A stretch of DNA of 64,000 nt from a bacterium. Its GTDB lineage: Bacteria > J088 > JAWLBW01. Made by a program: the position numbers and the translations under genes. Positions within the stretch are counted from its first letter, which is position 1; each line of letters starts with the position of its first letter. Location: the NCBI GenBank assembly GCA_041690355.1, contig JAWLHK010000018.1, forward strand, positions 1-64,000, given 5' to 3'. Of the stretch, positions 1-64,000 are shown in pieces. The notes beneath the pieces were generated by a model. It made no database searches. It worked only from the letters and a program-made list of their open reading frames with translations, and was not told where the DNA came from.

Positions 1-531
1 TTATCGGCAAGGACCACACGACCGTTCGCCTCGAGCTGACGGCGCGGAGCAGAGTGGAGCGCGACAGCGAGGGGGCCACCCAAATGACGGGTTACGAGTG
101 ACGAGTCGGGAACCTGCTGATTGACGATTGACAATTTACGATTGACGATTTATCGGCAAGGACCACACGACCGTTCGCCCCGAGCTGACTGCGCGGAACA
201 GAGTGGAGCGCGACAGCGAGGGGGCCACCCAAATGACGGGTTACGAGTGACGAGTCGGGAACCTGCTGATTGACGATTGTACGATTGACGATTTATCGGC
301 AAGGACCACACGACCGTTCGCCTCGAGCTGACGGCGCGGAGCAGAGTGGAGCGCGACAGCGAGGGGGCCACCCAAATGACGGGTTACGAGTGACGAGTCG
401 GGAACCTGCTGATTGACGATTGACAATTTACGATTGACGATTTATCGGCAAGGACCACACGACCGTTCGCCCCGAGCTGACGGCGCGGAACAGAGTGGAG
501 CGCGACAGCGAGGGGGCTACCCAAATGACGA
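1..531. repeat. Tandem repeat, ~3.6 units of 143-149 bp (units start at 1, 150, 293, 442), probably continuing left of the window
   Basis: Each unit begins ttatcggcaaggaccacacgaccgttcgcc. Units are near-identical along their full length and contain heptamer runs (gattgac, tgacgag). Confidence 0.95.
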
Positions 532-597
532 GTGAAGCCGAGTGACGAATTTCCGGGAAATGAGCCTGCCACGTTGGCCCTTGCTGCTGTCGGGCGC

Positions 598-1335
598 TCA
601 GCGCTTAGCGCTTTCCGGGCGGTGGAAGATACCGTCGACCTGGAGAAGTTCGCCCGTCTTCGGATCCGCAAAGCCGCCTTCCAGGGAGACGAGCACATAG
701 CCCCGTTCCGCCAGATAGGCCGTCATGTCGGGGAACAAGGTCTCGCCCGCGTAGAGCGGAACCAGAGACATCTCGAGCTGCACCGTGTCGATGCGGGGGA
801 GCGAACGTGAAGCGCCGTCGAGAACCTGCCGCTCAAACCCCTGGGTGTCAATCTTCAGGTAGGCATTCCGCGCATCCCCGCATACGTCCGCGAAGATTCC
901 GTCGAGAGCCTTCACCTCGATGGTCTCGCGCCCCACGTACCGGGACTCCGGCGCCGAGCGCACGTGGGCGGGGAGCATGTCGAGCAAAGAGCTGCTCCAG
1001 GAGTTGCCGGCAACGTTGATCTCGCGCGTCTCGGCCTTGTCTCCCAGGGCCCACCGATGCACGTCCCAGGCAGGGTCGCGGGCGGCCTTCTGCTCGAGCG
1101 CCTTGAAGGCCGCCCGGAGCGGCTCGAACGACACGATGCGTCCCCGAAAACCGAGATCGCGCCGGAGCTGCTGCGCGAACTGTCCCGCGTTGGCCCCCAC
1201 GTCGAATACGGTGTCGATTCCATAGGTCGCCAGCAGCCGCCGCCGCCGGGCCAGCAGGTGCGAAGCCGGGTCGAACCGCACCAGGTCGAGCCCCGTCTTC
1301 CACAGCAACCGTCTTACTTCATGCCCGACGCTCAT
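598..1335 (-). CDS. FkbM family SAM-dependent methyltransferase
   Basis: VFDVGANAGQF, SFEP and LKIDTQGFE motifs. Confidence 0.9.
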   Translation of the reverse strand: MSVGHEVRRLLWKTGLDLVRFDPASHLLARRRRLLATYGIDTVFDVGANAGQFAQQLRRDLGFRGRIVSFEPLRAAFKALEQKAARDPAWDVHRWALGDKAETREINVAGNSWSSSLLDMLPAHVRSAPESRYVGRETIEVKALDGIFADVCGDARNAYLKIDTQGFERQVLDGASRSLPRIDTVQLEMSLVPLYAGETLFPDMTAYLAERGYVLVSLEGGFADPKTGELLQVDGIFHRPESAKR

Positions 1336-1341
1336 TCCGCT

Positions 1342-2211
1342 TCACCGCTGGAAGAAGGCCTCGATGAGCTGCTTCGCTTCGGGAGAGACGAGCAGATCCG
1401 TAAACGCCTGCTTTTCGATCTCCATGCCGTCGCGGGTCGCGACGGCCGCCCCGCGCAGCACCGTGTCGATGGCCGTGCGGCGGGCGCGCGCCATGGCATG
1501 CGCGGGATCGATGGCGGCCTCGGCTTCGGCGCGCAGGGAATCGACGTTGGCGGGCAGGGAGAGCGCGCCCCCCTCCCGTTCCCAGGGGCGGACGTGGTCC
1601 ATCCCGGCGAGCTCGCGCGCGTAGGCCGTGGCGGCCGCAAGCAGCTCCCCGGGGGGAACCATGCGGGCGGCGACGCCGAGGCGCACCGCTTCGGCGGCGT
1701 CGAAGCTGTCGCCCGTGGGCACGTAACGGAGCGCCGCCGCAATGCCGGCCACGCGCGGGAAGCGCTGGGTTCCCCCGGCGCCGGGAATGAGCCCGAGCTT
1801 CACTTCGGGAAGGCCGAGCTGGACCGTCGGCGCATCGGCGACCACGATGCCCTGGCAGGCGAGGGCGACCTCGAGTCCGCCGCCCAGCGTGGCCCCCTGG
1901 ATGGCCGCCACCACCGGCTTGCGCAGGCGGGCCAGGCGATCGAGCACGACGTGGGCCCGGTCGACCATGGTGCGCGCGCCGGCCGCGTCGGTGACCGTCT
2001 GCAGTTCCGCAATATCGGCGCCGGCGATCCAGATCTTCGGCTTGGCCGAGGCGAGCACGATGGCCTGGATGCGGTCGTCGCTCTCCCACTCGGCGAGCCG
2101 CCGATCGATCTGCTCCCAGAGGGCGATCGAGAGCTTGTTTACTTTGGAGGCGGGGTCGTCGAAGGTGCCGAAGGCCACCCCGTCCCGGATGTCGGAGCGT
2201 AAGAGTTCCAT
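1342..2211 (-). CDS. Enoyl-CoA hydratase/isomerase family protein (FadJ N-terminal-like)
   Basis: IAGADI, LGGGLEVALAC and GLPEVKLGLIPGAGGTQR motifs; start moved to ATG 2211 behind a -10 box. Confidence 0.9.
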   Translation of the reverse strand: MELLRSDIRDGVAFGTFDDPASKVNKLSIALWEQIDRRLAEWESDDRIQAIVLASAKPKIWIAGADIAELQTVTDAAGARTMVDRAHVVLDRLARLRKPVVAAIQGATLGGGLEVALACQGIVVADAPTVQLGLPEVKLGLIPGAGGTQRFPRVAGIAAALRYVPTGDSFDAAEAVRLGVAARMVPPGELLAAATAYARELAGMDHVRPWEREGGALSLPANVDSLRAEAEAAIDPAHAMARARRTAIDTVLRGAAVATRDGMEIEKQAFTDLLVSPEAKQLIEAFFQR

Positions 2212-2362
2212 GGCGCAATGGTAGCACGCGACCTTCCGCATGGCACGCGCGGGGATTTGGCGAACGCCTCTTCCGCGACTGCATTCACGCCCGGCATTTC
2301 TCCATGGCGGCGTGCCCTGTGGTAGAGTAATGGTTTTCTTTCCATCCTCGACTGGGTGACCG

Positions 2363-3223
2363 ATGATCCCGTATTTCACGCAGCCCGCGCTGCATCTCGG
2401 CTCGATTACAATTCATGCGTTCGGCGTTCTCGTGGCGCTCGCCGTCATTTCGGGGGAATGGCTTGCCAGCCGCCGGGCGAAGCAGGAAGGGCTCGACCCG
2501 CGCGTGACCGACGGCGTCGTCTGGTGGGCGATCATCATCGGGTTCATCATCTCCCACCTGTATTCCGTCTTCTTCTACTTCCCCGACCGGCTCATGCGCG
2601 AGCCGCTCTATCTGATCAAGGTCTGGGACGGCATCAGCTCGTTCGGCGGCATGCTCGGCGGCCTCATCGGCATCGCCCTCTACTTCCGCATCAAGCAGCC
2701 GAACATGCCGTCGGTCACCAGATGGCGCTATATTGATTCGCTCGCGTTCGCATTCCCCTTCGCCTGGGTCTTCGGGCGCATGGGATGCAGCACGGCGCAC
2801 GACCACCCGGGCATCGTGACCGATTTCCCGATCAGCATCAGCCTGCAGACCGAGGCGGCGCAGGATTTCATCTACGGGGTTTACGCGAGCGCCGGCATGC
2901 TCGAGAAGCTGCCGCCGATGGATCGGTTGAGCACGATGGGATTCTTTGACCTGGGGCTGCTCGAGCTGCTCTACACGCTCTTCGTGCTCGTGCCCCTCTT
3001 TCTGTTCATGGGGCGTAAGTCGCGGCCGGCCGGCTTTTTCCTGCTGCTGTTCCTGACGACCTACACGCCGGTGCGCTTCGGGCTCGACTTCCTGCGCCTC
3101 GCCGACGTGAAGTACGCCGGCCTCACGCCGGGGCAGTGGGCGATCATTCCGCTCTTCGCGATCTCGACCTATATCCTGGTGCGCGTGTTGCCGAAGACGC
3201 AGGCGGCGGGCGCGACGAGCTGA
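2363..3223 (+). CDS. lgt: Prolipoprotein diacylglyceryl transferase
   Basis: Multi-TM protein with WDGISSFGG, GRMGC and RFGLDFLR motifs. Confidence 0.85.
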   Translation: MIPYFTQPALHLGSITIHAFGVLVALAVISGEWLASRRAKQEGLDPRVTDGVVWWAIIIGFIISHLYSVFFYFPDRLMREPLYLIKVWDGISSFGGMLGGLIGIALYFRIKQPNMPSVTRWRYIDSLAFAFPFAWVFGRMGCSTAHDHPGIVTDFPISISLQTEAAQDFIYGVYASAGMLEKLPPMDRLSTMGFFDLGLLELLYTLFVLVPLFLFMGRKSRPAGFFLLLFLTTYTPVRFGLDFLRLADVKYAGLTPGQWAIIPLFAISTYILVRVLPKTQAAGATS

Positions 3224-3297
3224 AGCGGAACTTTCCGGCCACGCCCGTCCCTCTGACTTGAGCGCAAGGAGTGCTCAGGCGTGAAGCACTGAAAACG

Positions 3298-3323
3298 AAA
3301 AGGGCTCCCTCGGGAGCCCTTTT
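3298..3323. terminator. Bidirectional intrinsic terminator
   Basis: aaaagggctccc-tc-gggagccctttt between convergent genes. Confidence 0.85.
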
Positions 3324-3346
3324 CTATTCCGCCAGGCGACAGAAGG

Positions 3347-3799
3347 TCACTGCAGGTGGTGTTCCTTCATCAGGCGGCGCAGCTCCTCGCGGTTGCGGCG
3401 CAGGGCCACGAGCAGATCGAAATAGCGCCGCGGGTTGCGATCGGCGGCCAGTTCCTGCAGCAGGGCCGCAAGGCCGGGATCGACCGCCTTGAGCTGATCG
3501 TGGCCCGAGGCGAGCCACTTGCCGAGCGCCGTCGTCGCGTTGCGGCGGCGCGGGGCCGGCAGATCGTCGACCAGGTACCCGGGGTGCACCTTGAAGAACC
3601 GTGCCAGCTGCTCGCGGGTGTCGGCCGTCAGGTGTCTGCGCTTGCCGCTTTCGAGCTGCGAAAGATAAGCCTGGGTGATGCCGCGGCCCGTTTCGGTCTT
3701 GATCAGCCGCGCGACTTCACTCTGGGTGAGCGGGCGATCGAGCCCGCGCGATTTGCCTTCCTGCGCGCGAAGTTCCTTCAGTTTCTCGGCCAGAGTCAT
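3347..3799 (-). CDS. XRE-family HTH transcriptional regulator
   Basis: LAEKLKELR...LTQSEVA...ITQAYLSQLESGKR. Confidence 0.85.
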   Translation of the reverse strand: MTLAEKLKELRAQEGKSRGLDRPLTQSEVARLIKTETGRGITQAYLSQLESGKRRHLTADTREQLARFFKVHPGYLVDDLPAPRRRNATTALGKWLASGHDQLKAVDPGLAALLQELAADRNPRRYFDLLVALRRNREELRRLMKEHHLQ

Positions 3800-3900
3800 G
3801 ATGCGGGTGCTCCGAAAATTCACAGATGAAACAAATCAGGGTATCAGGAAGGCGCCGCCGAGTCAGGCGGCTTCCCGCGAAAACCGTGCAGCAGCGCCAT

Positions 3901-4911
3901 TCAGGACTTTTCAGGGCTGCCGGGCGGGGGCGTGTGACGCCGCGGATCGAGGCGCACGGTCGTTTCCTCGGTGGTGAGAAATCGGTGCAGATCTTCCGTT
4001 TCGATCTGCAAGGTGACGTGATGGATACCGTGGCGGCTGCGAAGCAGTCCCTGGGACTGCATGAGAATGAGATCGCGGTCGGCCTCGCCGGTGACGATGA
4101 GGTGCCCGGTGAGCGAAATCAGGCCCGTGCTGATGCGCCACACGTGAAAATCATGCACCCCACGGACGTCTGGTATGCCGATCAGGTCCTCCTGGAGATC
4201 GCGGAGATCGATGTCGGCCGGCGCCGCTTCCATGAGAATTTCGACCGACTCGCGCATCAGGCCGAACGAACCCCAGAAGATCAGGGCGGCGATGATGAGC
4301 GATGCGATGGGGTCGGCCACTGGGCTACCGCCGCCGAGCATGATGAGGCCTGCGCCGAGCGCGCCGACCGAACCGGCCGCATCGGCGATCAGGTGAATAT
4401 AGGCGCCGTGGACGTTCAGGTCGTGCCGGTGGTCGCGGTGCAGGAGCCAGGCGCTCACAACGTTGGCCAGCAATCCGGCGGCCGCAATGAACGCCATGGG
4501 CATCGCATCGACCGGGGCCGGCGCTGAAAATCGCTGAATGGCTTCCCAGACGACGACGCCGACGATGACCCACAGCAGGAGCGCGTTGACGAAGGCGGCG
4601 ATGATTTCGGCGCGCCGGAAGCCAAAGGTCCGGTGAAGTCCGGCGGGCCGTGCCGCCAGCCAGCGCGCGAAAACGGCCAGGGCCAGCGCGCCGACGTCGG
4701 TCAGCATGTGGCCGGCGTCGCTGAGCAGGGCAAGGCTGTTCGTCAGCCAGCCGCCGATGGCCTCGACGAGCAGAAAAACGAAATTGATGACGAGCGCAAT
4801 GATCAGGCGTCGGGTCGTGCCGGAGCCATCGCTGTGGCCGGAGCGATCGCCGGGGGAGGACGCGGGACCATGGTCGTGCCGATGCGCGAAACCGCCGTGC
4901 GCATGTCCCAT
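3901..4911 (-). CDS. Cation diffusion facilitator (CzcD/ZitB-like Zn/Co/Cd exporter)
   Basis: His-rich N-terminus; SLALLSDAGHMLTD, HLIAD and HDFHVW motifs. Confidence 0.93.
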   Translation of the reverse strand: MGHAHGGFAHRHDHGPASSPGDRSGHSDGSGTTRRLIIALVINFVFLLVEAIGGWLTNSLALLSDAGHMLTDVGALALAVFARWLAARPAGLHRTFGFRRAEIIAAFVNALLLWVIVGVVVWEAIQRFSAPAPVDAMPMAFIAAAGLLANVVSAWLLHRDHRHDLNVHGAYIHLIADAAGSVGALGAGLIMLGGGSPVADPIASLIIAALIFWGSFGLMRESVEILMEAAPADIDLRDLQEDLIGIPDVRGVHDFHVWRISTGLISLTGHLIVTGEADRDLILMQSQGLLRSRHGIHHVTLQIETEDLHRFLTTEETTVRLDPRRHTPPPGSPEKS

Positions 4912-5022
4912 GGCCGACAGTATACCACCGCGGGGCGCCCGCCGGGCGAGGACCGCCTTGCAGAAGAGACCGCGACGTCATTCGCTTCGATGGGCGGCCC
5001 GCCGGGCGGGTCGAGGGTCGTC

Positions 5023-5050
5023 TTGACAAACCCGGGTCGCTAAGTATACT
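5023..5050 (+). promoter_or_regulatory. Sigma70-type promoter for the IHF/HU gene
   Basis: TTGACA-16 nt-TATACT. Confidence 0.6.
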
Positions 5051-5108
5051 GAAACACTAGGTATTGTTCTCATGATCCGCACGCGGAACACGTCGAGGGA
5101 GTGTAGGT

Positions 5109-5414
<306 letters not shown>

Positions 5415-5451
5415 GGATGCATCGGCCGCACGCAATCTTCTTTCGATGACC

Positions 5452-5475
5452 AAGGCCCCGTTCGCGGGGCTTTTT
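5452..5475 (+). terminator. Intrinsic terminator
   Basis: gccccg-ttcg-cggggc followed by a T run. Confidence 0.75.
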
Positions 5476-5492
5476 GCTTGCAGCGGGCGCTC

Positions 5493-6611
5493 ATGAAACC
5501 GTCGTTTTTCCAGTGGGGCCGCAGCGGGCTGACCGCATTTCTCGCCGACTTGGGCGAGCCCGCCTACCGGGCAACCCAGCTGCTGCGCTGGGTGTACGGC
5601 CGCGGGGTGACCGACCCGGAAGGCATGAGCGATCTGGGCAAGGAGCTGCGCGCGCGCCTGGCCGAAGCGATTGACTTCACGCCTCCGTCGGTGGCGACGA
5701 TGCAGGAGTCGGTCGACGGCACACGCAAGTACCTTTTCAGCCTGCACGACGGCGAGCAGATCGAATCGGTCATGATCCCCGAAGGAGAGCGGCGCACGCT
5801 CTGCATGTCGAGCCAGGTCGGCTGCGCCATGGGGTGCCGCTTCTGCTTCACGGCCCGCGGGGGGCTCACGCGGAACATGACGCCCGGCGAAATCGCATGG
5901 CAATTCTCGCTTGTCGAGCGCGATCTCGAGGCGCTCGCGGGGGCCCGGCCCGGCAACAAGTACGACCGCGCACTCAGCAACGTCGTCTTCATGGGCATGG
6001 GCGAGCCGCTGCAGAATCTCGATAATCTGGTGGAGTCCATCGAAATCCTCACGGCAGACTGGGGGTTCGGGCTGGCCCCGCGGCGCATCACCGTCTCGAC
6101 GGTGGGCATCGTCCCCAGCATCGCCCCCATGCTCGCGCGTACGAAAGCCAACCTCGCCATCAGTCTGCACGCGCCGACCAGCGAGCAGCGGTTGAAAATC
6201 GTGCCGATGGAAAAGAAGTACCCCATCGACGCCCTGCTGCAGGCCTGCCGCGACCTCGACCTGCCCCGCCGCCGGCGCATCACCTTCGAATACGTGCTGC
6301 TCGGCGGAGTCAACGATCGCCTCGAGGACGCGACCCGGCTCGCCAGGCTGCTGCGCGGCCTGCCGGCCAAGATCAACCTGATCCCCTTCAACAGCTTTCC
6401 CGGCGCGCCCTATGCGGAACCGAAGGCGCAGGACATCCAGGCGTTCCAGCAGAAACTGCACGCCGCCGGCTACCAGGTCTTCGTGCGCAAGCGCCGCGGT
6501 GAGGATATCCTCGCGGCCTGCGGGCAGCTGCGGGGCGAGGTGAAGGAAGAGCGCATGCCGCGCTGGGCGCGGGACGAGCTGCGCACCGGTGGGACGCCGA
6601 CGACCCCCTGA
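5493..6611 (+). CDS. rlmN: 23S rRNA m2A2503 radical SAM methyltransferase
   Basis: CMSSQVGCAMGCRFC, MGMGEP and DILAACGQL motifs. Confidence 0.96.
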   Translation: MKPSFFQWGRSGLTAFLADLGEPAYRATQLLRWVYGRGVTDPEGMSDLGKELRARLAEAIDFTPPSVATMQESVDGTRKYLFSLHDGEQIESVMIPEGERRTLCMSSQVGCAMGCRFCFTARGGLTRNMTPGEIAWQFSLVERDLEALAGARPGNKYDRALSNVVFMGMGEPLQNLDNLVESIEILTADWGFGLAPRRITVSTVGIVPSIAPMLARTKANLAISLHAPTSEQRLKIVPMEKKYPIDALLQACRDLDLPRRRRITFEYVLLGGVNDRLEDATRLARLLRGLPAKINLIPFNSFPGAPYAEPKAQDIQAFQQKLHAAGYQVFVRKRRGEDILAACGQLRGEVKEERMPRWARDELRTGGTPTTP

Positions 6612-6694
6612 GGGACATCCGGACGGCATACCATGAATATGGTATGTACGTAGCGGGTCGCTACAGGGTATAGTGGCCCTTTTCGCGGAGGATC

Positions 6695-7105
6695 ATGGCA
6701 AGGCTTGCTCGAAGAGTTCTCGTCATCGATGACGAACCGGCGGTGTGCGAACTTGTCGCGCGAGTCCTGGAACCGGTTGCTCAGGTATGCATGGCGCATA
6801 CGGGCGCCGAGGCCCGGCGGTTGCTGGAGGGGCCTGAGCCCTTCGACGTCGTCTTCTGCGATCTGCTGCTGCCCGACACCTCGGGGCGTCAGATCTACGA
6901 GCAGACCCTCGCCACGCGCCCCGATGTGGCCGCCCGCTTCATCTTTCTGACTGGCGCCGTCGATCTGGTCGGCATGCGCTCCTTTCTTCGCGCGAGCGGC
7001 CGGCCGTTTCTCGAGAAACCGTTTCTGCTGCGCCATATCACCGAGGCCGTCGAAAACATGGCGCCGATTTTTCCGCCGGCCCCCGTGCATCCCCCCGCCG
7101 ATTGA
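6695..7105 (+). CDS. Stand-alone response regulator receiver domain
   Basis: VLVIDDE, VFCDLLLP, FLTG and KPF motifs; GGAGG RBS. Confidence 0.88.
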   Translation: MARLARRVLVIDDEPAVCELVARVLEPVAQVCMAHTGAEARRLLEGPEPFDVVFCDLLLPDTSGRQIYEQTLATRPDVAARFIFLTGAVDLVGMRSFLRASGRPFLEKPFLLRHITEAVENMAPIFPPAPVHPPAD

Positions 7106-7221
7106 GGGGGATGAGCGTGCCCAGGAGATAGACGACCTCCATCCGCGCCCGCGGCCAAGGTCGCAGGTCCGGCGCGCTCCCGTAACGTGAAGAGAGACTT
7201 CATTTACTAGGAGCAGAGAGC

Positions 7222-8397
7222 ATGGCACTGGATCTGTTGTCGGAGAGGGGAACCCCGCTCGAACGCCAGAAGTTCACCTTGCGGGAGCTGTCCCCGCCCC
7301 CCATCAGCAAGCTTGATGATGACGCCTTTACCCGTGTGCGCATCATTCTCATGAACGGTATCGAACAGGAAGCGAACCGCTTTCAGCATTACTTCGCGCG
7401 CGGTGATCGCGACCTGCGACTTGCGTTGGCCCGTGTGCGGCGGGTTGAGCACCACCAGCAGACGATGGTCAACTGGCTGCTGCCGGCTGATCAGTCGCCG
7501 CTCGAAACGACGATCGGCTACGAGCAGGTAGCCATCGAGGTCACGGCGTCGGTCGCCCAGCACGAGCCCGACCCCTATCTGGCGCAGGTCTACCGGTTCG
7601 GCATGCTCGAAGACTTCGACCACATGTACCGCTACTCGGCGCTGCTCGACCGCCTGGAGGGAAAGGACGCCAACAACATCCTGCAGAGCTACACCGACGT
7701 GCAACCCGGACGGCCGACGGTCGACGAGCATCGCGCGCCGGAAGACGATCTGCGCCGCTCCTATGACCGCAAGAGCGCCGCGCCGATTTCCAAACTGAAC
7801 GCGCTCACGATCGCGGCCGGCGAGTACCAGACGCGCGACTTCTACATGAACATCGGTCCGACGTGGACCGACCCGGTCGCGCGACAGCTTTACGCCGAAA
7901 TCGCCTCTATCGAAGAGCAGCACGTGACGCAGTACGAGTCACTGAGCGATCCCGAAGAGACGTGGCTCGAGAAGTGGCTGCTGCACGAGGCGACCGAAGT
8001 CTACAACTACTACTCGTGCCTGCAGTCTGAAAGCAATCCCCGGGTCAAGAAAATCTGGGAGCGGTTTGTTGACTACGAGCTGGGCCACCTGCACTTCGTG
8101 CGTGAGCTGTTCGAACAGCGTGAAGGGCGCGACGCCGGAGAAGTCCTCCCCCGCGAGCTGCCCGAGCCGATCGATTACACGAGCCACCGCGCCTACGTAC
8201 GCCAGGTGCTTCGCGACGAAGAAAATCTGACGGCTCACGGCCCTGAAATCGTGCGGGGGCTCGGCACCGACGAAAGCGAGGCGACGCGGGCATACCGGGA
8301 TCACCTCAACAGCGAGGGTAACCCCTCGAATACCGTGGCGGACCGCTATGCATGGCGGCCCGGAACTGAACTTGCTTCGCGCGAACACGCGGCCTGA
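7222..8397 (+). CDS. Ferritin-like (repeated diiron four-helix) protein
   Basis: Repeated E...ExxH-type ligand sets (EDFDH, IEEQH, YELGH). Confidence 0.65.
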   Translation: MALDLLSERGTPLERQKFTLRELSPPPISKLDDDAFTRVRIILMNGIEQEANRFQHYFARGDRDLRLALARVRRVEHHQQTMVNWLLPADQSPLETTIGYEQVAIEVTASVAQHEPDPYLAQVYRFGMLEDFDHMYRYSALLDRLEGKDANNILQSYTDVQPGRPTVDEHRAPEDDLRRSYDRKSAAPISKLNALTIAAGEYQTRDFYMNIGPTWTDPVARQLYAEIASIEEQHVTQYESLSDPEETWLEKWLLHEATEVYNYYSCLQSESNPRVKKIWERFVDYELGHLHFVRELFEQREGRDAGEVLPRELPEPIDYTSHRAYVRQVLRDEENLTAHGPEIVRGLGTDESEATRAYRDHLNSEGNPSNTVADRYAWRPGTELASREHAA

Positions 8398-8407
8398 GGA
8401 GGATGCC

Positions 8408-9148
8408 ATGGCTGAACAGGCAAGCGATACGGGAATGAACCGGACGGGGATCGAAGCGTCGCCGTTCGAATCCAAGGGGATGCTTGAGAATGCCGGCGAC
8501 CAGCCGGTACCCTCGGCCGACGACCTCGCCATGACCCGCGAGCGCAAAGCGTGGATCCGCGTGGCGGCACCCGTCGGCAAGGTGCCGCCACCGATGACGG
8601 GCAAGGGGCTGCTCACGGTGGCGAAGGAAACGCTGAAGGGGAACAAACCGACGGTCTTCGTGAATCGACTGGGCGAACGGCTCGGCTTCGAGCGGGCCGG
8701 GGTGCGCCTGTACGACGCGGTGCTCGCCAAGTTTGACGAGGCGAAGGCCTGGGATGGGGGGCCCATGCGTGAGGAGCTCGTTCGGCACCGGCGCGAAGAA
8801 TGGGAGCATCTGCTCCTGCTCAAAGAAACCATCGAGGTGCTCGGAGCCGACCCGACGACGATGACGCCGGCGGCCGATCTGGCGGCCCTCGCTTCGGAGG
8901 GGGTGGTCAAGGTGATCGCCGATCCGCGCGCCGGGCTGGCTGAATCGCTGGATGCGCTGCTGATTGCCGAGCGTGCCGACAACGATGGGTGGGAGCTGCT
9001 GGTTTCGCTCGCGAAGGAGATTGGCCAGAATTCCCTGGCGGATCGCTTTCAGGCCGCGCTCGAGGAGGAGCGTCGGCATGCCGCCCACGTGAAGACCTGG
9101 GTGGCGGCCGCCGCGACGGCCGAGGTGCGCCGCGAACTCGGCCACTGA
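8408..9148 (+). CDS. Ferritin-like domain protein
   Basis: FERAGVRLY, EEWEH and EERRH motifs; GAGGAGG RBS. Confidence 0.75.
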   Translation: MAEQASDTGMNRTGIEASPFESKGMLENAGDQPVPSADDLAMTRERKAWIRVAAPVGKVPPPMTGKGLLTVAKETLKGNKPTVFVNRLGERLGFERAGVRLYDAVLAKFDEAKAWDGGPMREELVRHRREEWEHLLLLKETIEVLGADPTTMTPAADLAALASEGVVKVIADPRAGLAESLDALLIAERADNDGWELLVSLAKEIGQNSLADRFQAALEEERRHAAHVKTWVAAAATAEVRRELGH

Positions 9149-9270
9149 GGGCCGGTCGCGTCGAGGAGCCGTTCACAGAAGCCGCCCGCCCGCCGCGCCC
9201 CGGCGCCCGGGCGGCGCCTGTTTCGCTCTGCGGGTGACGGATCCACAATGGAGTGCAACGGAGGGAAGCC

Positions 9271-9897
9271 ATGTTCCGCAAGCATTCATCCCGGTCCGAC
9301 ATCGTGCCTCGACTCCTGCTCGCCGCTGCGCTCTCGTTGGCGCTCCCCCTTTCGGCCCCCGGGCTTGCCGCGGCCCAGCCCGCGCCGCAGACGGAAGAGG
9401 AGGCACCGGATGTGCCCGAGCTGCAGGTCGACCAAGCTGAACTCGATCGCCTGACCGGCGACTACGTGCTGGCCGATCCCGAGGGGGCCGAGGCGACAAT
9501 CAAGCAGGCCATCGACGACGTGGTCGACGACATGTTCTTTCTCACCCGGGGCTATGCGCGCCGGCAGCTCACCGAATTTACGGAGCCGTGCCCTGGGTTC
9601 GGCATCGAATTCGTCGACGGCGACGCGCACATGGCCTGCAAGGATCGCAACCCGGTCGTCTCGCCCTTCAGCGGCGAGCTGGGCGAACACGTGACCCGCG
9701 AGGGAGACCGGTTCGCGCTGCGGCAGCAGGTTCGCCGTGGCAAGCTCGTGCAGGTCTTCGCGGGCGACGAAGGGATTCGCCGCGACGAACTGGTGCCCCA
9801 GCCCGACGGGGGCATGCTCATGCGGGTGCGTATCGAAAGCGACCAGCTCCCCCGCGACGTGGAGTATGAGCTCCGCTACGACCCTGCAGGGAATTGA
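9271..9897 (+). CDS. Exported hypothetical protein
   Basis: Signal-peptide-like N-terminus; codon usage typical of the host. Confidence 0.6.
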   Translation: MFRKHSSRSDIVPRLLLAAALSLALPLSAPGLAAAQPAPQTEEEAPDVPELQVDQAELDRLTGDYVLADPEGAEATIKQAIDDVVDDMFFLTRGYARRQLTEFTEPCPGFGIEFVDGDAHMACKDRNPVVSPFSGELGEHVTREGDRFALRQQVRRGKLVQVFAGDEGIRRDELVPQPDGGMLMRVRIESDQLPRDVEYELRYDPAGN

Positions 9898-10052
9898 ACG
9901 ATTGACGATTGACGATTGAGACGCTGCAAGCGCGGCGTGCTTTCCGCTTTCATCAAGCGCCGAGCGCCAAGCGCCGATGAGGCAAGGGCGAGGGGGGATG
10001 GGATGTCTGGTCCTTGCCGGCAAATCGTCAATCGTCAATCGTAAATTGTAAA
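9892..10052. repeat. Inverted pair of heptamer (gattgac/gtcaatc) runs enclosing ~100 bp
   Basis: attgacgattgacgattga on the left; ggtccttgccggcaaatcgtcaatcgtcaatcgtaaattgtaaat on the right. The right run is the reverse complement of part of the 149-bp unit. Confidence 0.75.
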
Positions 10053-10131
10053 TCCCCCCGATCCCTGAGGCCCGTGGGTACGCGTAAGGTTCCAACGTGA
10101 CTCCCGGCGCCCGCCTCCTGTATAATCTGAT

Positions 10132-11103
10132 ATGGCGTCACCGATTTTGGCCTCCCTCGACCTGGGGACCAACACCTTTCGCCTCCTGATTGCCGCCGCG
10201 GCACCCGACAACCCGGGAGGCATCCGCGTGCTGCACCACGAGCGCGTGATTACGCGCGCCGGCGGGGGCTATTCGCCCGAGAACGGCATCGGGGCCGCCG
10301 CCTGCGAGCGGATTGTCGACACCCTGCGCGGCTTCGCCGGCACCATGGACCGCTTCGGCGTCTCGCGCTACCGGGCGACGGCCACCAGCGTGTTTCGCAA
10401 GGCGACGAACCGGCAGACGATTCTTGCCGACATCGAACGGGAGACAGGGCTGCGGGTCGACGTCATCGACGGCGACGAAGAGGCCCGCCTGTCGGCTTTC
10501 GGCGCCATGGCCGGGCTGTCGGTCGAGGGGCCCGTCGTTATCTTCGATATCGGCGGCGGCTCGACCGAGTTCATCCTCTGGCGCGACGGAGGCCCCGAGC
10601 TCAACCGGAGCCTCGATTTCGGTGTCGTCCGGCTGAGCGAAGATGTGCTGCGCAGCGACCCGCTCTCGGAGGCCGAACTGGCCGAGGCGCGCCGGCAGAT
10701 CGGTCCGCTGATTGACGACATGGCCGCCGAGATCCGCGGCCGGCTCGGAGCTGCGCGGGCCACACTGGTGGGAACCGCCGGCACGGCGAGCACGCTCGGG
10801 GCCGTCGACCTGGGGCTTCCCGCCTACGATCGGGAGCGGATCCATGGCCACCGGCTCGGCCGCGACTTCGTGCGCGAGAGCTTCGAGCGCTTCACGGCGC
10901 TGCCGCGGGCGCGACGGGGGGCCGTGCCGGGAATGGAGCCGGGCCGCGAAGACATCATCGTGCCCGGCTGCCTGATTACACTTCTGACCCTTGACGCCTG
11001 CCAGGCCGCCGACATGCTGATCAGCGAGGGCGGGCTGCTCGAGGGAAATCTTTATCGGTTACTTCCGGCCGCTGCGGCCGGTTCTTTTTCTGCACGGAGT
11101 TGA
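10132..11103 (+). CDS. ppx: Ppx/GppA family exopolyphosphatase
   Basis: [18 protein letters not shown] and DIGGGSTE motifs. Confidence 0.92.
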
Positions 11104-12579
<1,476 letters not shown>

Positions 12580-12660
12580 GCGGTTCCCTCCGCCGGCGAA
12601 GCGCGGTAGGATGGAGACAGGGCGGCGTTCGGTATCCGAGGCGCTACCCCGCCGGCGTCC

Positions 12661-12697
12661 TTGACAATCTGGCTCAAATTGACTAAAACGTAGTCAA
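12661..12697 (+). promoter_or_regulatory. Promoter with overlapping palindromic operator
   Basis: TTGACA-17 nt-TAAAAC; TTGACTA-N5-TAGTCAA at 12679-12697. Confidence 0.55.
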
Positions 12698-12701
12698 CCT
12701 T

Positions 12702-13400
12702 ATGAGTGTATCCGTCGAGAGTCACGAGCTTCTGCGCAAGATCTCCATCTTCAGCGACCTGAAGGGGCCGGATCTCGAGCGCCTGGCTTCGCTTCTGCAG
12801 GAAGTGGCCTTCGAAAAGGATTCCGTCATCCTGCACAAGGAAGATCCGGGCGACAGCCTCTTTCTCATCAAAGACGGGCGGGTCAAGGTCGTGCTCTACG
12901 GCGACGACGGCCGCGAGGTCATCCTCAGCATCCTCAAGAGCGCCGATTTCTTCGGCGAGATGAGCCTGCTCGACGGAGAGCCGCGTTCGGCCTCGGTCGT
13001 CGCGACGGAACCCAGCGTCGTCTATATCCTCAAGCGCGACGATTTTCTTCAGACCCTGGTCGAGCGCCCCGAAATGGGGCTGCGCATCATGGCCGAACTC
13101 AGCCGGCGGCTGCGGCTCGCCGACGAGAAGATCGGCAGTCTGGCTCTGCTCGACGTCTACGGGCGCATTGCCGGCGCACTGCTGCAGCTGGCGCGCACCG
13201 AGGGCAAGCTGCAGGGTGAAAACATTGTCATCGATGTCCGGCCCACGCAGCAGGACATCGCTTCGATGGCGGGCGCAAGCCGCGAGACCGTGTCGCGGGT
13301 GCTCAACGACCTGGTCCGCGCGGGGCTGATTACGATGGAGGGGAAGCGGATCGTCATCAACCGCGACCTTCACACCTTGCGCGAGGTCAATGGGGGGTAG
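12702..13400 (+). CDS. Crp/Fnr family transcriptional regulator
   Basis: FFGEMSLL..PRSA cNMP pocket; TQQDIASMAGASRETVSR HTH. Confidence 0.95.
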   Translation: MSVSVESHELLRKISIFSDLKGPDLERLASLLQEVAFEKDSVILHKEDPGDSLFLIKDGRVKVVLYGDDGREVILSILKSADFFGEMSLLDGEPRSASVVATEPSVVYILKRDDFLQTLVERPEMGLRIMAELSRRLRLADEKIGSLALLDVYGRIAGALLQLARTEGKLQGENIVIDVRPTQQDIASMAGASRETVSRVLNDLVRAGLITMEGKRIVINRDLHTLREVNGG

Positions 13401-13424
13401 TCGGCGCTCGGGCGCCGGTTGATT

Positions 13425-13453
13425 TTGACACCTTTCCGCGCTCTCGTTATACT
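13425..13453 (+). promoter_or_regulatory. Sigma70-type promoter
   Basis: TTGACA-17 nt-TATACT. Confidence 0.65.
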
Positions 13454-13495
13454 ATAGAGCTTGCGTCCGGGAACACTGGTGGTCGGGGGTTGGCG

Positions 13496-13798
13496 ATGCT
13501 GGATGGTTTCAGGGTTACGGGCGTGAAGATCCAGGTAGTCGATAAGGGTCGGCTCAAGGCGTTTGCGACCTTGACGATCAACGACTGCTTCGTTGTCCGG
13601 GACATCCGGATCATTGACGGCAACGGCGGGCTCTTCGTGGCCATGCCGAGCCGGAAGCGGTCCGATGGAACCTACCGCGACGTGGCGCATCCGCTCAACA
13701 CGGAGTGTCGCGATTACCTGGAGCGCTGCGTGCTCGAGGCGTTTTCGCTAGAGAGCACGGGGGGTGGGGGCGCCTCGATGGAGGAAGTCCGTACCTGA
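13496..13798 (+). CDS. spoVG: SpoVG family nucleic-acid-binding protein
   Basis: LKAFA, GLFVAMPSRK and YRDVAHP motifs. Confidence 0.92.
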   Translation: MLDGFRVTGVKIQVVDKGRLKAFATLTINDCFVVRDIRIIDGNGGLFVAMPSRKRSDGTYRDVAHPLNTECRDYLERCVLEAFSLESTGGGGASMEEVRT

Positions 13799-13862
13799 GT
13801 CCGGTTGCCGGCTTACGGGCAGGCAGGCCGCCACGGGCGGTCTTTTGTTTTTTTTGACGCAT

Positions 13863-13937
13863 TGGGGCGTCGCCAAATGGCAAGGCACCGGTTTTTGGTA
13901 CCGGCATCTCCAGGTTCGAGTCCTGGCGCCCCAACCA
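13863..13937 (+). tRNA. tRNA-Gln (TTG)
   Basis: Acceptor stem tggggcg/cgcccca; anticodon arm ccggt-ttTTGgt-accgg; GTTCGAG T-loop; encoded CCA. Confidence 0.97.
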
Positions 13938-13974
13938 TACACCGGCGACATGAATCAGACGCGGTAGTTTTGCA

Positions 13975-14916
13975 ATGAATCCGGGACCCTTGCTCTTTTC
14001 GGGGAATTCGAATCCCCGCCTCGCAGAAGCCATCAGCCGCTACATGGGCATCCCCCTCGGCGGGATGACCGCCAAGCGCTTTTCCGACGGCGAAATCTTC
14101 GTCGAAATCGGCGAGAACGTGCGCGGGCGCGACTGCTTCATCATCCAGAGCTCCTGCGAACCGGTCAACGCGAACATCATGGAACTGCTGATCATGATCG
14201 ACGCGTTCAAGCGTGCCTCGGCCCGCCGCATCACGGCCGTCATTCCCTATTACGGTTATGCCCGCCAGGATCGTAAGAGCGGCCCGCGCACGCCCATCAC
14301 CGCCAAGCTGGTCGCAAACCTGCTGCAGGCGGCCGGCGCCCAGCGCGTGCTGACGATGGACCTGCACGCCGGCCAGATTCAGGGCTTTTTCGACATCCCC
14401 GTCGACAACCTCTATGCCCTGCCGGTCATCATCAAGCACCTGCGCCCGGTGACGAACGAAGACACGATCATCGTGTCGCCCGACGCCGGGGGCACCGAGC
14501 GCGCGCGCGCCTACGCCAAGCGTCTGGATACGAACCTGGCCATCATCGACAAGCGCCGCCCCAGCGCCAACGTGGCCGAGGTCATGAACCTGATCGGCGA
14601 CGTTTCGGGCAAGCGCGCCATCATCGTCGACGACATGGTCGACACGGCCGGTACGCTCACCAAGGGGGTCGAGGCCCTGCTCGAGCACGGCGCCACCTCG
14701 GTCATCGCCTGCGCCACGCACGGCGTGCTTTCGGGGCCGGCCATCAAGCGCATTGAAGAATCGCCCATCGAGTCGCTCGTCGTGACCGACTCGATTCCGC
14801 TCAAGCCTGAAGCGCAGGCTTGCAGCAAGATCAAGGTCTTGTCCGTGGCTGAGCTGCTTGGCGAAGCCATCAAACGAATCAGTGAGGAAGCAAGCGTCAG
14901 CTCCCTTTTCATCTGA
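13975..14916 (+). CDS. prs: Ribose-phosphate pyrophosphokinase
   Basis: [16 protein letters not shown] and [10 protein letters not shown] motifs. Confidence 0.98.
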
Positions 14917-14948
14917 CGACTTGCCGCAAACAGAGAGGAATCGGATTT

Positions 14949-15578
14949 ATGGAACGCGTCAGTCTTACAGTGGATCTCCGCAAGGATCTCGGCAGCCGTT
15001 CGGCGCGCCGCTCGCGCCGTGAAGGCAAGCTGCCCGGCGTGCTTTACGGGCACGGCAGCGAAGGGGTGGCCATCGAGGTCAACCTGCGCGAGCTGCGCCG
15101 TCTCGTGGGCGGCAAGCTGGCCCACACGGTCATTCTCGAGCTCAAGGGCCCCAAGGAAGTCGAAGGCAAGACCGCCCTCGTGAAGGAGGTCCAGCGCGAC
15201 CCGGTCACCGATGCGCCGATCCACGCCGACTTCATCGAGCTCGTCGCCGGCCAGAAGCTGCACGTGACCGTCCCCATCCACGTGGTGGGTAAGGCGGCCG
15301 GTATCGTGCACGGCGGCATCGTCGAGCAGACGCTGCGCGAGCTGCCTATCGAAGTGCTGCCGAAGGACATCCCGAGCGCCCTGGAAATCGACATCAGCGA
15401 GCTCAACATCGGGCAGTCGATTCACGTCAAGCAGATGAAGCTTCCCGAAGGCGTGCGATCGATGATCGACACCGAAACGTCGGTCGTGGCTGTCGTGGCC
15501 CCGCGGGCCGAAGCCGCCGCGACGCCGGCCGCCGAAGGTGCCGCTGCCGCCGGCGCCAAGCCCGAAGGCCAGAGCTGA
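14949..15578 (+). CDS. rplY: 50S ribosomal protein L25/Ctc
   Basis: PGVLYG, KEVQRDPV and HADF motifs; position between prs and pth. Confidence 0.96.
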   Translation: MERVSLTVDLRKDLGSRSARRSRREGKLPGVLYGHGSEGVAIEVNLRELRRLVGGKLAHTVILELKGPKEVEGKTALVKEVQRDPVTDAPIHADFIELVAGQKLHVTVPIHVVGKAAGIVHGGIVEQTLRELPIEVLPKDIPSALEIDISELNIGQSIHVKQMKLPEGVRSMIDTETSVVAVVAPRAEAAATPAAEGAAAAGAKPEGQS

Positions 15579-15601
15579 GCCGGCGCTCGATCTGAAGCGT
15601 C

Positions 15602-16168
15602 GTGAAGCTCGTCGTCGGACTCGGCAACCCGGGGTCGCAGTACGTGCGCACCCGGCACAACATCGGCTTCCGCGCCGTCGAACGCATCGCCGAACGGGCC
15701 GGTGCGTCCTTCAACCGCCGGCAGTTCGAAGCCGAGGCTGCCGAGTTGCAACTCGCGGGTGAGCGCGTTCTCCTGCTCAAACCGCAGACGTTCATGAATC
15801 TGAGCGGCCGGTCCGTCGGACCGGCCGCCTCCTTTTTTAAGATCCCCCCCGCCGACGTACTGGTTATCCATGACGAGGTCGACCTGCCCCCCGGCGCCGC
15901 GCGCTTCAAGCGGGGCGGGGGCTCGGCCGGCCACAACGGACTGAAGAGCGTCACGGCCGCCATCGGTGCCGACTTCGTGCGCCTGCGCCTCGGCGTGGGC
16001 AAGGCGCCGCACGGCGGCGACACGGCCGCGTGGGTGCTCGGGGCGTTCTCCCGCGACGAGGAGCCGGGGGTCGAGCTGCAGCTCGATTTGGCCGAAGCGG
16101 CCGTCGGACAGTGGGTCGCCCACGGTATCGAACCGGCGATGAACGACCTCCACCGCCGTCAGAAGTAA
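15602..16168 (+). CDS. pth: Peptidyl-tRNA hydrolase
   Basis: VGLGNPG, TRHNIGF, KPQTFMNLSG and GHNGLKS motifs. Confidence 0.97.
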   Translation: MKLVVGLGNPGSQYVRTRHNIGFRAVERIAERAGASFNRRQFEAEAAELQLAGERVLLLKPQTFMNLSGRSVGPAASFFKIPPADVLVIHDEVDLPPGAARFKRGGGSAGHNGLKSVTAAIGADFVRLRLGVGKAPHGGDTAAWVLGAFSRDEEPGVELQLDLAEAAVGQWVAHGIEPAMNDLHRRQK

Positions 16169-16224
16169 CCCGGCCGGTCTGCGGACCGGTTTTCGCGGAA
16201 CCTGTTTTTCAGGAGTCTTTGTCC

Positions 16225-17322
16225 ATGGCTCTCAACATCGGTATCGTCGGCCTGCCCAACGTCGGCAAATCGACCATCTTCAACGCCCTGACGTCGGCCG
16301 GCGCCCTCGCGGCCAACTACCCGTTTGCCACGGTGGAGCCGAATGTCGGCATCGTGAACGTTCCCGACCCGCGCCTCGGCAAGCTGGCCGAAATCGTGAA
16401 GCCGCAGCGCATTCTGCCGGCCGCGATGGAGTTCGTCGACATCGCGGGACTCGTGAAGGGCGCGTCGAAGGGGGAGGGGCTCGGCAACCAGTTCCTGGGC
16501 AACATCCGCTCGGTGGAGGCGATCCTGCACGTCGTGCGCGCCTTTGAAGATCCCAACGTCGTGCACGTCGAAGGGGGCGTCAGCCCGAGCCGCGACATCG
16601 AGATCATCAACATCGAGCTCAACCTGGCCGACCTCGACACCGTCGAGAAGCGGATTCAGCGCACGGAGAAGCTCGCGCGATCGGGGAACAAGGAGGCGGT
16701 GGCCGAGATGGAGCTGTACAAGCGGCTCAAGGAGGCCTTGGACGCCGGTCTGCCCGCGCGCACGGTCGAAGCGCCCGAGGGGATGGAATCGGTTTTCCGC
16801 CAGCTGGGCTTGCTGACGGCGAAGCCGGTGCTCTACGTCGCCAACGTGAACGAAGACGATCTTTCGAATCCCGACGCCCCGTTGCGCAAGGAAGTCGCCG
16901 CCATCGCCGAACGCGACGGTGCGCAGGTGGTGGCCATCTGCGGCAAGATCGAAGCCGAAATTTCCGAGCTTCCCCCCGAAGAGCAGACTGACTTTCTCGC
17001 CACCCTCGGCATGGAGGAGAGCGGCCTGGACCGCGTCATCCGCGCATCCTATTCGCTGCTCGGGCTCATCTCGTACTTCACGGCCGGCGTGCAGGAAGTG
17101 CGCGCGTGGACGATTACGCGCGGCACGAAGGCCCCCGGGGCGGCCGGTGTCATCCACACCGATTTCGAGAAGGGCTTCATCCGCGCCGAGGTCATCGCCT
17201 ATGAGGATTTCGTGGCCGACGGCGGCGAAGCGGGCGCGAAGACCAAGGGGCACCTGCGCCTCGAAGGCAAGGAGTATGTCGTGCAGGACGGCGACGTCAT
17301 GCACTTCCGCTTCAATGTGTGA
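16225..17322 (+). CDS. ychF: Redox-regulated ATPase YchF
   Basis: GLPNVGKST, DIAGLVKGAS and C-terminal FRFNV. Confidence 0.97.
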   Translation: MALNIGIVGLPNVGKSTIFNALTSAGALAANYPFATVEPNVGIVNVPDPRLGKLAEIVKPQRILPAAMEFVDIAGLVKGASKGEGLGNQFLGNIRSVEAILHVVRAFEDPNVVHVEGGVSPSRDIEIINIELNLADLDTVEKRIQRTEKLARSGNKEAVAEMELYKRLKEALDAGLPARTVEAPEGMESVFRQLGLLTAKPVLYVANVNEDDLSNPDAPLRKEVAAIAERDGAQVVAICGKIEAEISELPPEEQTDFLATLGMEESGLDRVIRASYSLLGLISYFTAGVQEVRAWTITRGTKAPGAAGVIHTDFEKGFIRAEVIAYEDFVADGGEAGAKTKGHLRLEGKEYVVQDGDVMHFRFNV

Positions 17323-17380
17323 ACCTGGTCTTGGGTCTTCGAACGTCAGGGGGTGCGACTGCCCGACTCGGCACTTGGCC

Positions 17381-17433
17381 CCTCGACTCTCGAGTCCCGA
17401 CTCCTGACTCCTGACCCTCGACTCCCGACTCCC
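17381..17433. repeat. Heptamer tandem repeat (gactccy)
   Basis: cgactctcgagtcccgactcctgactcctgaccctcgactcccgactccc. Confidence 0.7.
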
Positions 17434-17514
17434 TCCCTTGCTACACTGACGGTTTTCTGCCGAGCTCCGGCCGGCGCCCATCGCCGGCCCTCAGTGATTA
17501 CCGGATAGACAACC

Positions 17515-18309
17515 GTGTTCCGCTTCAGCATCCTGGGCAGCGGCAGCAAGGGAAACTCCCTGCTCGTCGAGTCGGCCCGTACGCGCATCCTGGTCGATTG
17601 CGGCTTCAGCCTCGTCGAGCTCGGACGCCGCCTCGCGGCCGTCGGCGCCGCGGGCCCCGAGACGCTTGACGCCGTCGTCGTCACGCACAGCCATGGCGAC
17701 CACGTGGGCGGCCTGGGGGTACTGACCCGCCGGCACGGTACGCCCATCTACGTCACGCCGGGGAGCCGCAAGTGGATTGAGAAACGCCTGCACGGACCCG
17801 TCGAGAGCTTTCTGCCGGGTTCCTCCTTCCGCGTCGGCGATCTGGATTTTCGCTCCTTCGCCCTCACGCACGACGCCCCCGACACGGTCGCCCTGCGCAT
17901 CGAAAACGCCGGGGTCGCCATGGCCATCTGCACGGATCTGGGGGAAGTGCGCGCCGACCTCGCCGGGGGGCTCGCGGGCTGCCACACGCTGCTCATGGAG
18001 AGCAACCACGACGAGGCCATGCTCTGGGACGGCCCCTATCCCATGCGGCTCAAGAAGCGCGTGGCCAGCCGCTATGGCCACTTGTCGAACGCGCAGAGCC
18101 ACGACCTGCTGCGCAGCGTGCTCCCTTCGGGGGTGAAGCGCGTGTTTCTCAGCCACCTCAGCGAAACCAACAATTCCCCGGAGAAGGCGATGGCGGCGAT
18201 GGAGCCGCTGCGCCGCGCGCATCCGCAGACCGAGTGGCGCATCTCGCCGCAGCGGGTGCCGACTCCGTTCATACCCCTGGCCGGCGCCGGCCAGCTGACC
18301 CTGTTCTAA
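17515..18309 (+). CDS. MBL-fold metallo-hydrolase (YycJ/WalJ-like)
   Basis: LGSGSKGN, THSHGDH, ESNHD, GHLSN and HLSETNN motifs. Confidence 0.92.
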   Translation: MFRFSILGSGSKGNSLLVESARTRILVDCGFSLVELGRRLAAVGAAGPETLDAVVVTHSHGDHVGGLGVLTRRHGTPIYVTPGSRKWIEKRLHGPVESFLPGSSFRVGDLDFRSFALTHDAPDTVALRIENAGVAMAICTDLGEVRADLAGGLAGCHTLLMESNHDEAMLWDGPYPMRLKKRVASRYGHLSNAQSHDLLRSVLPSGVKRVFLSHLSETNNSPEKAMAAMEPLRRAHPQTEWRISPQRVPTPFIPLAGAGQLTLF

Positions 18310-18364
18310 ACTTCCAGCGACGGCGCCCGGCCGCCGCACGCCCGATTCGTGAAGGAGATTCACC

Positions 18365-19681
18365 GTGATTGCCCGCTACAGCCGCCCCGAAATGACCCGC
18401 ATCTGGACCGAACACAACAAATTCGCCATCTGGCTGCAGATCGAAGTGGCGGCGGCCGAGGCGATGGCCGAGCGGGGCCTCGTGCCCGCAGATGCCATCC
18501 GCGAGATCAAGGAGAAGACCGCGGCCCTGGTCATCGATGACGCCTTCGTCGCCCGCGCCCTCGAAATCGAAGCCACGGTCAAGCACGACGTGATCGCCTT
18601 TCTCACGACCGTGAACGAACACATCGGCCCGGTCGGTCGCTTCCTGCATCTCGGGCTCACCTCGTCGGACGTGCTCGATACCTGCCTCGCCGTGCAGCTG
18701 ACGCAGGCCTCCGATATCCTCCTCGCCGACCTGCAGGCCGTGCTGGATGCGATTCGCAAGCGCGCCGAAGAGCACAAGTTCACGCCCATGATGGGCCGTT
18801 CGCACGGGATTCACGCCGAGCCGATCACGTTCGGCCTCAAGCTGGCGAGCTGGTATGCAGAGATGGACCGCAGCCTGGCCCGCATGCGCGCCGCGCGTGA
18901 GGAAATCGCCACGGGCGCGATCTCGGGCGCCGTCGGCACCTTCGCGAACGTCGATCCGGCCGTTGAGGAGTTCGTCTGCCAGCGGCTCGGCCTGCGTCCC
19001 GAGCCGGTGAGCACGCAGGTGATTCCCCGCGACCGCCATGCCGCCTACTTCGCGGCTCTCGGCGTCATCGGGAGTTCCATGGAGCGCATCGCGGTCGAAA
19101 TCCGCCACCTGCAGCGCACCGAGGTGCTCGAAGCCGAAGAATACTTCTCGCCCGGCCAGAAAGGCTCGTCGGCCATGCCGCACAAGCGCAATCCCGTGCT
19201 GACCGAGAACATCACGGGGCTCGCCCGCCTGCTGCGCGGTTATGCCGTGCCCGCCATGGAAAACGTGGCTCTCTGGCATGAGCGCGACATCAGCCATTCG
19301 TCGGTGGAACGCATGATCGGCCCCGACGCCACCGTGACGCTGAACTTCGCCCTGCGCCGCCTCGAAGGCGTGATTGCGAAGCTGGTCGTCTATCCGAAGA
19401 ACATGGACACCAACCTGAACAAGCTGCGCGGCCTGATTCACTCGCAGCGGGTGCTGCTCGCGCTGGTCGAAAAGGGGATGACGCGCGAAGAGGCCTACGC
19501 GGCCGTACAGCGCAATGCCATGAAGGTCTGGGAGCACGGCGCCGATTTCCGCGCCGAGCTCGGCGGCGACGCCGAGGTCACCGCGAAACTCACGGCGACC
19601 GACCTCGACGGCCTGTTCGACATGGGCTATCACACGAAACACGTGGATACGATCTTCCGGCGGGTCTTCGGGGGCGCCTGA
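18365..19681 (+). CDS. purB: Adenylosuccinate lyase
   Basis: GSSAMPHKRNP signature. Confidence 0.98.
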   Translation: MIARYSRPEMTRIWTEHNKFAIWLQIEVAAAEAMAERGLVPADAIREIKEKTAALVIDDAFVARALEIEATVKHDVIAFLTTVNEHIGPVGRFLHLGLTSSDVLDTCLAVQLTQASDILLADLQAVLDAIRKRAEEHKFTPMMGRSHGIHAEPITFGLKLASWYAEMDRSLARMRAAREEIATGAISGAVGTFANVDPAVEEFVCQRLGLRPEPVSTQVIPRDRHAAYFAALGVIGSSMERIAVEIRHLQRTEVLEAEEYFSPGQKGSSAMPHKRNPVLTENITGLARLLRGYAVPAMENVALWHERDISHSSVERMIGPDATVTLNFALRRLEGVIAKLVVYPKNMDTNLNKLRGLIHSQRVLLALVEKGMTREEAYAAVQRNAMKVWEHGADFRAELGGDAEVTAKLTATDLDGLFDMGYHTKHVDTIFRRVFGGA

Positions 19682-19716
19682 CCGCCTCCGCGCCGCGTCG
19701 CGGGAATTCCATTCCC

Positions 19717-19896
19717 CCACGTTTCACCCCTGGGGCCGTGATGGAAACGTGCATGCGTATCCACGTTTTCCCGGGGCCGTGATGGGAACACGCATGGTGC
19801 CCACGTTCCCCGGGGCCCGATGGGAATTCGTATGGTGCCCACGTTTCCCCGGGGCCCGATGGGAATTCGCATGGTGCCCACGTTTCCCCGGGGCCC
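19717..19896. repeat. ~38-44 bp tandem repeat, 4.5 units
   Basis: Consensus ccacgtttccccggggcccgatgggaattcgcatggtgc; units at 19717, 19761, 19801, 19839, 19878. Confidence 0.9.
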
Positions 19897-20175
19897 TGCC
19901 CCGGGCTGAAGGCCTGGCGGACCTTCAGCCCGCCACATGGGGCACGGCCCGATCCACGTGGAATCCTAACGGTTCAATCTTTCCGGGCATCCTGACTCCC
20001 GACTCATGACTGATGATTGGTGGCCCTCGACGCTCCACCCCCCGGGCGGCTTCGGGCGACATGACGCCACGGGTGGCGGGGTGCTACAATGTTCGTTTCA
20101 CACGACGCATGCCTGAAGCCGGTTCAGGAGCGTTTCTGAACCTCGAACGACAGCCAGCGTTGGCCGGAGTTTCCC

Positions 20176-20910
20176 ATGGCCTCACCCCGGCGGAAGGCGG
20201 CGACGCCCGTCCGCAAGAAGAAGATTTATGAAGGCAAGGCGAAGATCGTCTATACGACGAACGATCCGAACCTCGTCATCCAGCATTTCAAAGACGACGC
20301 CACCGCCTTCAACGCCCAGAAACGGGGTACGATCGGCGGCAAGGGTATCGTCAACAATCGAATGAGCACGACCTTGTTCGGCATGCTCGAGAAAAAGGGC
20401 GTGCCGACCCACCTGGTCGGCCTGCTCAGCGAGCGCGACATGCTCGTGAAGAAGCTCGACATCGTGAAGGTCGAAGTCGTCGTGCGCAACATTGCCGCCG
20501 GCAGCCTGGCGAAACGTCTCGGCGTCGCCGAGGGCACGCCGATGCCCAAGACGATTCTCGAGTTCTACTACAAGGACGACGCGCTCGGCGATCCGATGAT
20601 CAACGAGTATCATATCGCCGCACTCAAGCTGGCCACGCCCAAGGAAGTCGCGCGCATCAGCGAACTCGCGCTCAAGACGAACGCGGTACTGCGCCCCTGG
20701 TTCCTCAAACGGGGCATCCAGCTGGTCGACTTCAAGCTCGAGTTCGGCCGCCACAAGGGAAAGATTCTGCTGGGCGACGAAATCTCGCCCGATACCTGCC
20801 GCTTCTGGGACAAGAAGACCGGCGAGAAGCTCGACAAGGACCGCTTCCGCCGCGATCTGGGGAATGTTGAAGAGGCTTATCAGGAAATGCTCCGCCGGGT
20901 AGGTGCTTAA
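20176..20910 (+). CDS. purC: SAICAR synthase
   Basis: [15 protein letters not shown] and [12 protein letters not shown] motifs. Confidence 0.98.
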
Positions 20911-20912
20911 CC

Positions 20913-21152
20913 ATGCGTGTACGTGTCTTCGTGTCCCTCAAGCCGGGGGTCCTCGATCCCCAGGGCAAAGCCATTCACCATTCGCTCGAGACCCTCGGAT
21001 TCAACGAGGTGCGCGACGTGCGGGTCGGTCGTCTCATTACCCTCGACATGGCCGACGCCGACCGCGATCAGGCCGAGGCCCGCGTCAAGGACATGTGCGA
21101 GAAGCTGCTTGCCAACACGGTCATTGAATCCTATCGGTACGAATTCGAATGA
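20913..21152 (+). CDS. purS: FGAM synthase subunit PurS
   Basis: [10 protein letters not shown] and LLANTVIE motifs. Confidence 0.97.
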
Positions 21153-21838
21153 GATTCGGCATCCTCGTTTTCCCCGGCTCCAACTGCGACGCAGACTGCT
21201 ACCACGCGGTCACCAGCCTCGGGCAGCCGGCGCGTTACATCTGGCATAAGGAGACCTCGCTCAAGGGGATCGACGCCGTCATCGTTCCCGGCGGGTTCTC
21301 CTTCGGCGACTATCTGCGCTGCGGCGCCATCGCCAAGCAGTCGCCGATCATGCAGGAGCTGGTGCGCTTCGCCGATGCGGGGCGTCCGGTGATCGGCATC
21401 TGCAACGGCTTTCAGATTCTCACCGAGGCGGGTCTGCTGCCCGGCGCGCTGATGGCGAACCGCTCGCTTCAGTTCGTCTGCAAGGATGTCAATCTGCGTG
21501 TCGCGAACACGCGTTCGCCCTTCACACAGCTCTACCGCAACGGCGAAGTCGTGCGCATGCCTGTCGCCCATCATGACGGCAACTACTTCGCCGACGATGA
21601 GACGCTGCGCGAGCTTGACGGCGAAGGGCAGATCGTCTTCCAGTACTGCGATACCGAAGGGCACGTCACCGAAGACGCCAACCCGAATGGTTCGGCGCGC
21701 AATATCGCAGGCGTCATCAACCGCTCCCGCAACGTGCTGGGCATGATGCCGCACCCCGAACGCATGGCCGAGCCGCTGCTCGGCGGCGTCGACGGCCGGC
21801 GGGTTTTCGAAGGCATTCTCTCCCAGGTGCGCGTATGA
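21149..21838 (+). CDS. purQ: FGAM synthase subunit PurQ
   Basis: FPGSNCD, GICNGFQ and MMPHPER motifs. Confidence 0.98.
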
Positions 21839-24040
21839 TCGACATGCGGCAGCAGGCCCTGCAGTTCGGCCTGAAGTCCGAAGAATATGATCGCGTCGTC
21901 GAGATCATGGGGCGCGAACCGAACCTGACGGAACTCGGGATTTTCTCGGTCATGTGGAGCGAGCACTGCTCCTACAAGAGCTCGCGCATCCATCTGCGCA
22001 AGCTCCCCGTCACGGGACCCCGGGTCATCCAGGGGCCGGGTGAGAACGCTGGCGTCATCGACATCGGCGAGGGCCTGGCCATCGTCTTCAAGATGGAGAG
22101 CCACAACCATCCGTCGTTCATCGAGCCCTACCAGGGCGCAGCCACCGGCGTGGGCGGCATTCTGCGCGACGTCTTCACGATGGGCGCGCGTCCGATCGCC
22201 AACCTGAACAACCTGCGCTTCGGCGAACCGGGTCACCCGCGCACGAAGTATCTCGTCTCGGGCGTCGTGCACGGTATCGGCGGCTACGGCAACTGCGTCG
22301 GCGTGCCCACGGTGGCCGGCGACGTCGTGTTCGATCAGTCCTACAACGGCAACATCCTCGTCAACGCGATGACGGTCGGGCTCGTGAAGGCCGACAAGAT
22401 CTTCAAGGGGACGGCCGCCGGCGTGGGCAATCCGATTTTCTATGTCGGCTCCAAGACGGGCCGCGACGGCATCCACGGCGCCACGATGGCGAGCGCCGAG
22501 TTCGACGAGGAGAGCGAGAGCAAGCGCCCGACCGTGCAGGTGGGCGATCCGTTCACGGAGAAGCTGCTGCTCGAAGCCTGTCTCGAACTGTTTCAGACCG
22601 ACTATGTCGTCGGCATCCAGGACATGGGGGCCGCGGGGCTCACCAGCTCGTCCATGGAGATGGCCGGCCGCGGCGGCACGGGCATCGACATGCACCTCGA
22701 TCGCGTGCCCATGCGCGAAGAGGGAATGACGCCCTACGAGCTGATGCTGAGCGAAAGCCAGGAGCGCATGCTGCTCGTCGCCCGGCTGGGGTGCGAAGAG
22801 AAGGTCAAGGACATCTTCCGCAAGTGGGATCTCGACTGCGTCGCCATTGGCGAGGTCACGGATACCGGCCGCGCGCGCCTGTTCTGGCACGGCGAACAGG
22901 TCGCCGATCTCCCCGTTGCGCCGCTGGCCGACGATGCGCCCCGGTACGATCGGCCGGCCCAGCGTCCGGCCTACGTCGACGAGCTCCGGCGCCTCGACAT
23001 CGCCGCGCTTCCGCTGCCTGATCTGAGCGACGCCTTCCGCAAGGTGCTCGGCTCGGTCAACGTCGCCAGCAAGGAGTGGATCTACCGGCAGTACGACTAC
23101 CAGGTGCAGACCAACACCGTCGCGGGGCCGGGCGGCGACGCGGCGCTCGTGCGCATCAAGGGGACCACGAAGGCGGTCGCGCTGAGCAGCGGCTGCAACG
23201 GTCGCTACTGTTACCTGAACCCCCGCCGCGGCGCGGCCATCGCGGTCGCCGAAACGGCCCGCAACGTGAGCGCCGTCGGGGCACTGCCGCTGGCCGTGAC
23301 CGACTGTCTGAATTTCGGGAATCCGGAACGTCCCGAAGTCATGTGGCAGTTCGTCGAAGCCATCGAGGGGATGCGTGAGGCCTGCGAGACGCTCGAGACC
23401 CCGGTGACCGGCGGCAACGTGAGTCTCTACAACGAGACCAACGGCGTGGGCATCTATCCGACGCCGATGATCGGCATGGTGGGGCTGCTCGAAGACGTCG
23501 AAAAGCGTGTCGGCCAGGGATTCGTCAACGACGGCGACGTCATTCTGCTCCTCGGCGAGACGCTCGACGAACTGGGCGGAACGGAATACCTCGCCACCGT
23601 GCACGGCAAGGTTGCCGGCGACGCGCCGCAGCTCAACCTCATCCGCGAAAAGGCGGTGCAGAAGTTCTGCCGCGAGGCCATCGAACTCGGCCTCGTCCGG
23701 TCGGCCCATGATGTCTCCGAAGGGGGGCTCGCGGTCGCGCTGGCCGAATGCTGCATCACGGGGGCGGCCCCGCAGGGCGCCACCGTGCGGCTGGAAGGGG
23801 GTCTGCGGGCAGACGTTCATCTCTTTTCAGAATCGCAGTCACGCATTATCATGAGTGTCCCCGCTATTCACGCACGCCGCGTGCTCGAGCGGGCCGAATC
23901 GATCGGGCTCCCGGCCTCGCGCCTGGGCACCGTCGGCGGCAGCCGGCTCGTGATCGAAGGCATGATTGACGTACCGGTCGCGGAGATCCAACGGATCTGG
24001 CGCGGCGCCTTACCCGAACTGATGGACGCGCAGGCAGCCC

Positions 24041-24048
<8 letters not shown>
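21835..24048 (+). CDS. purL: FGAM synthase subunit PurL
   Basis: [17 protein letters not shown] and DMGAAG motifs. Confidence 0.98.
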
Positions 24049-25453
<1,405 letters not shown>

Positions 25454-25463
25454 GGAAACGCCA

Positions 25464-26033
25464 ATGTCGACGATGACCGCCGAAAAACAGCGCCTCGCCG
25501 AACTGCTGAGAGAATTGAGCTACCAGCAGCGTGACGTCACGCTCGCCTCGGGCCGCAGGAGCAGCTTCTACTTCGACGGCAAGCAGACCGCGCTGCATCC
25601 CGAAGGGGCCGCCCTCATCGGCAAGCTGCTCTGGGATGCCATCGTCGCGCAGGGGGTCAAGGTCGAAGGCGTGGGGGGCCTCACGCTCGGCGCCGATCCG
25701 CTGGCGACGGCCGTGAGCCTCGCGTCGCTGCAGGCCTTGCGGCCGGTTCCCGCATTCATCGTGCGCAAGGAGCCCAAGGGGCACGGCACGGGACAGTGGA
25801 TCGAGGGCCGCCGCAACCTGCCCGCCGGCTCGACCGTCGTCGTGCTCGAGGATGTCGTCACGACCGGGGGCAGCGCCCTCAAGGCCGCCCAGCGGATTGA
25901 GGAAGAAGGCCTGAAGGTTTCGCTCATCGCCGCGGTCATCGACCGGACCGAAGGGGGACGAGAAGCCGTCGAGGCGGCCGGCTACCCGCTGGTCTCGCTG
26001 TTCACGAAGGGCGATTTTCACCAGGGGGACTGA
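25464..26033 (+). CDS. pyrE: Orotate phosphoribosyltransferase
   Basis: LASGRRSSFYFD, RKEPKGHG and EDVVTTGGS motifs. Confidence 0.96.
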   Translation: MSTMTAEKQRLAELLRELSYQQRDVTLASGRRSSFYFDGKQTALHPEGAALIGKLLWDAIVAQGVKVEGVGGLTLGADPLATAVSLASLQALRPVPAFIVRKEPKGHGTGQWIEGRRNLPAGSTVVVLEDVVTTGGSALKAAQRIEEEGLKVSLIAAVIDRTEGGREAVEAAGYPLVSLFTKGDFHQGD

Positions 26034-26611
26034 TGGCGCGTACGTGGACGGCGTGGCTGGGGGCGTCTGCCGTGGCCGTCGCTCTCGTGGCGGGTCCGGC
26101 CTGCTCTGCCTATCGGCCGCTTGCCTCGGAGCGGGCGCTGCCGGGGAGCGCGGGCTACCGGGCGGCGCTCGAGAACGCCTCGCGGCGCGGCAAGGCGGGG
26201 AGCGAGGTGAACGTACAGTCGCATCTCGACGCCACGCTGCTTACGCCGGCCTTTCGCGACGCGTTTCGCGCCGAGTGGCACGACGCCTACGGCCCGGGCG
26301 TCACGATTCCCGAGGAGATGCGGCCCGGGCGCGCGACCTTCGTGATCGCGCTGACCTCCGACAGCCGCGACCTGCGTGCGCCCTCGGGCTACGGGGCCCT
26401 GTGGACGTTGACGGCGCAGGTTGACGGCCGCGTGTTCGAGCCGGATTCGGTTCTGCCGCTCACGCAGGAAGACGAATTCTACCGGCGCTTTTTTCCGTAC
26501 TGGACACCGTGGCGGCGCATGTACCGGGCAGAATTTCCGCTCCCGGCAAGCACGACGGCGGTGAGGCTCACCTTTCGCAGCGTGGCCGGCAGCGCGCAAC
26601 TGGATTGGTGA
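26033..26611 (+). CDS. Hypothetical lipoprotein
   Basis: Hydrophobic leader ending GPAC; translationally coupled to both neighbours. Confidence 0.65.
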   Translation: MARTWTAWLGASAVAVALVAGPACSAYRPLASERALPGSAGYRAALENASRRGKAGSEVNVQSHLDATLLTPAFRDAFRAEWHDAYGPGVTIPEEMRPGRATFVIALTSDSRDLRAPSGYGALWTLTAQVDGRVFEPDSVLPLTQEDEFYRRFFPYWTPWRRMYRAEFPLPASTTAVRLTFRSVAGSAQLDW

Positions 26612-28200
26612 CGGCCCTGAACCTCGATTTCCGCAAAGACGCGCGCCCCTGGCTGCTCGCGGCGCTGACGGGCGTCCTGCTCGGCACGGCGCAGCCCAAG
26701 TTCGACTGGAGCATGCTCGCCTGGGTGGCCTGGGTGCCGCTGCTGCTCGCCGTGCGCGGCCAGTCGCCCAAGCGGGTCTTTCTGCTCGCCTGGGCGGCCC
26801 ATGCGGTGGCCCTGGGGATCACGCTCTATTGGATCGAAGTCGTCGTGCGCGTCTTCGGGGGCATCACGCCGCTCATCTCGTGGATACCCCTCGCCCTGCT
26901 CGTCGCATACACGGCGCTGTGGATGGCCGGGGCGTTCTGGTGGGCGCGCAGGGTGGAGCTCCGTTACCCCCGCCTGTCCATGTACTGGACGGTGCCGGTT
27001 TTTCTCGTGGCGGCCGAGTGGATTCGCGGCGAGCTGTTCACGGGATTTCCCTGGGGGCATCCCGGCTATGCGCTGGCCGGCTCGCCCACGATCCTGCAGA
27101 TCGCCGATCTTGCGAGCGTGCACGGCCTGCTCTTCGTTCTGGCCTTCGCGAGCACGGGCATCGCCGCCCTGATTGAGCGCCTACGCACCGGCCGCGGCGG
27201 CGGGCCCGCTCTCGTGGCGGTTGCGCTCGCCGCCGCCGCCTTCGCTTACGGCGCCTGGCGGCTCGAAGACGTGCGGCAGGCGATTGCCGAGGCGCCGCGC
27301 GCGACCCGCGTCGGACTCGCGCAGGGAAACATCGAGCAGCACCTGAAGTGGAGCGCGGAAATGCGCAAACAGACGGTGAGCATCTATGAGGACCTGACGA
27401 AGGCCGCGGTCGCCGACGGGGCGGAGATTGTCTTCTGGCCCGAAACCGCGGCCCCGTTCTACTTCCGCCCGATGGGCGACGGCGAGAGCGCGCGCATCCG
27501 CGAACTGGCCCGGGAGACGGGGGCTTACGTCCTCATCGGGGCGCCCGCGGCCGAATATCGCGGCGAGCGGCTGCGGTACCTGAACCGCGCTTATCTGATC
27601 GACGGCGAGGGAAACACGGTGGGGCGCTACGACAAGGCCCACCTGGTTCCGTTCAGCGAATACGTGCCCCTCCCGCAGGTCTTCGGGTGGATCGAGAAGC
27701 TCGTGCCCGTCGTCGGCAGCTTCGCGCCCGGCAAGGGGCCCGACGTGCTGGCCGCCGCGGGAACCAGGTTCGGCGTGCTCATCTGCTTCGAGAGCGTATT
27801 TCCCGAAGAGGCGCGCCTGTTCGTGAAGGACGGGGCCGAATTTCTGACGGTCATCACGAACGACGCCTGGTTTCTGCGCACGTCGGCCACGTGGCAGCAC
27901 ATCGGCATGGCCGTCGTGCGCGCCGTCGAAAACCGCGTTCCCGTGCTGCAGGCCGGGAACACGGGGGTGACGGCGGTCATCGGCGCTGACGGAACCATGC
28001 AGGAGCCGTTGCCGATTTTCGAGCGGGGCTACCGGGTGGCCGAGCTGCCGCTCGTTCGCCAGGCGTCCCTGTATACCGCCTATGGCGATGTGTTTGCTTA
28101 TGTTACGCTGTTGTTGACCGCGCTTACCTTCGTGCCGGTCCTGCGCATGCGGCGCGGGGAGACGGCATCCCGGACGACAACAGAGATTCATCGAGGATAG
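26608..28200 (+). CDS. lnt: Apolipoprotein N-acyltransferase
   Basis: TGFPW, QGNI, WPET, YDKAHLVPFSEY, ICFE and TNDAWF motifs. Confidence 0.95.
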   Translation: MTALNLDFRKDARPWLLAALTGVLLGTAQPKFDWSMLAWVAWVPLLLAVRGQSPKRVFLLAWAAHAVALGITLYWIEVVVRVFGGITPLISWIPLALLVAYTALWMAGAFWWARRVELRYPRLSMYWTVPVFLVAAEWIRGELFTGFPWGHPGYALAGSPTILQIADLASVHGLLFVLAFASTGIAALIERLRTGRGGGPALVAVALAAAAFAYGAWRLEDVRQAIAEAPRATRVGLAQGNIEQHLKWSAEMRKQTVSIYEDLTKAAVADGAEIVFWPETAAPFYFRPMGDGESARIRELARETGAYVLIGAPAAEYRGERLRYLNRAYLIDGEGNTVGRYDKAHLVPFSEYVPLPQVFGWIEKLVPVVGSFAPGKGPDVLAAAGTRFGVLICFESVFPEEARLFVKDGAEFLTVITNDAWFLRTSATWQHIGMAVVRAVENRVPVLQAGNTGVTAVIGADGTMQEPLPIFERGYRVAELPLVRQASLYTAYGDVFAYVTLLLTALTFVPVLRMRRGETASRTTTEIHRG

Positions 28201-28205
28201 CGATC

Positions 28206-29327
28206 ATGCTGGAACGTGCACAGGAATACCGCAAACGGCTCGACGAGCTATGGAGGTATCTTTGACCTCGGCAACAAAGATATCAAGGTCCAGGAGTGGG
28301 AAGAGCTGACCAGTCAGCCTGAATTCTGGAACGATTCGAAGAAGGCCCAGGAGATCACGCGCCTGCAGGCCGAATACAAGCGCGACCTCGAACATTGGCG
28401 CGGGCTGTCGGCCAAGGTCGACGACGCCGAAGTGCTCCATGAACTCGCCGAAGAGGCGGGTGACGAGAATGAATTCGCCGAAGTCGAGAAGCTGTTCGAA
28501 GAAGTCGAAAAAGGCGTGGCCTCTCTCGAATTCAAACGGATGCTCTCGGGAAAGCACGACCACCGCAACGCCCTGCTCATGATCAATTCGGGCGCCGGCG
28601 GAACCGAATCGCAGGACTGGGCTCAGATACTCCTGCGCATGTACATCCGCTGGGGCGAGCGCAAGGGCTTCAAGGTCGAACTGCTCGACGACCTGCCGGG
28701 CGAAGAAGCGGGCATCAAGAACGCGACGATCCGCCTCGAGGGGCAGTACGCCTACGGCTACCTGCGCGCCGAGGTCGGCATCCACCGCCTGGTGCGCATC
28801 AGCCCGTTCGACGCCAACAAGCGCCGCCACACGAGTTTCGCATCGGTTTTCGTCTATCCGGAACTCGACGACGACGTCGAAATCGATATTCGCGACGCCG
28901 ACATCAAGATGGACGTGTTCCGCGCGAGCGGCGCCGGCGGGCAGCACGTGAACAAGACGAGTTCGGCCGTGCGCCTGACGCACATTCCCTCAGGCATCGT
29001 GGTTGCATGCCAGACCCAGCGCTCGCAGCACCAGAACCGCGAGCAGGCCATGAAGATGCTCAAGGCGCGGCTCTACGAACAGCGCGAGGAAGAAAAGCGC
29101 AAAGAAGCCGAAACGGTCGAAGCCGGCAAGAAGGACATCGGCTGGGGCAGCCAGATCCGCAGCTACGTCATGCAGCCCTACCAGCTCGTCAAGGATCTGC
29201 GCACCGGTGTCGAGACCAGCAACGTGAACGACGTGCTCGACGGCGACATCGATGAATTCATCGAGGGATACCTCATGGGCAAGCGCAGCGAGCGCGCCAT
29301 GAACGCCGGCGACGTCGGAGAAGAAGT

Positions 29328-29331
<4 letters not shown>
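28206..29331 (+). CDS. prfB: Peptide chain release factor 2 (programmed +1 frameshift at 28260-28266)
   Basis: ATG 28206 frame ends GGAGG-TAT-CTT-TGA-C; the +1 frame carries SPF and GGQ. Confidence 0.97.
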
Positions 29332-30875
<1,544 letters not shown>

Positions 30876-30881
30876 GCACCG

Positions 30882-32135
30882 ATGACGTTCGAGTGGATGG
30901 TCGGCCTTCGCTACCTGATGGCGAAACGGCGCACGGGGTTCATCTCCGTCATCACGGCGATCAGCATCATGGGGGTCGCCGTGGGGGTGATGGCCATGGT
31001 CGTCGTGCTGTCGGTCATGAGCGGCTTCGAGCAGGACCTGCGCGACAAGATCCTCGGGACCTACTCGCACGTGCTCGTCATGCGCTACGGCGGGGGGATC
31101 GAGAACCCCGCCGACGTCGCGAAGCGGACCGAAGCGGTTGACGAAGTCGTCGCGTCGACGCCGTTCATCTTCAGCCAGGCCATGCTATCGACCGACGCCA
31201 ATGTCGTGGGGGCGGTGGTGCGCGGGGTTGAGCCGGCGACGCTGACTCGCGTCACCAACCTCGCGAACTACGTCGTCGAGGGCAAGCTCTCCTATCTCGA
31301 AGAGCCGCCGGCGGCTGCGTCGTTCGCGAGCGCCACCGATGTGACCCTGCCCGGGGTCATCATCGGGAAGGAACTCTCCAAGAATCTCGGGGCATTCTAC
31401 GGCGACGTGCTGACGGTCGTGTCGCCCACGGGCACGTTGACGCCGGTGGGGATGGCGCCCAAGCTCAAGCGCTTTCGTGTGGTGGGCATCTTCAAGTCGG
31501 GCATGTACGAGTACGATTCGTCTCTCGCGTACATCTCGATCCCCGAAGCGCAGCGCTTCTTCAACATGGACGGCCAGGTGACGGGGCTCGAGCTGCGCGT
31601 GCGGAACATCGACCGGGCGGCGCACGTGTCGCAGGAGGTGCGGCGCCACCTCGGGTATCCCTACTACACGCGCGACTGGATGGACCTGAACCGGAATCTC
31701 TTTTCGGCGCTCAAGCTCGAGAAGATCGTCATGTCGATCATTCTCGTGCTCATCATTCTCGTCGCCGCCTTCAACATCGTCTCGACGCTCATCATGGTCG
31801 TCATGGAGAAGGGCAAGGACATCGCCATTCTGAAGAGCATGGGGGCGAGCGCGCGGCACATCATGCGCATTTTTCTCATCGACGGCCTCATCATCGGTCT
31901 GATCGGTACGACCATCGGCCTGGTGGCGGGATACGGGCTCTGTATCGGGCTCGAAAAGTACGGGTGGGAGCTGCCGAACGACATTTACTACATCTCGAGC
32001 CTTCCGGTGCAGACCTCGGCCCTCGACTTCATTCTGGTGGCGGCCGCCTCGGTGCTCATTGCGCTGCTCGCGACCCTGTACCCGGCCTGGCGCGCGAGCC
32101 GGCTGAATCCGGTCGAAGCGATCCGCTTCGAATAG
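30882..32135 (+). CDS. lolE: Lipoprotein-releasing ABC permease LolC/E
   Basis: [19 protein letters not shown] and [18 protein letters not shown] motifs. Confidence 0.9.
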
Positions 32136-32232
32136 CGGCCAGATAGAAAACCACGCCACTCCGCGTTGAACCTGCGGGCGGTTTCGGCTTTAATGAACGG
32201 GATTCCGTCCTCTTTTCAAGGAGATGCGTTGC

Positions 32233-32604
32233 ATGCGGAACCCGCTTTTTCTCGTCGTTGTCCTGCTTCTCTCGTTCACGGCCTGCACGGCGCAGCAGAA
32301 AGCGCCCGGCCACACGGTCGAAGACCTCGTGTCGGCGATGCGGCTTCGCGACGTCCATCGCATCCGCATCGAGCCCAACCCCAAGCAGACGAAGCTGCTC
32401 AAGACCCGGGTGGTCGACATGTACGTCGGCGGGCAGCAGATGATCGTACTGCAGGCGGCGAGTGACGTTCCGGCCACGAATTTCGTCGATTACTTCGGCA
32501 CGTACCGGAAACTCGGCCGCCGCATCCTGACGAACCAGAACCTGCTGCTCATCGTCGACCCGAACGCCCAGAAGGAAATCCAGGAAGCCTTCGAAACGCT
32601 CTAG
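32233..32604 (+). CDS. Hypothetical lipoprotein
   Basis: AAGGAG RBS; FTAC lipobox. Confidence 0.65.
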   Translation: MRNPLFLVVVLLLSFTACTAQQKAPGHTVEDLVSAMRLRDVHRIRIEPNPKQTKLLKTRVVDMYVGGQQMIVLQAASDVPATNFVDYFGTYRKLGRRILTNQNLLLIVDPNAQKEIQEAFETL

Positions 32605-32608
32605 CTAT

Positions 32609-32689
32609 CCTCGCCCTTGCCGGTAAATCGTCATTCGTAAATTGTCAATCGTCAATTTCCTGGCTCGTCACTCGTAACTCGTCACTTCC
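32609..32689 (-). repeat. Inverted partial copy of the 149-bp repeat unit
   Basis: Reverse complement reads gttacgagtgacgagccaggaaattgacgattgacaatttacgaatgacgatttaccggcaagg, matching the unit at 1-531. Confidence 0.8.
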
Positions 32690-33760
32690 ATGGATGACCT
32701 GCTGAACCGAGTGTTTCTCGGCAACCCGGTGCAGTCCTACCTCACGAGCCTCGCGCTGTTTCTCGCCGGCGTCGTGGCGGTCAAGCTGGCCCAGGTGACG
32801 CTGCTGCCCGCCCTGCGACGGCTGGCGACCAGGACCGATACGCTGGTGGACGATTTTCTCATCCGGCGACTCAAGAAAGACGTCTCGCCGGCGCTCTATT
32901 TCATCCTCTTCTTCGCCGCCGTGCACCGGCTCGTCCTGAGCGAGCGAGTCTCGGAAACGATTGACGGCGCGTTGACCGTCGCCGTCGGCTTCTTCGCCAT
33001 CCGGCTCGCCGTCGCGGTGGTCACGTTTCTCTTCGACCGGCGCTGGCGCTCGGCCGGTGACAGCGAGGCGCGGACGCGGAACCTGGGGAGCCTGCTCTGG
33101 CTGGTGCAGGCCGCCGTGTGGCTCCTCGGTGGCGTGTTCATTCTGGACAACCTGGGCTTCGACATTTCGGCCCTCGTCGCGGGCCTCGGCATCGGGGGCA
33201 TCGCCATTGCCCTGGCCGCCCAGACGATTCTTGGGGACCTGTTCAGCTACTTCGCCATCCTCTTCGACCGGCCCTTCGAGATCGGCGACTTCATCATCGT
33301 CGGCGACGTGATGGGTAACGTCGAGCACATCGGCGTCAAGACGACACGGTTGCGCAGCCTGAGCGGCGAGCAGATCGTCGTCTCGAACCGCGATCTCACC
33401 GAATCGCGCGTCCGCAATTACAAGCGGATGCAGGAGCGGCGCGTCCTGTTCCGCTTCGGCGTGCTGTACGAGACGCCCGTCGAGCGGCTGGAGCGGATCC
33501 CGGCCATCGTGCGCGAAATCGTCGAGGACCAGGCCGATACCCGTTTCGACCGGGCGCATTTCGTGGCCTTCGGATCGTCGAGCCTCGACTATGAGGTGGT
33601 CTACTACGTGCTTGGTCCCGACTACAATCAGATGGTGGATATTCAGCAGCGCATCAATCTCCGGCTCCTCCGCGAGCTCTCTACACTCGGCGTCGAGTTC
33701 GCATACCCGACGCAGAAGGTGTTTCTGACCCATGGCGCCGCGTCCCATGACAGAGATTGA
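32690..33760 (+). CDS. Small-conductance mechanosensitive channel (MscS family)
   Basis: LVAGLGIGGIAIALAAQ, DRPFEIGDFI and FAYPTQ motifs. Confidence 0.95.
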   Translation: MDDLLNRVFLGNPVQSYLTSLALFLAGVVAVKLAQVTLLPALRRLATRTDTLVDDFLIRRLKKDVSPALYFILFFAAVHRLVLSERVSETIDGALTVAVGFFAIRLAVAVVTFLFDRRWRSAGDSEARTRNLGSLLWLVQAAVWLLGGVFILDNLGFDISALVAGLGIGGIAIALAAQTILGDLFSYFAILFDRPFEIGDFIIVGDVMGNVEHIGVKTTRLRSLSGEQIVVSNRDLTESRVRNYKRMQERRVLFRFGVLYETPVERLERIPAIVREIVEDQADTRFDRAHFVAFGSSSLDYEVVYYVLGPDYNQMVDIQQRINLRLLRELSTLGVEFAYPTQKVFLTHGAASHDRD

Positions 33761-34871
33761 CGCAACCGTTGCGCGCGCGCTGCGTGCCTCACGCAAGGCG
33801 GGCCTTCCCCTGTTCCGCCTCGGAAGCGCCGAAGCGGTCCGGGACATGGCGCTCACGACCGAAGAGATTCTCGCGCTGGTGAATGCGGGCGTCCCCGCGC
33901 ATCTCGCGCTGAAGGGCCGGCAGGACGAGCATCCCGAACCGCGCTCCATTCCCCGGCGCGTGGCCGCGGGCGAGAGCCTCTTTCTCGTTCAGCCGCATGA
34001 GTACATGCCAAGGCTGCGCCGCTGGATCCATCACGCCGGGCGCGCCCTGGGGCTTTCCGGCCGGCCGGTGCGCTCTTTTCTGTTTCTCGTGGATCGCCCG
34101 GGGAGACCGGCCATGCCGCTGCACGATGACGCCGAGAACGAATTGCTCTGGCTGCAGCTCGACGGCGAGCGCTTTGTTCGCTTCGGTCCTCCGGGCGAAG
34201 CCGTGGCGCCCGTCCGCCCGCAGCCCGTGCGCGAGGCCGACGGGCGGCATGGGGGCTGGTTCGAGGGCGGGCTTCCGGCTGGTTCGCTTCTCTATCTGCC
34301 GCCGTGGACGCCGCATGCCGTGCGCTGCCGCAAGCGGTCGGTTGCACTTTCCGTCTACTGGGAACCCGCGCGGGCGGCGGATCGCGTCCCCGCCTGGCTT
34401 CACCATCTCGGCCTTGGCGAAGCGCCGGCAGAGACTCCCGCGCAGCTCGAGCGCCTGCTCACGCGCGCCGCTTCGCATCTCTCGGGCGACGCCGCCGCAG
34501 AATGGGGGGAACTGCTGGCGACCGACGACGGCGCGCGCGATCGTCCTGCCGCCGGGCGGCGCGGCGATCGGGTCGCCGCCTGGCGAGCCTTTTCGGTGCG
34601 CGAGGGCAAGGGGAGCTGCACGCTGCTCGCCGGCCCCGATCGCGCCCTCACGTTTCCCCGCGCCGTGACGCCTGCGCTGGTCAAGCTCGCTCATTACGGT
34701 TCCGCTTCCGTGGGGGAACTGGAAGCGGTCGTTCCCGCGCGCTCTCGCGCAAAGCTCCCCTCGCTGCTCGCGGCCCTGCATGGCGAAGGGCTCATCACCT
34801 GGGGCGATTTGCCGAAGATCGGGGAATTCGCGGTCGACGAGCTGACGGGCGGCGAATTCTCGGCGCAGTGA
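33747..34871 (+). CDS. JmjC/cupin-4 (YcfD-like) 2OG-Fe(II) oxygenase-like protein
   Basis: PLHDD...LQLDGER...LLYLPPWTPH (HxD...H ligand pattern). Confidence 0.65.
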   Translation: MTEIDATVARALRASRKAGLPLFRLGSAEAVRDMALTTEEILALVNAGVPAHLALKGRQDEHPEPRSIPRRVAAGESLFLVQPHEYMPRLRRWIHHAGRALGLSGRPVRSFLFLVDRPGRPAMPLHDDAENELLWLQLDGERFVRFGPPGEAVAPVRPQPVREADGRHGGWFEGGLPAGSLLYLPPWTPHAVRCRKRSVALSVYWEPARAADRVPAWLHHLGLGEAPAETPAQLERLLTRAASHLSGDAAAEWGELLATDDGARDRPAAGRRGDRVAAWRAFSVREGKGSCTLLAGPDRALTFPRAVTPALVKLAHYGSASVGELEAVVPARSRAKLPSLLAALHGEGLITWGDLPKIGEFAVDELTGGEFSAQ

Positions 34872-34974
34872 CCGCCCGCTGCCTGCATGGCGCCCCCCTC
34901 CTTCGCAAGCAGGGGGGACCGAATCCAAGGTGTACCTCGCTCTTCCCAGGTCCTTGCCGGTCAAGAATCAGGAA

Positions 34975-35802
34975 TCAGGAATTAGGAATGGCGCTCAGCG
35001 CTTCGCTGAGCGCCTCCGGCGCTTCTTCGCTCACAAAGTGCCCCACGTCATCCAGCACCTGCACCTCCGCGTGGGGAAAGATCCGCTGCCAGCGTTCCAG
35101 GTTCCGCGTGGAAATGAACTTGTCGGCGGCGCCCCAGAGAATGCGGGTGGGTTTCGGCGGAAGCGCGGCAAGGCGCTCCCCGATCGTCCACGTCTCCGAA
35201 TCCGCCCGGTCAAAGAGAGCCGTGAGAAAAGCGGCCGTCCCCGTGCGAGAGGCCGGTGTGGGGAACCGGTCCAGATACATGCGGTGGCGTTCCGGCGTCA
35301 GCGGCTTCCGTTTTCCCCACGCCGAGGGGATCATCACGCGCGCCGAGAAGTTGAAGCGCAGATACATCCAGCGCATGAAGCGCGAGGTCATGAGCCACCG
35401 TTGCCTGCGCAGCGACGGCTCTGCGTCTTCGAGCAGCCAGCCCCAGGTGTTCATCAGCGTCAGACTCTCCACCCGATCCCACCGGGCGGCCGCGAGGGGA
35501 AGGGCGATCGGACCGCCGAAATCGGTGACGACGAGGTGAAAACGCTCGAGCCCCAGATGGTCGAGCAGCGCGGCCAACCGCCGCCGGTGCGCCGTCAGGG
35601 AATAGTCGCCGTCGGCCGGCTTCGCCGAAGCGCCAAACCCGAGATGATCGATCGCCACGCAGCGAAACCGGTCCTTCGATTGCGCGATGGCTTCTGCGAA
35701 TTCCTGCGAGTTGACCGGCGTGCCGTGGACGAAGAGCAGGCAGGGGCCGCGCCCTTCATCCACGTACGCGAGCGTTTCTCCGTCGAGGGTCAGGGTCTGC
35801 AT
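34975..35802 (-). CDS. Alpha/beta hydrolase, haloalkane dehalogenase-like
   Basis: YVDEGRG, VHGTP, DHLGFGAS, nucleophile DFGGP, GHF. Confidence 0.9.
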   Translation of the reverse strand: MQTLTLDGETLAYVDEGRGPCLLFVHGTPVNSQEFAEAIAQSKDRFRCVAIDHLGFGASAKPADGDYSLTAHRRRLAALLDHLGLERFHLVVTDFGGPIALPLAAARWDRVESLTLMNTWGWLLEDAEPSLRRQRWLMTSRFMRWMYLRFNFSARVMIPSAWGKRKPLTPERHRMYLDRFPTPASRTGTAAFLTALFDRADSETWTIGERLAALPPKPTRILWGAADKFISTRNLERWQRIFPHAEVQVLDDVGHFVSEEAPEALSEALSAIPNS

Positions 35803-36361
35803 GGTTCTCCTCGTCTTCGGGGGCATAGGCTTCGAACAGCGACTGCAGCATCTGCTTGAGCTTCCGGTATTCGCGGGCCCCGACCCGTTTCGCCTGGCGC
35901 GCTTCGATGGCGCCGATGATGCGCACCGCTTCAGTGACCAGGCCGAATCCCTTGTCGCTGAAGGTGATGCGAACGGCGCGGCGGTCGACCGGGTCGGGAG
36001 TTCTTACCACGAATCCGCGCCGCTCCAGCGAGGCGATGGCCTTGCTCACGGCCTGCTTCGTGGTTCCGTTCAGGCGCGCAATTTCGACTGCCGTGCTCCC
36101 CTCGGGCCGGATGTACCGCAGGACATCATGGTCCGCCGCAGTAATGGAGCGGAACTCCGCATGCGCATGCAGGCCGGTGAGCAGCTCGTCTTCGAATGCG
36201 CGGAACAGGAGGATCAGGTGGCGCGCGAGCGGCTGCTCGTCATTCGGGCGGTCGACGCGGATGCGCTGGAGGACCTCACCCCCGTCGGCGCTCTCGCGCC
36301 GTCGACCCCTCTCCTTGCCAAGGAGACGGGTGGGACGTTTCGGAAGGCGCTTGGAAGGCAT
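35756..36361 (-). CDS. MarR family transcriptional regulator
   Basis: TKQAVSKAIASLERRGFV and DPVDRRA motifs; start uncertain. Confidence 0.88.
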   Translation of the reverse strand: MPSKRLPKRPTRLLGKERGRRRESADGGEVLQRIRVDRPNDEQPLARHLILLFRAFEDELLTGLHAHAEFRSITAADHDVLRYIRPEGSTAVEIARLNGTTKQAVSKAIASLERRGFVVRTPDPVDRRAVRITFSDKGFGLVTEAVRIIGAIEARQAKRVGAREYRKLKQMLQSLFEAYAPEDEENHADPDPRRRNARVRG

Positions 36362-36370
36362 GCACTGATA

Positions 36371-36406
36371 GTAAACCAGGTTGACCGAATAGTCAACTTG
36401 ATTGCC
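36371..36406. promoter_or_regulatory. Probable MarR operator (tandem palindromes)
   Basis: gtaaac-cag-gttgac and gtcaac-ttg-attgcc directly upstream of the marR start. Confidence 0.5.
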
Positions 36407-36420
36407 CATTTGGTTCTGAG

Positions 36421-36491
36421 TTCGTTACTCGTCCACTCGTCACTCGTAACTTGTCACTCGACGCTCACTAGTAAGTCGTCCCTCGTCACTC
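36421..36491. repeat. Heptamer tandem repeat (ctcgtca-type)
   Basis: actcgtccactcgtcactcgtaacttgtcactcg...ctcgtcact. Confidence 0.7.
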
Positions 36492-36535
36492 CAGAAACGC
36501 CCCCCGCGTGCCCACAGGTGTGCTATGTTGATCGT

Positions 36536-37057
36536 ATGGAACCCGTATGCCGGATCTGTGAGACAAGTGTCGAGAATGACAGGCTTTTTCCGGACATCTG
36601 CGGGTCCTGCGCCCGCTATGACTGGGGCTTCTGGCGGCTGCTCAAGGTGGCCCGCTATGGGATGTTCGTCGGCGCGCTCGTGGGCATCTTCTGGGTCACG
36701 GGGATGGACCGGGCCGGGTTCGCGCATCCGACGCTGCTGCTCGCCGTCGGCGCGGTGATCGGGGCGCTCGTCGGGCGGGCCGCCACCGAGGGGGCCGCGA
36801 GCTTCGTCTTCCAGCAGTACCTCATGCACGTCCGCGAAGACCTGGCGGAACACGAGCGTGCGCAGGAGGCCGAAAAGTTCTTTTACGTGGGCATGCTGTC
36901 GGCGTTTCAGGGCAAGACGCAGTACGCCGTGCGTATGCTCAAGCTCGCCCGCGATCACGGCTGGGCGGGCTGGGACCGCCTCACCGCCGATCCGCAGTTT
37001 GCGGCCTTCTGCCGGTTGCCGCAGGTGCGAAGGATCATGGAAACCCCCACCGGGTGA
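36536..37057 (+). CDS. Hypothetical membrane protein with N-terminal CxxC...CxxC
   Basis: CRIC/CGSC, two hydrophobic segments, helical C-terminus; -10 box directly upstream of the ATG. Confidence 0.65.
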   Translation: MEPVCRICETSVENDRLFPDICGSCARYDWGFWRLLKVARYGMFVGALVGIFWVTGMDRAGFAHPTLLLAVGAVIGALVGRAATEGAASFVFQQYLMHVREDLAEHERAQEAEKFFYVGMLSAFQGKTQYAVRMLKLARDHGWAGWDRLTADPQFAAFCRLPQVRRIMETPTG

Positions 37058-37660
37058 TGGTGTTGCACCGGACTCCCCCAGGGGGGAGTGGGCAAGTGAA
37101 CCTTTCTATGGGCGGCCCCGATTCCGACAATGGTTGAGGATGTCTTGGAGGACGCTTTCTCGCTCGCGTCGATCCTCGACGGCGGCTGCCGAATAGCGAA
37201 GCACCTCGTATCCGAGTGAGGTCAGCCACTGGTCGCGGACGTGATCGTCCCCTTCGCGGCCGAGATGAGAGGCTCCATCAATCTCGACGATCAGCATTAC
37301 ACTTGTACAACAGAAATCCACGATGTAGCGGCCCAAAGGCTCCTGGCGCCTGAATTTGTATCCACCCAGTGCGTGCCCGCGGAGTCGAGACCAGAGGAGG
37401 CGTTCACTTAACGTTGCTGTTCGCCGGAGTTCTTTCGCAAGCAGCCGAACATGGGCGGGCGATCCGGACTGGCGTGCTCTCATCCGGGCAGCATTGCACA
37501 TCGAAGACGCTGCGTGAAGGGTCATCGGCATAAGCGCCAACTCCCCCTTGGGGGAGTCCTGGTCACCACGGGTCATGCGGTGGGGGTTTCCACCAACGTT
37601 TTCACATACCCACTCCCCCTTTGGGGGAGTTCCCGTCACCCTGCGTCACGCGGTGGGGGA
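37039..37660. mobile_element. Putative small element: DUF559 gene between ~54-bp imperfect inverted repeats
   Basis: IRs at 37039-37092 and 37537-37591, extra copy at 37609-37660; each has an actccccc-N-gggggagt palindrome. Confidence 0.6.
37106..37483 (-). CDS. DUF559 (Vsr-like) endonuclease domain protein
   Basis: AKELRR..T.SERLLWSRLR, KFRRQ, YIVDF, VEIDGASH and RDQWL..GYEVLR motifs. Confidence 0.92.
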   Translation of the reverse strand: MRARQSGSPAHVRLLAKELRRTATLSERLLWSRLRGHALGGYKFRRQEPLGRYIVDFCCTSVMLIVEIDGASHLGREGDDHVRDQWLTSLGYEVLRYSAAAVEDRRERESVLQDILNHCRNRGRP

Positions 37661-37679
37661 GCCGACAAATCGTCAATCG

Positions 37680-38564
37680 TCAATCGTCGATTCTCAATTT
37701 CGGAAACACTCTTTCCCACGTCTTCGGCACGGGATCCACGAAGGTCTTCTCGTCGCCCGTGACCGGATGCGGAAACCGCAGCCGCCAGGCGTGCAGGCCG
37801 ATGCGGCGGCGGTCGAAGCCGAGTTCCTCGATGCCGCCGAATTTGCGGTCCCCGAGCAGCGGATGACCGGCTTCGGCCAGCTGCGCGCGGATCTGATTCT
37901 TGCGTCCCGTTTCCAGATGGACGTGCAGCAGCGCGTGGGTCTTCGTCTGGATGCGCGTGCCGTACTGGAGCAGGGCATGGGCCCCCTGGCCGGGAGCGAC
38001 CGGACGCGGCCGTTCCGCGTTGGTATCGAGCCAGGACTCCAGCGTCCCCGCCGGCGCGCGCATGCGTCCGCGGATGACCGCCAGATACTCGCGGTCGACC
38101 TCGCCCTCGGCGAACTGCGCGCGGAACCAGTCGCGCACGGCGGGCGTGCGCGCGAAGACGAGCAGGCCGCTCACGTCGCGATCGAGCCGGTGCACGGGGT
38201 GCACGCGGGTGGGGGTCCCCTCGCGTTCCGTGAGCAGCTGCCCGAGCATGTCGGGGAGCGCCGGCGTCGGCGTGCGGTCGGGGACGCTGAGGACGCCGGG
38301 CCCCTTGTGCACGACGAGCACGGCGTCGTCTTCGTAGACGAGGTTGAATCCGCGGGGAACGGTGCGCTGCTGCCCCTCGATCTTATCCCCCAGCTCGAGC
38401 CGCGTCTTCGGATCGCGCACGACCTTGCCGTTCACGCGCACGCCGCCGTTCTTCACGAGCGCGCGCGCATCAACTGCGGAGAGCTTCCGCCGGCGCGCGA
38501 GCCCCTCGGCAAGGGGATGCCCATCTTCTTCGGGTCCGGCACGGAATTGGAAGCGGTCGGCCAT
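37680..38564 (-). CDS. RluA/RluD family pseudouridine synthase with S4-like N-terminus
   Basis: HKGPGVLS, VHRLDRDVSGL, LETGRKNQIR and LHAWRLRFPHP motifs. Confidence 0.95.
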   Translation of the reverse strand: MADRFQFRAGPEEDGHPLAEGLARRRKLSAVDARALVKNGGVRVNGKVVRDPKTRLELGDKIEGQQRTVPRGFNLVYEDDAVLVVHKGPGVLSVPDRTPTPALPDMLGQLLTEREGTPTRVHPVHRLDRDVSGLLVFARTPAVRDWFRAQFAEGEVDREYLAVIRGRMRAPAGTLESWLDTNAERPRPVAPGQGAHALLQYGTRIQTKTHALLHVHLETGRKNQIRAQLAEAGHPLLGDRKFGGIEELGFDRRRIGLHAWRLRFPHPVTGDEKTFVDPVPKTWERVFPKLRIDD

Positions 38565-38691
38565 CGGGACAGTGTAGCAGAGCGGATTGCCTTTTCCGTT
38601 TGGGCTGCGTATGGGGCTTAGGGTATGTCCTTGGACGGATATCGGACGCGTCAGGGCGTGTACCCAGAATCAGGGTACAATGTCAGTAAAC

Positions 38692-39009
38692 ATGAGTACT
38701 GGAAAAGTGAAGAGCCAAGCCAGAAGGACCTTGGAAGAGGCCCGCGGCGCTGAGATGACATTTGGCAAAATGATCGAGTCATTGCGCGTCTGTGATGAGC
38801 TCTCCCAGGCGGCCCTTGCCAGAAAGCTGGGCGTTTCGCGCGCCCACCTGTGCGACATCGAGAAAGGTCGCCGGTTTGTAACTCCTGAAAAAGCCGCCGA
38901 GTTTGCTGAGGCAATGGGGTATTCGGTGAACCAGTTCGTGGCGCAGGCGATTGAAGACAGTCTGAAAAGAATTGGCCTGAAGCTCAGGGTTGAAATCAAA
39001 GCTGCGTAG
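38692..39009 (+). CDS. XRE/HigA-like HTH protein, no adjacent toxin
   Basis: LSQAALARKLGVSRAHLCDIEKGRR; alternative start at 38680. Confidence 0.85.
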   Translation: MSTGKVKSQARRTLEEARGAEMTFGKMIESLRVCDELSQAALARKLGVSRAHLCDIEKGRRFVTPEKAAEFAEAMGYSVNQFVAQAIEDSLKRIGLKLRVEIKAA

Positions 39010-39048
39010 CTCGATCTGTAACCCCGGTTGGAGACTTATCCGCGAGTG

Positions 39049-39103
39049 CCAGCCTGAAAGTCGAGAAGCGCACCCCGCCGTTCTCTACGAGCGCAGGCGC
39101 ATC
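39049..39103 (-). repeat. Degenerate rluA fragment joined to a foreign junction sequence
   Basis: Matches 47303-47357 and rluA 38436-38472. Confidence 0.7.
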
Positions 39104-39114
39104 CCCCAGTCCTC

Positions 39115-41349
39115 CTAGTCCCCGCCGCGCAGAAAGCGAACCGTCTCCGGCGTGACGGACGAGACCGGATAGAACCATTGGGCGGCACTCGGGCCGGCGA
39201 CGACCGTCGTGCTCGTGTGGTTTCCCTTGGTCGACGAGCGACGCTCTTTCCAATCGAGATTGAATGTGGTCGACCAGATGTCCGAAATCCCCGTCGCACC
39301 CCACTCCACCGGTGACGCCAGCTGGGTGAACATGTCGCGCTCGAGCTCTCCGTAGAGATCCGCGAGCGCCTGATGGCGGCCCCCCGCGCGCAAGGCTTCG
39401 GCGCACCAGGCATAGAACTGAAAGCGGATGCCGCGATCCAGGTCCGCGTTGCGCGCCCACGTCAGGGCAGTCGTGCAAGCATCCTCCGGCGCCGTCGCGA
39501 GGCGCGCCCGGGCCGCGACCCAGAGCAGGTCGGCCAGGGCGTCCTTGAGTCCCGGTTTCTCATCCGCCTTCGGTTCGCGCCGCGGAATCGAGGCGTAGTC
39601 GCCGAGGTGGAACAAGGCGACGCGGTGATTATGGCGCAGCACGTCGGGCACTTTGTCTTCCTCGACGGCCCGGATTCCCTCCTGATAAGCGTCACGCGCC
39701 TGCCCCCAGGCAGACAGGCTCCGGTGGGTCGACGCCCGCAAGGCATGGTAGTCGCCGCGGGCCAGGGCTGCGTCGGTCGCCCAGGTCGTTCCCGAGGGGA
39801 GCCCCGCCAGCATCTCTTCGAGCCGCTCGCGCACCGGAGAGGGTGCGAGATCGTAGCGGGAAACGAGCGCCGAGCGCACGCGCGCGAACTGGACCCGTGG
39901 ATTCGTTGCCGGACCTTCGGGAAGTTGCGCCATCCAGGCCGGAAGGCCCATGTCTGCCGACGGCGCGAACGGAATCGCGACCGCCAGCAGGTACTGCGTC
40001 TCGATGCTCTCGGGATCCATGGCGCGGATGCGCAGGGCCCGGTGGAAGAGATCGGGGAGCAGCCCCACCGGCAGATTCGATCCGCCGGCCCTCATGTTCC
40101 GCGTGAGGTCTTCGAGCCCCTCGGCATAGAGCGAGAACAGGCGCGCGCGGGTCGGATTCGAGGCCGTCAGGGCGCCCGCCATGTGCCGGATGGCGTTCAC
40201 ATTGTCGGTCGCCCGGGAGGCAAAGGAGCCGCCCTCCTCTTGACCCAGGGACGAAGAAAACTGCGCGTAGACCAGGGCCTGCGCCCACAGATCCACATGG
40301 TCGGGCTGCAGCCCCTTGCGCGCCGCCGTGCGACGGAAGAGTTCGTCGGCGGCGGCATAGCGGCCCTCGCGGAGGGCAAGGCGTGCCTGCAGCGAGAGGG
40401 CGAGCGGCTGATCGGGATCGGTCCGCAGGATGCGATCGACCTCGCGCTGCGCGTCGGCATCCCGCTCGAGGTCGAACAGGGCTACGGCGCGCCGGGCCAG
40501 CGATTCCGGCCGGGCCGGATCCGCAGCCGCTGCGGTGGCGGCAGCCTCGACGAGGCGGAGGGTCGCGTCGAGCTTCTCGGGTTCGGCGGGGGGCTCGACG
40601 TCCCGGGCCTTTTCCCATGCAATCCGGGCCGGCTCGGGGCGCAGGGCACGGCTCCACGCGCGGGCGAGTTCCACCCAGTCCTGCGCTTCGATGGTGGGGG
40701 AACGTTCCACCCGCAGCGTAGACAGTTGCGCCGCCAGCTCGAACCGCTCCCGTTTCGCGGCGCGGTCGGCCAGTATCGTCAGCGCTTCGGTTCGCTGTTC
40801 GTCGGTTTCGGCGACCCGCAGCATCTGCACGGCCCACCACGCGGCCAGGCCGCTCGTGCGCTCCGGAGCGTCGCGCATCAGCTTCTGCAGAAACGCCCGG
40901 GCCTCTTCATCCTTGGCCGACGCAAGCATGGATTGCCAGAAGCCGCCCATGTTTCCCAGGCGCATCATCTCGCCGTACATGCCGAACATGCTGTCGAGAA
41001 ACCGGTACGCCTTCAGGATGCGGAAGGTGCGCGCGGCGTCGGTGACGGGAAACGACGGGTTGCGCTCGATGACCGAGAGTTCCATCAGTCCCTTCCCCAT
41101 CTCGCCGGCCTTGGCATCCATCCCGGCGATGAAAGCACCCATGAACCCCAGGGTTTTCATCAGGTCCTGCCCTTCGGGGAGCAGGGCCGAGAAGGATGCG
41201 GGGCGCTCGGGAACCAGCTCGCGCTCGAGCCGGTCGGGCGTGAGCGGCTCGGCGGGAAGGGCGGCCATCAGCTGCGGCGGAACCCCGCGGGGGCCTGCGC
41301 ACCCGAACAGGACTGCCGGAAGAACGAGGTAGAGGAGTCGGCGCGGCAT
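39115..41349 (-). CDS. Large helical-repeat (TPR-like) lipoprotein
   Basis: LFGC lipobox; Ala/Leu/Arg-rich TPR-like helices. Confidence 0.7.
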   Translation of the reverse strand: MPRRLLYLVLPAVLFGCAGPRGVPPQLMAALPAEPLTPDRLERELVPERPASFSALLPEGQDLMKTLGFMGAFIAGMDAKAGEMGKGLMELSVIERNPSFPVTDAARTFRILKAYRFLDSMFGMYGEMMRLGNMGGFWQSMLASAKDEEARAFLQKLMRDAPERTSGLAAWWAVQMLRVAETDEQRTEALTILADRAAKRERFELAAQLSTLRVERSPTIEAQDWVELARAWSRALRPEPARIAWEKARDVEPPAEPEKLDATLRLVEAAATAAAADPARPESLARRAVALFDLERDADAQREVDRILRTDPDQPLALSLQARLALREGRYAAADELFRRTAARKGLQPDHVDLWAQALVYAQFSSSLGQEEGGSFASRATDNVNAIRHMAGALTASNPTRARLFSLYAEGLEDLTRNMRAGGSNLPVGLLPDLFHRALRIRAMDPESIETQYLLAVAIPFAPSADMGLPAWMAQLPEGPATNPRVQFARVRSALVSRYDLAPSPVRERLEEMLAGLPSGTTWATDAALARGDYHALRASTHRSLSAWGQARDAYQEGIRAVEEDKVPDVLRHNHRVALFHLGDYASIPRREPKADEKPGLKDALADLLWVAARARLATAPEDACTTALTWARNADLDRGIRFQFYAWCAEALRAGGRHQALADLYGELERDMFTQLASPVEWGATGISDIWSTTFNLDWKERRSSTKGNHTSTTVVAGPSAAQWFYPVSSVTPETVRFLRGGD

Positions 41350-43478
41350 CAGGGGACCTTCGGCAGGAGCACGAGAAACAGTTCCGCGCGGGGAAGCAGG
41401 CCGACCCGCAGCTTGTTCGTGTCGTTCAACGCCAGGAGAATCCCCGTGCTGTACTGGAATACCGGCGCGACGTCGGCTGCCGGCGGCGCCGGGGATGCCG
41501 GCTGTCCGTCCGCAAAGTATTCCTTCAGCCGGCGCAGCTCTTCACGCTGAAACAGCTTCGGGTCCTCGGCGGCAAGCGCGTCATATTGTTCCCGCGCGCC
41601 TGTCGTGTCTCCGCCGAGCCACGTCAGGACGAGGCGGTTCACGCGCACGAGTCCGCCGTCTTTCTCGGCCCGGGCACGCTCGAGCGCAGTCCGTGCGTCT
41701 GCGTATTCACCCCGCTGGGCAAGCAGGACGGCCGTATTGTTCCAGAGGCGGCTGCGCAGGTCGGCATCGGTCGAGGCCGTCGCCGCTCTCGCCAGCGACG
41801 CATAGGAATCGAGAAGCGACTCGCGCGCGGGGTCGCCTTCGAGCGGGAGCAGAAGTTCTGTGTCGGAAACGAGCGCCCTGAAGGCGACCTCCTGCCGTTC
41901 GGCCGCGCGCTCCCGCGCCAGCGCATGAATGCGCCGGTGTCCCTCCTGCGTGGTCCCGGGCACTTTGCGCGTCAGGGCCAGGGCCGCCTCGAGCTGGGGG
42001 CCCTCGCGCAGCCGGCGCCACTCCTCGGTGGGCGTTCCGGGCCACGTGAGGATGTCGTCGAGCGTGGCCACCGGAGCGTCGGTGAGCACGGCGGGAAACG
42101 CCTTTGCATCCCACGCGTAGGCGGAATCGGGATGGCGCGCGGCAAAGGCGGCGAGTCGCGGCGCGAACGCCTTGTGCAGGGCGGCCCGGCCGTTGCCCGT
42201 GTCCTGAATCAGATCCAGCAGGAGGTTGGTGAACTCTGATTCGGCCGACGCGAGCCCGGCAAGGCGCCCGCGCATCCGCTCGGCCACGCGCGCCAGCTTG
42301 AGGCCCGTCTCCGATTCGCGTCCGGCATGCAGCATCGTGGCCGTCGCAAAGAAGGTTACCGTGGCGACCTGCTCGGGGGTCAGGCTTTCGATGTGCTGCA
42401 ATGCGCCCAGCTGGGTGGCCAGGGCGGGAATATCCCCCTGGTTCATGGCGAGGATCGCCAGGTGGAAGTAGGCCTCGGCCCGGTCGGGTTCCCGCACGGC
42501 GAGTTCGTTCAGCAGCCTGCGCCCCTCGGCGGCATTGTCGAGTTGGTGCAGGGCGATGGCGATGGCGAGGTCGGAGTCGTACGTTTTCTCGGCGCGCCAC
42601 TCCGCAACGTGTTCGATGGTCGTTTCGGCCGACCGCAGCTGTCCGAGCGTTTCCTCGATGGAAGCCCTGTCCTCGGGCGTTGCTGATGGCAGGGCGTACT
42701 CGAGTCCGGCGATCGACTGCCGGACGCACGCAAGCTCGGCATGCTTGCGGCAGAGACCGCCGCTGAGCTGCCACAGGGCGGGGGTTGCGGCATTCGTGAG
42801 CCGCAGGATTTCGCGCGCGGTCGCGAGCACCTGCCGGTCATCTTCCTGCGCGACGGCCTGCCCGAGGATATGAAACAGGACCTCGGCCCGCAACATGTCT
42901 TCCTTCGTTTCGAGGGCTTCGAGGGCGGCGGCCGCGAACCGCGCGCCGACCCGCCGGTTCCACTCGGCTTCGTAGGCGAGAAGCTCGACGATCTCGGCTC
43001 GCGAGAGCTCCTTGCCCTCCCGGGCCTGAAATTGCGCATAGGCGCCTACGGCCCCCTGAAGACCGAATTTGCCGAGGATGCCGTACAGGAAGACCCGGGT
43101 GCGCAGCAGGCGGAGATCGGCGCCGGATTCCGCCCCGGCCCGTTCCATCTCCCAGACGGCCCAGGCAAGCTGCTCGAAGGGGAGATTGCCGTCGCCGGGC
43201 GAAAACAGCGACTCTACGTAGGGGCCGGTATGGTGCCAGGCGTTCTCGACGGGGTTTTCGGCCACGGCCGCTCGTTCAGCCGAGCGCTCGAGCTCCCACC
43301 GCTGCATGGGAGACAGCAGTTCGTTCAGAGGGCCGTTCTCCTCGGCCGCCTTTGCGCGCAGGTCTGCCTCGAGGGCGGCGTAGTCATAGTCGGCAGCGGG
43401 CAGTTCCGGCCCCGGGCGGACGGACGCAAAAGAGCAGGCGGCGAGCAGGAGCAGAGCGGTGGGAAGTACCTTGCGCAT
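41349..43478 (-). CDS. Large helical-repeat (TPR-like) lipoprotein
   Basis: Start MRKVLPTALLLLAAC with GGAG RBS; AEAYFHLA and WNNTAVLLAQRGEYADA TPR-like motifs. Confidence 0.72.
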   Translation of the reverse strand: MRKVLPTALLLLAACSFASVRPGPELPAADYDYAALEADLRAKAAEENGPLNELLSPMQRWELERSAERAAVAENPVENAWHHTGPYVESLFSPGDGNLPFEQLAWAVWEMERAGAESGADLRLLRTRVFLYGILGKFGLQGAVGAYAQFQAREGKELSRAEIVELLAYEAEWNRRVGARFAAAALEALETKEDMLRAEVLFHILGQAVAQEDDRQVLATAREILRLTNAATPALWQLSGGLCRKHAELACVRQSIAGLEYALPSATPEDRASIEETLGQLRSAETTIEHVAEWRAEKTYDSDLAIAIALHQLDNAAEGRRLLNELAVREPDRAEAYFHLAILAMNQGDIPALATQLGALQHIESLTPEQVATVTFFATATMLHAGRESETGLKLARVAERMRGRLAGLASAESEFTNLLLDLIQDTGNGRAALHKAFAPRLAAFAARHPDSAYAWDAKAFPAVLTDAPVATLDDILTWPGTPTEEWRRLREGPQLEAALALTRKVPGTTQEGHRRIHALARERAAERQEVAFRALVSDTELLLPLEGDPARESLLDSYASLARAATASTDADLRSRLWNNTAVLLAQRGEYADARTALERARAEKDGGLVRVNRLVLTWLGGDTTGAREQYDALAAEDPKLFQREELRRLKEYFADGQPASPAPPAADVAPVFQYSTGILLALNDTNKLRVGLLPRAELFLVLLPKVP

Positions 43479-43602
43479 CGAGGAGTCTCCATAGCAGAGC
43501 GGTCGGGATACTATAGCGGACCGAAGCCCCGGGGTAAAGTTCCGCCCTTCGCTCACAGGTATGCTGACACCGGCTGTCCACCGGGTGACGTACGATGTCT
43601 GC

Positions 43603-44061
43603 ATGCGCCCGTACTGGAAAACCCTTGCCGGCCGATTCCGGGGGACGGAGGTAATCGTTGCCGGCCTGTTCACGGCCATGGCCTGGGAAATCTTCCGCAC
43701 TGAGGGGCCGGCGCGGGGGCTGATTTTCGCAGCCTTCGGAATGGGGATCATGCTGCTGCGCCTGAGTGCTCCCGAGGTAGAAGCACGGACCAACCGGTGG
43801 GGCAATTATCCGGTCCTTCCCGGCCGCAAGCCAGGCGGCGGGACTCAATCCGGTTCCCGCGCCCGCCGTCAGGTCGCCATCTTTGCGCTCGCCATCCTGC
43901 CGGCCGTGCTCACCGTGCATGCGCTGCTGAACGGCGCCCCGGGCGTCGGAGACGCGGTGGGCGCCGTCGTCGCGTGCCTGCTGCTGCTCTTCGGCGGCGC
44001 GGGCGCTTTTCTGCTGCTGACGTGGATTCTCGAGCGCTTGCTGGGGGGTGGGAAAGGGTAG
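43603..44061 (+). CDS. Small 4-TM membrane protein, copy 1
   Basis: 152 aa; frame and length conserved with copy 2. Confidence 0.7.
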   Translation: MRPYWKTLAGRFRGTEVIVAGLFTAMAWEIFRTEGPARGLIFAAFGMGIMLLRLSAPEVEARTNRWGNYPVLPGRKPGGGTQSGSRARRQVAIFALAILPAVLTVHALLNGAPGVGDAVGAVVACLLLLFGGAGAFLLLTWILERLLGGGKG

Positions 44062-44086
44062 CGGCCGGACTCGCGTTCAGCCGATA

Positions 44087-44117
44087 CCCGTCTTCTTCGG
44101 GGCCGGCACGGAAGTGG
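44087..44117 (-). repeat. Short degenerate rluA 5' fragment
   Basis: cccgtcttcttcggggccggcacggaagtgg vs cccatcttcttcgggtccggcacggaattgg at 38520-38550. Confidence 0.7.
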
Positions 44118-44186
44118 TGACGAGACCTCTCCGGAGCATTGCTTATTCTCCATACCCCTATCTCAAAATATTTGAGAAAATAGTTC

Positions 44187-46493
44187 ATGCAAACGAGGTT
44201 GGATGTGAAGCGCGCCGCCTATTTTACGCTTTGTCTTGTCGTTGCTTGCACGCCCGCAAGCGAGCTCCCGATGGTTCCCGATGTATCGCAATGGTCGCAG
44301 CCGACAGAGGAAGCTGTCTCCTGGCCAAACGAAGCGGGCGCGCCAATCCCCGTACCCAACGCGTTGCGCGACCTTGATTGGCTTGCCGACCCGAGCGCCT
44401 TCGGTCACAGCGGGCCTCCAACGACTCGTGAGAAAGCGGGAAGCTTCGGCATCGGCAACGGTCGAGTGTTCGGTCTGATAGGCCTCGACGAGCCGCGCAA
44501 TACTTTAACGAACGCGATTGGCCCCGGCTACCAGATAAACGCCGGCTTCTTCGGCGACAGCTCCATCCACCTGCTTCAGGCGGGTACGGAGGCGCCGATC
44601 GAACACGAACAAGCGCAGCGGCCCCGCCGAACCGCGATTGTCAGAACGCTCGTCGCCTCCGGCGATCTTTCGGTCGAGACCACAGACGTGGCTCCCCCCG
44701 GTCACGACGTGATTATGCGATTTATCACGGTTCGGAACGCCGGTTTTATGCCCGTCGATGAATTGGCGCTGAAGATCGCTCTATCGCGGGGAAAAGAGGA
44801 GCCGGCCGCTTACAGTGTCGATGCGCTTCTTCAAGAACGCGGCCGCCACAAACTGCGTATCGAGTGTCCGAATACCGGGGCAACGGCCTACCCGTCAACG
44901 ATGACGTTTCCCGTCGGAACCCTCGGTCCGGACGAAGAAAAAAGCTTCGTATGTTGGTACCTCTTCGGCGGGGCGGCCGTTCCCACGGACTCGCCGGTTG
45001 ACTTGCTGTCTTCGTCACGAAAGCATACCGGCCGGATGCTCGACGAAGCCGTCAAACTCGAGACACCCGACCCCAAAGTCATTGATCTATACGAAGGGAT
45101 GCTCGTAACACTCGACGTGCAAACCGCCGAAAACGGCCTCGTTAGCCCGATGAACCGGTACACGTCGGGGTGGCTGCGTGACGCAGAAGGGCCAATTCGG
45201 CTGCTGCTTGCAGCCGGCCTGATTGAGCGCGCGCGTACAATTCTCGACGTGACCTACCGCTCGCTCGTCGTCTTGCATGGTATCGTGAATTCCTTTCCGC
45301 TCGATGTCGATATCTCGGGGTTTGAGGAACCTGTGGATCCCAAAACCTTTTGGGCCACCGCCGAAATGATGGGGAAATACGAAGCCGCCGAAGCGCCAAG
45401 CTACGCGACACTGCTGCATGACTTATGGATCCGTTATTCCGGCAACGAATCCATCCTGGATGCTCCGCGGATGGCCTTTTTGGAGGCGACGCTCCTTAGA
45501 CAAGAGGTGAGCGACGAAGGGCTCTTGCCCTTCAGTGGCGACGAAACCTTTCGATTCCCTTTTTTCTCCGGTAGAGGCAAGCTTCCCGAGATGGAGGGAT
45601 ACTCGGCGAACTCGTCATTTTTATTGGCGGCCGCCGCCGACCGGCTCACCGAACGCGGCGGAAGCCCCGAAGTCGCGGTCCTCGGCAAACGAGTTAGAAA
45701 AGCCGCCGAAGAGGTGTACTGGATCGCGGATGACGGATACTACGCTGCCACCGCGAGTTACGCCCACGCAAATCCTACGCCCGAGCCCTACGAAGATGTC
45801 GCGATGCAACCGCTCTGGACGGGATATGCGAAACCAAGCGAACCGAGTCAACAGCGCAACGTTAAAACCGCGCTGGATAGGCTGCTCACCGATGACACAC
45901 TCTTACACACACCGGGAACACTGACCTTCACCGGCATGGTTCCGGGTTTCCTTCTGTACAATCTCTCGCTTTTGAATCACCCCTTTGTTCATGACGCCTT
46001 TCACGCACTTGACGCTGTGGCAACCCCCTCCGGTCATTTCGAAGAAGGCCACATGCCCGATACTTCCGTGCACAGCCTGATTCACGCGCCCAACGGTCTC
46101 GGTGGTGATGCCTATGCCAGATACAGGCCTTGGGAAGGCGGCATCGTAGTGGCGGCGATGATCCACTATTTGACCGGATATCAACCTCGGGCCACATCCG
46201 CCCAGATGGATCTGGCGCCGAATCTTCCCCCTGGTTGGCACGAGACGGCCGTCCGCCAAATACGCTTTGGTAATGACTCGTTCGATTTGCAGGCCCAACG
46301 CTGGCAAGAGGGGCGAGTGGTCACAATCAGCCGAAGCGCAAACGATGGGCGAACGTGGAGGGTGCGTCTTGATCTGCGAGGTGACAAACGGTTTTCGGGC
46401 GTTTGGGTCGACGGTAATTATGTGGGCACGAGTGAAGCGGTCATGTTGCATCTCAAACCAGGCGCAAACCTGACTGTCGTAGGCGCCTACTGA
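44187..46493 (+). CDS. Lipoprotein, probable six-hairpin glycosidase-like fold
   Basis: VVAC lipobox; YTSGWLRDA (WxRD) motif; beta-rich termini. Confidence 0.55.
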   Translation: MQTRLDVKRAAYFTLCLVVACTPASELPMVPDVSQWSQPTEEAVSWPNEAGAPIPVPNALRDLDWLADPSAFGHSGPPTTREKAGSFGIGNGRVFGLIGLDEPRNTLTNAIGPGYQINAGFFGDSSIHLLQAGTEAPIEHEQAQRPRRTAIVRTLVASGDLSVETTDVAPPGHDVIMRFITVRNAGFMPVDELALKIALSRGKEEPAAYSVDALLQERGRHKLRIECPNTGATAYPSTMTFPVGTLGPDEEKSFVCWYLFGGAAVPTDSPVDLLSSSRKHTGRMLDEAVKLETPDPKVIDLYEGMLVTLDVQTAENGLVSPMNRYTSGWLRDAEGPIRLLLAAGLIERARTILDVTYRSLVVLHGIVNSFPLDVDISGFEEPVDPKTFWATAEMMGKYEAAEAPSYATLLHDLWIRYSGNESILDAPRMAFLEATLLRQEVSDEGLLPFSGDETFRFPFFSGRGKLPEMEGYSANSSFLLAAAADRLTERGGSPEVAVLGKRVRKAAEEVYWIADDGYYAATASYAHANPTPEPYEDVAMQPLWTGYAKPSEPSQQRNVKTALDRLLTDDTLLHTPGTLTFTGMVPGFLLYNLSLLNHPFVHDAFHALDAVATPSGHFEEGHMPDTSVHSLIHAPNGLGGDAYARYRPWEGGIVVAAMIHYLTGYQPRATSAQMDLAPNLPPGWHETAVRQIRFGNDSFDLQAQRWQEGRVVTISRSANDGRTWRVRLDLRGDKRFSGVWVDGNYVGTSEAVMLHLKPGANLTVVGAY

Positions 46494-46671
46494 GATCGCG
46501 CATTGCAAACCCTTTGTCGTTGATGGGGGCAGAAGCGTTGACTACCTGACGGACGAGCCCCAGAGACGCGCCGTGAATACCAATCATGTCAAAAAGTGCA
46601 CCGCTATGCGCGTCCACTTGGAGGCGGTGTCAGGCGTAGAGGCCACTGGTTACAGTACGTGGGAGAATCTG

Positions 46672-46931
46672 CGGATCTCGGCAGATTGGCTGCTCCAGGG
46701 CCCCCGGGGTGACGAGCGCAACGCGGCTGGCTAAAAGGAGCATCATTCTCGACAGGGCGGGAAGCGCGTGGTCCTTGGCTAATTCCGTTGCCGTTTCATC
46801 GTATTCAGCCATATCTCGGGAGTCGCAATAGGTTGAACACGACCGGCTATGCACGCTTCGACGATTCGACGCGGCAGTCCGCCAAAAAACAGGCCAGAAA
46901 GTAAGACGTTTGTGTCGAGTACGATCTTCAC
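46672..46931 (-). pseudogene. PIN-family toxin pseudogene (frameshifted and truncated)
   Basis: GTG 46931 gives MKIVLDTNVLLSGLFFGGLPRRIV; homology continues in another frame near 46812 (AEYDE...ICRDP) and then stops. Confidence 0.8.
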
Positions 46932-47194
46932 TTTCGGCCGCGAACCCGGCGAATGGCTTTCGATATATCCTTTGGGCGAAGACCGGACGCGCGCGCCTGT
47001 TCTTGGAGTGCTTCGCTTAGAACCTTGAATTCACGAGCGGACGGGAGAGAAATCACTTTCAGCATGAGTGAATCACCCTCTGAAACCACCACAAATTCGA
47101 CGCCCTCTTCCAGGCCCATTTTGTCCCGTATGGATTGCGGGATGACGACCTGGCCGCGGGAGGACATTCTGGTTGTTGCGAGTGATGGGGGCAT
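46928..47194 (-). CDS. AbrB/MazE/SpoVT family antitoxin
   Basis: TTRMSSRGQVVIPQSIRDKMGL; GTGA overlap with the PIN start. Confidence 0.92.
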   Translation of the reverse strand: MPPSLATTRMSSRGQVVIPQSIRDKMGLEEGVEFVVVSEGDSLMLKVISLPSAREFKVLSEALQEQARASGLRPKDISKAIRRVRGRK

Positions 47195-47302
47195 CGGTGG
47201 CTCCTAATCTTACTAGTAAGATTGAACCACGAAATCATCCGTTGTAGGTGCTTCCAAGCAACGGCCATTGAACCGGCCCGCGGTCCGCTCGAGCGGCTTG
47301 TT

Positions 47303-47470
47303 CCAGCCTGAAAGCCGAGCACCGCACGCCGCCGTTCTTCACGAGCGCGCGCGCATCGGCCGCGGCCAGTTTCTGCCGGCGGGCGAGCCCGTCGGCAAGC
47401 GGGTGACCGTCTTCTTCGGGCCCGGCGCGGAATTGGAAGCGGTCGGCCATGGGGGCAGTGTAGCAGAGGG
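47303..47470 (-). pseudogene. Duplicated 5' end (~43 codons) and promoter of the RluA-family gene
   Basis: MADRFQFRAGPEEDGHPLADGLARRQKLAAADARALVKNGGVR, near-identical to the start of the gene at 38564; TGCTACACT box retained. Confidence 0.88.
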
Positions 47471-47524
47471 GGTCGTCTGACCAGTGGACACGTGCTGGTC
47501 ACGAGCCGCCCTATTAATATCCGC

Positions 47525-47983
47525 ATGCGCCCGTACTGGAAAATCCTTGCCGGCCGGTTCCGGGGCACCGAGGTGATTGTCGCCGGCCTGTTCACGGCAA
47601 TGGCCTGGGAAATCTACCGCACCGAGGGGCCGGCGCGGGGGCTGATTTTCGCTGCCTACGGGACGGGGATCATGCTGCTGCGCCTGAGTGCTCCCGAGGG
47701 AGAAGCTCGGACCAACCGGTGGGGCAATTATCCGGTCCTTCCCGGCCGCAGGCCCGGGGGTGGGAGTCAACCCGGTTCCCGCGCCCGCCTTCAGGTCGCC
47801 GTTTTTGCGCTCGCCATCCTGCCGGCCGTGCTCACCGTGCATGCGCTGCTGAACGGCGCGCTGGGACTCGGCAACGCGGTGGGCGCCGTCGTCGCGTGCC
47901 TGCTGCTGCTCTTCGGCGGCGCGGGCGCTCTCCTGCTGTTGACGTGGAGCTTCGAGCGGTTTCTGGGAAGTGGGGAAGGGTAG
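47525..47983 (+). CDS. Small 4-TM membrane protein, copy 2
   Basis: Highly similar to 43603-44061. Confidence 0.7.
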   Translation: MRPYWKILAGRFRGTEVIVAGLFTAMAWEIYRTEGPARGLIFAAYGTGIMLLRLSAPEGEARTNRWGNYPVLPGRRPGGGSQPGSRARLQVAVFALAILPAVLTVHALLNGALGLGNAVGAVVACLLLLFGGAGALLLLTWSFERFLGSGEG

Positions 47984-48303
47984 CGGCCGGCATCAGCCCC
48001 GCTGCTCACATCCCACGAAGAAAACGTCCAGTGTTTCGCGCGCATCGGGCCATGTACGTTAGGGCGGCGACGATTTGCGCCGGACTACGTGTACGCTGCC
48101 ATCCGCCTGAACTACAGCGGCATCTTTGTCTGTTGGTGGGGCTCGGTGCGAGGTAGTTTGACGGGCTGCTTCACCGGCGGCTGCCCGGCAGTTTTTCAGA
48201 GCCTACAGATCGCTGAAGAAGCCGTTACCCGCAACTCCCGCGAGCTCCAGGCTGCCGTGTCCAAGCTTCAATGTTCCGTTCGTCCCTGCTACGATAATGC
48301 GCA

Positions 48304-49014
48304 ATGGCACAGAAAAAAGGCGCCGAACCACAACAAGACAGGGCCATAGAAGCCAAGCAGAAGATCCTCACTGCAGCGCTCGAAGAGTTTGCCGAGCACG
48401 GGTTTGACCGGGCTACGACGCGTTCAATCGCAAAACGCTCTGGCGAAAACGCGGCCATGATTCGCTATTACTTCGGTGACAAAGAGAACCTCTGGAAGGC
48501 TGCAATGGAGACGCTCTTTACGCGATTTCTGGGGCGCATTCAGAGCGCTTACGTCGAGGTCATGACGCTCCCGACAGAGCGGGTCGCGCGGGAAATGATG
48601 CATGCCTTCATTCGGGCGACGGCCGATTACCCTGAGACCATTCAGATTCTCGTAACCGAAAACATTCGAAAGACCGAGCGGCTCAGGTGGCTCGTCGAAA
48701 CGTACATACGCCCCGGTTTCGAGATGTTTCAGTCTGTATATCAGTCCGTATCGCCGCTATTTCGTGTTCCCGCCTATCCTGACGTGAATTTATTCTACGC
48801 AATGCTCGGCGCCGCAAGCCTCGTCTTTGCATCGAAGGAAGAGGTCAGAATCCTGTCGGGAGAGAACAACCTTACAGGCGAACAGCCTGTGGCTCAACAC
48901 GCCGATTTGATGTTGCAGTTATTCTTCAGCGACTCTGTTCGGGCATCCTGCCTGCCCCCAAAATCAAAACCGATGAAGAGTCGCTCCCCAAATCAACACG
49001 GGAAAAAACACTAG
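48304..49014 (+). CDS. TetR/AcrR family regulator
   Basis: ILTAALEEFAEHGFDRATTRSIA...IRYYFGDKENLW. Confidence 0.95.
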   Translation: MAQKKGAEPQQDRAIEAKQKILTAALEEFAEHGFDRATTRSIAKRSGENAAMIRYYFGDKENLWKAAMETLFTRFLGRIQSAYVEVMTLPTERVAREMMHAFIRATADYPETIQILVTENIRKTERLRWLVETYIRPGFEMFQSVYQSVSPLFRVPAYPDVNLFYAMLGAASLVFASKEEVRILSGENNLTGEQPVAQHADLMLQLFFSDSVRASCLPPKSKPMKSRSPNQHGKKH

Positions 49015-49157
49015 CATTCAAGTTCAAACTGACAACCGTTGAGGAGTGGGGCCGTAGCGCCTTGCCAGAAAGTTATCCATATGATTAACTATTGGGGCAG
49101 ATCGATAAGGACATTTCGTTGGAATATGGGGCGGCATCCGCCTCCATGGAGACTCCC

Positions 49158-50834
49158 ATGGCACGACTACAGATCAAGAAGAACGCGATAACGGCCAAAC
49201 GAGTATTCTGGCTGGGGGTATTTCTGACGACCCTTGGGTTACAGGCATGCAGCAGCAATGTGCCGGTCGATGATTCGAGATCGAATGCGAACCCTCCCCC
49301 CACAAACCCTCCCCCCACGACGGAAGAAGAACAGAGCGACCCAACAGGAACCGAGCCAGGCTTCGGAACGGAGCTTACGGTAACACCCGCCGATATCCTG
49401 TTGCCTCGTGGTGGTGAGCTCACACTCGCCTACGAAATTTTGCCCGAAGACGACTACTCGGGAAAAGTTCAAGCGACGGTAAGTGGACTACCAGCGGGTG
49501 TCGACTACACGGCCGATGACCTGTCGGGCACTCAAAAGTCCGGCATGCTCACCTTGACGGCGACCCATGCCGCGGTGGCCGGCGAATACACGCCGAAACT
49601 CGTTCTGTCGGACGGGAACAATACATTGGAAGCCGCGATCTCCCTACGGATTCCAGCATCCGGCTCTTACGTGAAAACGTTTGGCAACGCGGGTACCGCC
49701 GATGTGACGCTTCCCCTCAGCGGTATCCGACCCGTCGATTTTGAGGTGACCAGCGATCAGAGCATCATCATTCTTTCCGCCGTACCCAATGCGTCGGGCG
49801 CGATCTACCTGCAGAAGCTCGGCCAGAATGGAATGGTCGACCCGTCGTTCGGTGAAGCCGGGCTGATGAACGATGCCAATGCCGCGGAATATACATACAG
49901 CATCAAATCGCTGAAGGTCGACTCCCTCAACAGGATCTGGGTCTTCTACCGCAGCAACTCCAACTTTGTCGTGTCTCGCTATAACGCTTCAGGCTCTGTA
50001 GATACAAGCTTTGGAACGGATGGGACCACGACGGTTAACCTTGGCCTGAATGCCTATTTTTGGGACGCCGAGTTCGCTCAGAATGGGAAGCTCCTTCTCG
50101 CCGGCAGGGTCACTTGGGAAGGCATGATCCTTCGCGTGAACGACGACGGCTCGCTTGACGACTCATTCGGTACGAACGGAAGAGTTCTCGTTGGCTACGA
50201 TACCAATGCGAAGTGCGACGGTATCGCAATCGACAGCAACGGTCGACTCACTGCGTCGTGCAATACGACCAAGCGCATTGTGAACCTCATACGACTGCAG
50301 AACGACGGCAATATCGATACGTCGTTCGGTTACGCAGGTTACGTGCCCCTTACCGAAGATACAAACATCGATTCGTCGCTCGAAATTGACGGCGACGATC
50401 GCATCTATTACAGCACCGTGTACGAAGGGAAAAAAGCGCTGACGATTCAACGCTTCATGCCCAACGGGATCACGGATGCGACCTATGCGAACGCAGGAAC
50501 ATTTACGGCCGACACCACGGGCAGTGATTACGTGTACCCCTACTGGCACACCCATCTGGCACTCGATGGCGAGAACAACGCGTACGTCGTGTCGGGAAGT
50601 CCAGACAGCGCGGACTGGAACTTCGAACGTGGCTGGCTGTTCAAAGCCCTTGCTGACGGCACAAGCGATATGCAATTTGGCACGTCCGGAAAGGTGTGGA
50701 TCGATAGCTTCGACCCCAGCCTTTACTGGGTCGAGATCCTGCAGTTAGCCATTGCCGGCGATAAACTCCTCGTCCTCGAAGCACAGTTAGACAGCCAGCC
50801 TTACGGCGGCACGATACACGCTTTCTGGAAGTAA
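49158..50834 (+). CDS. Lipoprotein with delta-60-type beta-propeller repeats
   Basis: LQAC lipobox; repeated G.(V/L)D.SFG..G motifs. Confidence 0.8.
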   Translation: MARLQIKKNAITAKRVFWLGVFLTTLGLQACSSNVPVDDSRSNANPPPTNPPPTTEEEQSDPTGTEPGFGTELTVTPADILLPRGGELTLAYEILPEDDYSGKVQATVSGLPAGVDYTADDLSGTQKSGMLTLTATHAAVAGEYTPKLVLSDGNNTLEAAISLRIPASGSYVKTFGNAGTADVTLPLSGIRPVDFEVTSDQSIIILSAVPNASGAIYLQKLGQNGMVDPSFGEAGLMNDANAAEYTYSIKSLKVDSLNRIWVFYRSNSNFVVSRYNASGSVDTSFGTDGTTTVNLGLNAYFWDAEFAQNGKLLLAGRVTWEGMILRVNDDGSLDDSFGTNGRVLVGYDTNAKCDGIAIDSNGRLTASCNTTKRIVNLIRLQNDGNIDTSFGYAGYVPLTEDTNIDSSLEIDGDDRIYYSTVYEGKKALTIQRFMPNGITDATYANAGTFTADTTGSDYVYPYWHTHLALDGENNAYVVSGSPDSADWNFERGWLFKALADGTSDMQFGTSGKVWIDSFDPSLYWVEILQLAIAGDKLLVLEAQLDSQPYGGTIHAFWK

Positions 50835-50883
50835 TTCTCGCGAAGGCAAGAAAAACGATAAACCCAAAACAAGGCGAGGATAG

Positions 50884-51525
50884 ATGTCGACCTGCCAACC
50901 ATTCGCGATCATGCGACTCACCCATGAGGCCATCCGCAGAGGACTCGAAGCTCTGGAGCAGACGGCCGAAAACAAAGCCCCGGTCGAAGACCTGGAAAGT
51001 GCCTTTCAGTCGGTCTGGAACTGCATCCAGCTTCATGCCGCCCAGGAAGACAAGGTCTTCTATGGCGCACTGGAAGAACGGCACCCGGGCTTAACCGCAC
51101 CTTTCACGCAAGAGCACGATGCCGAGGCCAAGCAGATTGAGTTCATCGAGAAGCGCCTGAAGTCGTCTCAGCACGATGCCGAGGTCGCGCCCGAGCTCTA
51201 CGCGGACATTCTCTCCTTCATTCAAACCCACCGCGAACATTTGAAGCACGAAGAAGAAATTCTCATGGAGCTTCTCCCCAGGACCTTTACCTATCCCGAA
51301 TCGGTCGAGGTCGTACGCAAGATCCTCGCCTACGACATGCCGGTCTACCGCGAAATCGCCCCTTGGATTCTGGCTCGTCTCCAGGGCGGCCAGCGTGAAA
51401 CCTATCTTGGCATGGTGCAAGGTTGTTGCGCCAAAGAAGACTTGCCAGATGTACTGGAAAGCCTGAAGCCAGTCATGAGCAAGACTGAAGTGGAAGAATT
51501 ACAAGCGGTCGGCCGAATCGGGTAG
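50884..51525 (+). CDS. Hemerythrin (HHE) domain protein
   Basis: HEAIRR, LHAAQEDKVFY, EH and HREHLKHEEE ligand pattern. Confidence 0.88.
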   Translation: MSTCQPFAIMRLTHEAIRRGLEALEQTAENKAPVEDLESAFQSVWNCIQLHAAQEDKVFYGALEERHPGLTAPFTQEHDAEAKQIEFIEKRLKSSQHDAEVAPELYADILSFIQTHREHLKHEEEILMELLPRTFTYPESVEVVRKILAYDMPVYREIAPWILARLQGGQRETYLGMVQGCCAKEDLPDVLESLKPVMSKTEVEELQAVGRIG

Positions 51526-51548
51526 CCGGCTCAGAAAGAGGAATTTTC

Positions 51549-52943
51549 ATGTCAGAAACAACCGGCCACATCCTAACAAGCCTGGGCGAAACCGCCGCCC
51601 GGAATCTCGCCGACGTCACCAAGACACGCGCCAACATGGGCATCATCAGCCCGCGTTGGCTGTTGCGGATGTTGCCTTGGGTCGACGTTGAAGCCGGGAT
51701 GTACCGCGTCAACCGCGTACGCGTGGTCGGCGAGGAGTTCAGTCGTCTTGACCCTACGCTATTGCGTGAAACCCGTAAACCCTCAGCGAATCACCTGAAG
51801 TCGATTCCCCTCTTCCGTCACTTTTTGGATTCTGATCTCGAGGAACTTGCCAATGGGTTTCGCACCCGAGAGGTAGCACAATACGACGATATCCTCACCG
51901 AAGGCGAAGCCGGCGACGAGATGTGTCTCATCGTCGCCGGGAAAGTTGAAGTCTACCGCCAAAGCCCATCGGGAGAGCGGGCCGTACTCAACGTTCTCGG
52001 TTCAGGTGCGCATTTTGGTGAAGTCGCACTGCTTCGTGATGAACCACGCAATGCAAGCGTTCGAGCCATCACCCCGGCTACGTTACTTTCTATCGATAAA
52101 AAGTCATTTCAGAAGCTCCTGAAAAGAAACCCCCAACTGAAAGCCGCTGTCGAAGAGACCGCGGCCTACAGAACCGGGAAAGAAGAAGTCAGTGTCAATC
52201 TCACGACCGTCAATGCTGAAACGGAAGTCTCGTCGACGTTCGTTGACTATGAAGAAAATCCGAGACTGATCACGCTTTCTTCGATCACGACGACCCTGCG
52301 TGTGCAAACCCGGGTCATGGACCTCTATAAACAGCCCTACGACCAACTCCAGGAGCAGGCTCGCCTGGTCATCGAAGCGATCAAGGAGCGCCAGGAGTGG
52401 GAGTTGATCAACAATCCCGGTTTCGGCCTCTTCGCAAACGTCAGCGCTGCCATGCGAACACCGACCCGCTCGGGTCCGCCTACGCCCGAGGGCATGGATG
52501 AGCTGCTTTCGAAGGTCTGGAAAGAGCCGGCTTTCTTTCTGGCCCACCCGAGAGCCATCGCCGCATTCGGACGCGAGTGTACCGCCCGTGGCGTACCACC
52601 ACCTACGGTGACGTTGTTTGGGTCACCCTTTCTGACCTGGCGCGGAGTGCCATTGGTACCTTCAGACAAGATGCCCATTGACTTCAGCAGCGGTGTGCCC
52701 AAAACCAGGATCCTTCTCATGCGCGTGGGTGAAGAGAGGCAGGGCGTGGTCGCGCTTCGCCAGGCGAACGTCGGCGACGAGCGAATGCCCAGTATCGCGA
52801 TCCGCTTCAACGGTGTCGATCAAAACGCCGTCGCTAACTATCTTGTAAGCGCCTACTTTGCCCTGGCCACCTTGTCAGATGATGCGGTAGGGGTCTTGGA
52901 TGAGGTGGAGATCGGTCATTACTACGATAATGCAGGCAACTGA
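51549..52943 (+). CDS. Family 2B encapsulin shell protein (SrpI-like with inserted cNMP-binding domain)
   Basis: SLGETAARNLA..TK, RWLLRMLPWVDVEAGMYRVNR, insert with FGEVALL..PRNASV, TFVDYEENPR, LAHPRAIAAFGRECT.RGVPP, WRGVPLVPSDK. Confidence 0.92.
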   Translation: MSETTGHILTSLGETAARNLADVTKTRANMGIISPRWLLRMLPWVDVEAGMYRVNRVRVVGEEFSRLDPTLLRETRKPSANHLKSIPLFRHFLDSDLEELANGFRTREVAQYDDILTEGEAGDEMCLIVAGKVEVYRQSPSGERAVLNVLGSGAHFGEVALLRDEPRNASVRAITPATLLSIDKKSFQKLLKRNPQLKAAVEETAAYRTGKEEVSVNLTTVNAETEVSSTFVDYEENPRLITLSSITTTLRVQTRVMDLYKQPYDQLQEQARLVIEAIKERQEWELINNPGFGLFANVSAAMRTPTRSGPPTPEGMDELLSKVWKEPAFFLAHPRAIAAFGRECTARGVPPPTVTLFGSPFLTWRGVPLVPSDKMPIDFSSGVPKTRILLMRVGEERQGVVALRQANVGDERMPSIAIRFNGVDQNAVANYLVSAYFALATLSDDAVGVLDEVEIGHYYDNAGN

Positions 52944-54535
52944 TGCTCGAAAGGGATGAAGGCAAAGAAGGCGTAGAGCAAGAGGAGGTTCAGGCCCTCG
53001 CCGAATCTCTGCGTCTCCATCTTGGGAGTCTTCAACCATCCGCCGACCACGGAACCGCGGTGCCGGAGGCGAGTACGACCTCCGGTCTGCAGAGGGTACG
53101 GTTTCCAGAGACGCTTCTACGCAGTCAAGCCTCCGCAAAGGACGAGTACTACTGGCTTCGAACGCCTTCCCTCGAGAGGATCGCCCCCATCCAGACGCCG
53201 GAATACTTTCCCCACCGCAATGAGCCCTCACCAGAGATACTGCCACCGGTAGAACACGCGAGAGGCAGGCAGCCTGACCGACAGCGAGCCGACGGGCCAC
53301 CCTTAACGGGATCCCGCGGCCTGCGCGCTAGAACGGGAGCATCGGTGCGAGAAGACTTTCCGGCCTTGAACCAGAAGGTCAACGGTCATCCACTTGTATG
53401 GCTCGACAACGGCGCGACGACACAAAAGCCGAACGAAGTCATCGAGGCCGTGAACGCCTTTTATCGGTTCGACAATTCCAATGTTCATCGCGGCGCGCAT
53501 ACCCTTGCCGCCCGTGCAACCGATGCGTACGAGAATGCCCGCGAGCGGGTTCGCGCTTTTCTCGGCGCGGCAAGTTCAGAAGAGGTCGTTTTCGTAAGGG
53601 GCACGACCGAGGCCATCAATCTCGTCGCACAGTCATGGGGAGCGGCCAATGTCTCAGCAGGAGATGAGATTCTTGTCTCCCAGCTCGAGCACCATTCGAA
53701 CATTGTTCCGTGGTTCGAACTTTGCCGCCGTGTTGGAGCCAGGCTCCGCGTCATTCCCGTCGATGACGACGGGAACATTGATCTCGAATCCTATGGGCGA
53801 ATGCTTAATTCCCGGACCAGGCTCGTCGCCCTTACTCAGGTCGCCAACGCCATCGGCACGGTGCTACCCATCGGGCTGATGGCCCAGATCGCCAAAACGC
53901 ACGGCGCAACCGTTCTGGTCGACGGAGCGCAGTCGATTGCGCATTTACCGGTGAATGTTGCCTGTCTCGATATCGACTTCTTCGCGTTCTCAGGTCACAA
54001 AATCTACGGACCCACCGGCATTGGCGTGCTGTGGGCGCGAAAGGGCATTCTCGAGTGCATGCCCCCATGGCAGGGCGGCGGAAGCATGATTCGCGACGTC
54101 ACCTTCGAGCGAATCGAGTACGCATCCCTGCCCGCACGCTTTGAAGCGGGAACGCCAAACCTGGCTGGTGCCGTCGGTCTCGGTAGTGCCCTCGCGTATG
54201 TCGTGCAACTGGGGCGAGTGGCAATTGCGGCGCATGAACACGAACTCCTGAACCGCCTTCTCGAGCGGCTACGAAACCTCCCGCATGTGACAACGATAGG
54301 CGCACCATTCACGCAAGCTGGTGCTGTATCGTTCGTTGTCGAGGGTCACGACCCGCAAAAGGTCGGGAAGTACTTGAACAGCCGTGGCATAGCCGTACGC
54401 GCGGGGCATCACTGCGCCCAGCCCACCCTGCGGCGCTTCGGCTACGAAGCCTCCGTACGTGCCTCCGTTGGAGTTTACAACGACGAAGAGGATATCGACA
54501 TGCTTCTGTCGGCACTGAGATCGCTGAAGCCATAA
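52943..54535 (+). CDS. SufS-type cysteine desulfurase with ~130-aa N-terminal extension (encapsulin cargo)
   Basis: WLDNGATTQKP, NVHRGAH, FSGHK and RAGHHCAQP motifs; TGATG coupling to the encapsulin. Confidence 0.93.
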   Translation: MLERDEGKEGVEQEEVQALAESLRLHLGSLQPSADHGTAVPEASTTSGLQRVRFPETLLRSQASAKDEYYWLRTPSLERIAPIQTPEYFPHRNEPSPEILPPVEHARGRQPDRQRADGPPLTGSRGLRARTGASVREDFPALNQKVNGHPLVWLDNGATTQKPNEVIEAVNAFYRFDNSNVHRGAHTLAARATDAYENARERVRAFLGAASSEEVVFVRGTTEAINLVAQSWGAANVSAGDEILVSQLEHHSNIVPWFELCRRVGARLRVIPVDDDGNIDLESYGRMLNSRTRLVALTQVANAIGTVLPIGLMAQIAKTHGATVLVDGAQSIAHLPVNVACLDIDFFAFSGHKIYGPTGIGVLWARKGILECMPPWQGGGSMIRDVTFERIEYASLPARFEAGTPNLAGAVGLGSALAYVVQLGRVAIAAHEHELLNRLLERLRNLPHVTTIGAPFTQAGAVSFVVEGHDPQKVGKYLNSRGIAVRAGHHCAQPTLRRFGYEASVRASVGVYNDEEDIDMLLSALRSLKP

Positions 54536-54543
54536 GAGCCATT

Positions 54544-57500
54544 ATGAAGAGACATTTGATTCTGGTTGCCTCAGCGCTTGTGCACTATGCGTGTTCGGCA
54601 GAGCTGGAACACCAAGGCCCCTTCGATCCCATGACCGACGCGGCGAAGCAGGCGCCCGCCGAGGTCTCGGGCAAAATTACGCTTGAAGGAGAGTCAGACT
54701 ACGCGGGGGTGAACATCCTCTTTTCGGGGCCAACCGAAAAGTCAACCGTGACCCTGGCCGACGGTTCTTTCTCCACGAACGGTTTAGTTCCCGGACGCTA
54801 TCGAATTACCTACTCTGCACGCGGATTTCAGGAGATCAGCCAGGTTCTGGAACTCTCACTCGGTGAGCGTCTCGAGCTGCCGACCGGCGGATTGGCGCTA
54901 CGTACGGCCACCGTTCGCGGTGAAATCAAATCAGACGACGAGAGCCTGCTTGACGTTACAGGCAGCCAAATCAGAATCCGGCGCATCTACGGTCCGCGAG
55001 CAAGCAGCCAAGCCGGCCCCGCGCTCCGTAGGTCAGCGGAGGTTTTGGACGACGACGAAGACTCCTTCACTGACTTTACGACCGTCGACTCCGATGGGAC
55101 ATACGAATACGACGGCGTTAAGGCCGGCACCTACACGATGATCGTCAAACAAGAGGGTGCCGTTTCGACGGAAACCGAGTTCAACGTTTCCGGTGAGACC
55201 GAAGATGTCACCGTCAAACCGCAGGTCATCAAGCCGCTCTCGGGCGTTTTTTCAATCCGCGGGACCCTGCGCGACGGCTCCGTCTCGCTCGCCTATACGG
55301 TGACCCGTGACGTGACGGTCCTTGCAACGGCTTACAATGCATCGTTTGTGCAGCTTGGCGAAGATAGAGGCAACGGTTGCATCTACGGTATCGATCAGGA
55401 ACTCGAGGCGGCCATGGACATTCGACTATCGGCCGGCGATGGACTGAAGACGGCATGCATGCGACTGAAAGACAACGCGGGAGCATCGAGCCCCGACATC
55501 CGTTCGACGATCTTTCTCGACGCCACTCCGCCGACTGTGCCGTTTCTGGAACTGAATGGCGGCCGCGAGTACACAACTGACGACATCGTAACGGCCGAGG
55601 TCTTTGCCAGTGATACCGGCGCGGGGGTGCATCGCATCCACTACCGCTTCGGAGCGGCCACGACGTCAACGATCAACTACGTTCCGTCGTTCATTCACGG
55701 CTTGACGCAGGAAGGCGAGCAAGACTTATGGTTACAGGTCGAGGACCGGGCAGGAAACCTCTCTTTGCCGTATGTGATTCCCCTGAGGTACGACGGCACG
55801 CCACCGATCTCCCCTGCCGTCGAAATTCTCGGTAGCGAGGGCGTCGCGCTGCGAACGGCCAGAGAAATCGTCACCCTGCAACTCAGCTACCCCGATGACG
55901 CAGCAGAGATGCGGCTTTCGAACCTGGCCGACCTGTCGGGCGTGCCATGGCAAGCGGTTACCCCTTCTTTACCCTGGCAGCTCTATTCAGGCGACGGCGT
56001 CAAAACCGTATACGTTCAGGTACGGGATGAGGCCGGGAACGCGAGCGCCATATCGGCGGCGACGATTACCCTCGATCAATCGCCCCCCGAGACGCCGGCG
56101 TTACAGGTCTTCGACATCGACGGAGACGGTTTTGCCCTCTCATCCACCCGCGTCGAGCTCCGCTGGAGTCAGGCGATCGAAGGTGATCTCGCCTCCTATG
56201 AGCTTCAGGTTTTCGTCGAAGGCTTGTCGACCTCTTTCGTCGCCGAGGCGACACCCGGTCCCTCACAGTTCGAATACGCGAGCGATGTGTCGATGACGAC
56301 CGGCTACACGCACAACTACCGCGTTCGGGCTGCCGACGATCTCGGGAATACGTCAGCCTGGTCCAACATTGCCATCGCAAAGCCATTCGATCCGGTGGGT
56401 GTCGTGTGCAGTGTGGAGGCCGGTCCGGACCAATTTTCGCTGGGATGGTCACCGGGGGTTGGCACCTACACGATTGAATCCACGCTTTCAAAGCGAAACG
56501 CATTCGGCACAGCTACGTTTACGGATCTCACGGCGAATCAGGTTTTTGCCGGATACGCCGCCCCGTTTGCCCTTCCGGAGCAGGCGATGGATTACGAGCT
56601 GATCCTTCGGCAGTCGAACCAAGACAACAGCCTCAGCTACCGGAGCACGTTCGATGCACCCGGCCCCTACCGAAAGCGGCTCGGTGCCGGTGGCTTGTAC
56701 GTCGCCATTGAAATGGATTTGGCGGGGGCGATCCATATCGGCCATTGGGATCTGTACAAAAACGACCTCCTGTACACGACGAACAAAGGCGGCGAATGGG
56801 TTACCGAGTCCGTCGAGTCGGCCGGCAGAGTTGGTGAATATGCCGACATGACCCTTGATGCACATGGGTACGCCCATTTCAGCTACTACGACGGCTATCC
56901 GAATAACGATTTAAAGTACGCCACAAATGCCTCCGGAAGCTGGCAGGTTTATACGGTGGATGCGACGGGCACGACCGGCTGGCAGACCTCGATCGCCGTC
57001 GACAGCCAAGGCGCCGCGCATGTCAGCTACCACTATCAAACCGAGAACGACCTCCGCTACGCGACGAATGAATCGGGGAGCTGGCAGAGCTATACGTTGG
57101 ATACGGCTGGCAATACAGGTCAATATTCATCCATCGTCGTCGATTCGGATGACCGAATTCATATTGGCTATCTCAACGTGGACCAGAACCGGCTCTATTA
57201 CGCGACCAACAAGAGCGGCGGCTGGACCCGCGAATTAATCGGTCCCGCTTCGATCTATACAAATATGGCGGTAGATGGAGAAGGGGGGCTGCACATCGCC
57301 TATGAGTACGACAGCCAGATTTGGTACGCCGAGAACACGACTGGAACGTGGACGAGACAAGCCGTAGACCCGAGCGTGAGCGTGGGTCGAGACCCTGGAA
57401 TTGCCCTGGACCTGCAGGGCAGGGTCTTCATCACCTATAGAGATTACGGCAATGATAGCCTCAAGCTTGCGACCAACCTTTCCGGCGGCTGGGAAAACGC

Positions 57501-58647
57501 AACGCTCGACGCTTCGGCTCGAAGCGGTCAGCATTCGTCAATTGCGCTTGATCGAGCCGGTCGGCTTCATATCGCCTACAGTGAAGATGACGGCTACCTT
57601 CGTTACCTCAACACCGCGCCCGGCGTGTACGAAAAGACCATCGTACACGCCACGGGTGACGCGGGAGAAATGTCGTCGTACGCACGGGCGGCGACAGGGG
57701 TAGAGTTCATTGCCTACTACCAGGCGTCGGGCCAGAACCTTCGTTTTGCCTCGAACGTTACCGGGGTATGGGAACACCGCCTGCTGGATGGAGACGGCGA
57801 GGTAGGCTGGTTTCCGTCCTTGGCCGTCGACGCCGACGGTCTTCCTCACGTCGCCTACTACAAAATGAGCCAAGCCCTCAAGTACGCGACGGCAACCTCT
57901 AGCGGCGTTTGGAGCATTGAAGTTGTCGACGATAGCGCTGATGCAGGCCGTGGAGCCTCGCTTGCATTGGACTCGACCGGGGCCGCGCATATCAGTTATC
58001 ACGATTTTGATGCGAAAGATTTGAAATATGCCACGAACGCATCCGGCAACTGGGTGATTACGACCCTCGAGTCCTCTGGAAACGTCGGCTACTTCACGTC
58101 TATTGCCGTCGACAACCAAGATAACGTGTATATTGCCTACCAGCACCCTGGTTACAAGGAACTCCGGTACGCCACCAATCGGGGAGGATCGTGGTCGTTC
58201 ACAACCATCGATAGCAACGGGGATGCCGGCTGGGCGCCCCAGCTCGTGCTGGACGAGAACGACACGCCACATATTTCCTACCACGTGTGGCCGGGCGAAA
58301 CTCGCTACGCAACGCTGCGAGGAGGAGGCTGGCAGATTGAAAGTCTAAATGACCTTGTGGGGAACACGGCGATTTACTCGTCCATCGCTGTTTCCGGCGG
58401 ACGCATCGGCGTGGCCGTCGAAAGCTTGGACCTCGGCGGACTCGTCTTCGTGGAAAAAGGTACGGGCCGCTGGACTGCCCATGTCATGGACATTGAAAAA
58501 GGCGGCGCCCCATCCCTTGAATTTGTGAATTTCGACGCAGCCTACCTCTCCTACTACGATAGGAATGCCAGAGACCTGAAATATTTATCCTTTCACTACC
58601 AATGCAGCGAAGCAAAGCAGGTTGAGCGAATCGGCCCGTTCGACTGA
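54544..58647 (+). CDS. Giant surface lipoprotein: carboxypeptidase-regulatory-like, Ig/Fn3-like and beta-propeller repeats
   Basis: Leader ending HYAC; VRDEAGN/VEDRAGN Ig-like motifs; many L(K/R)YATN.SG.W repeats. Confidence 0.78.
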   Translation: MKRHLILVASALVHYACSAELEHQGPFDPMTDAAKQAPAEVSGKITLEGESDYAGVNILFSGPTEKSTVTLADGSFSTNGLVPGRYRITYSARGFQEISQVLELSLGERLELPTGGLALRTATVRGEIKSDDESLLDVTGSQIRIRRIYGPRASSQAGPALRRSAEVLDDDEDSFTDFTTVDSDGTYEYDGVKAGTYTMIVKQEGAVSTETEFNVSGETEDVTVKPQVIKPLSGVFSIRGTLRDGSVSLAYTVTRDVTVLATAYNASFVQLGEDRGNGCIYGIDQELEAAMDIRLSAGDGLKTACMRLKDNAGASSPDIRSTIFLDATPPTVPFLELNGGREYTTDDIVTAEVFASDTGAGVHRIHYRFGAATTSTINYVPSFIHGLTQEGEQDLWLQVEDRAGNLSLPYVIPLRYDGTPPISPAVEILGSEGVALRTAREIVTLQLSYPDDAAEMRLSNLADLSGVPWQAVTPSLPWQLYSGDGVKTVYVQVRDEAGNASAISAATITLDQSPPETPALQVFDIDGDGFALSSTRVELRWSQAIEGDLASYELQVFVEGLSTSFVAEATPGPSQFEYASDVSMTTGYTHNYRVRAADDLGNTSAWSNIAIAKPFDPVGVVCSVEAGPDQFSLGWSPGVGTYTIESTLSKRNAFGTATFTDLTANQVFAGYAAPFALPEQAMDYELILRQSNQDNSLSYRSTFDAPGPYRKRLGAGGLYVAIEMDLAGAIHIGHWDLYKNDLLYTTNKGGEWVTESVESAGRVGEYADMTLDAHGYAHFSYYDGYPNNDLKYATNASGSWQVYTVDATGTTGWQTSIAVDSQGAAHVSYHYQTENDLRYATNESGSWQSYTLDTAGNTGQYSSIVVDSDDRIHIGYLNVDQNRLYYATNKSGGWTRELIGPASIYTNMAVDGEGGLHIAYEYDSQIWYAENTTGTWTRQAVDPSVSVGRDPGIALDLQGRVFITYRDYGNDSLKLATNLSGGWENATLDASARSGQHSSIALDRAGRLHIAYSEDDGYLRYLNTAPGVYEKTIVHATGDAGEMSSYARAATGVEFIAYYQASGQNLRFASNVTGVWEHRLLDGDGEVGWFPSLAVDADGLPHVAYYKMSQALKYATATSSGVWSIEVVDDSADAGRGASLALDSTGAAHISYHDFDAKDLKYATNASGNWVITTLESSGNVGYFTSIAVDNQDNVYIAYQHPGYKELRYATNRGGSWSFTTIDSNGDAGWAPQLVLDENDTPHISYHVWPGETRYATLRGGGWQIESLNDLVGNTAIYSSIAVSGGRIGVAVESLDLGGLVFVEKGTGRWTAHVMDIEKGGAPSLEFVNFDAAYLSYYDRNARDLKYLSFHYQCSEAKQVERIGPFD

Positions 58648-58717
58648 TTGACGCATTGGCAGGTGGAATTGCGGTCGGCAAGAAGGTCGACGGCATGAAG
58701 ACCGTAGGTCAAGTATA

Positions 58718-59022
58718 CTGCGCCTGAGTTCTCCCGAGGTAGAAGCACGGACCAACCGGTGGGGAAATTATCCGGTCCTTCCCGGCCGCAAGCCCGGAGG
58801 CGGGAGTCAGCCCGGTTCCCGCGCCCGCCGGCAGGTCGCCATTTTCGCGCTCGCCATCCTGCCGGCCGTGCTCACCGTGCATGCGCTGCTGAACGGCGCC
58901 CCGGACGTCGGAGACGCGGTGGCGCCGTCGTCGCGTGCCTGCTCCTGCTCTTCGGCGGCGCGGGCGCTCTCCTGCTGCTGACGTGGCTTCTCGAGCGCTT
59001 GCTGGGGGGGGGAGGGGGGTAG
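58718..59022 (+). pseudogene. Membrane protein copy 3, 5'-truncated with a 1-nt deletion near 58920
   Basis: Aligns to the 3' two-thirds of copies 1 and 2; gcggtggcgcc vs gcggtgggcgcc. Confidence 0.85.
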
Positions 59023-59596
59023 CGATAACGGAGTGATGGTGAGCGGCAAGGCCCACGTATTGCTAAGAATCCACCAGAAAGCGGGGACGGCCGCAGTCCG
59101 CTCGAGTATCGGGTTAGACTAGGAGGAGTGTCTCCTCCCGGCAACGGTCAATGAAAAGCGATATGACGGCCAAAGAAAGTCTAGTATATGCAACGTCGAT
59201 GCCGATCGCCGACTTATCGTTAACCCCTTGAGACCGGCTCCCACTTGCCGCCCGTGTATGTCTCGACCCCCAAACTGAGTATTTGGCTGCACGCCGTGCA
59301 GGAGAAGTAGTAGATAGGAATGTCGTCCCAGGTACCTCTCTCTGAAATTTCAGAAATCGGCGGGCTTGAGATCCTTATTTAGCCACTGGGCCAAAAGTCC
59401 GATGGCTCCAAGCGGCCGGCGGCGATCTCTTCTTTCGCTAGTCTGATCGGGTCGAAGGTCCCGTGGCGATTGAAGCGCTCGCAGAGACTGCACATCCTGC
59501 TTCGTTTCTGGCACATGGACCGTTCGGGGCTAACTCTTGCTGTGGTGATGATGCCTCACGGTCTAACATCTATTGGGCAGCTGCACCACCAAAAGG

Positions 59597-60607
59597 TCAT
59601 GGCAGCTCTGTCGGCCATGTTGCGGCATAGACCTGACGACAAACTACATCCCATGCATTCCAGTCTTTCTTACGCGGAGCTCCTGGGATGCCCCAGTATC
59701 CGTCACCGGGCATTTTGTCGGTCTCCGAAACCACGATACTACTGATGGGAGGAAGCGCGTGCTCGGTGCAGCGCCGACTAACCTGGCCCAACGGGGTACC
59801 CCATCTCCTCCGCTCAACCCTGACATCAGCCCTTACGAAGTAGGCGTCCGAAAGTTCCTGATAGGTGATCGTGTCCTTTGTTCGGACAATTGTAAGGAGA
59901 ATCTCGTAGACAACATTCAGATCAACATGCGACTCGGGGGGTGCGCCCTCAACTCGCTCTCTTCCATTGGGCTTTGACGGGGGCTGGTTCGTATGTTGAG
60001 ACCCGTGCGACGCAGCCATTGGTTGGAGTGGAATCGGGCGCTCTAGCGGTGGGAGACCTGGCACGGCTGGATGTTGCAGCTGCGAGGCGTCTCGATAGGC
60101 CCGTTCGTAGCGCGCCAGCCATGAGTCGTCTGGTTCGACGCCGGCACCCCACGCTTCATCGAACACGTTGACCAGACTACGAATAACCTCGTTGCCTTGG
60201 GGACCCGCAAGCATCAGGTTGACCTCGGTGTTCTCGCCGAAGCCACCAGACGTGAAGTTGCTCGATCCAATGACGATACGCGTAGTGGAACCGTTGCTTG
60301 CGACGAGCAGCTTCGGATGAAAAACTCCGCCAGCTTGGTGAATCACACGAAGCACACGGAGTGCGTGTAGTTGTCGGAGGACGAACGGCTCGGTACGGTT
60401 GAAGTGAACGCCGAGGATCGCCCTGCGCACCTTTCCGAGCGGCAGAGCCTTCCAGTGATTTGCAGTACCTTCGCCGGAGGAGGCCCAAGCGTAGGCCAGG
60501 TCGATATAGCTCGACCAATCCGCGACGCCACGGAGTGCGGCAACCAACTCGACCTCCGTAGCGAGAACCTCAACTGAAAGCACGTTGCTGACTCCTTTTC
60601 GCTGCAT
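59597..60607 (-). CDS. Phospholipase D-family (NgoFVII/BfiI-like) nuclease domain plus C-terminal domain
   Basis: FHPKLL...IGSSNFTSGGFGENTEVN; Pro-rich linker; start uncertain. Confidence 0.82.
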   Translation of the reverse strand: MQRKGVSNVLSVEVLATEVELVAALRGVADWSSYIDLAYAWASSGEGTANHWKALPLGKVRRAILGVHFNRTEPFVLRQLHALRVLRVIHQAGGVFHPKLLVASNGSTTRIVIGSSNFTSGGFGENTEVNLMLAGPQGNEVIRSLVNVFDEAWGAGVEPDDSWLARYERAYRDASQLQHPAVPGLPPLERPIPLQPMAASHGSQHTNQPPSKPNGRERVEGAPPESHVDLNVVYEILLTIVRTKDTITYQELSDAYFVRADVRVERRRWGTPLGQVSRRCTEHALPPISSIVVSETDKMPGDGYWGIPGAPRKKDWNAWDVVCRQVYAATWPTELP

Positions 60608-60744
60608 GGAGTGCCGACCTACTCAGGGAGGAAGTTCCGGTCTGCCCAAGTTCCAGGTCGCCGGCGGCGGCCCCGCGGTATCCCAAATTTACCTCATCGC
60701 TAAGCAGGCCGCAGTCCGCATGAAGTAGGCTTGTTAGAGTGAGA

Positions 60745-62343
60745 CTATATGAGTGCACTTTCTGCGGGTGGGATGTCGTCAACCTCAGAGACGGACAATG
60801 GGGCATCTTCATCTGGTGGATTGAACACGTCTAGATACTGATGAAGCGTCATTTTCTTTCTAGTTTCAATGCAATCCCGAAACAATCCGAAATCGGCGCG
60901 GTCCGTGAACAGGGCGTTCTGATTTAAGAAAGTCATTCGAGTCAGAGGGTCTCGAAGCTCTGGCTTTCGCTTAAGGTAGCCATGAAGGTTATTGCTGGTA
61001 ATGAAATAAGATATCCACGTTATAAGATATTTATTCCGTTGTTCGTCACGAGAAAGAGCGATTAAGTAGTCTTCGAGATGCGCAACAATCGTTGCATGTC
61101 GTTGTGATTTAGCGGAACTTGGAAGCAGAGCCTCTAAAATTGCTAGAACCTTTGGAAAGGACTTGGTGCGAAGTCGCGCCATCATGAAAAGCATGCTGAT
61201 TATATTTTCGGTCTGGCCACCGGCCAGTGAAACCTTGAGACTTCCATCGGCAGTCACAATGTCTGCGAGGAACCGATCGATTACGCCCGTGCCTGGATAC
61301 TCGCGGTCTATCCGTAGGACAGCTAAATACAGCTCTCTGAACTCCTTCCAGGTGTAGCTTCGACGCGGCCTCGGAAGAGCTAGATGATACATAGAAACCC
61401 AAGGTCTAAATAACCCATCTGGCAATGACGAAATCGTTGTCTTTTCTTCTCCAAGTTCTAGGTTAAAGGTTTTCAGCGCTGTCTGCAGGTGCTTCACAAC
61501 TTCAACCGCATCGCTTTCGGACTGTACGAGTATTCTATAATCGTCCTTAAACCTTACCGCCTGGCACCGGATTTTGCTCTTGCGCAGTTGCTTTGAAAAA
61601 ACGAGATCTACAGCTGCAGCCAACACTTCGGCAATGACGTCCGAGACAACCGGGCCGATTGGGATACCGTTTGTGCAACCATCGTTGGCGTTCTGGAACA
61701 AACTGTCCAGCTTGTTCCCTATAAGCGAGAAGTCGCGGAGATTATGCTTGGCGCGGACGAAATCTTTTCCGTGAATCGCCCAAGCGATAGTATGTGTGTA
61801 GATTGACCGGTAATAGTTTCGGATGTCAGCCTTCACAATATGTGAATATTCGTATGCTACCGAGACGAGTTGGTCTTCGGCCACCCGTATATACTCATAA
61901 ATCGCGCGACCCGAGCGAAGCTTGTTGAGGCGTCCTGGGTGTCTCGAGTCGATTGGGATCGGGAAGCTATAGCATACTACGTCACTCTCCGCTGGCAGCA
62001 TAGCATCGACAATTTGCGCCCAGTTCGAGGTGAGAGCGATGACTATGTCATGGTGGACTAGCGGGTCAATGATGCCGAAAGTGCGGTCAGTTAGTCTTGT
62101 CTTAGGAAAATGAATCGTTGCACACTCTGTGCGCTCTGGTTTGTATTTCCCATTCTCTTTAACGATAAAGTAAGGCCGTCCAGTTTGAGGGTGCTTCACA
62201 ACCGTAAAACACGGGGGTAGGACATAGGACTCCGGGAAATAGCCATTCCTTAGAAGCCAGTTTTGAAGAGGCCGTTCTTCGAGGGCAAGTGCTAGCTCCC
62301 GAGTTTGCTCATGATACTGGCGAAGGCGATTGATTGGATCCAT
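60745..62343 (-). CDS. Reverse transcriptase of the UG/Abi (DRT) class, possibly DRT4-like
   Basis: NGYFPESYVLPPCF, KADIRNYYRSIYTHTIAWA, GIPIGPVVSD, RFKDDY; helical C-terminus. Confidence 0.9.
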   Translation of the reverse strand: MDPINRLRQYHEQTRELALALEERPLQNWLLRNGYFPESYVLPPCFTVVKHPQTGRPYFIVKENGKYKPERTECATIHFPKTRLTDRTFGIIDPLVHHDIVIALTSNWAQIVDAMLPAESDVVCYSFPIPIDSRHPGRLNKLRSGRAIYEYIRVAEDQLVSVAYEYSHIVKADIRNYYRSIYTHTIAWAIHGKDFVRAKHNLRDFSLIGNKLDSLFQNANDGCTNGIPIGPVVSDVIAEVLAAAVDLVFSKQLRKSKIRCQAVRFKDDYRILVQSESDAVEVVKHLQTALKTFNLELGEEKTTISSLPDGLFRPWVSMYHLALPRPRRSYTWKEFRELYLAVLRIDREYPGTGVIDRFLADIVTADGSLKVSLAGGQTENIISMLFMMARLRTKSFPKVLAILEALLPSSAKSQRHATIVAHLEDYLIALSRDEQRNKYLITWISYFITSNNLHGYLKRKPELRDPLTRMTFLNQNALFTDRADFGLFRDCIETRKKMTLHQYLDVFNPPDEDAPLSVSEVDDIPPAESALI

Positions 62344-62353
62344 CCGGACTTCC

Positions 62354-63205
62354 TCACCCCTTCTTTTGAAGAGCAGTTAACAGTGCACCGGCCACAATAC
62401 CCATGACCTGGACAGCGGAACGCGCTTCTTCCGTGGAAACTCCTGAAACCCAAGGCCGACCGTGACCAGTTCCTTCTTTGTTGCGTAATGCGTTCACCGC
62501 ACAGCCCATGTCATAAAGGGCGCGCTGGAAACGCTGTATCGCTGGCATCCTGGCCGGTTCTTGCCCAGCAGGTGCCTCAAACCCTACGGCTACGAATGCT
62601 TGCCCTAACAATGTGGGAAAATTGGCGTGAGTTTGATAACTGCCGAAGCGTTCGCAGATCACATGAGCTGCTGTCGCTTCGAGAAGGTCTTTCCCTGTAC
62701 CAAGCAACAAAGCAGCGTCTTCGCTGCCGCGCCGCGCTCGCCTAACATAGGCTTCCAAAGCGCGACTAAGGTCAATGCCAGAAAGTGTATCGAGGGAAAG
62801 CGGGCTGAGCGTGCCGTCACGTCCCAATAAGTAGCCTTCTGCCTCAAAAGCCGCAATGGCATCTGTTACGGTATGCTCCCCGACAAAATTCGGGGAGTCC
62901 TTTCGAAAGCCTCCTTTTGCTCGGATAACAGAAAGAAGTGCAGCAACGAATATCTCGCCTTTGACAGGCGCCTTATCGATGGCGTCCGATAGTATTGCTC
63001 GGACCCGCTTTGCTTTACCGACAACCTGGCCCTGAGCCTTTGGGTCCGCTGGAGTCAGACCTGCGCGATGTACTTGAAAATCAATGTCGGAGTGCGAGGG
63101 CTCACGGTGTCTATCTGACTGCGCATCGTTTACCAGGTTAGCGACGGCAACGATAATCGTGTCGGAGAGTGGGGCTCGAGGCCTCTTATCTGGGGGTAGA
63201 GTCAC
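62354..63205 (-). CDS. Abortive-infection Abi_C (AbiJ-related, HEPN-like) protein
   Basis: GTGKDLLEATA...LRNKEGTGHGR...EAR. Confidence 0.82.
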   Translation of the reverse strand: MTLPPDKRPRAPLSDTIIVAVANLVNDAQSDRHREPSHSDIDFQVHRAGLTPADPKAQGQVVGKAKRVRAILSDAIDKAPVKGEIFVAALLSVIRAKGGFRKDSPNFVGEHTVTDAIAAFEAEGYLLGRDGTLSPLSLDTLSGIDLSRALEAYVRRARRGSEDAALLLGTGKDLLEATAAHVICERFGSYQTHANFPTLLGQAFVAVGFEAPAGQEPARMPAIQRFQRALYDMGCAVNALRNKEGTGHGRPWVSGVSTEEARSAVQVMGIVAGALLTALQKKG

Positions 63206-63479
63206 AAAGCTAAGGGTAGCAGGAGGAGCCCCTTCGGTCTAACATCCATTGACCGGCCCCTCGCCGCCTTCCAACCCGGCGGGCGCCAGTCGAACGGTCG
63301 ACAGCGTTTGTCTCTCCCCCGGCAGGCAGGGCGAATTGGTACGCGACGGGCAGGATGCGATACGGCTTTCGTGCCAACACTATACCGAGCGACCGCTCTG
63401 GTAAGCAACCCAGCGATAGGGAGCCCACGCGGGGCTGGGGAAGGGGAACACTGTGACCGCGCGCCGCGCGGGCCGAGAC

Positions 63480-63812
63480 TCAACCGATGTCCTCAAGGTC
63501 GAGCGCAATCGTAAGGGCCCGGTCCAGCTCCTCGAGTTTCAGGGTTCCCAGGGACCCCACGAAATCGGTGAGCACTTCCTTGCGAAGCGACACCAAAGCG
63601 TCGCAGTGGATGCTGCTGTCGTGCTTGAGCCCTTCCGGGGCGCCGACGGGGACTTCGGTTTCGAGCCCATGATAGGCCGTGTAGACCGGTGCGCAGACCG
63701 CGGTCGAGAAACGGGAATCGAGAAGAACCTGCCGGCTGACGATCACGAAGACACGGGTCCGCTTCGGGTCGCCCGACGGGTGGCGCACCCGATACAGCTC
63801 GCCGCGCCTCAC
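63480..63812 (-). CDS. PemK/MazF family endoribonuclease toxin
   Basis: [17 protein letters not shown] and [11 protein letters not shown] motifs. Confidence 0.92.
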
Positions 63813-64000
63813 TCGGCGTCCTGAAACGCGAGCACGTCTTCGACCTCTGCATTCAAGGCGTCAGCCAGCCGGTCGAGGCGTTTGCGTTCGCGCGCCTCAC
63901 GCGCGGCTTTTTCGTGCCGGACCACGTAGGCGGCGACCGCCTCTTCGATGAGCTCGGACCGGGACCGCTCGGCGTAGCCGCCGCGATCGAGCGCTTTCAG
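63809..64000 (-). CDS. Ribbon-helix-helix antitoxin (5' end outside the window)
   Basis: LKALD...[10 protein letters not shown]...[16 protein letters not shown] overlap with the toxin start. Confidence 0.8.

Follow-up and report, generated by a model that had tools for sequence, protein, structure and literature searches.

A probable insertion hotspot between rluD and rpsU where three diverged copies of an orphan gene separate unrelated blocks of foreign DNA

When the window (the whole 64,000-nt stretch of DNA that was analyzed) is searched for repeats, a single gene, here called X, is found in three direct copies that lie in register at 43603-44061, 47525-47983 and 58718-59022, with unrelated cargo between them, as the initial annotation had described for this region (43603-59022). 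The order of the array is X_A and cargo 1, then a sequence Z, a truncated rluD (rluD'), X_B and cargo 2, then a truncated third copy (X_C') and cargo 3. We tentatively suggest, giving the idea a little less than an even chance, that this is an insertion hotspot at which DNA from diverged relatives has been added to the resident DNA, rather than swapped for it, by homology-anchored recombination; we infer who the donors were, in what order the events occurred and how the DNA was joined. The general phenomenon is already known (hotspots, tandem accretion and displacement arrays), and the present arrangement is known from one genome only, a metagenome-type assembly of 4.64 Mb in 42 contigs with N gaps and an estimated contamination of 1.77%.

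Comparison with a relative supports the earlier claim of an insertion hotspot, in that the site behaves as one. In the one insert-less relative that informs on this, a genome of the same family, the flanking core genes rluD and rpsU are neighbors (~500-750 bp apart, with nothing comparable between them), whereas here they are ~27 kb apart and the intervening blocks are foreign in composition. The rluD homologue of that genome shares 57% amino-acid identity over 205 aa (tblastx), and its rpsU, 94% identical over 50 aa, is followed by HrpB in the same order as here; in a second genome (G002) HrpB alone is syntenic. The comparison collection holds two genomes from the family, two from the class and five from the phylum, and the closest of them belongs to a different genus (HrpB 54% identity). 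The conserved left anchor of the locus is an intact rluD (37680-38564, minus strand), which encodes a pseudouridine synthase of the RluA/RluD type (Pfam S4, 5e-09; PseudoU_synth_2, 8.5e-26). It is followed by a low-GC (0.54) block of 460 bp with an XRE-type HTH gene (38587-39009, plus strand; Pfam HTH_31/HTH_3; GC3 0.61), then by a fragment of rluD (F1, below) and two TPR lipoprotein-like genes (39115-41349 and 41349-43478, minus strand; weak TPR Pfam matches), which precede the second copy of an 11-mer described below. The composition of the TPR genes is host-like (GC3 0.81-0.83; host genes flanking the region, 0.81-0.85), and the start of the second, TPR2, at 43478 was taken from a reading of the sequence. 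Rfam gave no match at E<=0.01 in 36-64 kb or in the contig at 64-68 kb. A 58-nt repeat pair (36273/65494) was rejected as a pair of island borders, as it is a dispersed element found also on eight other contigs.

X is a real, selected gene with a host-like codon composition. Copies A (repeat 43595-44068, GC3 0.80) and B (47517-47990), both on the plus strand with the coding sequences given above, are intact and encode 152 aa. Copy C (58718-59024, plus strand) is a pseudogene and had rightly been called decayed: its first 51 codons are gone, it begins at approximately codon 52, and a 1-bp deletion near 58921 breaks its frame. Repeat finding places 43756-43960, 47678-47882 and 58718-58922 in one block (92% and 95% to copy A) and 43960-44063, 47882-47985 and 58921-59024 in another, with a longer A-B pair at 43595-43894 and 47517-47816 (91%). 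In local alignments the identical positions number 430/474 for A-B, 289/306 for A-C and 280/302 for B-C; the copies are mutually 89-94% identical, their longest identical runs are 53-58 nt, and the X_A and X_B proteins share 88% amino-acid identity over their intact 152-codon frames. Self-BLAST of the region (31.5 kb) returns the X pairs at E-values of 0, 5e-132 and 2e-109, which is not chance, and a six-frame search of the entire assembly recovers these three copies only, with C in two pieces. The copies are also GC-rich and host-like (GC 0.68-0.70, GC3 0.80-0.81) and diverged by scattered substitutions, as had been noted; their private sites (12, 20 and 7, plus one three-way site) are interspersed. 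Homology begins 8 bp before the ATG and ends ~7 bp past the stop, and outside these limits the copies are no more similar than shuffled sequence. The best local scores for the flanks lie inside the shuffle range except where the sequences upstream of A and B are compared (score matched or exceeded in 10 of 500 shuffles), a match that pairs the TPR2 start with rluD', finds no support in the three-way alignment and was treated as chance.

The product of X, which had been labeled a membrane protein, is predicted to be one from a hydropathy plot with three strongly hydrophobic stretches. A word-indexed search of 5.8 billion proteins gave two matches to X among 919 candidates, both of them the window's own proteins, and a HMMER profile run against 1.84 billion representatives (E<=0.001) gave three, namely its own cluster and two weak multi-stretch matches. 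Pattern scans for X yielded 148 matches in metagenome contigs and 38 in genome contigs, with none confirmed in either set. Among the five genomes of the phylum X was found in one, its own; Pfam and NCBIfam hold no match to it, and the ESM Atlas no homologue, the best score there (0.86) being a lead only. An mRNA-derived (retro-copied) X, suggested by the nearby reverse transcriptase and by the start of homology at -8, is speculation: the 3' boundary has no terminator, and we know of no precedent for a retro-copied gene of this kind.

The blocks between the X copies are foreign, as judged by composition. All 13 cargo genes measured are lower in GC3 (0.49-0.68) than the X copies, in agreement with the lower GC that had been claimed. 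Block 1 (44118-47302; GC3 0.57-0.65) comprises a gene for a 768-aa conserved hypothetical protein (44187-46493), a 74-aa ORF (46630-46854, minus strand) and an AbrB/MazE antitoxin (46928-47194, minus strand). Block 2 (47991-58717, plus strand; GC3 0.63-0.68) encodes a TetR protein, a delta-60 repeat protein, hemerythrin, a family-2 encapsulin with a cNMP domain, a cysteine desulfurase and a 1367-aa CarboxypepD_reg protein (Pfam, NCBIfam). Block 3 (59025-63205, minus strand; GC3 0.49-0.61) encodes a PLD-family nuclease (59597-60607), a UG14-type reverse transcriptase (60745-62343; PADLOC RT_UG14, 9e-197) and an Abi_C protein (62354-63205; Pfam), and at its right edge, at ~63.2 kb, GC climbs from 0.57 to 0.64. 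The earlier cargo assignments (glycosidase-like plus a toxin-antitoxin-type gene; encapsulin; defence) are thus upheld by Pfam, NCBIfam and PADLOC, with "glycosidase" reduced to GH65-like relatives: a GH65 C-terminal domain occurs in 4 of 64 relatives of the 768-aa protein among the matches listed. The idea that this protein could be a hidden recombinase was rejected, as it belongs to the conserved hypotheticals and that domain turns up in some of its relatives. The right ends of cargo blocks 1 and 2 (47195-47302 and 58648-58717) are intergenic, with no gene cut. Such ends would be somewhat unlikely for random illegitimate joins, and elements with defined ends fit them better.

The repeat unit is more than the one gene that had been described, as it also contains pieces of the 5' end of the neighboring rluD, which are found again, in direct order throughout, at 39049-39103, 44083-44117 and 47303-47450. 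F1 (39049-39103, plus strand) consists of the 19-nt Z followed by codons 43 to 31 of rluD (gene sense minus); it is 85.5% identical over 55 nt to 47303-47357 (E 7e-10) and differs from intact rluD at 5 of 36 positions, non-synonymous changes among them. F2 (44083-44117, plus strand) is a 35-nt piece of codons 16 to 5 that lies 21 nt past the X_A stop and is 88.6% identical to 38516-38550 (E 3e-05 in the region, 4.5e-05 genome-wide); our guess is that it may be filler DNA. The third unit (47303-47471, plus strand) joins Z (47303-47322) to F3 (rluD codons 43 to 1, 47322-47450) and to the 11-mer TAGCAGAGCGG (47461-47471, one mismatch), with 88% identity over 146 nt to 38437-38582. The junction between Z and rluD codon 43 is identical at F1 (39049) and at 47303. 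Exact copies of the 11-mer stand on the plus strand at 38575-38585, 10 nt upstream of the rluD start, where it forms the right limit of rluD-linked homology, and at 43492-43502, 13 nt upstream of where TPR2 starts, with 92 nt between it and the X_A homology block; allowing up to one mismatch, it has five matches against 1.24 expected. The spacers from the 11-mer to X are unalignable between units A and B (1418 of 2000 shuffles score as high or higher), and the rluD piece and X may therefore not have moved as one unit. A degenerate pattern for the rluD N-terminus had no match in metagenome contigs.

The substitutions in the truncated copies bear on when these sequences were brought together. 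F3 differs from intact rluD in 11 synonymous and 4 non-synonymous codons, a small sample, with 13 of 16 differences at codon position 3 (P=1e-4), dS 0.48 and dN/dS 0.09, and 8 of 12 private changes in X_C', also a small sample, fall at position 3 (P=0.019). For X_B the count is 9 of 20 (P=0.19), and X_A against X_B gives dS 0.204, dN 0.060 and dN/dS 0.30. Third codon positions account for most of the differences between the truncated copies and their intact counterparts, so that the former were still functional genes until a short time before being cut; F3 and X_C' thus resemble, within these small samples, the copies in displacement arrays that are functional until displaced. Purifying selection over most of their divergence means that truncation was recent relative to divergence, as is expected if diverged alleles were brought together. 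This lends indirect support to the suggestion that the X copies came in as already diverged alleles rather than originating on the spot, and the interspersed private sites suggest that the three X alleles represent three separate lineages, not a recent mosaic. The synonymous divergence of the rluD pieces (dS 0.48) and that of X (0.20) do not both fit one simple history. The repeated junction of Z with rluD codon 43 sits awkwardly with the addition of diverged DNA: if it formed once, F3 should have decayed for as long as F1, yet F3 looks fresh, with three changes at codon positions 1 and 2 against ~7 under a rough expectation of equal decay with F1. An additive origin would therefore need gene conversion, or a site-specific origin of the junction.

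Under the explanation toward which we lean, the rluD-rpsU interval would be a hotspot of horizontal transfer, with X as a lineage-specific host gene inside it and variable DNA on either side. Related lineages would each have borne their own rluD and X allele followed by their own cargo, and here two or more of these versions, probably at least three, would have been joined in series with no replacement. Chromosomal DNA entering from a diverged relative would pair, within the conserved left flank (rluD or X), with the chromosome already there, and its other end, lacking a homologous partner, would join illegitimately at or before the resident flank copy (homology-facilitated illegitimate recombination); a circle that had picked up flank DNA would reach the same result by Campbell-type integration. 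The resident flank copy and its cargo would thereby be shoved downstream, each event leaving a whole or 5'-truncated flank copy ahead of older cargo, and housekeeping recombination would suffice, making a dedicated recombinase unnecessary. That the repeats are host-like and the blocks foreign (GC3 0.80-0.81 versus 0.49-0.68) counts for reading the repeats as flank copies, and the rluD pieces in the repeat fit chromosomal flank copies, a pattern that a gene-sized mobile cassette would not yield. A common right end (~7 nt past the X stop) combined with variable left ends (19 nt before rluD codon 43 at 47303; X codon 52 at 58718) is the signature of a displacement array, and an intact rluD indeed stands upstream of truncated rluD at 39049, 44083 and 47303 and of an X_C' cut at approximately codon 52. 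We also count in favor of addition that X_A and X_B are both intact, with dN/dS 0.30, and that tyrosine and serine recombinases are absent from the 84-kb contig. The presence of ComEC and DprA homologues in the genome and of pilMNOP on the same contig gives weak support, because genes of this type occur in most bacteria.

We consider it unlikely that the array grew instead by site-specific tandem accretion, in which a recombinase targeting the X 3' end, rluD codon 43 or both would have inserted elements serially, each with a target-like fragment in its attachment site; the integrases would later have been lost, and the cis-mobilizable blocks might still be movable by a recombinase encoded elsewhere. 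The three repeats do share an end point, copies A and B share TAGCGGCCGG past the stop, the repeated Z junction is what a site-specific event would give, the cargo ends are cleanly intergenic, and toxin-antitoxin genes lie at block ends. Against this, neither the three blocks nor the rest of the 84-kb contig contains a recombinase or a remnant of one: the absence of an integrase noted for the window extends to the whole contig, which has no PF00589 or PF00239 match, and Pfam scans of 113 ORF submissions across it detected no transposase or recombinase. The genome has six PF00589 matches, tyrosine recombinase genes that all lie on other contigs and speak for accretion, and one PF00239 match, also on another contig (C38). 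That integrated elements in tandem arrays decay to blocks lacking an integrase, as a review documents well (PMC5704250), also counts for accretion. Against it, block 3 is closed by neither a fourth repeat, as the genome holds no further copy of X, nor a core-like motif, the 13-nt end motif being absent from 59.1-66.3 kb at up to two mismatches. The repeats are 305-680 bp of DNA with host composition rather than short uniform att sites, and although their right ends agree (~+7 after the stop), their left ends do not (43595; 47303, or 47517 for X alone; 58718). F1, moreover, would be the most recently displaced fragment under such a model, yet it is the most decayed. On the same grounds the term "cassette" in its integron or mobile-element sense is not supported: there is no intI-type PF00589 gene on the contig, no inverted repeat of at least 40 nt in 40-64 kb, no attC-like site and no att repeat common to all boundaries including the outer right end, and the blocks are multi-gene and up to 10.7 kb long.

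Duplication in place, with an rluD'-X segment copied within the lineage by unequal or illegitimate sister-chromosome exchange, diverging in situ and later receiving foreign DNA independently downstream of each copy, seems to us quite improbable. The host composition of the copies fits this course, the Z junction common to F1 and F3 would follow from repeated unequal crossing-over of one unit, and the private changes of X_B have no clear third-position bias, as when a redundant copy is less constrained. Foreign DNA would nevertheless have had to insert three times independently within the same few nucleotides past X, flank homology is gone beyond -8 and +7 though dS is only 0.20, and truncated copies should have been neutral from the start, yet F3 and X_C' show purifying selection. 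A further idea, which we hold to be very doubtful, is that X and the rluD 5' end form the portable homology handle of a recombinase-free cassette system, in which RecA crossing-over between neighboring copies would loop out a circle of one handle and one cargo that enters a related cell and re-inserts at the same handle. If so, the encapsulin operon, the reverse-transcriptase defence and other functions would be shuffled among lineages of the phylum like integron cassettes, with no integrase, and the orphan gene X would be kept partly as the provider of the handle. The least probable explanation is an assembly artefact that chained co-occurring related strains, each with X and a different island, into one contig via identical stretches inside X: runs of 53-58 nt could act as bridges in a de Bruijn graph built with k no greater than 55, and both the three alleles of X and the two of the rluD 5' end resemble those of different lineages, but the junctions at 47302/47303 (cargo 1 to Z-rluD') and 58717/58718 (cargo 2 to X codon 52) share no repeat with anything else and are therefore present in real molecules, so that at least cargo 1 and cargo 2 are each flanked by X sequence on both sides, the estimated contamination is 1.77%, and genome-wide self-BLAST reveals no general doubling of diverged segments.

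Several known systems resemble this locus in part. Prophages 21 and e14 insert in icd of E. coli, bringing a diverged substitute for the end of the gene that they target, and the displaced, diverged fragment stays beside the insert; they carry an integrase and leave one fragment of ~165 bp, whereas here there are whole-gene copies and no integrase. Tycheposons reportedly form tRNA-linked island arrays, and Jackson et al. are said to have described C-terminal displacement in Rhs proteins in 2009. T6SS and Rhs arrays grow by sequential displacement through homology-facilitated illegitimate recombination, according to Kirchberger et al. on Vibrio cholerae T6SS effector-immunity modules (2017, PMC5361080): new modules are placed beside a conserved upstream anchor and older ones are displaced downstream, frequently preceded by a piece of the anchor, by a proposed combination of homologous anchor and illegitimate join with no dedicated recombinase. 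Those arrays exchange the toxin tips and immunity genes that belong to a single functional system, whereas the modules here are 3-11 kb long and of unrelated functions, and the anchor is an entire orphan gene for a predicted membrane protein plus the 5' end of a housekeeping gene. In tandem accretions of integrative elements and integrase-less CIMEs, such as ICESt1/ICESt3 at fda, unrelated islands likewise lie head to tail at one chromosomal site and some blocks have no integrase, but in the known cases (review PMC5704250) each boundary is marked by a short att repeat of uniform extent and there is at least a recombinase of matching specificity, unlike the long repeats with unequal left ends, the last boundary without a repeat and the recombinase-free contig seen here. 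Hotspots free of mobile elements, whose diversity comes from recombination in the core genes on either side, have also been described (Oliveira et al. 2017, PMC5635113), and they share with this locus a variable region between genes that are adjacent in a relative, foreign cargo including defence, a lack of mobility genes and flank recombination as the proposed driver. The model given there is replacement by double homologous recombination with no duplicated flank, whereas here DNA would have been added, with flank copies left as scars.

If the array did arise by such addition, it would be a natural record of gene acquisition by ordinary recombination, in which the flank fragment left by each event gives its date and orientation, in a phylum with five genomes in the reference set. 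Multi-kilobase functions such as an encapsulin operon and a reverse-transcriptase defence module could then accumulate with no mobile-element machinery, and integrase-less "islands" need not be decayed mobile elements.

We suggest that the interval between a pseudouridine synthase gene of the RluA/RluD type (rluD; 37680-38564, minus strand; S4 and PseudoU_synth_2 domains by Pfam) and rpsU (65717-65929 of the 84,332-bp contig, C18) is a lineage-specific variable region, since the two genes lie ~27 kb apart here and are divergent neighbours in one distant relative, G001 (HrpB 54% identical), ~500 bp apart between ORF ends and ~750 bp between match ends. This supports the insertion hotspot proposed in the initial annotation. 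G001 is the sole other family member in our reference set (two genomes in the family, two in the class, five in the phylum); HrpB, SurE, PCMT and AspRS follow there in the same order as here, and in a further relative synteny extends to HrpB only. The analysis is based on a single assembly, the one genome with this arrangement (4.64 Mb, 42 contigs, GC 0.65-0.66), and the collections searched contained no close relative. Housekeeping DNA fills the left 37 kb of the window (purine synthesis, RF2, LysRS, PRPP synthetase and similar genes), and GC drops to 0.49-0.60 across 44-63 kb. Tandem repeats of ~150 nt (93-97% identical) at window positions 1-548 probably explain the assembly break at the contig start. 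The region has at its left edge, immediately next to rluD, a DUF559 gene (Vsr-like endonuclease fold; 37106-37639, minus strand). Beyond the right edge, an 82-nt unit in four copies (95-96% identical; C18 66008-66193 and 67082-67267) brackets an alpha/beta-hydrolase gene between rpsU and HrpB; G001 has no hydrolase there, which makes the gene a candidate for a further insertion flanked by repeats.

The three direct copies of a 152-codon gene, X, that had been described within the region were confirmed on the plus strand: X_A (43603-44061) and X_B (47525-47983) have intact frames, and the decayed X_C' (58718-59022) begins at about codon 52 and carries a 1-bp deletion. X_A and X_B differ at 42 of 459 nucleotides (88% amino-acid identity), and over the common part nucleotide identity is 94% for X_A and X_C', 93% for X_B and X_C' and 91% for X_A and X_B. 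Because 23 of the 42 differences fall at third codon positions and dN/dS is 0.30 (dS 0.204, dN 0.060), the frame is a real coding sequence under selection, and three strongly hydrophobic stretches in a hydropathy plot are consistent with a small membrane protein. Searches of 5.8 billion proteins returned the window's own two proteins only, and those of 1.84 billion representatives (E<=1e-10) its own cluster only; no X locus was confirmed in metagenome or genome contigs, the phylum's other four genomes gave no match, and Pfam, NCBIfam families and the ESM Atlas gave no lead. The copies are host-like and the cargo lower in GC, as previously noted (GC3 0.80-0.81 for X, 0.81-0.85 for neighbouring host genes, 0.49-0.68 for all measured cargo genes). 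Together, this composition and the lack of a detectable relative anywhere searched mark X as a lineage-specific host gene rather than a fellow traveller of the cargo. Its homology limits are sharp, from 8 bp before the ATG to ~7 bp after the stop, with no flank similarity outside them above that of shuffled DNA, which fits a conserved gene lying between two stretches of variable DNA.

The repeat unit goes beyond the single gene described in the initial annotation: a genome-wide self-comparison showed that the 5' end of rluD also recurs, as three fragments in a common orientation. F3 (47303-47450) comprises a 19-nt sequence, Z, then rluD codons 43 to 1, and the 11-mer TAGCAGAGCGG comes after it; in F1 (39049-39103) this Z runs into codons 43 to 31; and F2 (44083-44117), 21 nt past the X_A stop, covers codons 16 to 5. 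The 11-mer also occurs 10 nt upstream of intact rluD and, as a second exact copy, 92 nt ahead of the X_A block (sites 38575-38585, 43492-43502 and 47461-47471), in each case 10-13 nt upstream of a minus-strand start codon (rluD, the rluD fragment and the TPR2 gene). By eye, a TGnTACACT-like extended -10 box overlaps the 11-mer at rluD, 6-7 nt ahead of the ATG, and X_B has TATTAA 6-7 nt ahead of its own, a spacing that suggests leaderless transcripts. The order is thus rluD, 11-mer, an HTH gene (GC 0.54), Z and F1, two host-like TPR genes, 11-mer, X_A, F2, cargo 1, Z and F3, 11-mer, X_B, cargo 2 (the encapsulin operon), X_C' and cargo 3, followed to the right of the window by toxin-antitoxin remnants, a CMD-family gene, an HxlR regulator and rpsU.

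The 768-aa protein beside X_A, in cargo 1, is a conserved hypothetical whose best non-self relatives, from bins labelled Myxococcota and Proteobacteria, are 50% identical; 4 of its 64 listed relatives have a GH65 C-terminal domain. Cargo 3 is a defence block (59597-63205) of a UG14-type reverse transcriptase (PADLOC 9e-197), a PLD-family nuclease and an Abi_C-domain protein. Between it and rpsU lie a 76-aa ribbon-helix-helix-like antitoxin ORF (by eye; 63809-64039, minus strand) and a HicB-like antitoxin (Pfam 7e-12; C18 64230-64442) with no obvious HicA partner.

Substitutions in the truncated copies have the pattern of working genes. Comparing F3 with the 5' end of intact rluD gives 11 synonymous and 4 non-synonymous codon differences, with 13 of 16 differences at position 3 (P=1e-4 against an even spread; dS 0.48, dN/dS 0.09), and 8 of the 12 private changes of X_C' are at position 3 (P=0.019); these tests use 12-42 sites each. 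A fragment made by duplication and left to decay would be expected to lack this bias. The changes that each X allele has to itself (12, 20 and 7) are interspersed along the gene; the three are separate lineages rather than a recent mosaic. Most simply, each piece diverged while still a functional gene, either in a genome of its own or as a full-length copy that persisted for a long time, and truncation came recently, when the pieces were united. The earlier suggestion that incoming DNA brings X gains indirect support from this bias.

The absence of an integrase from the window holds for all of C18: the genome's six tyrosine-recombinase matches and one resolvase match are on other contigs, and Pfam found no recombinase or transposase in the submitted C18 ORFs, which numbered 19 + 12 for 37-64 kb and 34 for 64-84 kb; for 1-37 kb they were the 48 with a length of 220 aa or more. 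There are no inverted repeats of at least 40 nt in 40-64 kb either, and no additional X end motif to the right of cargo 3; the idea of a cassette, in the mobile-element sense, is not supported. Beyond 64 kb the contig holds no further X copy, and nor does the rest of the assembly; no Rfam family matched in 36-64 kb or in C18 64-68 kb. A 58-nt element with a palindrome (36273-36330; C18 65494-65551 and 69854-69908) was ruled out as an island border, being a dispersed REP-like intergenic element found on eight other contigs (87-93% identity). Elsewhere in the genome, two direct copies of an 819-bp sequence (84% identity, GC 0.56; contig C26, 18441-19259 and 29913-30731) bracket a 10.6-kb low-GC stretch with two tyrosine-integrase genes, which probably represents a tandem pair of related integrative elements.

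Because units share a right end, differ at their left ends and always have foreign DNA after the right end, and no recombinase is present, we tentatively favour additive, homology-anchored acquisition, at somewhat under an even chance. Pairing between a relative's DNA and the chromosome would take place in the flank conserved on the left, and the incoming end that lacks homology would be linked by an illegitimate join to the resident copy of that flank or ahead of it. The resident copy, with its cargo, would be pushed downstream rather than replaced. A circle with captured flank DNA could integrate to give an identical product, the two routes being indistinguishable here; donors and order of events are inferred. 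The genome has ComEC, DprA and a pilMNOP cluster, genes present in most bacteria. Several features sit poorly with additive acquisition: the right ends of cargo 1 and cargo 2 are cleanly intergenic; the junction of Z with codon 43 occurs twice, yet F3 looks fresh and F1 has decayed, with changes, non-synonymous ones among them, at 5 of 36 rluD positions; units A and B have unrelated spacers between 11-mer and X; the rluD pieces give a dS of 0.48 and X one of 0.20; and F2 has no explanation other than filler DNA at a junction. These keep alive an unlikely site-specific origin, in which the inserted elements had defined ends and attachment sites resembling the target and have since lost their integrase, as in CIME accretion (PMC5704250). 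Duplication in place with later foreign insertions is less likely and rather doubtful, given the position-3 bias of the truncated pieces. An assembly chimera, formed where X contains identical runs of 53-58 nt, is also less likely, indeed improbable, as the junctions of cargo 1 with Z-rluD' and of cargo 2 with X codon 52 have no repeat in common with other sequence and must therefore be real molecules.

Serial islands separated by copies of the target's end are known at tRNA, tmRNA, fda and similar sites, so the general architecture is not new. What is unusual is that the anchor here is a protein-coding orphan gene repeated whole, that fragments of the next housekeeping gene form extra scars, that divergence among the alleles is 5-11% and their selection signatures date the truncations, and that mobility genes are all absent from the contig. 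The same kind of mechanism has been put forward to explain Rhs and T6SS effector-immunity arrays (PMC5361080). Additive acquisition at this locus would extend the recombination-driven hotspot model in the form outlined by Oliveira et al. (PMC5635113).

Follow-up and report, generated by a model that had tools for sequence, protein, structure and literature searches.

A family 2B encapsulin shell with a putative desulfurase cargo and a neighbouring hemerythrin-like gene

The window, that is, the whole stretch of 64,000 nucleotides of bacterial DNA analysed here, carries on its forward strand three genes in a row, assigned from the list of open reading frames (ORFs) and from domain searches. These encode a hemerythrin-like protein of 213 residues (50884..51525), a family 2B encapsulin shell protein of 464 residues (51549..52943) and a SufS-type cysteine desulfurase of 530 residues, the putative cargo (52943..54535). 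The TAG stop codon of the hemerythrin-like gene (51523-51525) is separated by 23 bp from the shell ATG at 51549, and a Shine-Dalgarno-like sequence read directly from the DNA, GAAAGAGGA (51534..51542, + strand), lies 6 nt 5′ of this start codon. The shell and desulfurase genes meet in a TGATG at 52941-52945, overlapping by one base. The earlier note had described this arrangement with its tight spacing, and its coordinates proved exact.

On either side, the gene of a delta-60-repeat protein stops 49 bp 5′ of the trio and a gene for a surface-type protein of 1367 residues begins 8 bp 3′ of it, on the same strand. Since these surface-protein genes are as tightly spaced as the trio itself, spacing alone has little weight. 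The 23-bp gap together with a good ribosome-binding site nevertheless argues for co-transcription, and the hemerythrin-like gene is probably transcribed with the shell gene, as judged from sequence. Operon partners are commonly related in function. A scan of 47.5-59.5 kb for promoters and terminators returned 2 promoter-like and 12 terminator-like sites, not above shuffled controls, and placed none in the relevant gaps. Genes for a reverse transcriptase, Abi_C and a PLD-like protein are found nearby, and the region resembles a variable island.

The shell protein is by sequence a family 2B encapsulin with an HK97-type fold. Over positions 1-450 of the NCBIfam model NF041163 (‘family 2B encapsulin shell’), it scores 516.5 bits, where the cut-off is 400. 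Pfam recognizes the HK97-type family 2 shell domain (PF19307, E 3.5e-96, residues 207-456) and an internal cyclic-nucleotide-binding (cNMP) domain (PF00027, E 2.6e-24, residues 108-194), and no DNA-binding domain. According to passages of Andreas and Giessen (PMC8346489), it is this internal domain that separates family 2B from family 2A. The closest relatives are 55-68% identical, and the sources name close homologues ‘CRP-like cAMP-binding protein’. Elsewhere the best identity reaches 47% (full length) in plasmid records and 45% in a sample of 401 genomes; viral contigs searched with the shell alignment and with the hemerythrin alignment yielded nothing.

Among solved chains, the closest are 8t6r, with 354.9 bits for the HK97 part, and 9bje, with 350.7 bits along the full length. 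The shell scores 336-355 bits against the family 2A systems of Synechococcus elongatus (SrpI/CyD, 6x8m) and Acinetobacter baumannii (8t6r), and the identity between its HK97 part and the 2A shells of plasmid records is 49-61%, but 2A shells are devoid of the cNMP domain that it carries. Its domain layout is instead that of the solved 2B-type shells 9bje, 9bhu and 9bix, matched over their full length (310-351 bits), whose terpene-related cargo differs from the present one. The 2-MIB encapsulin appears as such a terpene-related 2B-type shell in excerpts of a review (PMC12746231).

The inserted domain spans approximately residues 76-205 of the shell (51774..52163, + strand). Searched alone, it matched the binding domains of cGMP- and cAMP-dependent kinases (E 4e-32 to 1e-20), whereas it reached only E 9.3e-11 against the solved 2B chain 9bje. 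Its phosphate-binding cassette, FGEVALLRDEPRNAS (52014..52058, + strand; residues 156-170), is canonical, with Gly157, Glu158, Arg167 and Ala169, and includes the FGE (residues 156-158) and PRNA (residues 166-169) motifs that the earlier note had read in the cNMP-binding insert. These four residues are retained in 37 of the 38 shell homologues with at least 55% identity. In contrast, Ser takes the place of Arg167 in 79 of the 82 shell ORFs from 75 surveyed loci of Planctomycetota, Bacteroidales and Chlorobiaceae (among the matches listed), and the cassette of 9bje is degenerate, without the Gly-Glu pair and without arginine at the aligned position. The cassette is thus kept in the window shell and its approximately 38 closest relatives and lost in the larger Planctomycetota/Bacteroidales/Chlorobiaceae clade and in 9bje. 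That the window shell falls, by its sequence, in a subclade which has kept a canonical phosphate-binding cassette for cyclic nucleotides is a new detail. As the cassette is canonical, binding of a cyclic nucleotide by this shell is plausible; the host genome encodes 9 class III cyclase domains. A passage of the review PMC12746231 reports no nucleotide binding for one 2B shell.

The third gene encodes a class II desulfurase domain, as indicated by matches to TIGR01979 SufS (540 bits, cut-off 475), to Pfam PF00266 (E 1.4e-139) and to the solved SufS 8kg1, which covers residues 134-528 (E 2.5e-149). The stretches SGHK and RAGHHCA are readable in its sequence, and we take them to be the PLP lysine site and the catalytic cysteine site, respectively. 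Upstream of this domain, residues 1-133 (52943..53341, + strand) form an N-terminal extension that no family model covers, a long unannotated stretch with short motifs of the kind found in loading domains, and putatively a cargo-loading domain itself. It contains a YYWL motif (53147..53158, + strand; residues 69-72) resembling ‘AASPYYFLDG’, the second conserved motif of the 2A loading domain in passages of Nichols et al. 2021 (PMC8049743). A weak likeness, by eye only, was seen between residues ~14-27 and the ‘LARLANEFFS’-type helix. All 64 other full-length desulfurases beside related shells (among the matches listed) possess an N-terminal extension, of 71 to 678 residues, the longest of which may stem from an overlong ORF call. 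The motif [YFW][YF][FWY]L occurs in 42 of 110 sequences with an extension of at least 60 residues (the query and its top relatives), and is seen as EPYYFLRE in Chlorobiaceae loci.

Family 2A cargo proteins are similarly SufS-type enzymes with an N-terminal loading domain and a YYFL-type motif. Their extension is however of about 225 residues, against 133 here, and the window desulfurase shows no match to the N-terminal half of the 2A cargo model. Because of this unlike extension, the score against NF041166 (‘2A cargo desulfurase’), 686.8 bits over model positions 223-623 only, remains below the cut-off of 800; as this model was built for 2A cargo, such a score says nothing on whether a 2B desulfurase is cargo. 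A second SufS-like gene (499.8 bits), on another contig, could by its sequence serve housekeeping.

As in the window, a desulfurase gene comes after the shell gene at 70 of the 74 related loci of Planctomycetota, Bacteroidales and Chlorobiaceae (among the matches listed); the other four loci end 372-1281 bp 3′ of the shell. The shells of these loci are 44-48% identical to that of the window, which differs from most of them in keeping the cassette arginine. For the clade of closest shells, the match lists of shell and desulfurase have 10 contig sizes in common. Passages of Andreas and Giessen (PMC8346489) record 199 family 2B operons with desulfurase cargo in 9 phyla, catalogued in 2021, in which, likewise, the gene after a shell with an internal cNMP domain encodes a SufS-type desulfurase whose N-terminal extension is unannotated. 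The shell and desulfurase pair is therefore of an already catalogued operon type, of which the window holds a further member, and the earlier pairing of the two genes stands: a family 2B shell and a desulfurase with an extension of cargo-loading type.

The window departs from these operons in the hemerythrin-like gene upstream and in the absence of sulfur-assimilation or relay genes nearby, other 2B desulfurase loci carrying DsrE_2, TusA, ThiS/ThiF and cysteine synthase. It also departs from 2A operons, in which rhodanese and serine acetyltransferase genes are over-represented. The lack of both, already remarked upon, extends to all called ORFs of the window, in which domain searches (ORFs of at least 90 residues from 35.6 kb onward and of at least 100 before) returned no rhodanese, serine acetyltransferase or cysteine synthase domain.

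Judged from its sequence, the shell protein would assemble by itself into a cage resembling a capsid, with the cNMP-binding domain accommodated in a surface loop. The desulfurase, of SufS type, may be packed inside via its 133-residue extension with YYWL and, by analogy with family 2A systems, which have been investigated experimentally, it would remove sulfur from cysteine for storage within the shell. This proposed function is borrowed from the 2A systems (excerpts of PMC10836720). For the window system we infer assembly, loading, sulfur storage and a response to cyclic nucleotides.

The hemerythrin-like protein adjoins the shell gene and is only a candidate member of this system. It matches PF01814 with 45.2 bits (E 1.6e-11, cut-off 25.3), and His14, His51, Glu55, His78, His119 and Glu123 are invariant across 40 aligned relatives, in accordance with an HHE four-helix bundle whose His/Glu ligands would form a diiron site. 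Its AlphaFold2 model (pLDDT 95.9) is helical up to residue 208, with a mean pLDDT of at least 82 in each 10-residue block and in the final 3 residues. Within the PDB, the protein comes closest in sequence to the hemerythrin domain of FBXL5 (E 7e-7), with which it has in common the HHE-type diiron ligand pattern (3v5x, 3u9j), and distant relatives include BRUTUS-like hemerythrin-CHY-RING proteins. FBXL5 and BRUTUS are iron/oxygen sensors. Foldseek aligned the model to two bacterial hemerythrin-like proteins, 6q09 and 2p0n, at target-normalised TM-scores (TMt) of 0.70-0.74, and gave no match at E <= 0.001. Unlike all of these, the window protein is a stand-alone bacterial protein with ~70 additional C-terminal residues, modelled as five short helices. 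By sequence and predicted structure, it is thus a putative diiron four-helix-bundle protein of FBXL5/BRUTUS-like kind with extra C-terminal helices. In an alignment of 10 sequences, Cys4 is nearly invariant and Cys181 invariant.

The earlier note had linked this hemerythrin to the shell and had proposed a survey of shell neighbourhoods. As far as could be tested, hemerythrin is not conserved beside homologous shells. None of the 74 related loci (among the matches listed) contains a hemerythrin detectable by tblastn, and PF01814 was found in none of 150 scanned neighbour ORFs, representatives of 337 out of 348 ORFs called from up to four genes before the shell-desulfurase pair to up to three genes past it. 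The profile of the hemerythrin family (E <= 1e-5) is absent from 4 genomes and 1 record holding 2B shells. Conversely, no shell appears in 6 metagenome loci with hemerythrin homologues, of which L084, L085, L088 and L089 are judgeable downstream and two end just after the hemerythrin gene. For shells 55-68% identical to ours, the absence of hemerythrin rests on contig-size matching, blind to short contigs and to unrelated hemerythrins: of 14 contig sizes of hemerythrin homologues, one recurs among the 120 best shells and none among the 120 best desulfurases. The recurring size is 2956 bp, found for the contigs of hemerythrin homologue P0015 and of shell P0176, which stem from different sources, an unconfirmed coincidence.

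PF01814 does not occur in the 7 files (13,046 characters) of the supplementary tables of Nichols et al. It occurs 46 times in those of Andreas and Giessen, where four passages, displaying partial cells and neither sheet nor family, are rows of FLP, hemerythrin or DyP cargo, which are family 1 cargo types. Of the earlier interpretation, the shell and desulfurase pair thus holds and the membership of hemerythrin does not. We consider it probable, as one joint reading, that the second and third genes constitute a family 2B desulfurase encapsulin and that the hemerythrin gene is a lineage-specific neighbour outside the conserved system, being neither a conserved component nor a cargo of family 2 type.

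Alternatively, hemerythrin could be a lineage-specific accessory, a diiron sensor of O2, iron or redox state or an iron donor, which would tune or complement sulfur release from outside the shell or at its surface. Its location on the same strand, 23 bp before the shell gene with its Shine-Dalgarno site, would suit such a role, as would the six invariant metal ligands, the two conserved cysteines and the relationship to the iron/oxygen-sensing FBXL5 domain and, more distantly, to BRUTUS-like proteins. In metagenome locus L087, a hemerythrin homologue directly follows a rhodanese-YgaP gene and a Crp-type cNMP-binding gene, a faint echo of the sulfur and cNMP themes. The host phylum has only 4 other genomes within the collection searched. 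The nearest relative genome (97% complete) lacks the shell, and the hemerythrin family of the window was not found in it (27 bits at most), compatible with joint gain or loss, although the lack of this family also speaks for a hemerythrin that is no conserved part of the system; that genome also lacks the delta-60 neighbour gene and has only repeat-level matches to the 1367-residue protein. Against an accessory role, hemerythrin is not conserved with shells in the loci, genomes and match lists examined, the unrelated surface-protein genes are spaced just as tightly, and other 2B desulfurase loci have the sulfur-relay genes and cysteine synthase instead. We regard this role as unlikely, while still the best of the alternatives.

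Hemerythrin as a second cargo is much less likely still. Hemerythrins are indeed cargo of some family 1 encapsulins, as the earlier note stated for family 1, passages of PMC8346489 recording 45 such systems in which, as here, a hemerythrin-domain gene adjoins the shell gene; there, loading relies on short C-terminal targeting peptides. The window protein does overhang 9 of 9 aligned homologues by ~18 C-terminal residues, and this tail, missing from relatives, might be imagined to load it. But the shell is of another family and the 213-residue hemerythrin is folded almost to its end: most of the tail is a confident packed helix (residues 200-208), leaving only ~5 residues free and no disordered stretch beyond these. 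The family 2 cargo described to date loads through long disordered terminal domains, according to excerpts of PMC8346489 and PMC10836720, and hemerythrin has none, nor does it contain a YY[FW]L motif or stand beside any shell of the 74 loci. A loading motif common to the desulfurase extension and the hemerythrin tail was considered and rejected, their loose acidic-helix likeness being seen by eye only. Complex prediction of shell with hemerythrin scored 0.00 in both runs, without controls, and counts neither way on binding.

Finally, that the ‘shell’ gene would encode a regulator of Crp type, or be the decayed remnant of a phage capsid gene, next to an ordinary SufS, as the ‘CRP-like’ label of close homologues and the island-like surroundings might suggest, is highly improbable in view of the full-length 2B equivalog match above cut-off, the 350-bit matches to solved encapsulin shell chains, the lack of a Pfam DNA-binding domain, the conserved pairing with desulfurase and an extension missing from housekeeping SufS.

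The preferred reading, a family 2B desulfurase encapsulin with hemerythrin as a neighbour, concerns systems that have been catalogued, with no bench study or experiment found in the literature searched. A link with hemerythrin would gain importance only if it were revived by experiments or by a survey of the neighbourhoods of close shells. It seems rather doubtful that a nucleotide-binding desulfurase encapsulin has recruited hemerythrin as a dedicated partner, whether to sense O2, iron or redox state, to donate iron or to be loaded as a co-cargo through its short tail; if true, sulfur release from the cage would be tied to second-messenger and iron/oxygen status. The subclade with the canonical cassette is a sensible place for asking whether any encapsulin is second-messenger-gated.

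Shell-desulfurase pairing is conserved among relatives of the window locus. In a sample of 74 loci from public genomes whose shells, among the matches listed, are 44-48% identical to the window shell (Planctomycetota, Bacteroidales, Chlorobiaceae and one Geobacter MAG), the desulfurase gene follows the shell gene in 70, and the other four stop 372-1281 bp past the shell. Closer shells were found by protein search (55-68% identity), some of them source-named Bauldia sp., Casimicrobiaceae or Alphaproteobacteria MAGs, and the closest desulfurases (54-67%) lie on contigs matching in size those of the closest shells. For this clade, pairing was judged from matching contig sizes of the listed proteins: ten sizes are common to the top-120 shell and top-120 desulfurase lists, both Bauldia proteins being on a 40057-bp contig, and pairing thus holds in the nearest clade too. 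The operon type is not new, as the catalogue of Andreas and Giessen counts 1281 desulfurase-cargo operons of family 2A and 199 of family 2B, the latter in 9 phyla (PMC8346489). With the window locus, this catalogued kind gains a new member that is genuinely a family 2B encapsulin with desulfurase and whose host comes from a rarely sampled lineage.

ORF calling placed the three co-directional genes of this locus, all on the forward strand, precisely where the earlier note had them. The first (50884-51525) encodes a 213-aa hemerythrin-like protein that matches Pfam PF01814 (Hemerythrin) at E 1.6e-11. The second (51549-52943) encodes the 464-aa shell, in which the SrpI-like shell domain of family 2 (PF19307 at E 3.5e-96) accompanies a cNMP-binding domain (PF00027 at E 2.6e-24). 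With 516.5 bits the shell clears the cut-off of 400 set for the NCBIfam equivalog of family 2B shells, and its protein sequence contains both the FGE and PRNA motifs previously remarked. The third (52943-54535) encodes a 530-aa cysteine desulfurase of the SufS family (TIGR01979, 540 bits, cut-off 475), whose residues 1 to ~127-133 are covered by no Pfam or NCBIfam model. The junctions also read as described, with a 23-bp gap between hemerythrin and shell genes, in which GAAAGAGGA lies six bases 5′ of the shell ATG, and TGATG between shell and desulfurase. Upstream, 49 bp separate the hemerythrin gene from that of a delta-60-repeat protein (580 aa, 49092-50834, +). Downstream, 8 bp past the desulfurase stop, begins a gene (54544-58647, +) whose 1367-aa product combines carboxypeptidase-regulatory and OmpL47-type domains with beta-propeller repeats. 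Since close packing extends to both flanks, the three genes cannot be taken for a functional unit on spacing alone. Proteins of the 1367-aa type have dozens of repeat-level matches among genomes of the same phylum.

Judged by its sequence, the desulfurase extension belongs to the cargo-loading class. Each of the 64 other full-length desulfurases listed beside related shells has an N-terminal extension too, of 71 to 678 residues. The window extension contains YYWL at residues 69-72, corresponding to ‘AASPYYFLDG’, one of the two motifs that Nichols et al. name as conserved among 2A loading domains (PMC8049743). Of the 110 sequences (query plus closest relatives) with an extension of at least 60 residues, 42 have a motif of this type. 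A second SufS-like gene is present elsewhere in the genome, so the housekeeping role need not fall to the window copy. In family 2A systems as described in PMC10836720, cysteine goes in, alanine comes out and sulfur is kept inside the shell as elemental sulfur; by analogy, the enclosed desulfurase here would convert cysteine to alanine, with elemental sulfur held in the shell. No bench test of this storage model for any 2B system was found in the literature searched.

Neighbourhoods of related operons were surveyed at 75 loci, taking ORFs of at least 90 residues from four genes upstream to three downstream of the shell-desulfurase pair. The 348 ORFs formed 161 clusters. Pfam was run on 150 representatives, covering the 24 clusters with more than one member and 126 of the 137 singletons, the other 11 lying at position -4. 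Recurrent neighbours belong to sulfur chemistry: a PALP/cysteine-synthase-type enzyme at 37 loci, a Cys/Met PLP enzyme at 34, DsrE_2 at 31, ThiF at 20, a JAB domain at 14 and a hexapeptide acetyltransferase at 10, together with TusA, ThiS and rhodanese-YgaP. Bacteroidales loci (L012, L043, L045, L049, L070, L082 and others) have DsrE_2, TusA, ThiS, ThiF, JAB, cysteine-synthase-type and Cys/Met PLP enzymes around the operon, and Chlorobiaceae 2B desulfurase loci a LuxR-type response regulator and an acetyltransferase. Among called ORFs of the window (at least 90 aa from 35.6 kb onward, at least 100 aa before) there is no sulfur-assimilation gene, which agrees with the absence of rhodanese and serine acetyltransferase genes noticed earlier. 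The surrounding 30 kb contain mostly orphan ORFs, with a reverse transcriptase, an Abi_C protein and a PLD-like protein, and the region therefore looks like a variable island. Within it, four successive reverse-strand ORFs at 59597-63483 look like a defence-type cluster: one PLD-like (336 aa), one for the reverse transcriptase (PF00078, 532 aa), one with an Abi_C domain (283 aa) and one of 93 aa. Three large ORFs (744, 818 and 768 aa) occupy 39115-46493, the first two on the reverse strand with a one-base overlap; none has a Pfam match at E <= 1e-4.

The hemerythrin-like protein is credible as a diiron protein and comes from a sensor-like lineage, given its family matches, invariant ligands and confident helical model. 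Its relatives, stand-alone proteins about 200-216 residues long, make up a modest family. Word-indexed searching returned 9 homologues (39-51% identity), and an exhaustive comparison of the family profile with 1.84 billion representatives gave 19, 144 and 815 at E <= 1e-30, 1e-10 and 1e-3 respectively, the weaker matches including long proteins with three hemerythrin domains and CHY and RING zinc fingers. By sequence, the hemerythrin domain of FBXL5 is the best match among solved structures (E 7e-7). The metal ligands do not vary at six positions of a 40-sequence alignment, and the AlphaFold2 model (pLDDT 95.9, pTM 0.92) is helical over residues 8 to 208; bacterial hemerythrin-like proteins (6q09 at the top, also 2p0n and 3cax) rank best in Foldseek, none matching at E <= 0.001. 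The C-terminus extends about 18 residues beyond the 9 aligned relatives, and this tail is mostly confident helix in the model. In the 10-sequence alignment of closest homologues, Cys4 (50893-50895) of an N-terminal CQPF motif is nearly invariant and Cys181 (51424-51426) of a C-terminal GC(S/C) motif invariant. On two metagenome pieces (L087:1-1774 and L088:1-1167), homologues of 40-44% identity adjoin Crp-type cNMP-binding genes, the one on L087 lying 17 bp past a gene for a rhodanese-YgaP membrane sulfurtransferase. The proposed ‘O2/NO/iron sensing’ fits the window protein only at the level of family reputation.

The earlier note had tied this hemerythrin to the encapsulin and called for a survey of 2B shell neighbourhoods, and here conservation was not borne out, as far as the test applies. 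Hemerythrin is absent by tblastn from all 74 related shell loci, and PF01814 at E <= 1e-4 from the 150 neighbour-ORF representatives of the 75 loci; the family profile (E <= 1e-5) found nothing in four genomes and one record carrying 2B shells. Conversely, no shell lies near the hemerythrin homologues on six metagenome contigs, four with adequate downstream DNA and two ending 35-103 bp past the gene. For the closest shell clade the evidence comes from contig sizes: of 14 for hemerythrin homologues, one (2956 bp) is common with the 120 best shells, a coincidence between homologue P0015 and shell P0176 from different sources, and none with the 120 best desulfurases, against ten shell-desulfurase pairs recovered by the identical method. 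The sole same-family genome (97% complete) lacks both the shell and this hemerythrin family, and a look for synteny with the window locus found none. An accessory role in the compartment could draw on the probable co-transcription of hemerythrin and shell genes and on the L087 homologue directly following rhodanese-YgaP and Crp-type genes, but with no hemerythrin at the 74 related loci we consider it unlikely. A place inside the shell as co-cargo is highly improbable, the protein having neither the long disordered terminus (model) nor the YY[FW]L motif (sequence) of family 2 cargo. Coupling to the compartment thus failed the conservation test as far as applied and is without structural support.

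In its HK97 part the shell is nearer to family 2A than to the 2B shells of the 74 loci. Proteobacterial and cyanobacterial 2A shells from plasmid records, which lack the internal cNMP-binding domain, are 49-61% identical to its HK97 part, whereas 2B shells of the 74 loci are 44-48% identical to the window shell, which passes the 2A model as well (417 bits, cut-off 380). This hints that the cNMP domain was gained or lost more than once, and the line between 2A and 2B may not separate clean clades.

Within the cNMP domain, the phosphate-binding cassette (52014-52058; Gly157, Glu158, Arg167, Ala169) reads FGEVALL...EPRNAS. By alignment, its arginine splits 2B desulfurase shells into a canonical group, the window clade, and a degenerate one. 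All four residues are kept in 37 of 38 homologues of at least 55% identity, and the arginine in 92 of 119 listed homologues, whereas across the 75 loci (L009-L082 against the window) the aligned position is Ser in 79 of 82 shell ORFs. The cassettes of these 79, from Planctomycetota, Bacteroidales and Chlorobiaceae loci, are of FGE...PSDVT or ESTVS type, and the solved 2B chain 9bje has neither the Gly-Glu pair nor the arginine. The isolated domain of the window shell (residues about 76-205) aligns far better with the binding domains of cGMP- and cAMP-dependent kinases (E 4e-32) than with 9bje (E 9.3e-11). With this cassette, the kinase-domain match and nine class III cyclase domains in the genome, beside many other cNMP-binding proteins, binding of a cyclic nucleotide by the shell is plausible. 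Directly after the arginine, the window shell has Asn and the aligned kinase chains Thr or Ser. The only bench statement found, on a terpene-type 2B shell (PMC12746231), is negative for nucleotide binding. The canonical cassette makes the window shell subclade a good bench candidate for nucleotide binding.

Follow-up and report, generated by a model that had tools for sequence, protein, structure and literature searches.

Abi_C-family, UG14 reverse transcriptase and HKD nuclease genes enclosed by a short direct repeat in a bacterium of a rarely sampled phylum

The window analysed here comprises 64,000 nucleotides (positions 1 to 64,000 of contig JAWLHK010000018.1, assembly GCA_041690355.1). 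It contains three co-oriented genes at 59597-63205, predicted to encode an Abi_C-family protein, a reverse transcriptase (RT) and an HKD/PLD nuclease; a PemK/MazF-type toxin gene and an RHH antitoxin gene are located upstream of the Abi_C gene on the same strand (Table 1). The GC content of the Abi_C, RT and PLD genes is 0.548, 0.485 and 0.582, respectively, compared with 0.65 for window positions 1-40000 (locally up to 0.70), and their GC3 is 0.49, 0.51 and 0.61, compared with 0.79 for the MazF gene, 0.78 for the RHH gene and approximately 0.8 for neighbouring host genes. A previous sequence-only reading of this DNA had described three co-oriented genes, AT-richer than the host, with spacers of 10 and 137 bp and a MazF-type toxin-antitoxin pair upstream, all of which agrees with the coordinates, strands and composition determined here; its assignment of the products to Abi_C/HEPN, FKDD-type RT and PLD proteins, with a defence flavour, is likewise borne out by the Pfam, PADLOC and fold matches described below.

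Table 1. Predicted genes, spacers and repeat copies at the locus (window coordinates)
Feature	Position	Strand	Remarks
Left copy of 17-nt direct repeat	59559-59575	.	CGGTCTAACATCTATTG; 21 nt past PLD stop
HKD/PLD nuclease gene	59597-60607	-	336 aa; PLDc_2
RT/PLD spacer	60608-60744	-	137 nt, RT stop to PLD ATG
UG14 reverse transcriptase gene	60745-62343	-	532 aa; RVT_1, PADLOC RT_UG14
Abi_C/RT spacer	62344-62353	-	10 nt, from sequence
Abi_C-family gene	62354-63205	-	283 aa; Pfam Abi_C
Right copy of 17-nt direct repeat	63235-63251	.	CGGTCTAACATCCATTG; 29 nt upstream of Abi_C start
PemK/MazF-type toxin gene	63480-63812	-	PemK_toxin, E 2.2e-10
RHH antitoxin gene	63809-64000 in window, to 64039 on contig	-	76 aa; RHH_1, E 0.0015 (below family cut-off); same ORF as 2953-3183 of locus L082

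The Abi_C stop codon (TGA, 62354-62356) is separated by 10 bases from the RT start codon (ATG, at 62343), and a Shine-Dalgarno-like GAGGAAG is found just 5' of this ATG, overlapping the Abi_C stop. The short spacing and the matching GC3 of the two genes fit an Abi_C/RT operon and count against stand-alone genes; the two genes are almost certainly co-transcribed, and may also be co-selected. For the spacer between the RT and PLD genes, there was no sign of a structured RNA (z -0.47 against shuffles) and no match to Rfam at E <= 1.

Exactly these three genes are enclosed by the direct repeat, whose copies are alike at 16 of 17 positions. The repeat has two copies only in the 4.64-Mb genome (with up to 2 mismatches allowed), and none of 100 shuffles gave 2 matches. 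To the right of the repeat, window positions 63241-63312 share 74% identity with a genome of the same family (G004:C103), and the RHH/MazF pair, with its host-like GC3, lies outside the repeat-bounded insert; the Abi_C gene was found in none of the four other genomes of the phylum that were searched. The repeat around exactly the three genes is a new finding, and suggests that they represent one acquired cassette of approximately 3.7 kb. The foreign GC3 in all three genes also backs the arrival of a cassette.

The RT matches the PADLOC profile RT_UG14 with 652.7 bits (E 9e-197; model positions 4-492 of 493), followed by Drt6 as the next-best group profile (226.6 bits); as judged by these matches, it is a full-length member of UG14, class 1 UG/Abi RTs, and hence of a known group. 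A total of 854 RT homologues were found at E <= 1e-10 among 8000 candidates scored; identity to the 119 other homologues listed is 53-66%, and in the RT tree the window RT groups with four metagenome proteins in a small clade, separate from every genome-derived locus. The catalytic motif F265-K266-D267-D268 is invariant in all 25 aligned homologues, and the window RT is approximately 20 residues longer at its C-terminus. A profile alignment of UG14 was made to PDB 21ou (UG15/DRT4), 7r08 (Abi-P2; alignment extending to profile position 436) and AbiK. In this alignment, DRT4 residues H160 and D192, which are presented as an RNase 'HD motif' in a preprint (bioRxiv 10.64898/2026.10.21.760695), correspond to H184 and D213 of UG14 (21ou, E 1.3e-33), and both are found without exception in the 25 UG14 sequences aligned. 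The priming residue Y125 of DRT4 aligns with S144, located in a conserved LRSGR stretch with an invariant Y149 nearby; priming by Ser, Thr or Tyr is reported for this RT class in the same preprint.

Mestre et al. (2022, PMC9226505) used island enrichment to predict which RT groups act in defence, and UG14 is one of these, as a stand-alone defence gene; we found no partner gene named for UG14 in the main text of that paper, whose neighbourhood tables may bear on this, and our literature search on UG14 returned no later study. Since UG14 keeps the residues of the RNase that is built into DRT4, the RT is probably self-sufficient, without need of a partner.

The Abi_C protein is a member of a large, conserved family, whose members on chromosomes and plasmids stand alone and are annotated as 'abortive infection family protein'. 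Pfam Abi_C matches residues 198-272 (46.2 bits against a cut-off of 24; E 4.8e-12) in a C-terminal HEPN domain (approximately residues 140-283) that carries an R241-x6-H248 motif (R241-NKEGTG-H248); R241, N242 and H248 are invariant in the family alignment. The best fold matches of the structure model (pLDDT 85.9) are the HEPN domains 3o10 and 2hsb (Z 8.3), and 11 of the 12 top rows of the fold search are HEPN-related, covering residues 140-283 or so at Z 6.1-8.3, a range where helical bundles may match by arrangement alone; the HEPN domain of AbiA (8oz7) is also among the matches (Z 5.7). The N-terminal part is a helical domain (approximately residues 14-125), and residues 1-190 match no Pfam family even at E <= 10. 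No PADLOC model matched the protein, and no tested member of this Abi_C family was found in our literature searches. An assignment to AbiJ proper was rejected, since the AbiJ-type N-terminal Pfam domains were not matched in residues 1-190; a neighbour of the UG14 RT at another locus (L056), by contrast, carries AbiJ_NTD3.

The product of the third gene is predicted to be an HKD nuclease of the restriction type, whose C-terminal domain is an orphan. It matches PLDc_2 (28.8 bits against a cut-off of 27), the PADLOC models ZacB, DrmC and mREase_IV, and SauUSI (7clg; E 1.4e-4); Foldseek searches with the structure model, which is confident over residues 1-177 only, returned SauUSI (E 1.9e-9), as well as NucT, Zucchini, Nuc, NgoAVII and BfiI. 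The nuclease domain is N-terminal (approximately residues 1-177), and its residues H97, K99, G114-S115-S116-N117 and E128 are invariant in the family alignment; the position of the classical HxK(x)4D aspartate is occupied by Ser104, and differs between family members. With 22 proteins, counting that of the window, the family is small, and its members share the N-terminal half only, with C-terminal domains that vary as in modular stand-alone nucleases; for the C-terminal part (approximately residues 200-336), no recognisable family was found in our searches.

Linkage of the three genes was surveyed at 80 UG14 loci from species-representative genomes; the available sequence reaches 900 bp or more upstream at 62 of them and 1100 bp or more downstream at 67. 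The survey does not extend to the neighbourhoods of the four homologues nearest to the window RT (P0002-P0005; 61-66% identity). UG14 was confirmed in 125 stretches in a collection of 185,579 species. The same Abi_C family was found upstream of the RT at one of the 80 loci (L010), and the PLD family at none. For the Abi_C family, 80 metagenome loci of homologues at 55-67% identity were surveyed (45 with at least 1700 bp downstream), and neither an RT (tblastn and UG14 profile) nor a member of the PLD family was found beside them; one locus (L108) has a PLD-SNF2 helicase that is unrelated to the PLD family of the window. Similarly, no RT or PLD gene was found at three plasmid Abi_C loci, and the survey yielded no conserved neighbour of the Abi_C family. 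A conserved three-gene system of RT, Abi_C and PLD finds no support in these surveys; RT homologues are usually without these partners, which the sequence-only reading itself had listed among outcomes against its proposal. The sequence-only reading holds for its domain calls, spacings and defence flavour, but not for the three-gene system.

Since the three gene families are nearly always apart elsewhere, separate defences are most likely, rather than a three-part machine. We favour, with moderate confidence, the reading that some 3.7 kb of DNA were gained by horizontal transfer as one cassette, that this was inserted on the downstream side of a resident RHH/MazF pair, and that its three defence genes each work alone. 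The family memberships, folds, catalytic residues, spacing, composition, flanking repeat and lack of conserved linkage are observations; the biochemical activities of the proteins and the independent action of each gene in defence are inferred. By analogy to DRT4/UG15, DRT6, Abi-P2 and AbiK, the UG14 RT would catalyse protein-primed, untemplated ssDNA synthesis, and phage signals (e.g. phage ssDNA-binding proteins) would turn on the RNase site built into the RT, leading to abortion of the infection. The Abi_C protein would act through its C-terminal HEPN RNase, which the N-terminal helical domain may hold in check until infection, and the HKD/PLD nuclease would be of the SauUSI/BfiI/Nuc-like restriction type, with its private C-terminal domain presumably picking the DNA target; neither Abi_C nor RT would depend on the other.

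It is possible, though on balance doubtful, that the locus represents a facultative two-gene module, with the UG14 RT as sensor, the Abi_C/HEPN protein as an RNase effector in trans, and the PLD gene as a passenger. RT-linked ssDNA, or phage ssDNA-binding/annealing proteins on it, would then free the HEPN RNase, and the pair would correspond to AbiA, in which RT and HEPN are fused, split into two genes. The 10-nt spacer with its ribosome-binding site and the equal GC3 of Abi_C and RT are consistent with such a module, as is the occurrence of HEPN genes of any family (Abi_C, Hypoth_Ymh) at five of the 80 UG14 loci: at L010 the same-family Abi_C-RT pairing is seen again, and HEPN genes also abut the RT at L056 (two genes), L059, L044 and L078. 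All six HEPN genes adjoin the RT within a block of the same orientation, the measured gaps being 7-56 bp, and the flanks of the 80 loci contain no other HEPN gene. The HEPN-bearing rows are scattered over the RT tree without extra clustering (4 changes for 6 rows; 163 of 500 with shuffled labels), which fits repeated gains. The presence of HEPN genes of various families beside UG14 RTs is a new finding; their occurrence in a minority of loci, always tightly adjacent, makes an RT-HEPN link possible, not obligatory.

The pair at L010, in a metagenome-assembled genome, has a single in-frame stop in each of the two genes, that of Abi_C within the catalytic motif (RNK-stop-GAGH), which would also suit a two-gene module. 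Its RT shares 65-67% identity with unpaired RTs and 55% with the window RT, and its Abi_C protein 57-60% with unpaired homologues and 52% with that of the window; both are closer to unpaired homologues, so the pairs at L010 and in the window are not sister lineages. The Abi_C family was found in two of 400 genomes of the taxonomic class to which L010 belongs, one of which is the L010 genome itself, and a rough estimate of our own for the Abi_C/UG14 adjacencies to be expected by chance is approximately 0.01-0.03. The rarity of both families, together with the second pair, counts against independent genes. In the literature, class 1 RT-HEPN fusions or pairs (AbiA; UG22 with a HEPN gene) are described, RT and HEPN having been combined several times (PMC9226505), and phage mutants escaping lactococcal AbiA (in ssDNA-annealing protein genes) are reported to escape also AbiJ (PMC13064643); both observations are in favour of the two-gene module. 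However, at least 98% of the Abi_C loci are seen without an RT (none at 80 metagenome and three plasmid loci), hence normal HEPN activation cannot need the RT, and 75 of the 80 UG14 loci have no HEPN neighbour. Further points against the module are the retention of DRT4's own RNase residues in UG14, the lack of co-phylogeny of the pairs, and the lack of an extra domain in either paired protein, the RT being just some 20 residues longer C-terminally.

A more speculative idea, which we regard as somewhat unlikely, is that a HEPN RNase gene has been taken up by UG14 RTs on several independent occasions, as a bolt-on second effector or second sensor, and that both partners respond to the same phage ssDNA-binding/annealing proteins on the protein-primed ssDNA of the RT. 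The recruited partners would, equally tentatively, be the present Abi_C family in the window and at L010, and AbiJ-like or Ymh-type genes elsewhere. If true, the window would harbour a split, modular counterpart of AbiA in a repeat-bounded cassette without a recombinase gene or obvious promoter, and expression would come from the toxin-antitoxin operon upstream of it.

It is very unlikely that the three genes form an obligate system with an RT product gating both a HEPN RNase and a PLD DNase, as proposed in the sequence-only reading. In its favour, the genes share orientation and a foreign composition, follow one another closely and are surrounded by one direct repeat, and the closest Abi_C homologue (P0221, 68% identity) and a PLD homologue (P0246) may share a contig, since the longest contig given for either is 14,898 bp, with the same source in both cases. 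However, the PLD family occurs at none of the 80 RT and none of the 80 Abi_C loci, and is small with interchangeable C-terminal domains; its GC3 in the window is unlike that of Abi_C and RT, and the 137-nt spacer could hold a separate PLD promoter. Least probable of all is a toxin-antitoxin-like pair, in which the RT or its DNA would silence a HEPN toxin by retron-type or AbiE-like logic: the gene order and tight coupling speak for it, and the nonsense codon in the HEPN motif at L010, next to an RT that is itself disrupted, would suit a toxin that has to be given up once its antidote is lost, but Abi_C homologues are without an RT at nearly all loci, there is no conserved small neighbour fit as antitoxin, and either of the L010 mutations, which come from a metagenome-assembled genome, may have been the first.

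This clean, intact and small cassette, from a phylum of which few members have been sampled, lends itself to testing UG14, an RT group with a predicted anti-phage role. Concrete mutations are suggested by the DRT4-type RNase residues, namely of H184 and D213 along with D267/D268. Should the RT-HEPN pairing seen in a minority of loci turn out to be functional, it would illustrate how single-gene RT defences gain extra effectors. Mainly, the locus illustrates that tight, co-oriented defence genes need not be one system.

Compared with UG14 as covered in PMC9226505, the window RT is likewise full-length and has defence-gene surroundings of the kind used there for prediction, but differs by the adjoining, almost certainly co-transcribed Abi_C/HEPN gene. 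The best solved-structure relative of the RT is DRT4 (UG15; 9vdo, 21ou and 9ltm, E ~1e-33), which performs protein-primed untemplated ssDNA synthesis and has an intrinsic RNase; both are single polypeptides of about 530 aa and share the catalytic DD, the Mg-binding Asp and the H160/D192 positions (H184 and D213 in the RT), whereas DRT4 has YIDD and Tyr125 in place of FKDD and Ser144. Orthology with DRT4 was rejected, as the RT scores 152.5 bits with NCBIfam Drt4, where 450 are required. In AbiA, and in UG22 with its HEPN gene, a class 1 RT is likewise combined with a HEPN RNase; in the window, however, the HEPN protein is encoded by a separate upstream gene of a family nearly always without RT, and RT-HEPN linkage is rare for the window families, not defining.

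AbiJ and other Pfam Abi_C (PF14355) proteins share with the window protein a C-terminal HEPN domain with R-x6-H and the stand-alone occurrence. The likeness to AbiJ, for which 282 aa are given in PMC13064643 (283 aa for the window protein), is confined to size and the C-terminal HEPN RNase; the N-terminal domain matches no AbiJ N-terminal Pfam domain. The PLD protein differs from restriction-type HKD nucleases in its C-terminal domain, for which no relatives were found, in having no helicase or methylase, and in the HxKx4D aspartate, which is not conserved in its family. Its fold and the H-x-K...G-S-S-N...E residues are shared with SauUSI, BfiI, NgoAVII, Nuc/NucT, DrmC (DISARM) and ZacB (Zorya), and it resembles BfiI in combining a single N-terminal HKD domain with a different C-terminal domain.

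The locus probably represents three defence genes, each of a known kind, that were acquired as a compact bundle. The three reading frames lie head to tail on one strand (see table); the Abi_C stop and the start of the reverse transcriptase (RT) gene are separated by 10 bases, with a GAGGAAG ribosome-binding site. The RT and PLD genes have 137 bases between them. A PemK/MazF gene and an RHH gene are located upstream on the same strand. The GC3 is 0.49 for Abi_C, 0.51 for RT and 0.61 for PLD, whereas MazF (0.79) and RHH (0.78) are close to the surrounding host genes (about 0.8); at this host-level GC3, the RHH/MazF toxin-antitoxin pair looks native and not part of the insert.

Coordinates and domain assignments of the three genes of the insert (window positions)
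Gene	Position	Strand	Product
Abi_C	62354-63205	-	283 aa; Pfam Abi_C, E 4.8e-12
RT	60745-62343	-	532 aa; Pfam RVT_1
PLD	59597-60607	-	336 aa; Pfam PLDc_2, narrowly over the cut-off

The three genes are flanked by a 17-nt direct repeat (16/17 identical), one copy 21 nt past the PLD stop and the other 29 nt upstream of the Abi_C start; a search of the 4.64-Mb genome that allowed up to two mismatches found no further copy. No integrase or transposase was found within or near the insert, and searches of four other genomes from the phylum did not find the Abi_C gene. Taken together, the shared flanking repeat, the lack of an integrase or transposase, and the absence of Abi_C from these relatives suggest that the three genes were probably acquired jointly, in a cassette that lacks a recombinase; joint arrival does not show joint function. 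Between mazF and the insert, 72 nt of non-coding sequence (63241-63312) are 74% identical to contig C103 of G004, a genome of the same family, and the match, which begins inside the right repeat copy, is weak but would fit host DNA to the right of that copy. When the four genomes were searched for an empty site, the matches were all short and fell on two separate contigs of G004, and no site could be reconstructed from them. With only 29 nt before the first start codon, the cassette may rely on transcription from the mazF side; a scan for promoters and terminators gave counts no different from those of shuffled sequences.

A structured non-coding RNA in the cassette was considered and rejected: Rfam gave no match at E <= 1 over 58600-64000, and neither spacer folds better than shuffled sequence (z -0.47 and -0.98). 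To the left of the insert, a 95-nt intergenic stretch (59023-59117) shares 86% identity with a site between genes on contig C42 of G004; it is single-copy in its own genome, gave nothing in Rfam and tRNA searches, and may be an unrecognised small RNA or regulatory element. The long non-coding stretch on this side also contains a G-rich run (59001-59021; GCTGGGGGGGGGAGGGGGGTA).

The RT is matched end to end by the PADLOC model RT_UG14 (E 9e-197), with Drt6, AbiP2 and Drt4 as runners-up at E 1e-67 or weaker, and scores far under the cut-off of the NCBIfam Drt4 model; these profile matches place it in UG14, one of the groups of class 1 UG/Abi RTs. Conservation within the family is high: of 8000 candidates scored, 854 proteins reach E <= 1e-10. 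The four nearest homologues among those listed (P0002-P0005) share 61-66% identity with the RT and are encoded on contigs of 6.3, 20.9, 2.9 and 65.5 kb. The RT thus belongs to a named group, for which a role in defence is predicted only: in Mestre et al. 2022 (PMC9226505), UG14 is one of seven groups "predicted as novel defense genes" through defence-island enrichment, and the passages of that paper on these groups report tests of UG12, UG10, UG7 and UG28, not of UG14, and give UG14 without a named partner gene. A full-text literature search for UG14 found no later work.

The Abi_C protein belongs to a large family of proteins of about 280 aa (119 other clusters among those listed, 58-68% identity), in whose alignment R241, N242 and H248 are invariant. 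Its structure model is confident (pLDDT 85.9); Foldseek against the PDB returned nothing at E <= 0.001, and the match to HEPN domains came solely from a wide structural search with VIA-align, in which residues ~140-283 aligned with 3o10 and 2hsb (Z 8.3) and further with HEPN toxins, Csm6 and the HEPN domain of AbiA (Z 5.7). The fold matches of residues 14-125 are weak: Z is 5.8 for a death-like domain from bacteria (8ss1) and 4.5-5.3 for CARD domains, values within the range that helical bundles reach through arrangement alone, and this likeness can serve as a lead only. Pfam assigns no family to the N-terminal half, and PADLOC has no model that matches the protein. In size and layout it resembles lactococcal AbiJ, described in PMC13064643 as a single-gene HEPN Abi protein of 282 aa.

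For the PLD protein, the N-terminal domain, which is the confident part of the structure model, matches the nuclease domain of SauUSI (Foldseek E 1.9e-9, sequence E 1.4e-4) and also NucT, Zucchini, Nuc, NgoAVII and BfiI; H97, K99, GSSN 114-117 and E128 are invariant. Only 22 proteins of this family were found, the window's own included, and among them the N-terminal half alone is common and the C-terminal domains differ. The C-terminal part has no Pfam match and is modelled at low confidence; its Atlas feature matches (0.88-0.89) are to unnamed clusters, or to one that carries just an automatic name and lacks a Pfam family. These matches bear out the sequence-only reading where it proposed an Abi_C/HEPN-like protein and a PLD nuclease, as does the gene layout where it described three co-oriented, compositionally distinct genes with spacers of 10 and 137 bp and a MazF-type pair upstream.

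The gene neighbourhoods were surveyed from both sides. On the RT side, 156 stretches matched and 125 were confirmed, the best 80 of which were kept; the upstream flank is 900 bp or longer in 62 of these loci and the downstream flank 1100 bp or longer in 67. The window's Abi_C family was found near the RT at one locus (L010, 52% identity, directly upstream with a 55-nt gap) and its PLD family at none of the 80. A Pfam run on the co-oriented RT neighbours (39 upstream, 44 downstream; omitting L024, where no RT reading frame was called, and two downstream entries that are broken-RT fragments) revealed varying defence genes, i.e. UvrD-type helicases at nine loci, large N6/N4 methylases at three and AIPR at two, and BrxL, PIN, SIR2 and HNH among others. 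HEPN-type genes beside the RT comprise AbiJ_NTD3 with a distant Abi_C (L056), Hypoth_Ymh (L059 and L044) and Abi_C (L078). Counted with L010, five of the 80 RT loci have a HEPN gene adjoining the RT.

On the Abi_C side, 483 stretches matched and 310 were confirmed; among the best 80 kept, 45 extend at least 1700 bp downstream. No RT (tblastn and UG14 profile), no member of the window's PLD family and no conserved neighbour of any kind was found at these 80 loci, one of which, the metagenome locus L108, carries an unrelated PLD-SNF2 helicase. RT and PLD are also both absent from the three plasmid loci of Abi_C, at two of which a small "recombinase family protein" gene directly adjoins it (L173, 3986-5385; L174, 3348-4771), which hints at how the Abi_C gene travels. 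No UG14 RT was found on plasmids, the single match having only 29% identity, and viral contigs yielded just one RT locus and one Abi_C locus, with the partner genes in neither. The closest Abi_C homologue among those listed (P0221, 68% identity) and a PLD homologue (P0246) come from the same source with an equal longest contig of 14,898 bp, and may therefore share a contig.

A facultative pairing of the RT with a HEPN protein is a reasonable minority reading, which we consider possible but rather improbable. Both families are rare: Abi_C occurs in 2 of 400 genomes of the class of L010, one being L010's own, and UG14 in 125 confirmed stretches among the 185,579 species of the collection searched; chance alone is therefore unlikely to have placed the two side by side a second time, as in L010 (0.01-0.03 expected, as a rough estimate). 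Furthermore, when 4364 six-frame reading frames of the RT loci were searched with the six HEPN neighbours, HEPN genes were found only within the block touching the RT, and a second one was gained in L056. However, the HEPN-bearing loci are dispersed in a quick-method RT tree of 85 rows, which omits loci where the RT frame is split or short (L010 being placed by its identities). The same-family pairs of the window and L010 are not sisters: the L010 RT shares 65-67% identity with its nearest relatives, which are unpaired, and 55% with the RT of the window, and the L010 Abi_C shares 57-60% with its nearest, likewise unpaired homologues and 52% with the Abi_C of the window. In L010 (5106-7536), each of the two genes contains one in-frame stop, in Abi_C a TAA within the catalytic RNK*GAGH motif and in the RT a stop at WVSS*H; as the locus comes from a metagenome-assembled genome, errors of sequencing are possible, and the genes are either pseudogenes or assembly errors. 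We read the RT-HEPN arrangement as one that recurs but is optional, that may be under joint selection, and that does not amount to an obligate system. In L056 (4258-7509), a Ymh-like HEPN gene, the AbiJ_NTD3 and Abi_C gene and the UG14 RT form one tight co-oriented row.

The three-part system of the sequence-only reading, in which a nucleic acid made or sensed by the RT would gate an RNase and/or a DNase, is not supported by the neighbourhood survey, the comparison that this reading had itself named as able to overturn it, given that the Abi_C family accompanies the RT at one of 80 RT loci, the PLD family neither gene at any of the 80 loci on each side, and an RT none of the Abi_C homologues at their 80 metagenome and three plasmid loci.

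Other UG14 RTs have arrangements of their own. In one subclade (L004, 2538-9039; L020, 3028-9620; L021, 609-4246; L037, 1877-5541; L041, 129-4215), the RT has the gene of a large N6/N4 DNA methylase (938-979 aa; L004, L020 and L041) on one side and that of a UvrD-type helicase (696-715 aa; L004, L020, L021 and L037) on the other, with reading frames that overlap or are a few bases apart; this looks like a conserved three-gene arrangement and recalls UG35, for which PMC9226505 describes a methylase fusion and UvrD. In cyanobacteria (L027, 3482-7503; L029, 1485-5524; L040, 3425-7551), the gene before each UG14 RT encodes a UvrD helicase of about 820 aa, into which an exonuclease domain of the RNase_T type is inserted.

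The best relatives of the RT with solved structures are DRT4/UG15 (9vdo, 21ou, 9ltm), followed by Abi-P2 (7r08) and, more distantly, AbiK. In the sections of two 2026 preprints on its mechanism (10.64898/2026.10.21.760695, 10.64898/2026.10.27.754916), DRT4 is described as a hexamer whose subunits make untemplated ssDNA, each primed on Tyr125, and which has a built-in RNase site (His160 and Asp192) that is switched on by phage ssDNA-binding proteins and dNTPs. The 21ou chain numbering in our alignment can be trusted because it reproduces the preprints' D149 and Y238-I-D240-D241. DRT4 H160 aligns with UG14 H184 (YTHSIAW) and D192 with D213 (NRLDxLFQ), both invariant in 25 of 25 UG14 sequences, and Tyr125 aligns with Ser144, in a conserved LRSGR stretch. 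From these aligned positions we infer that UG14 would be a self-contained DRT4-like enzyme.
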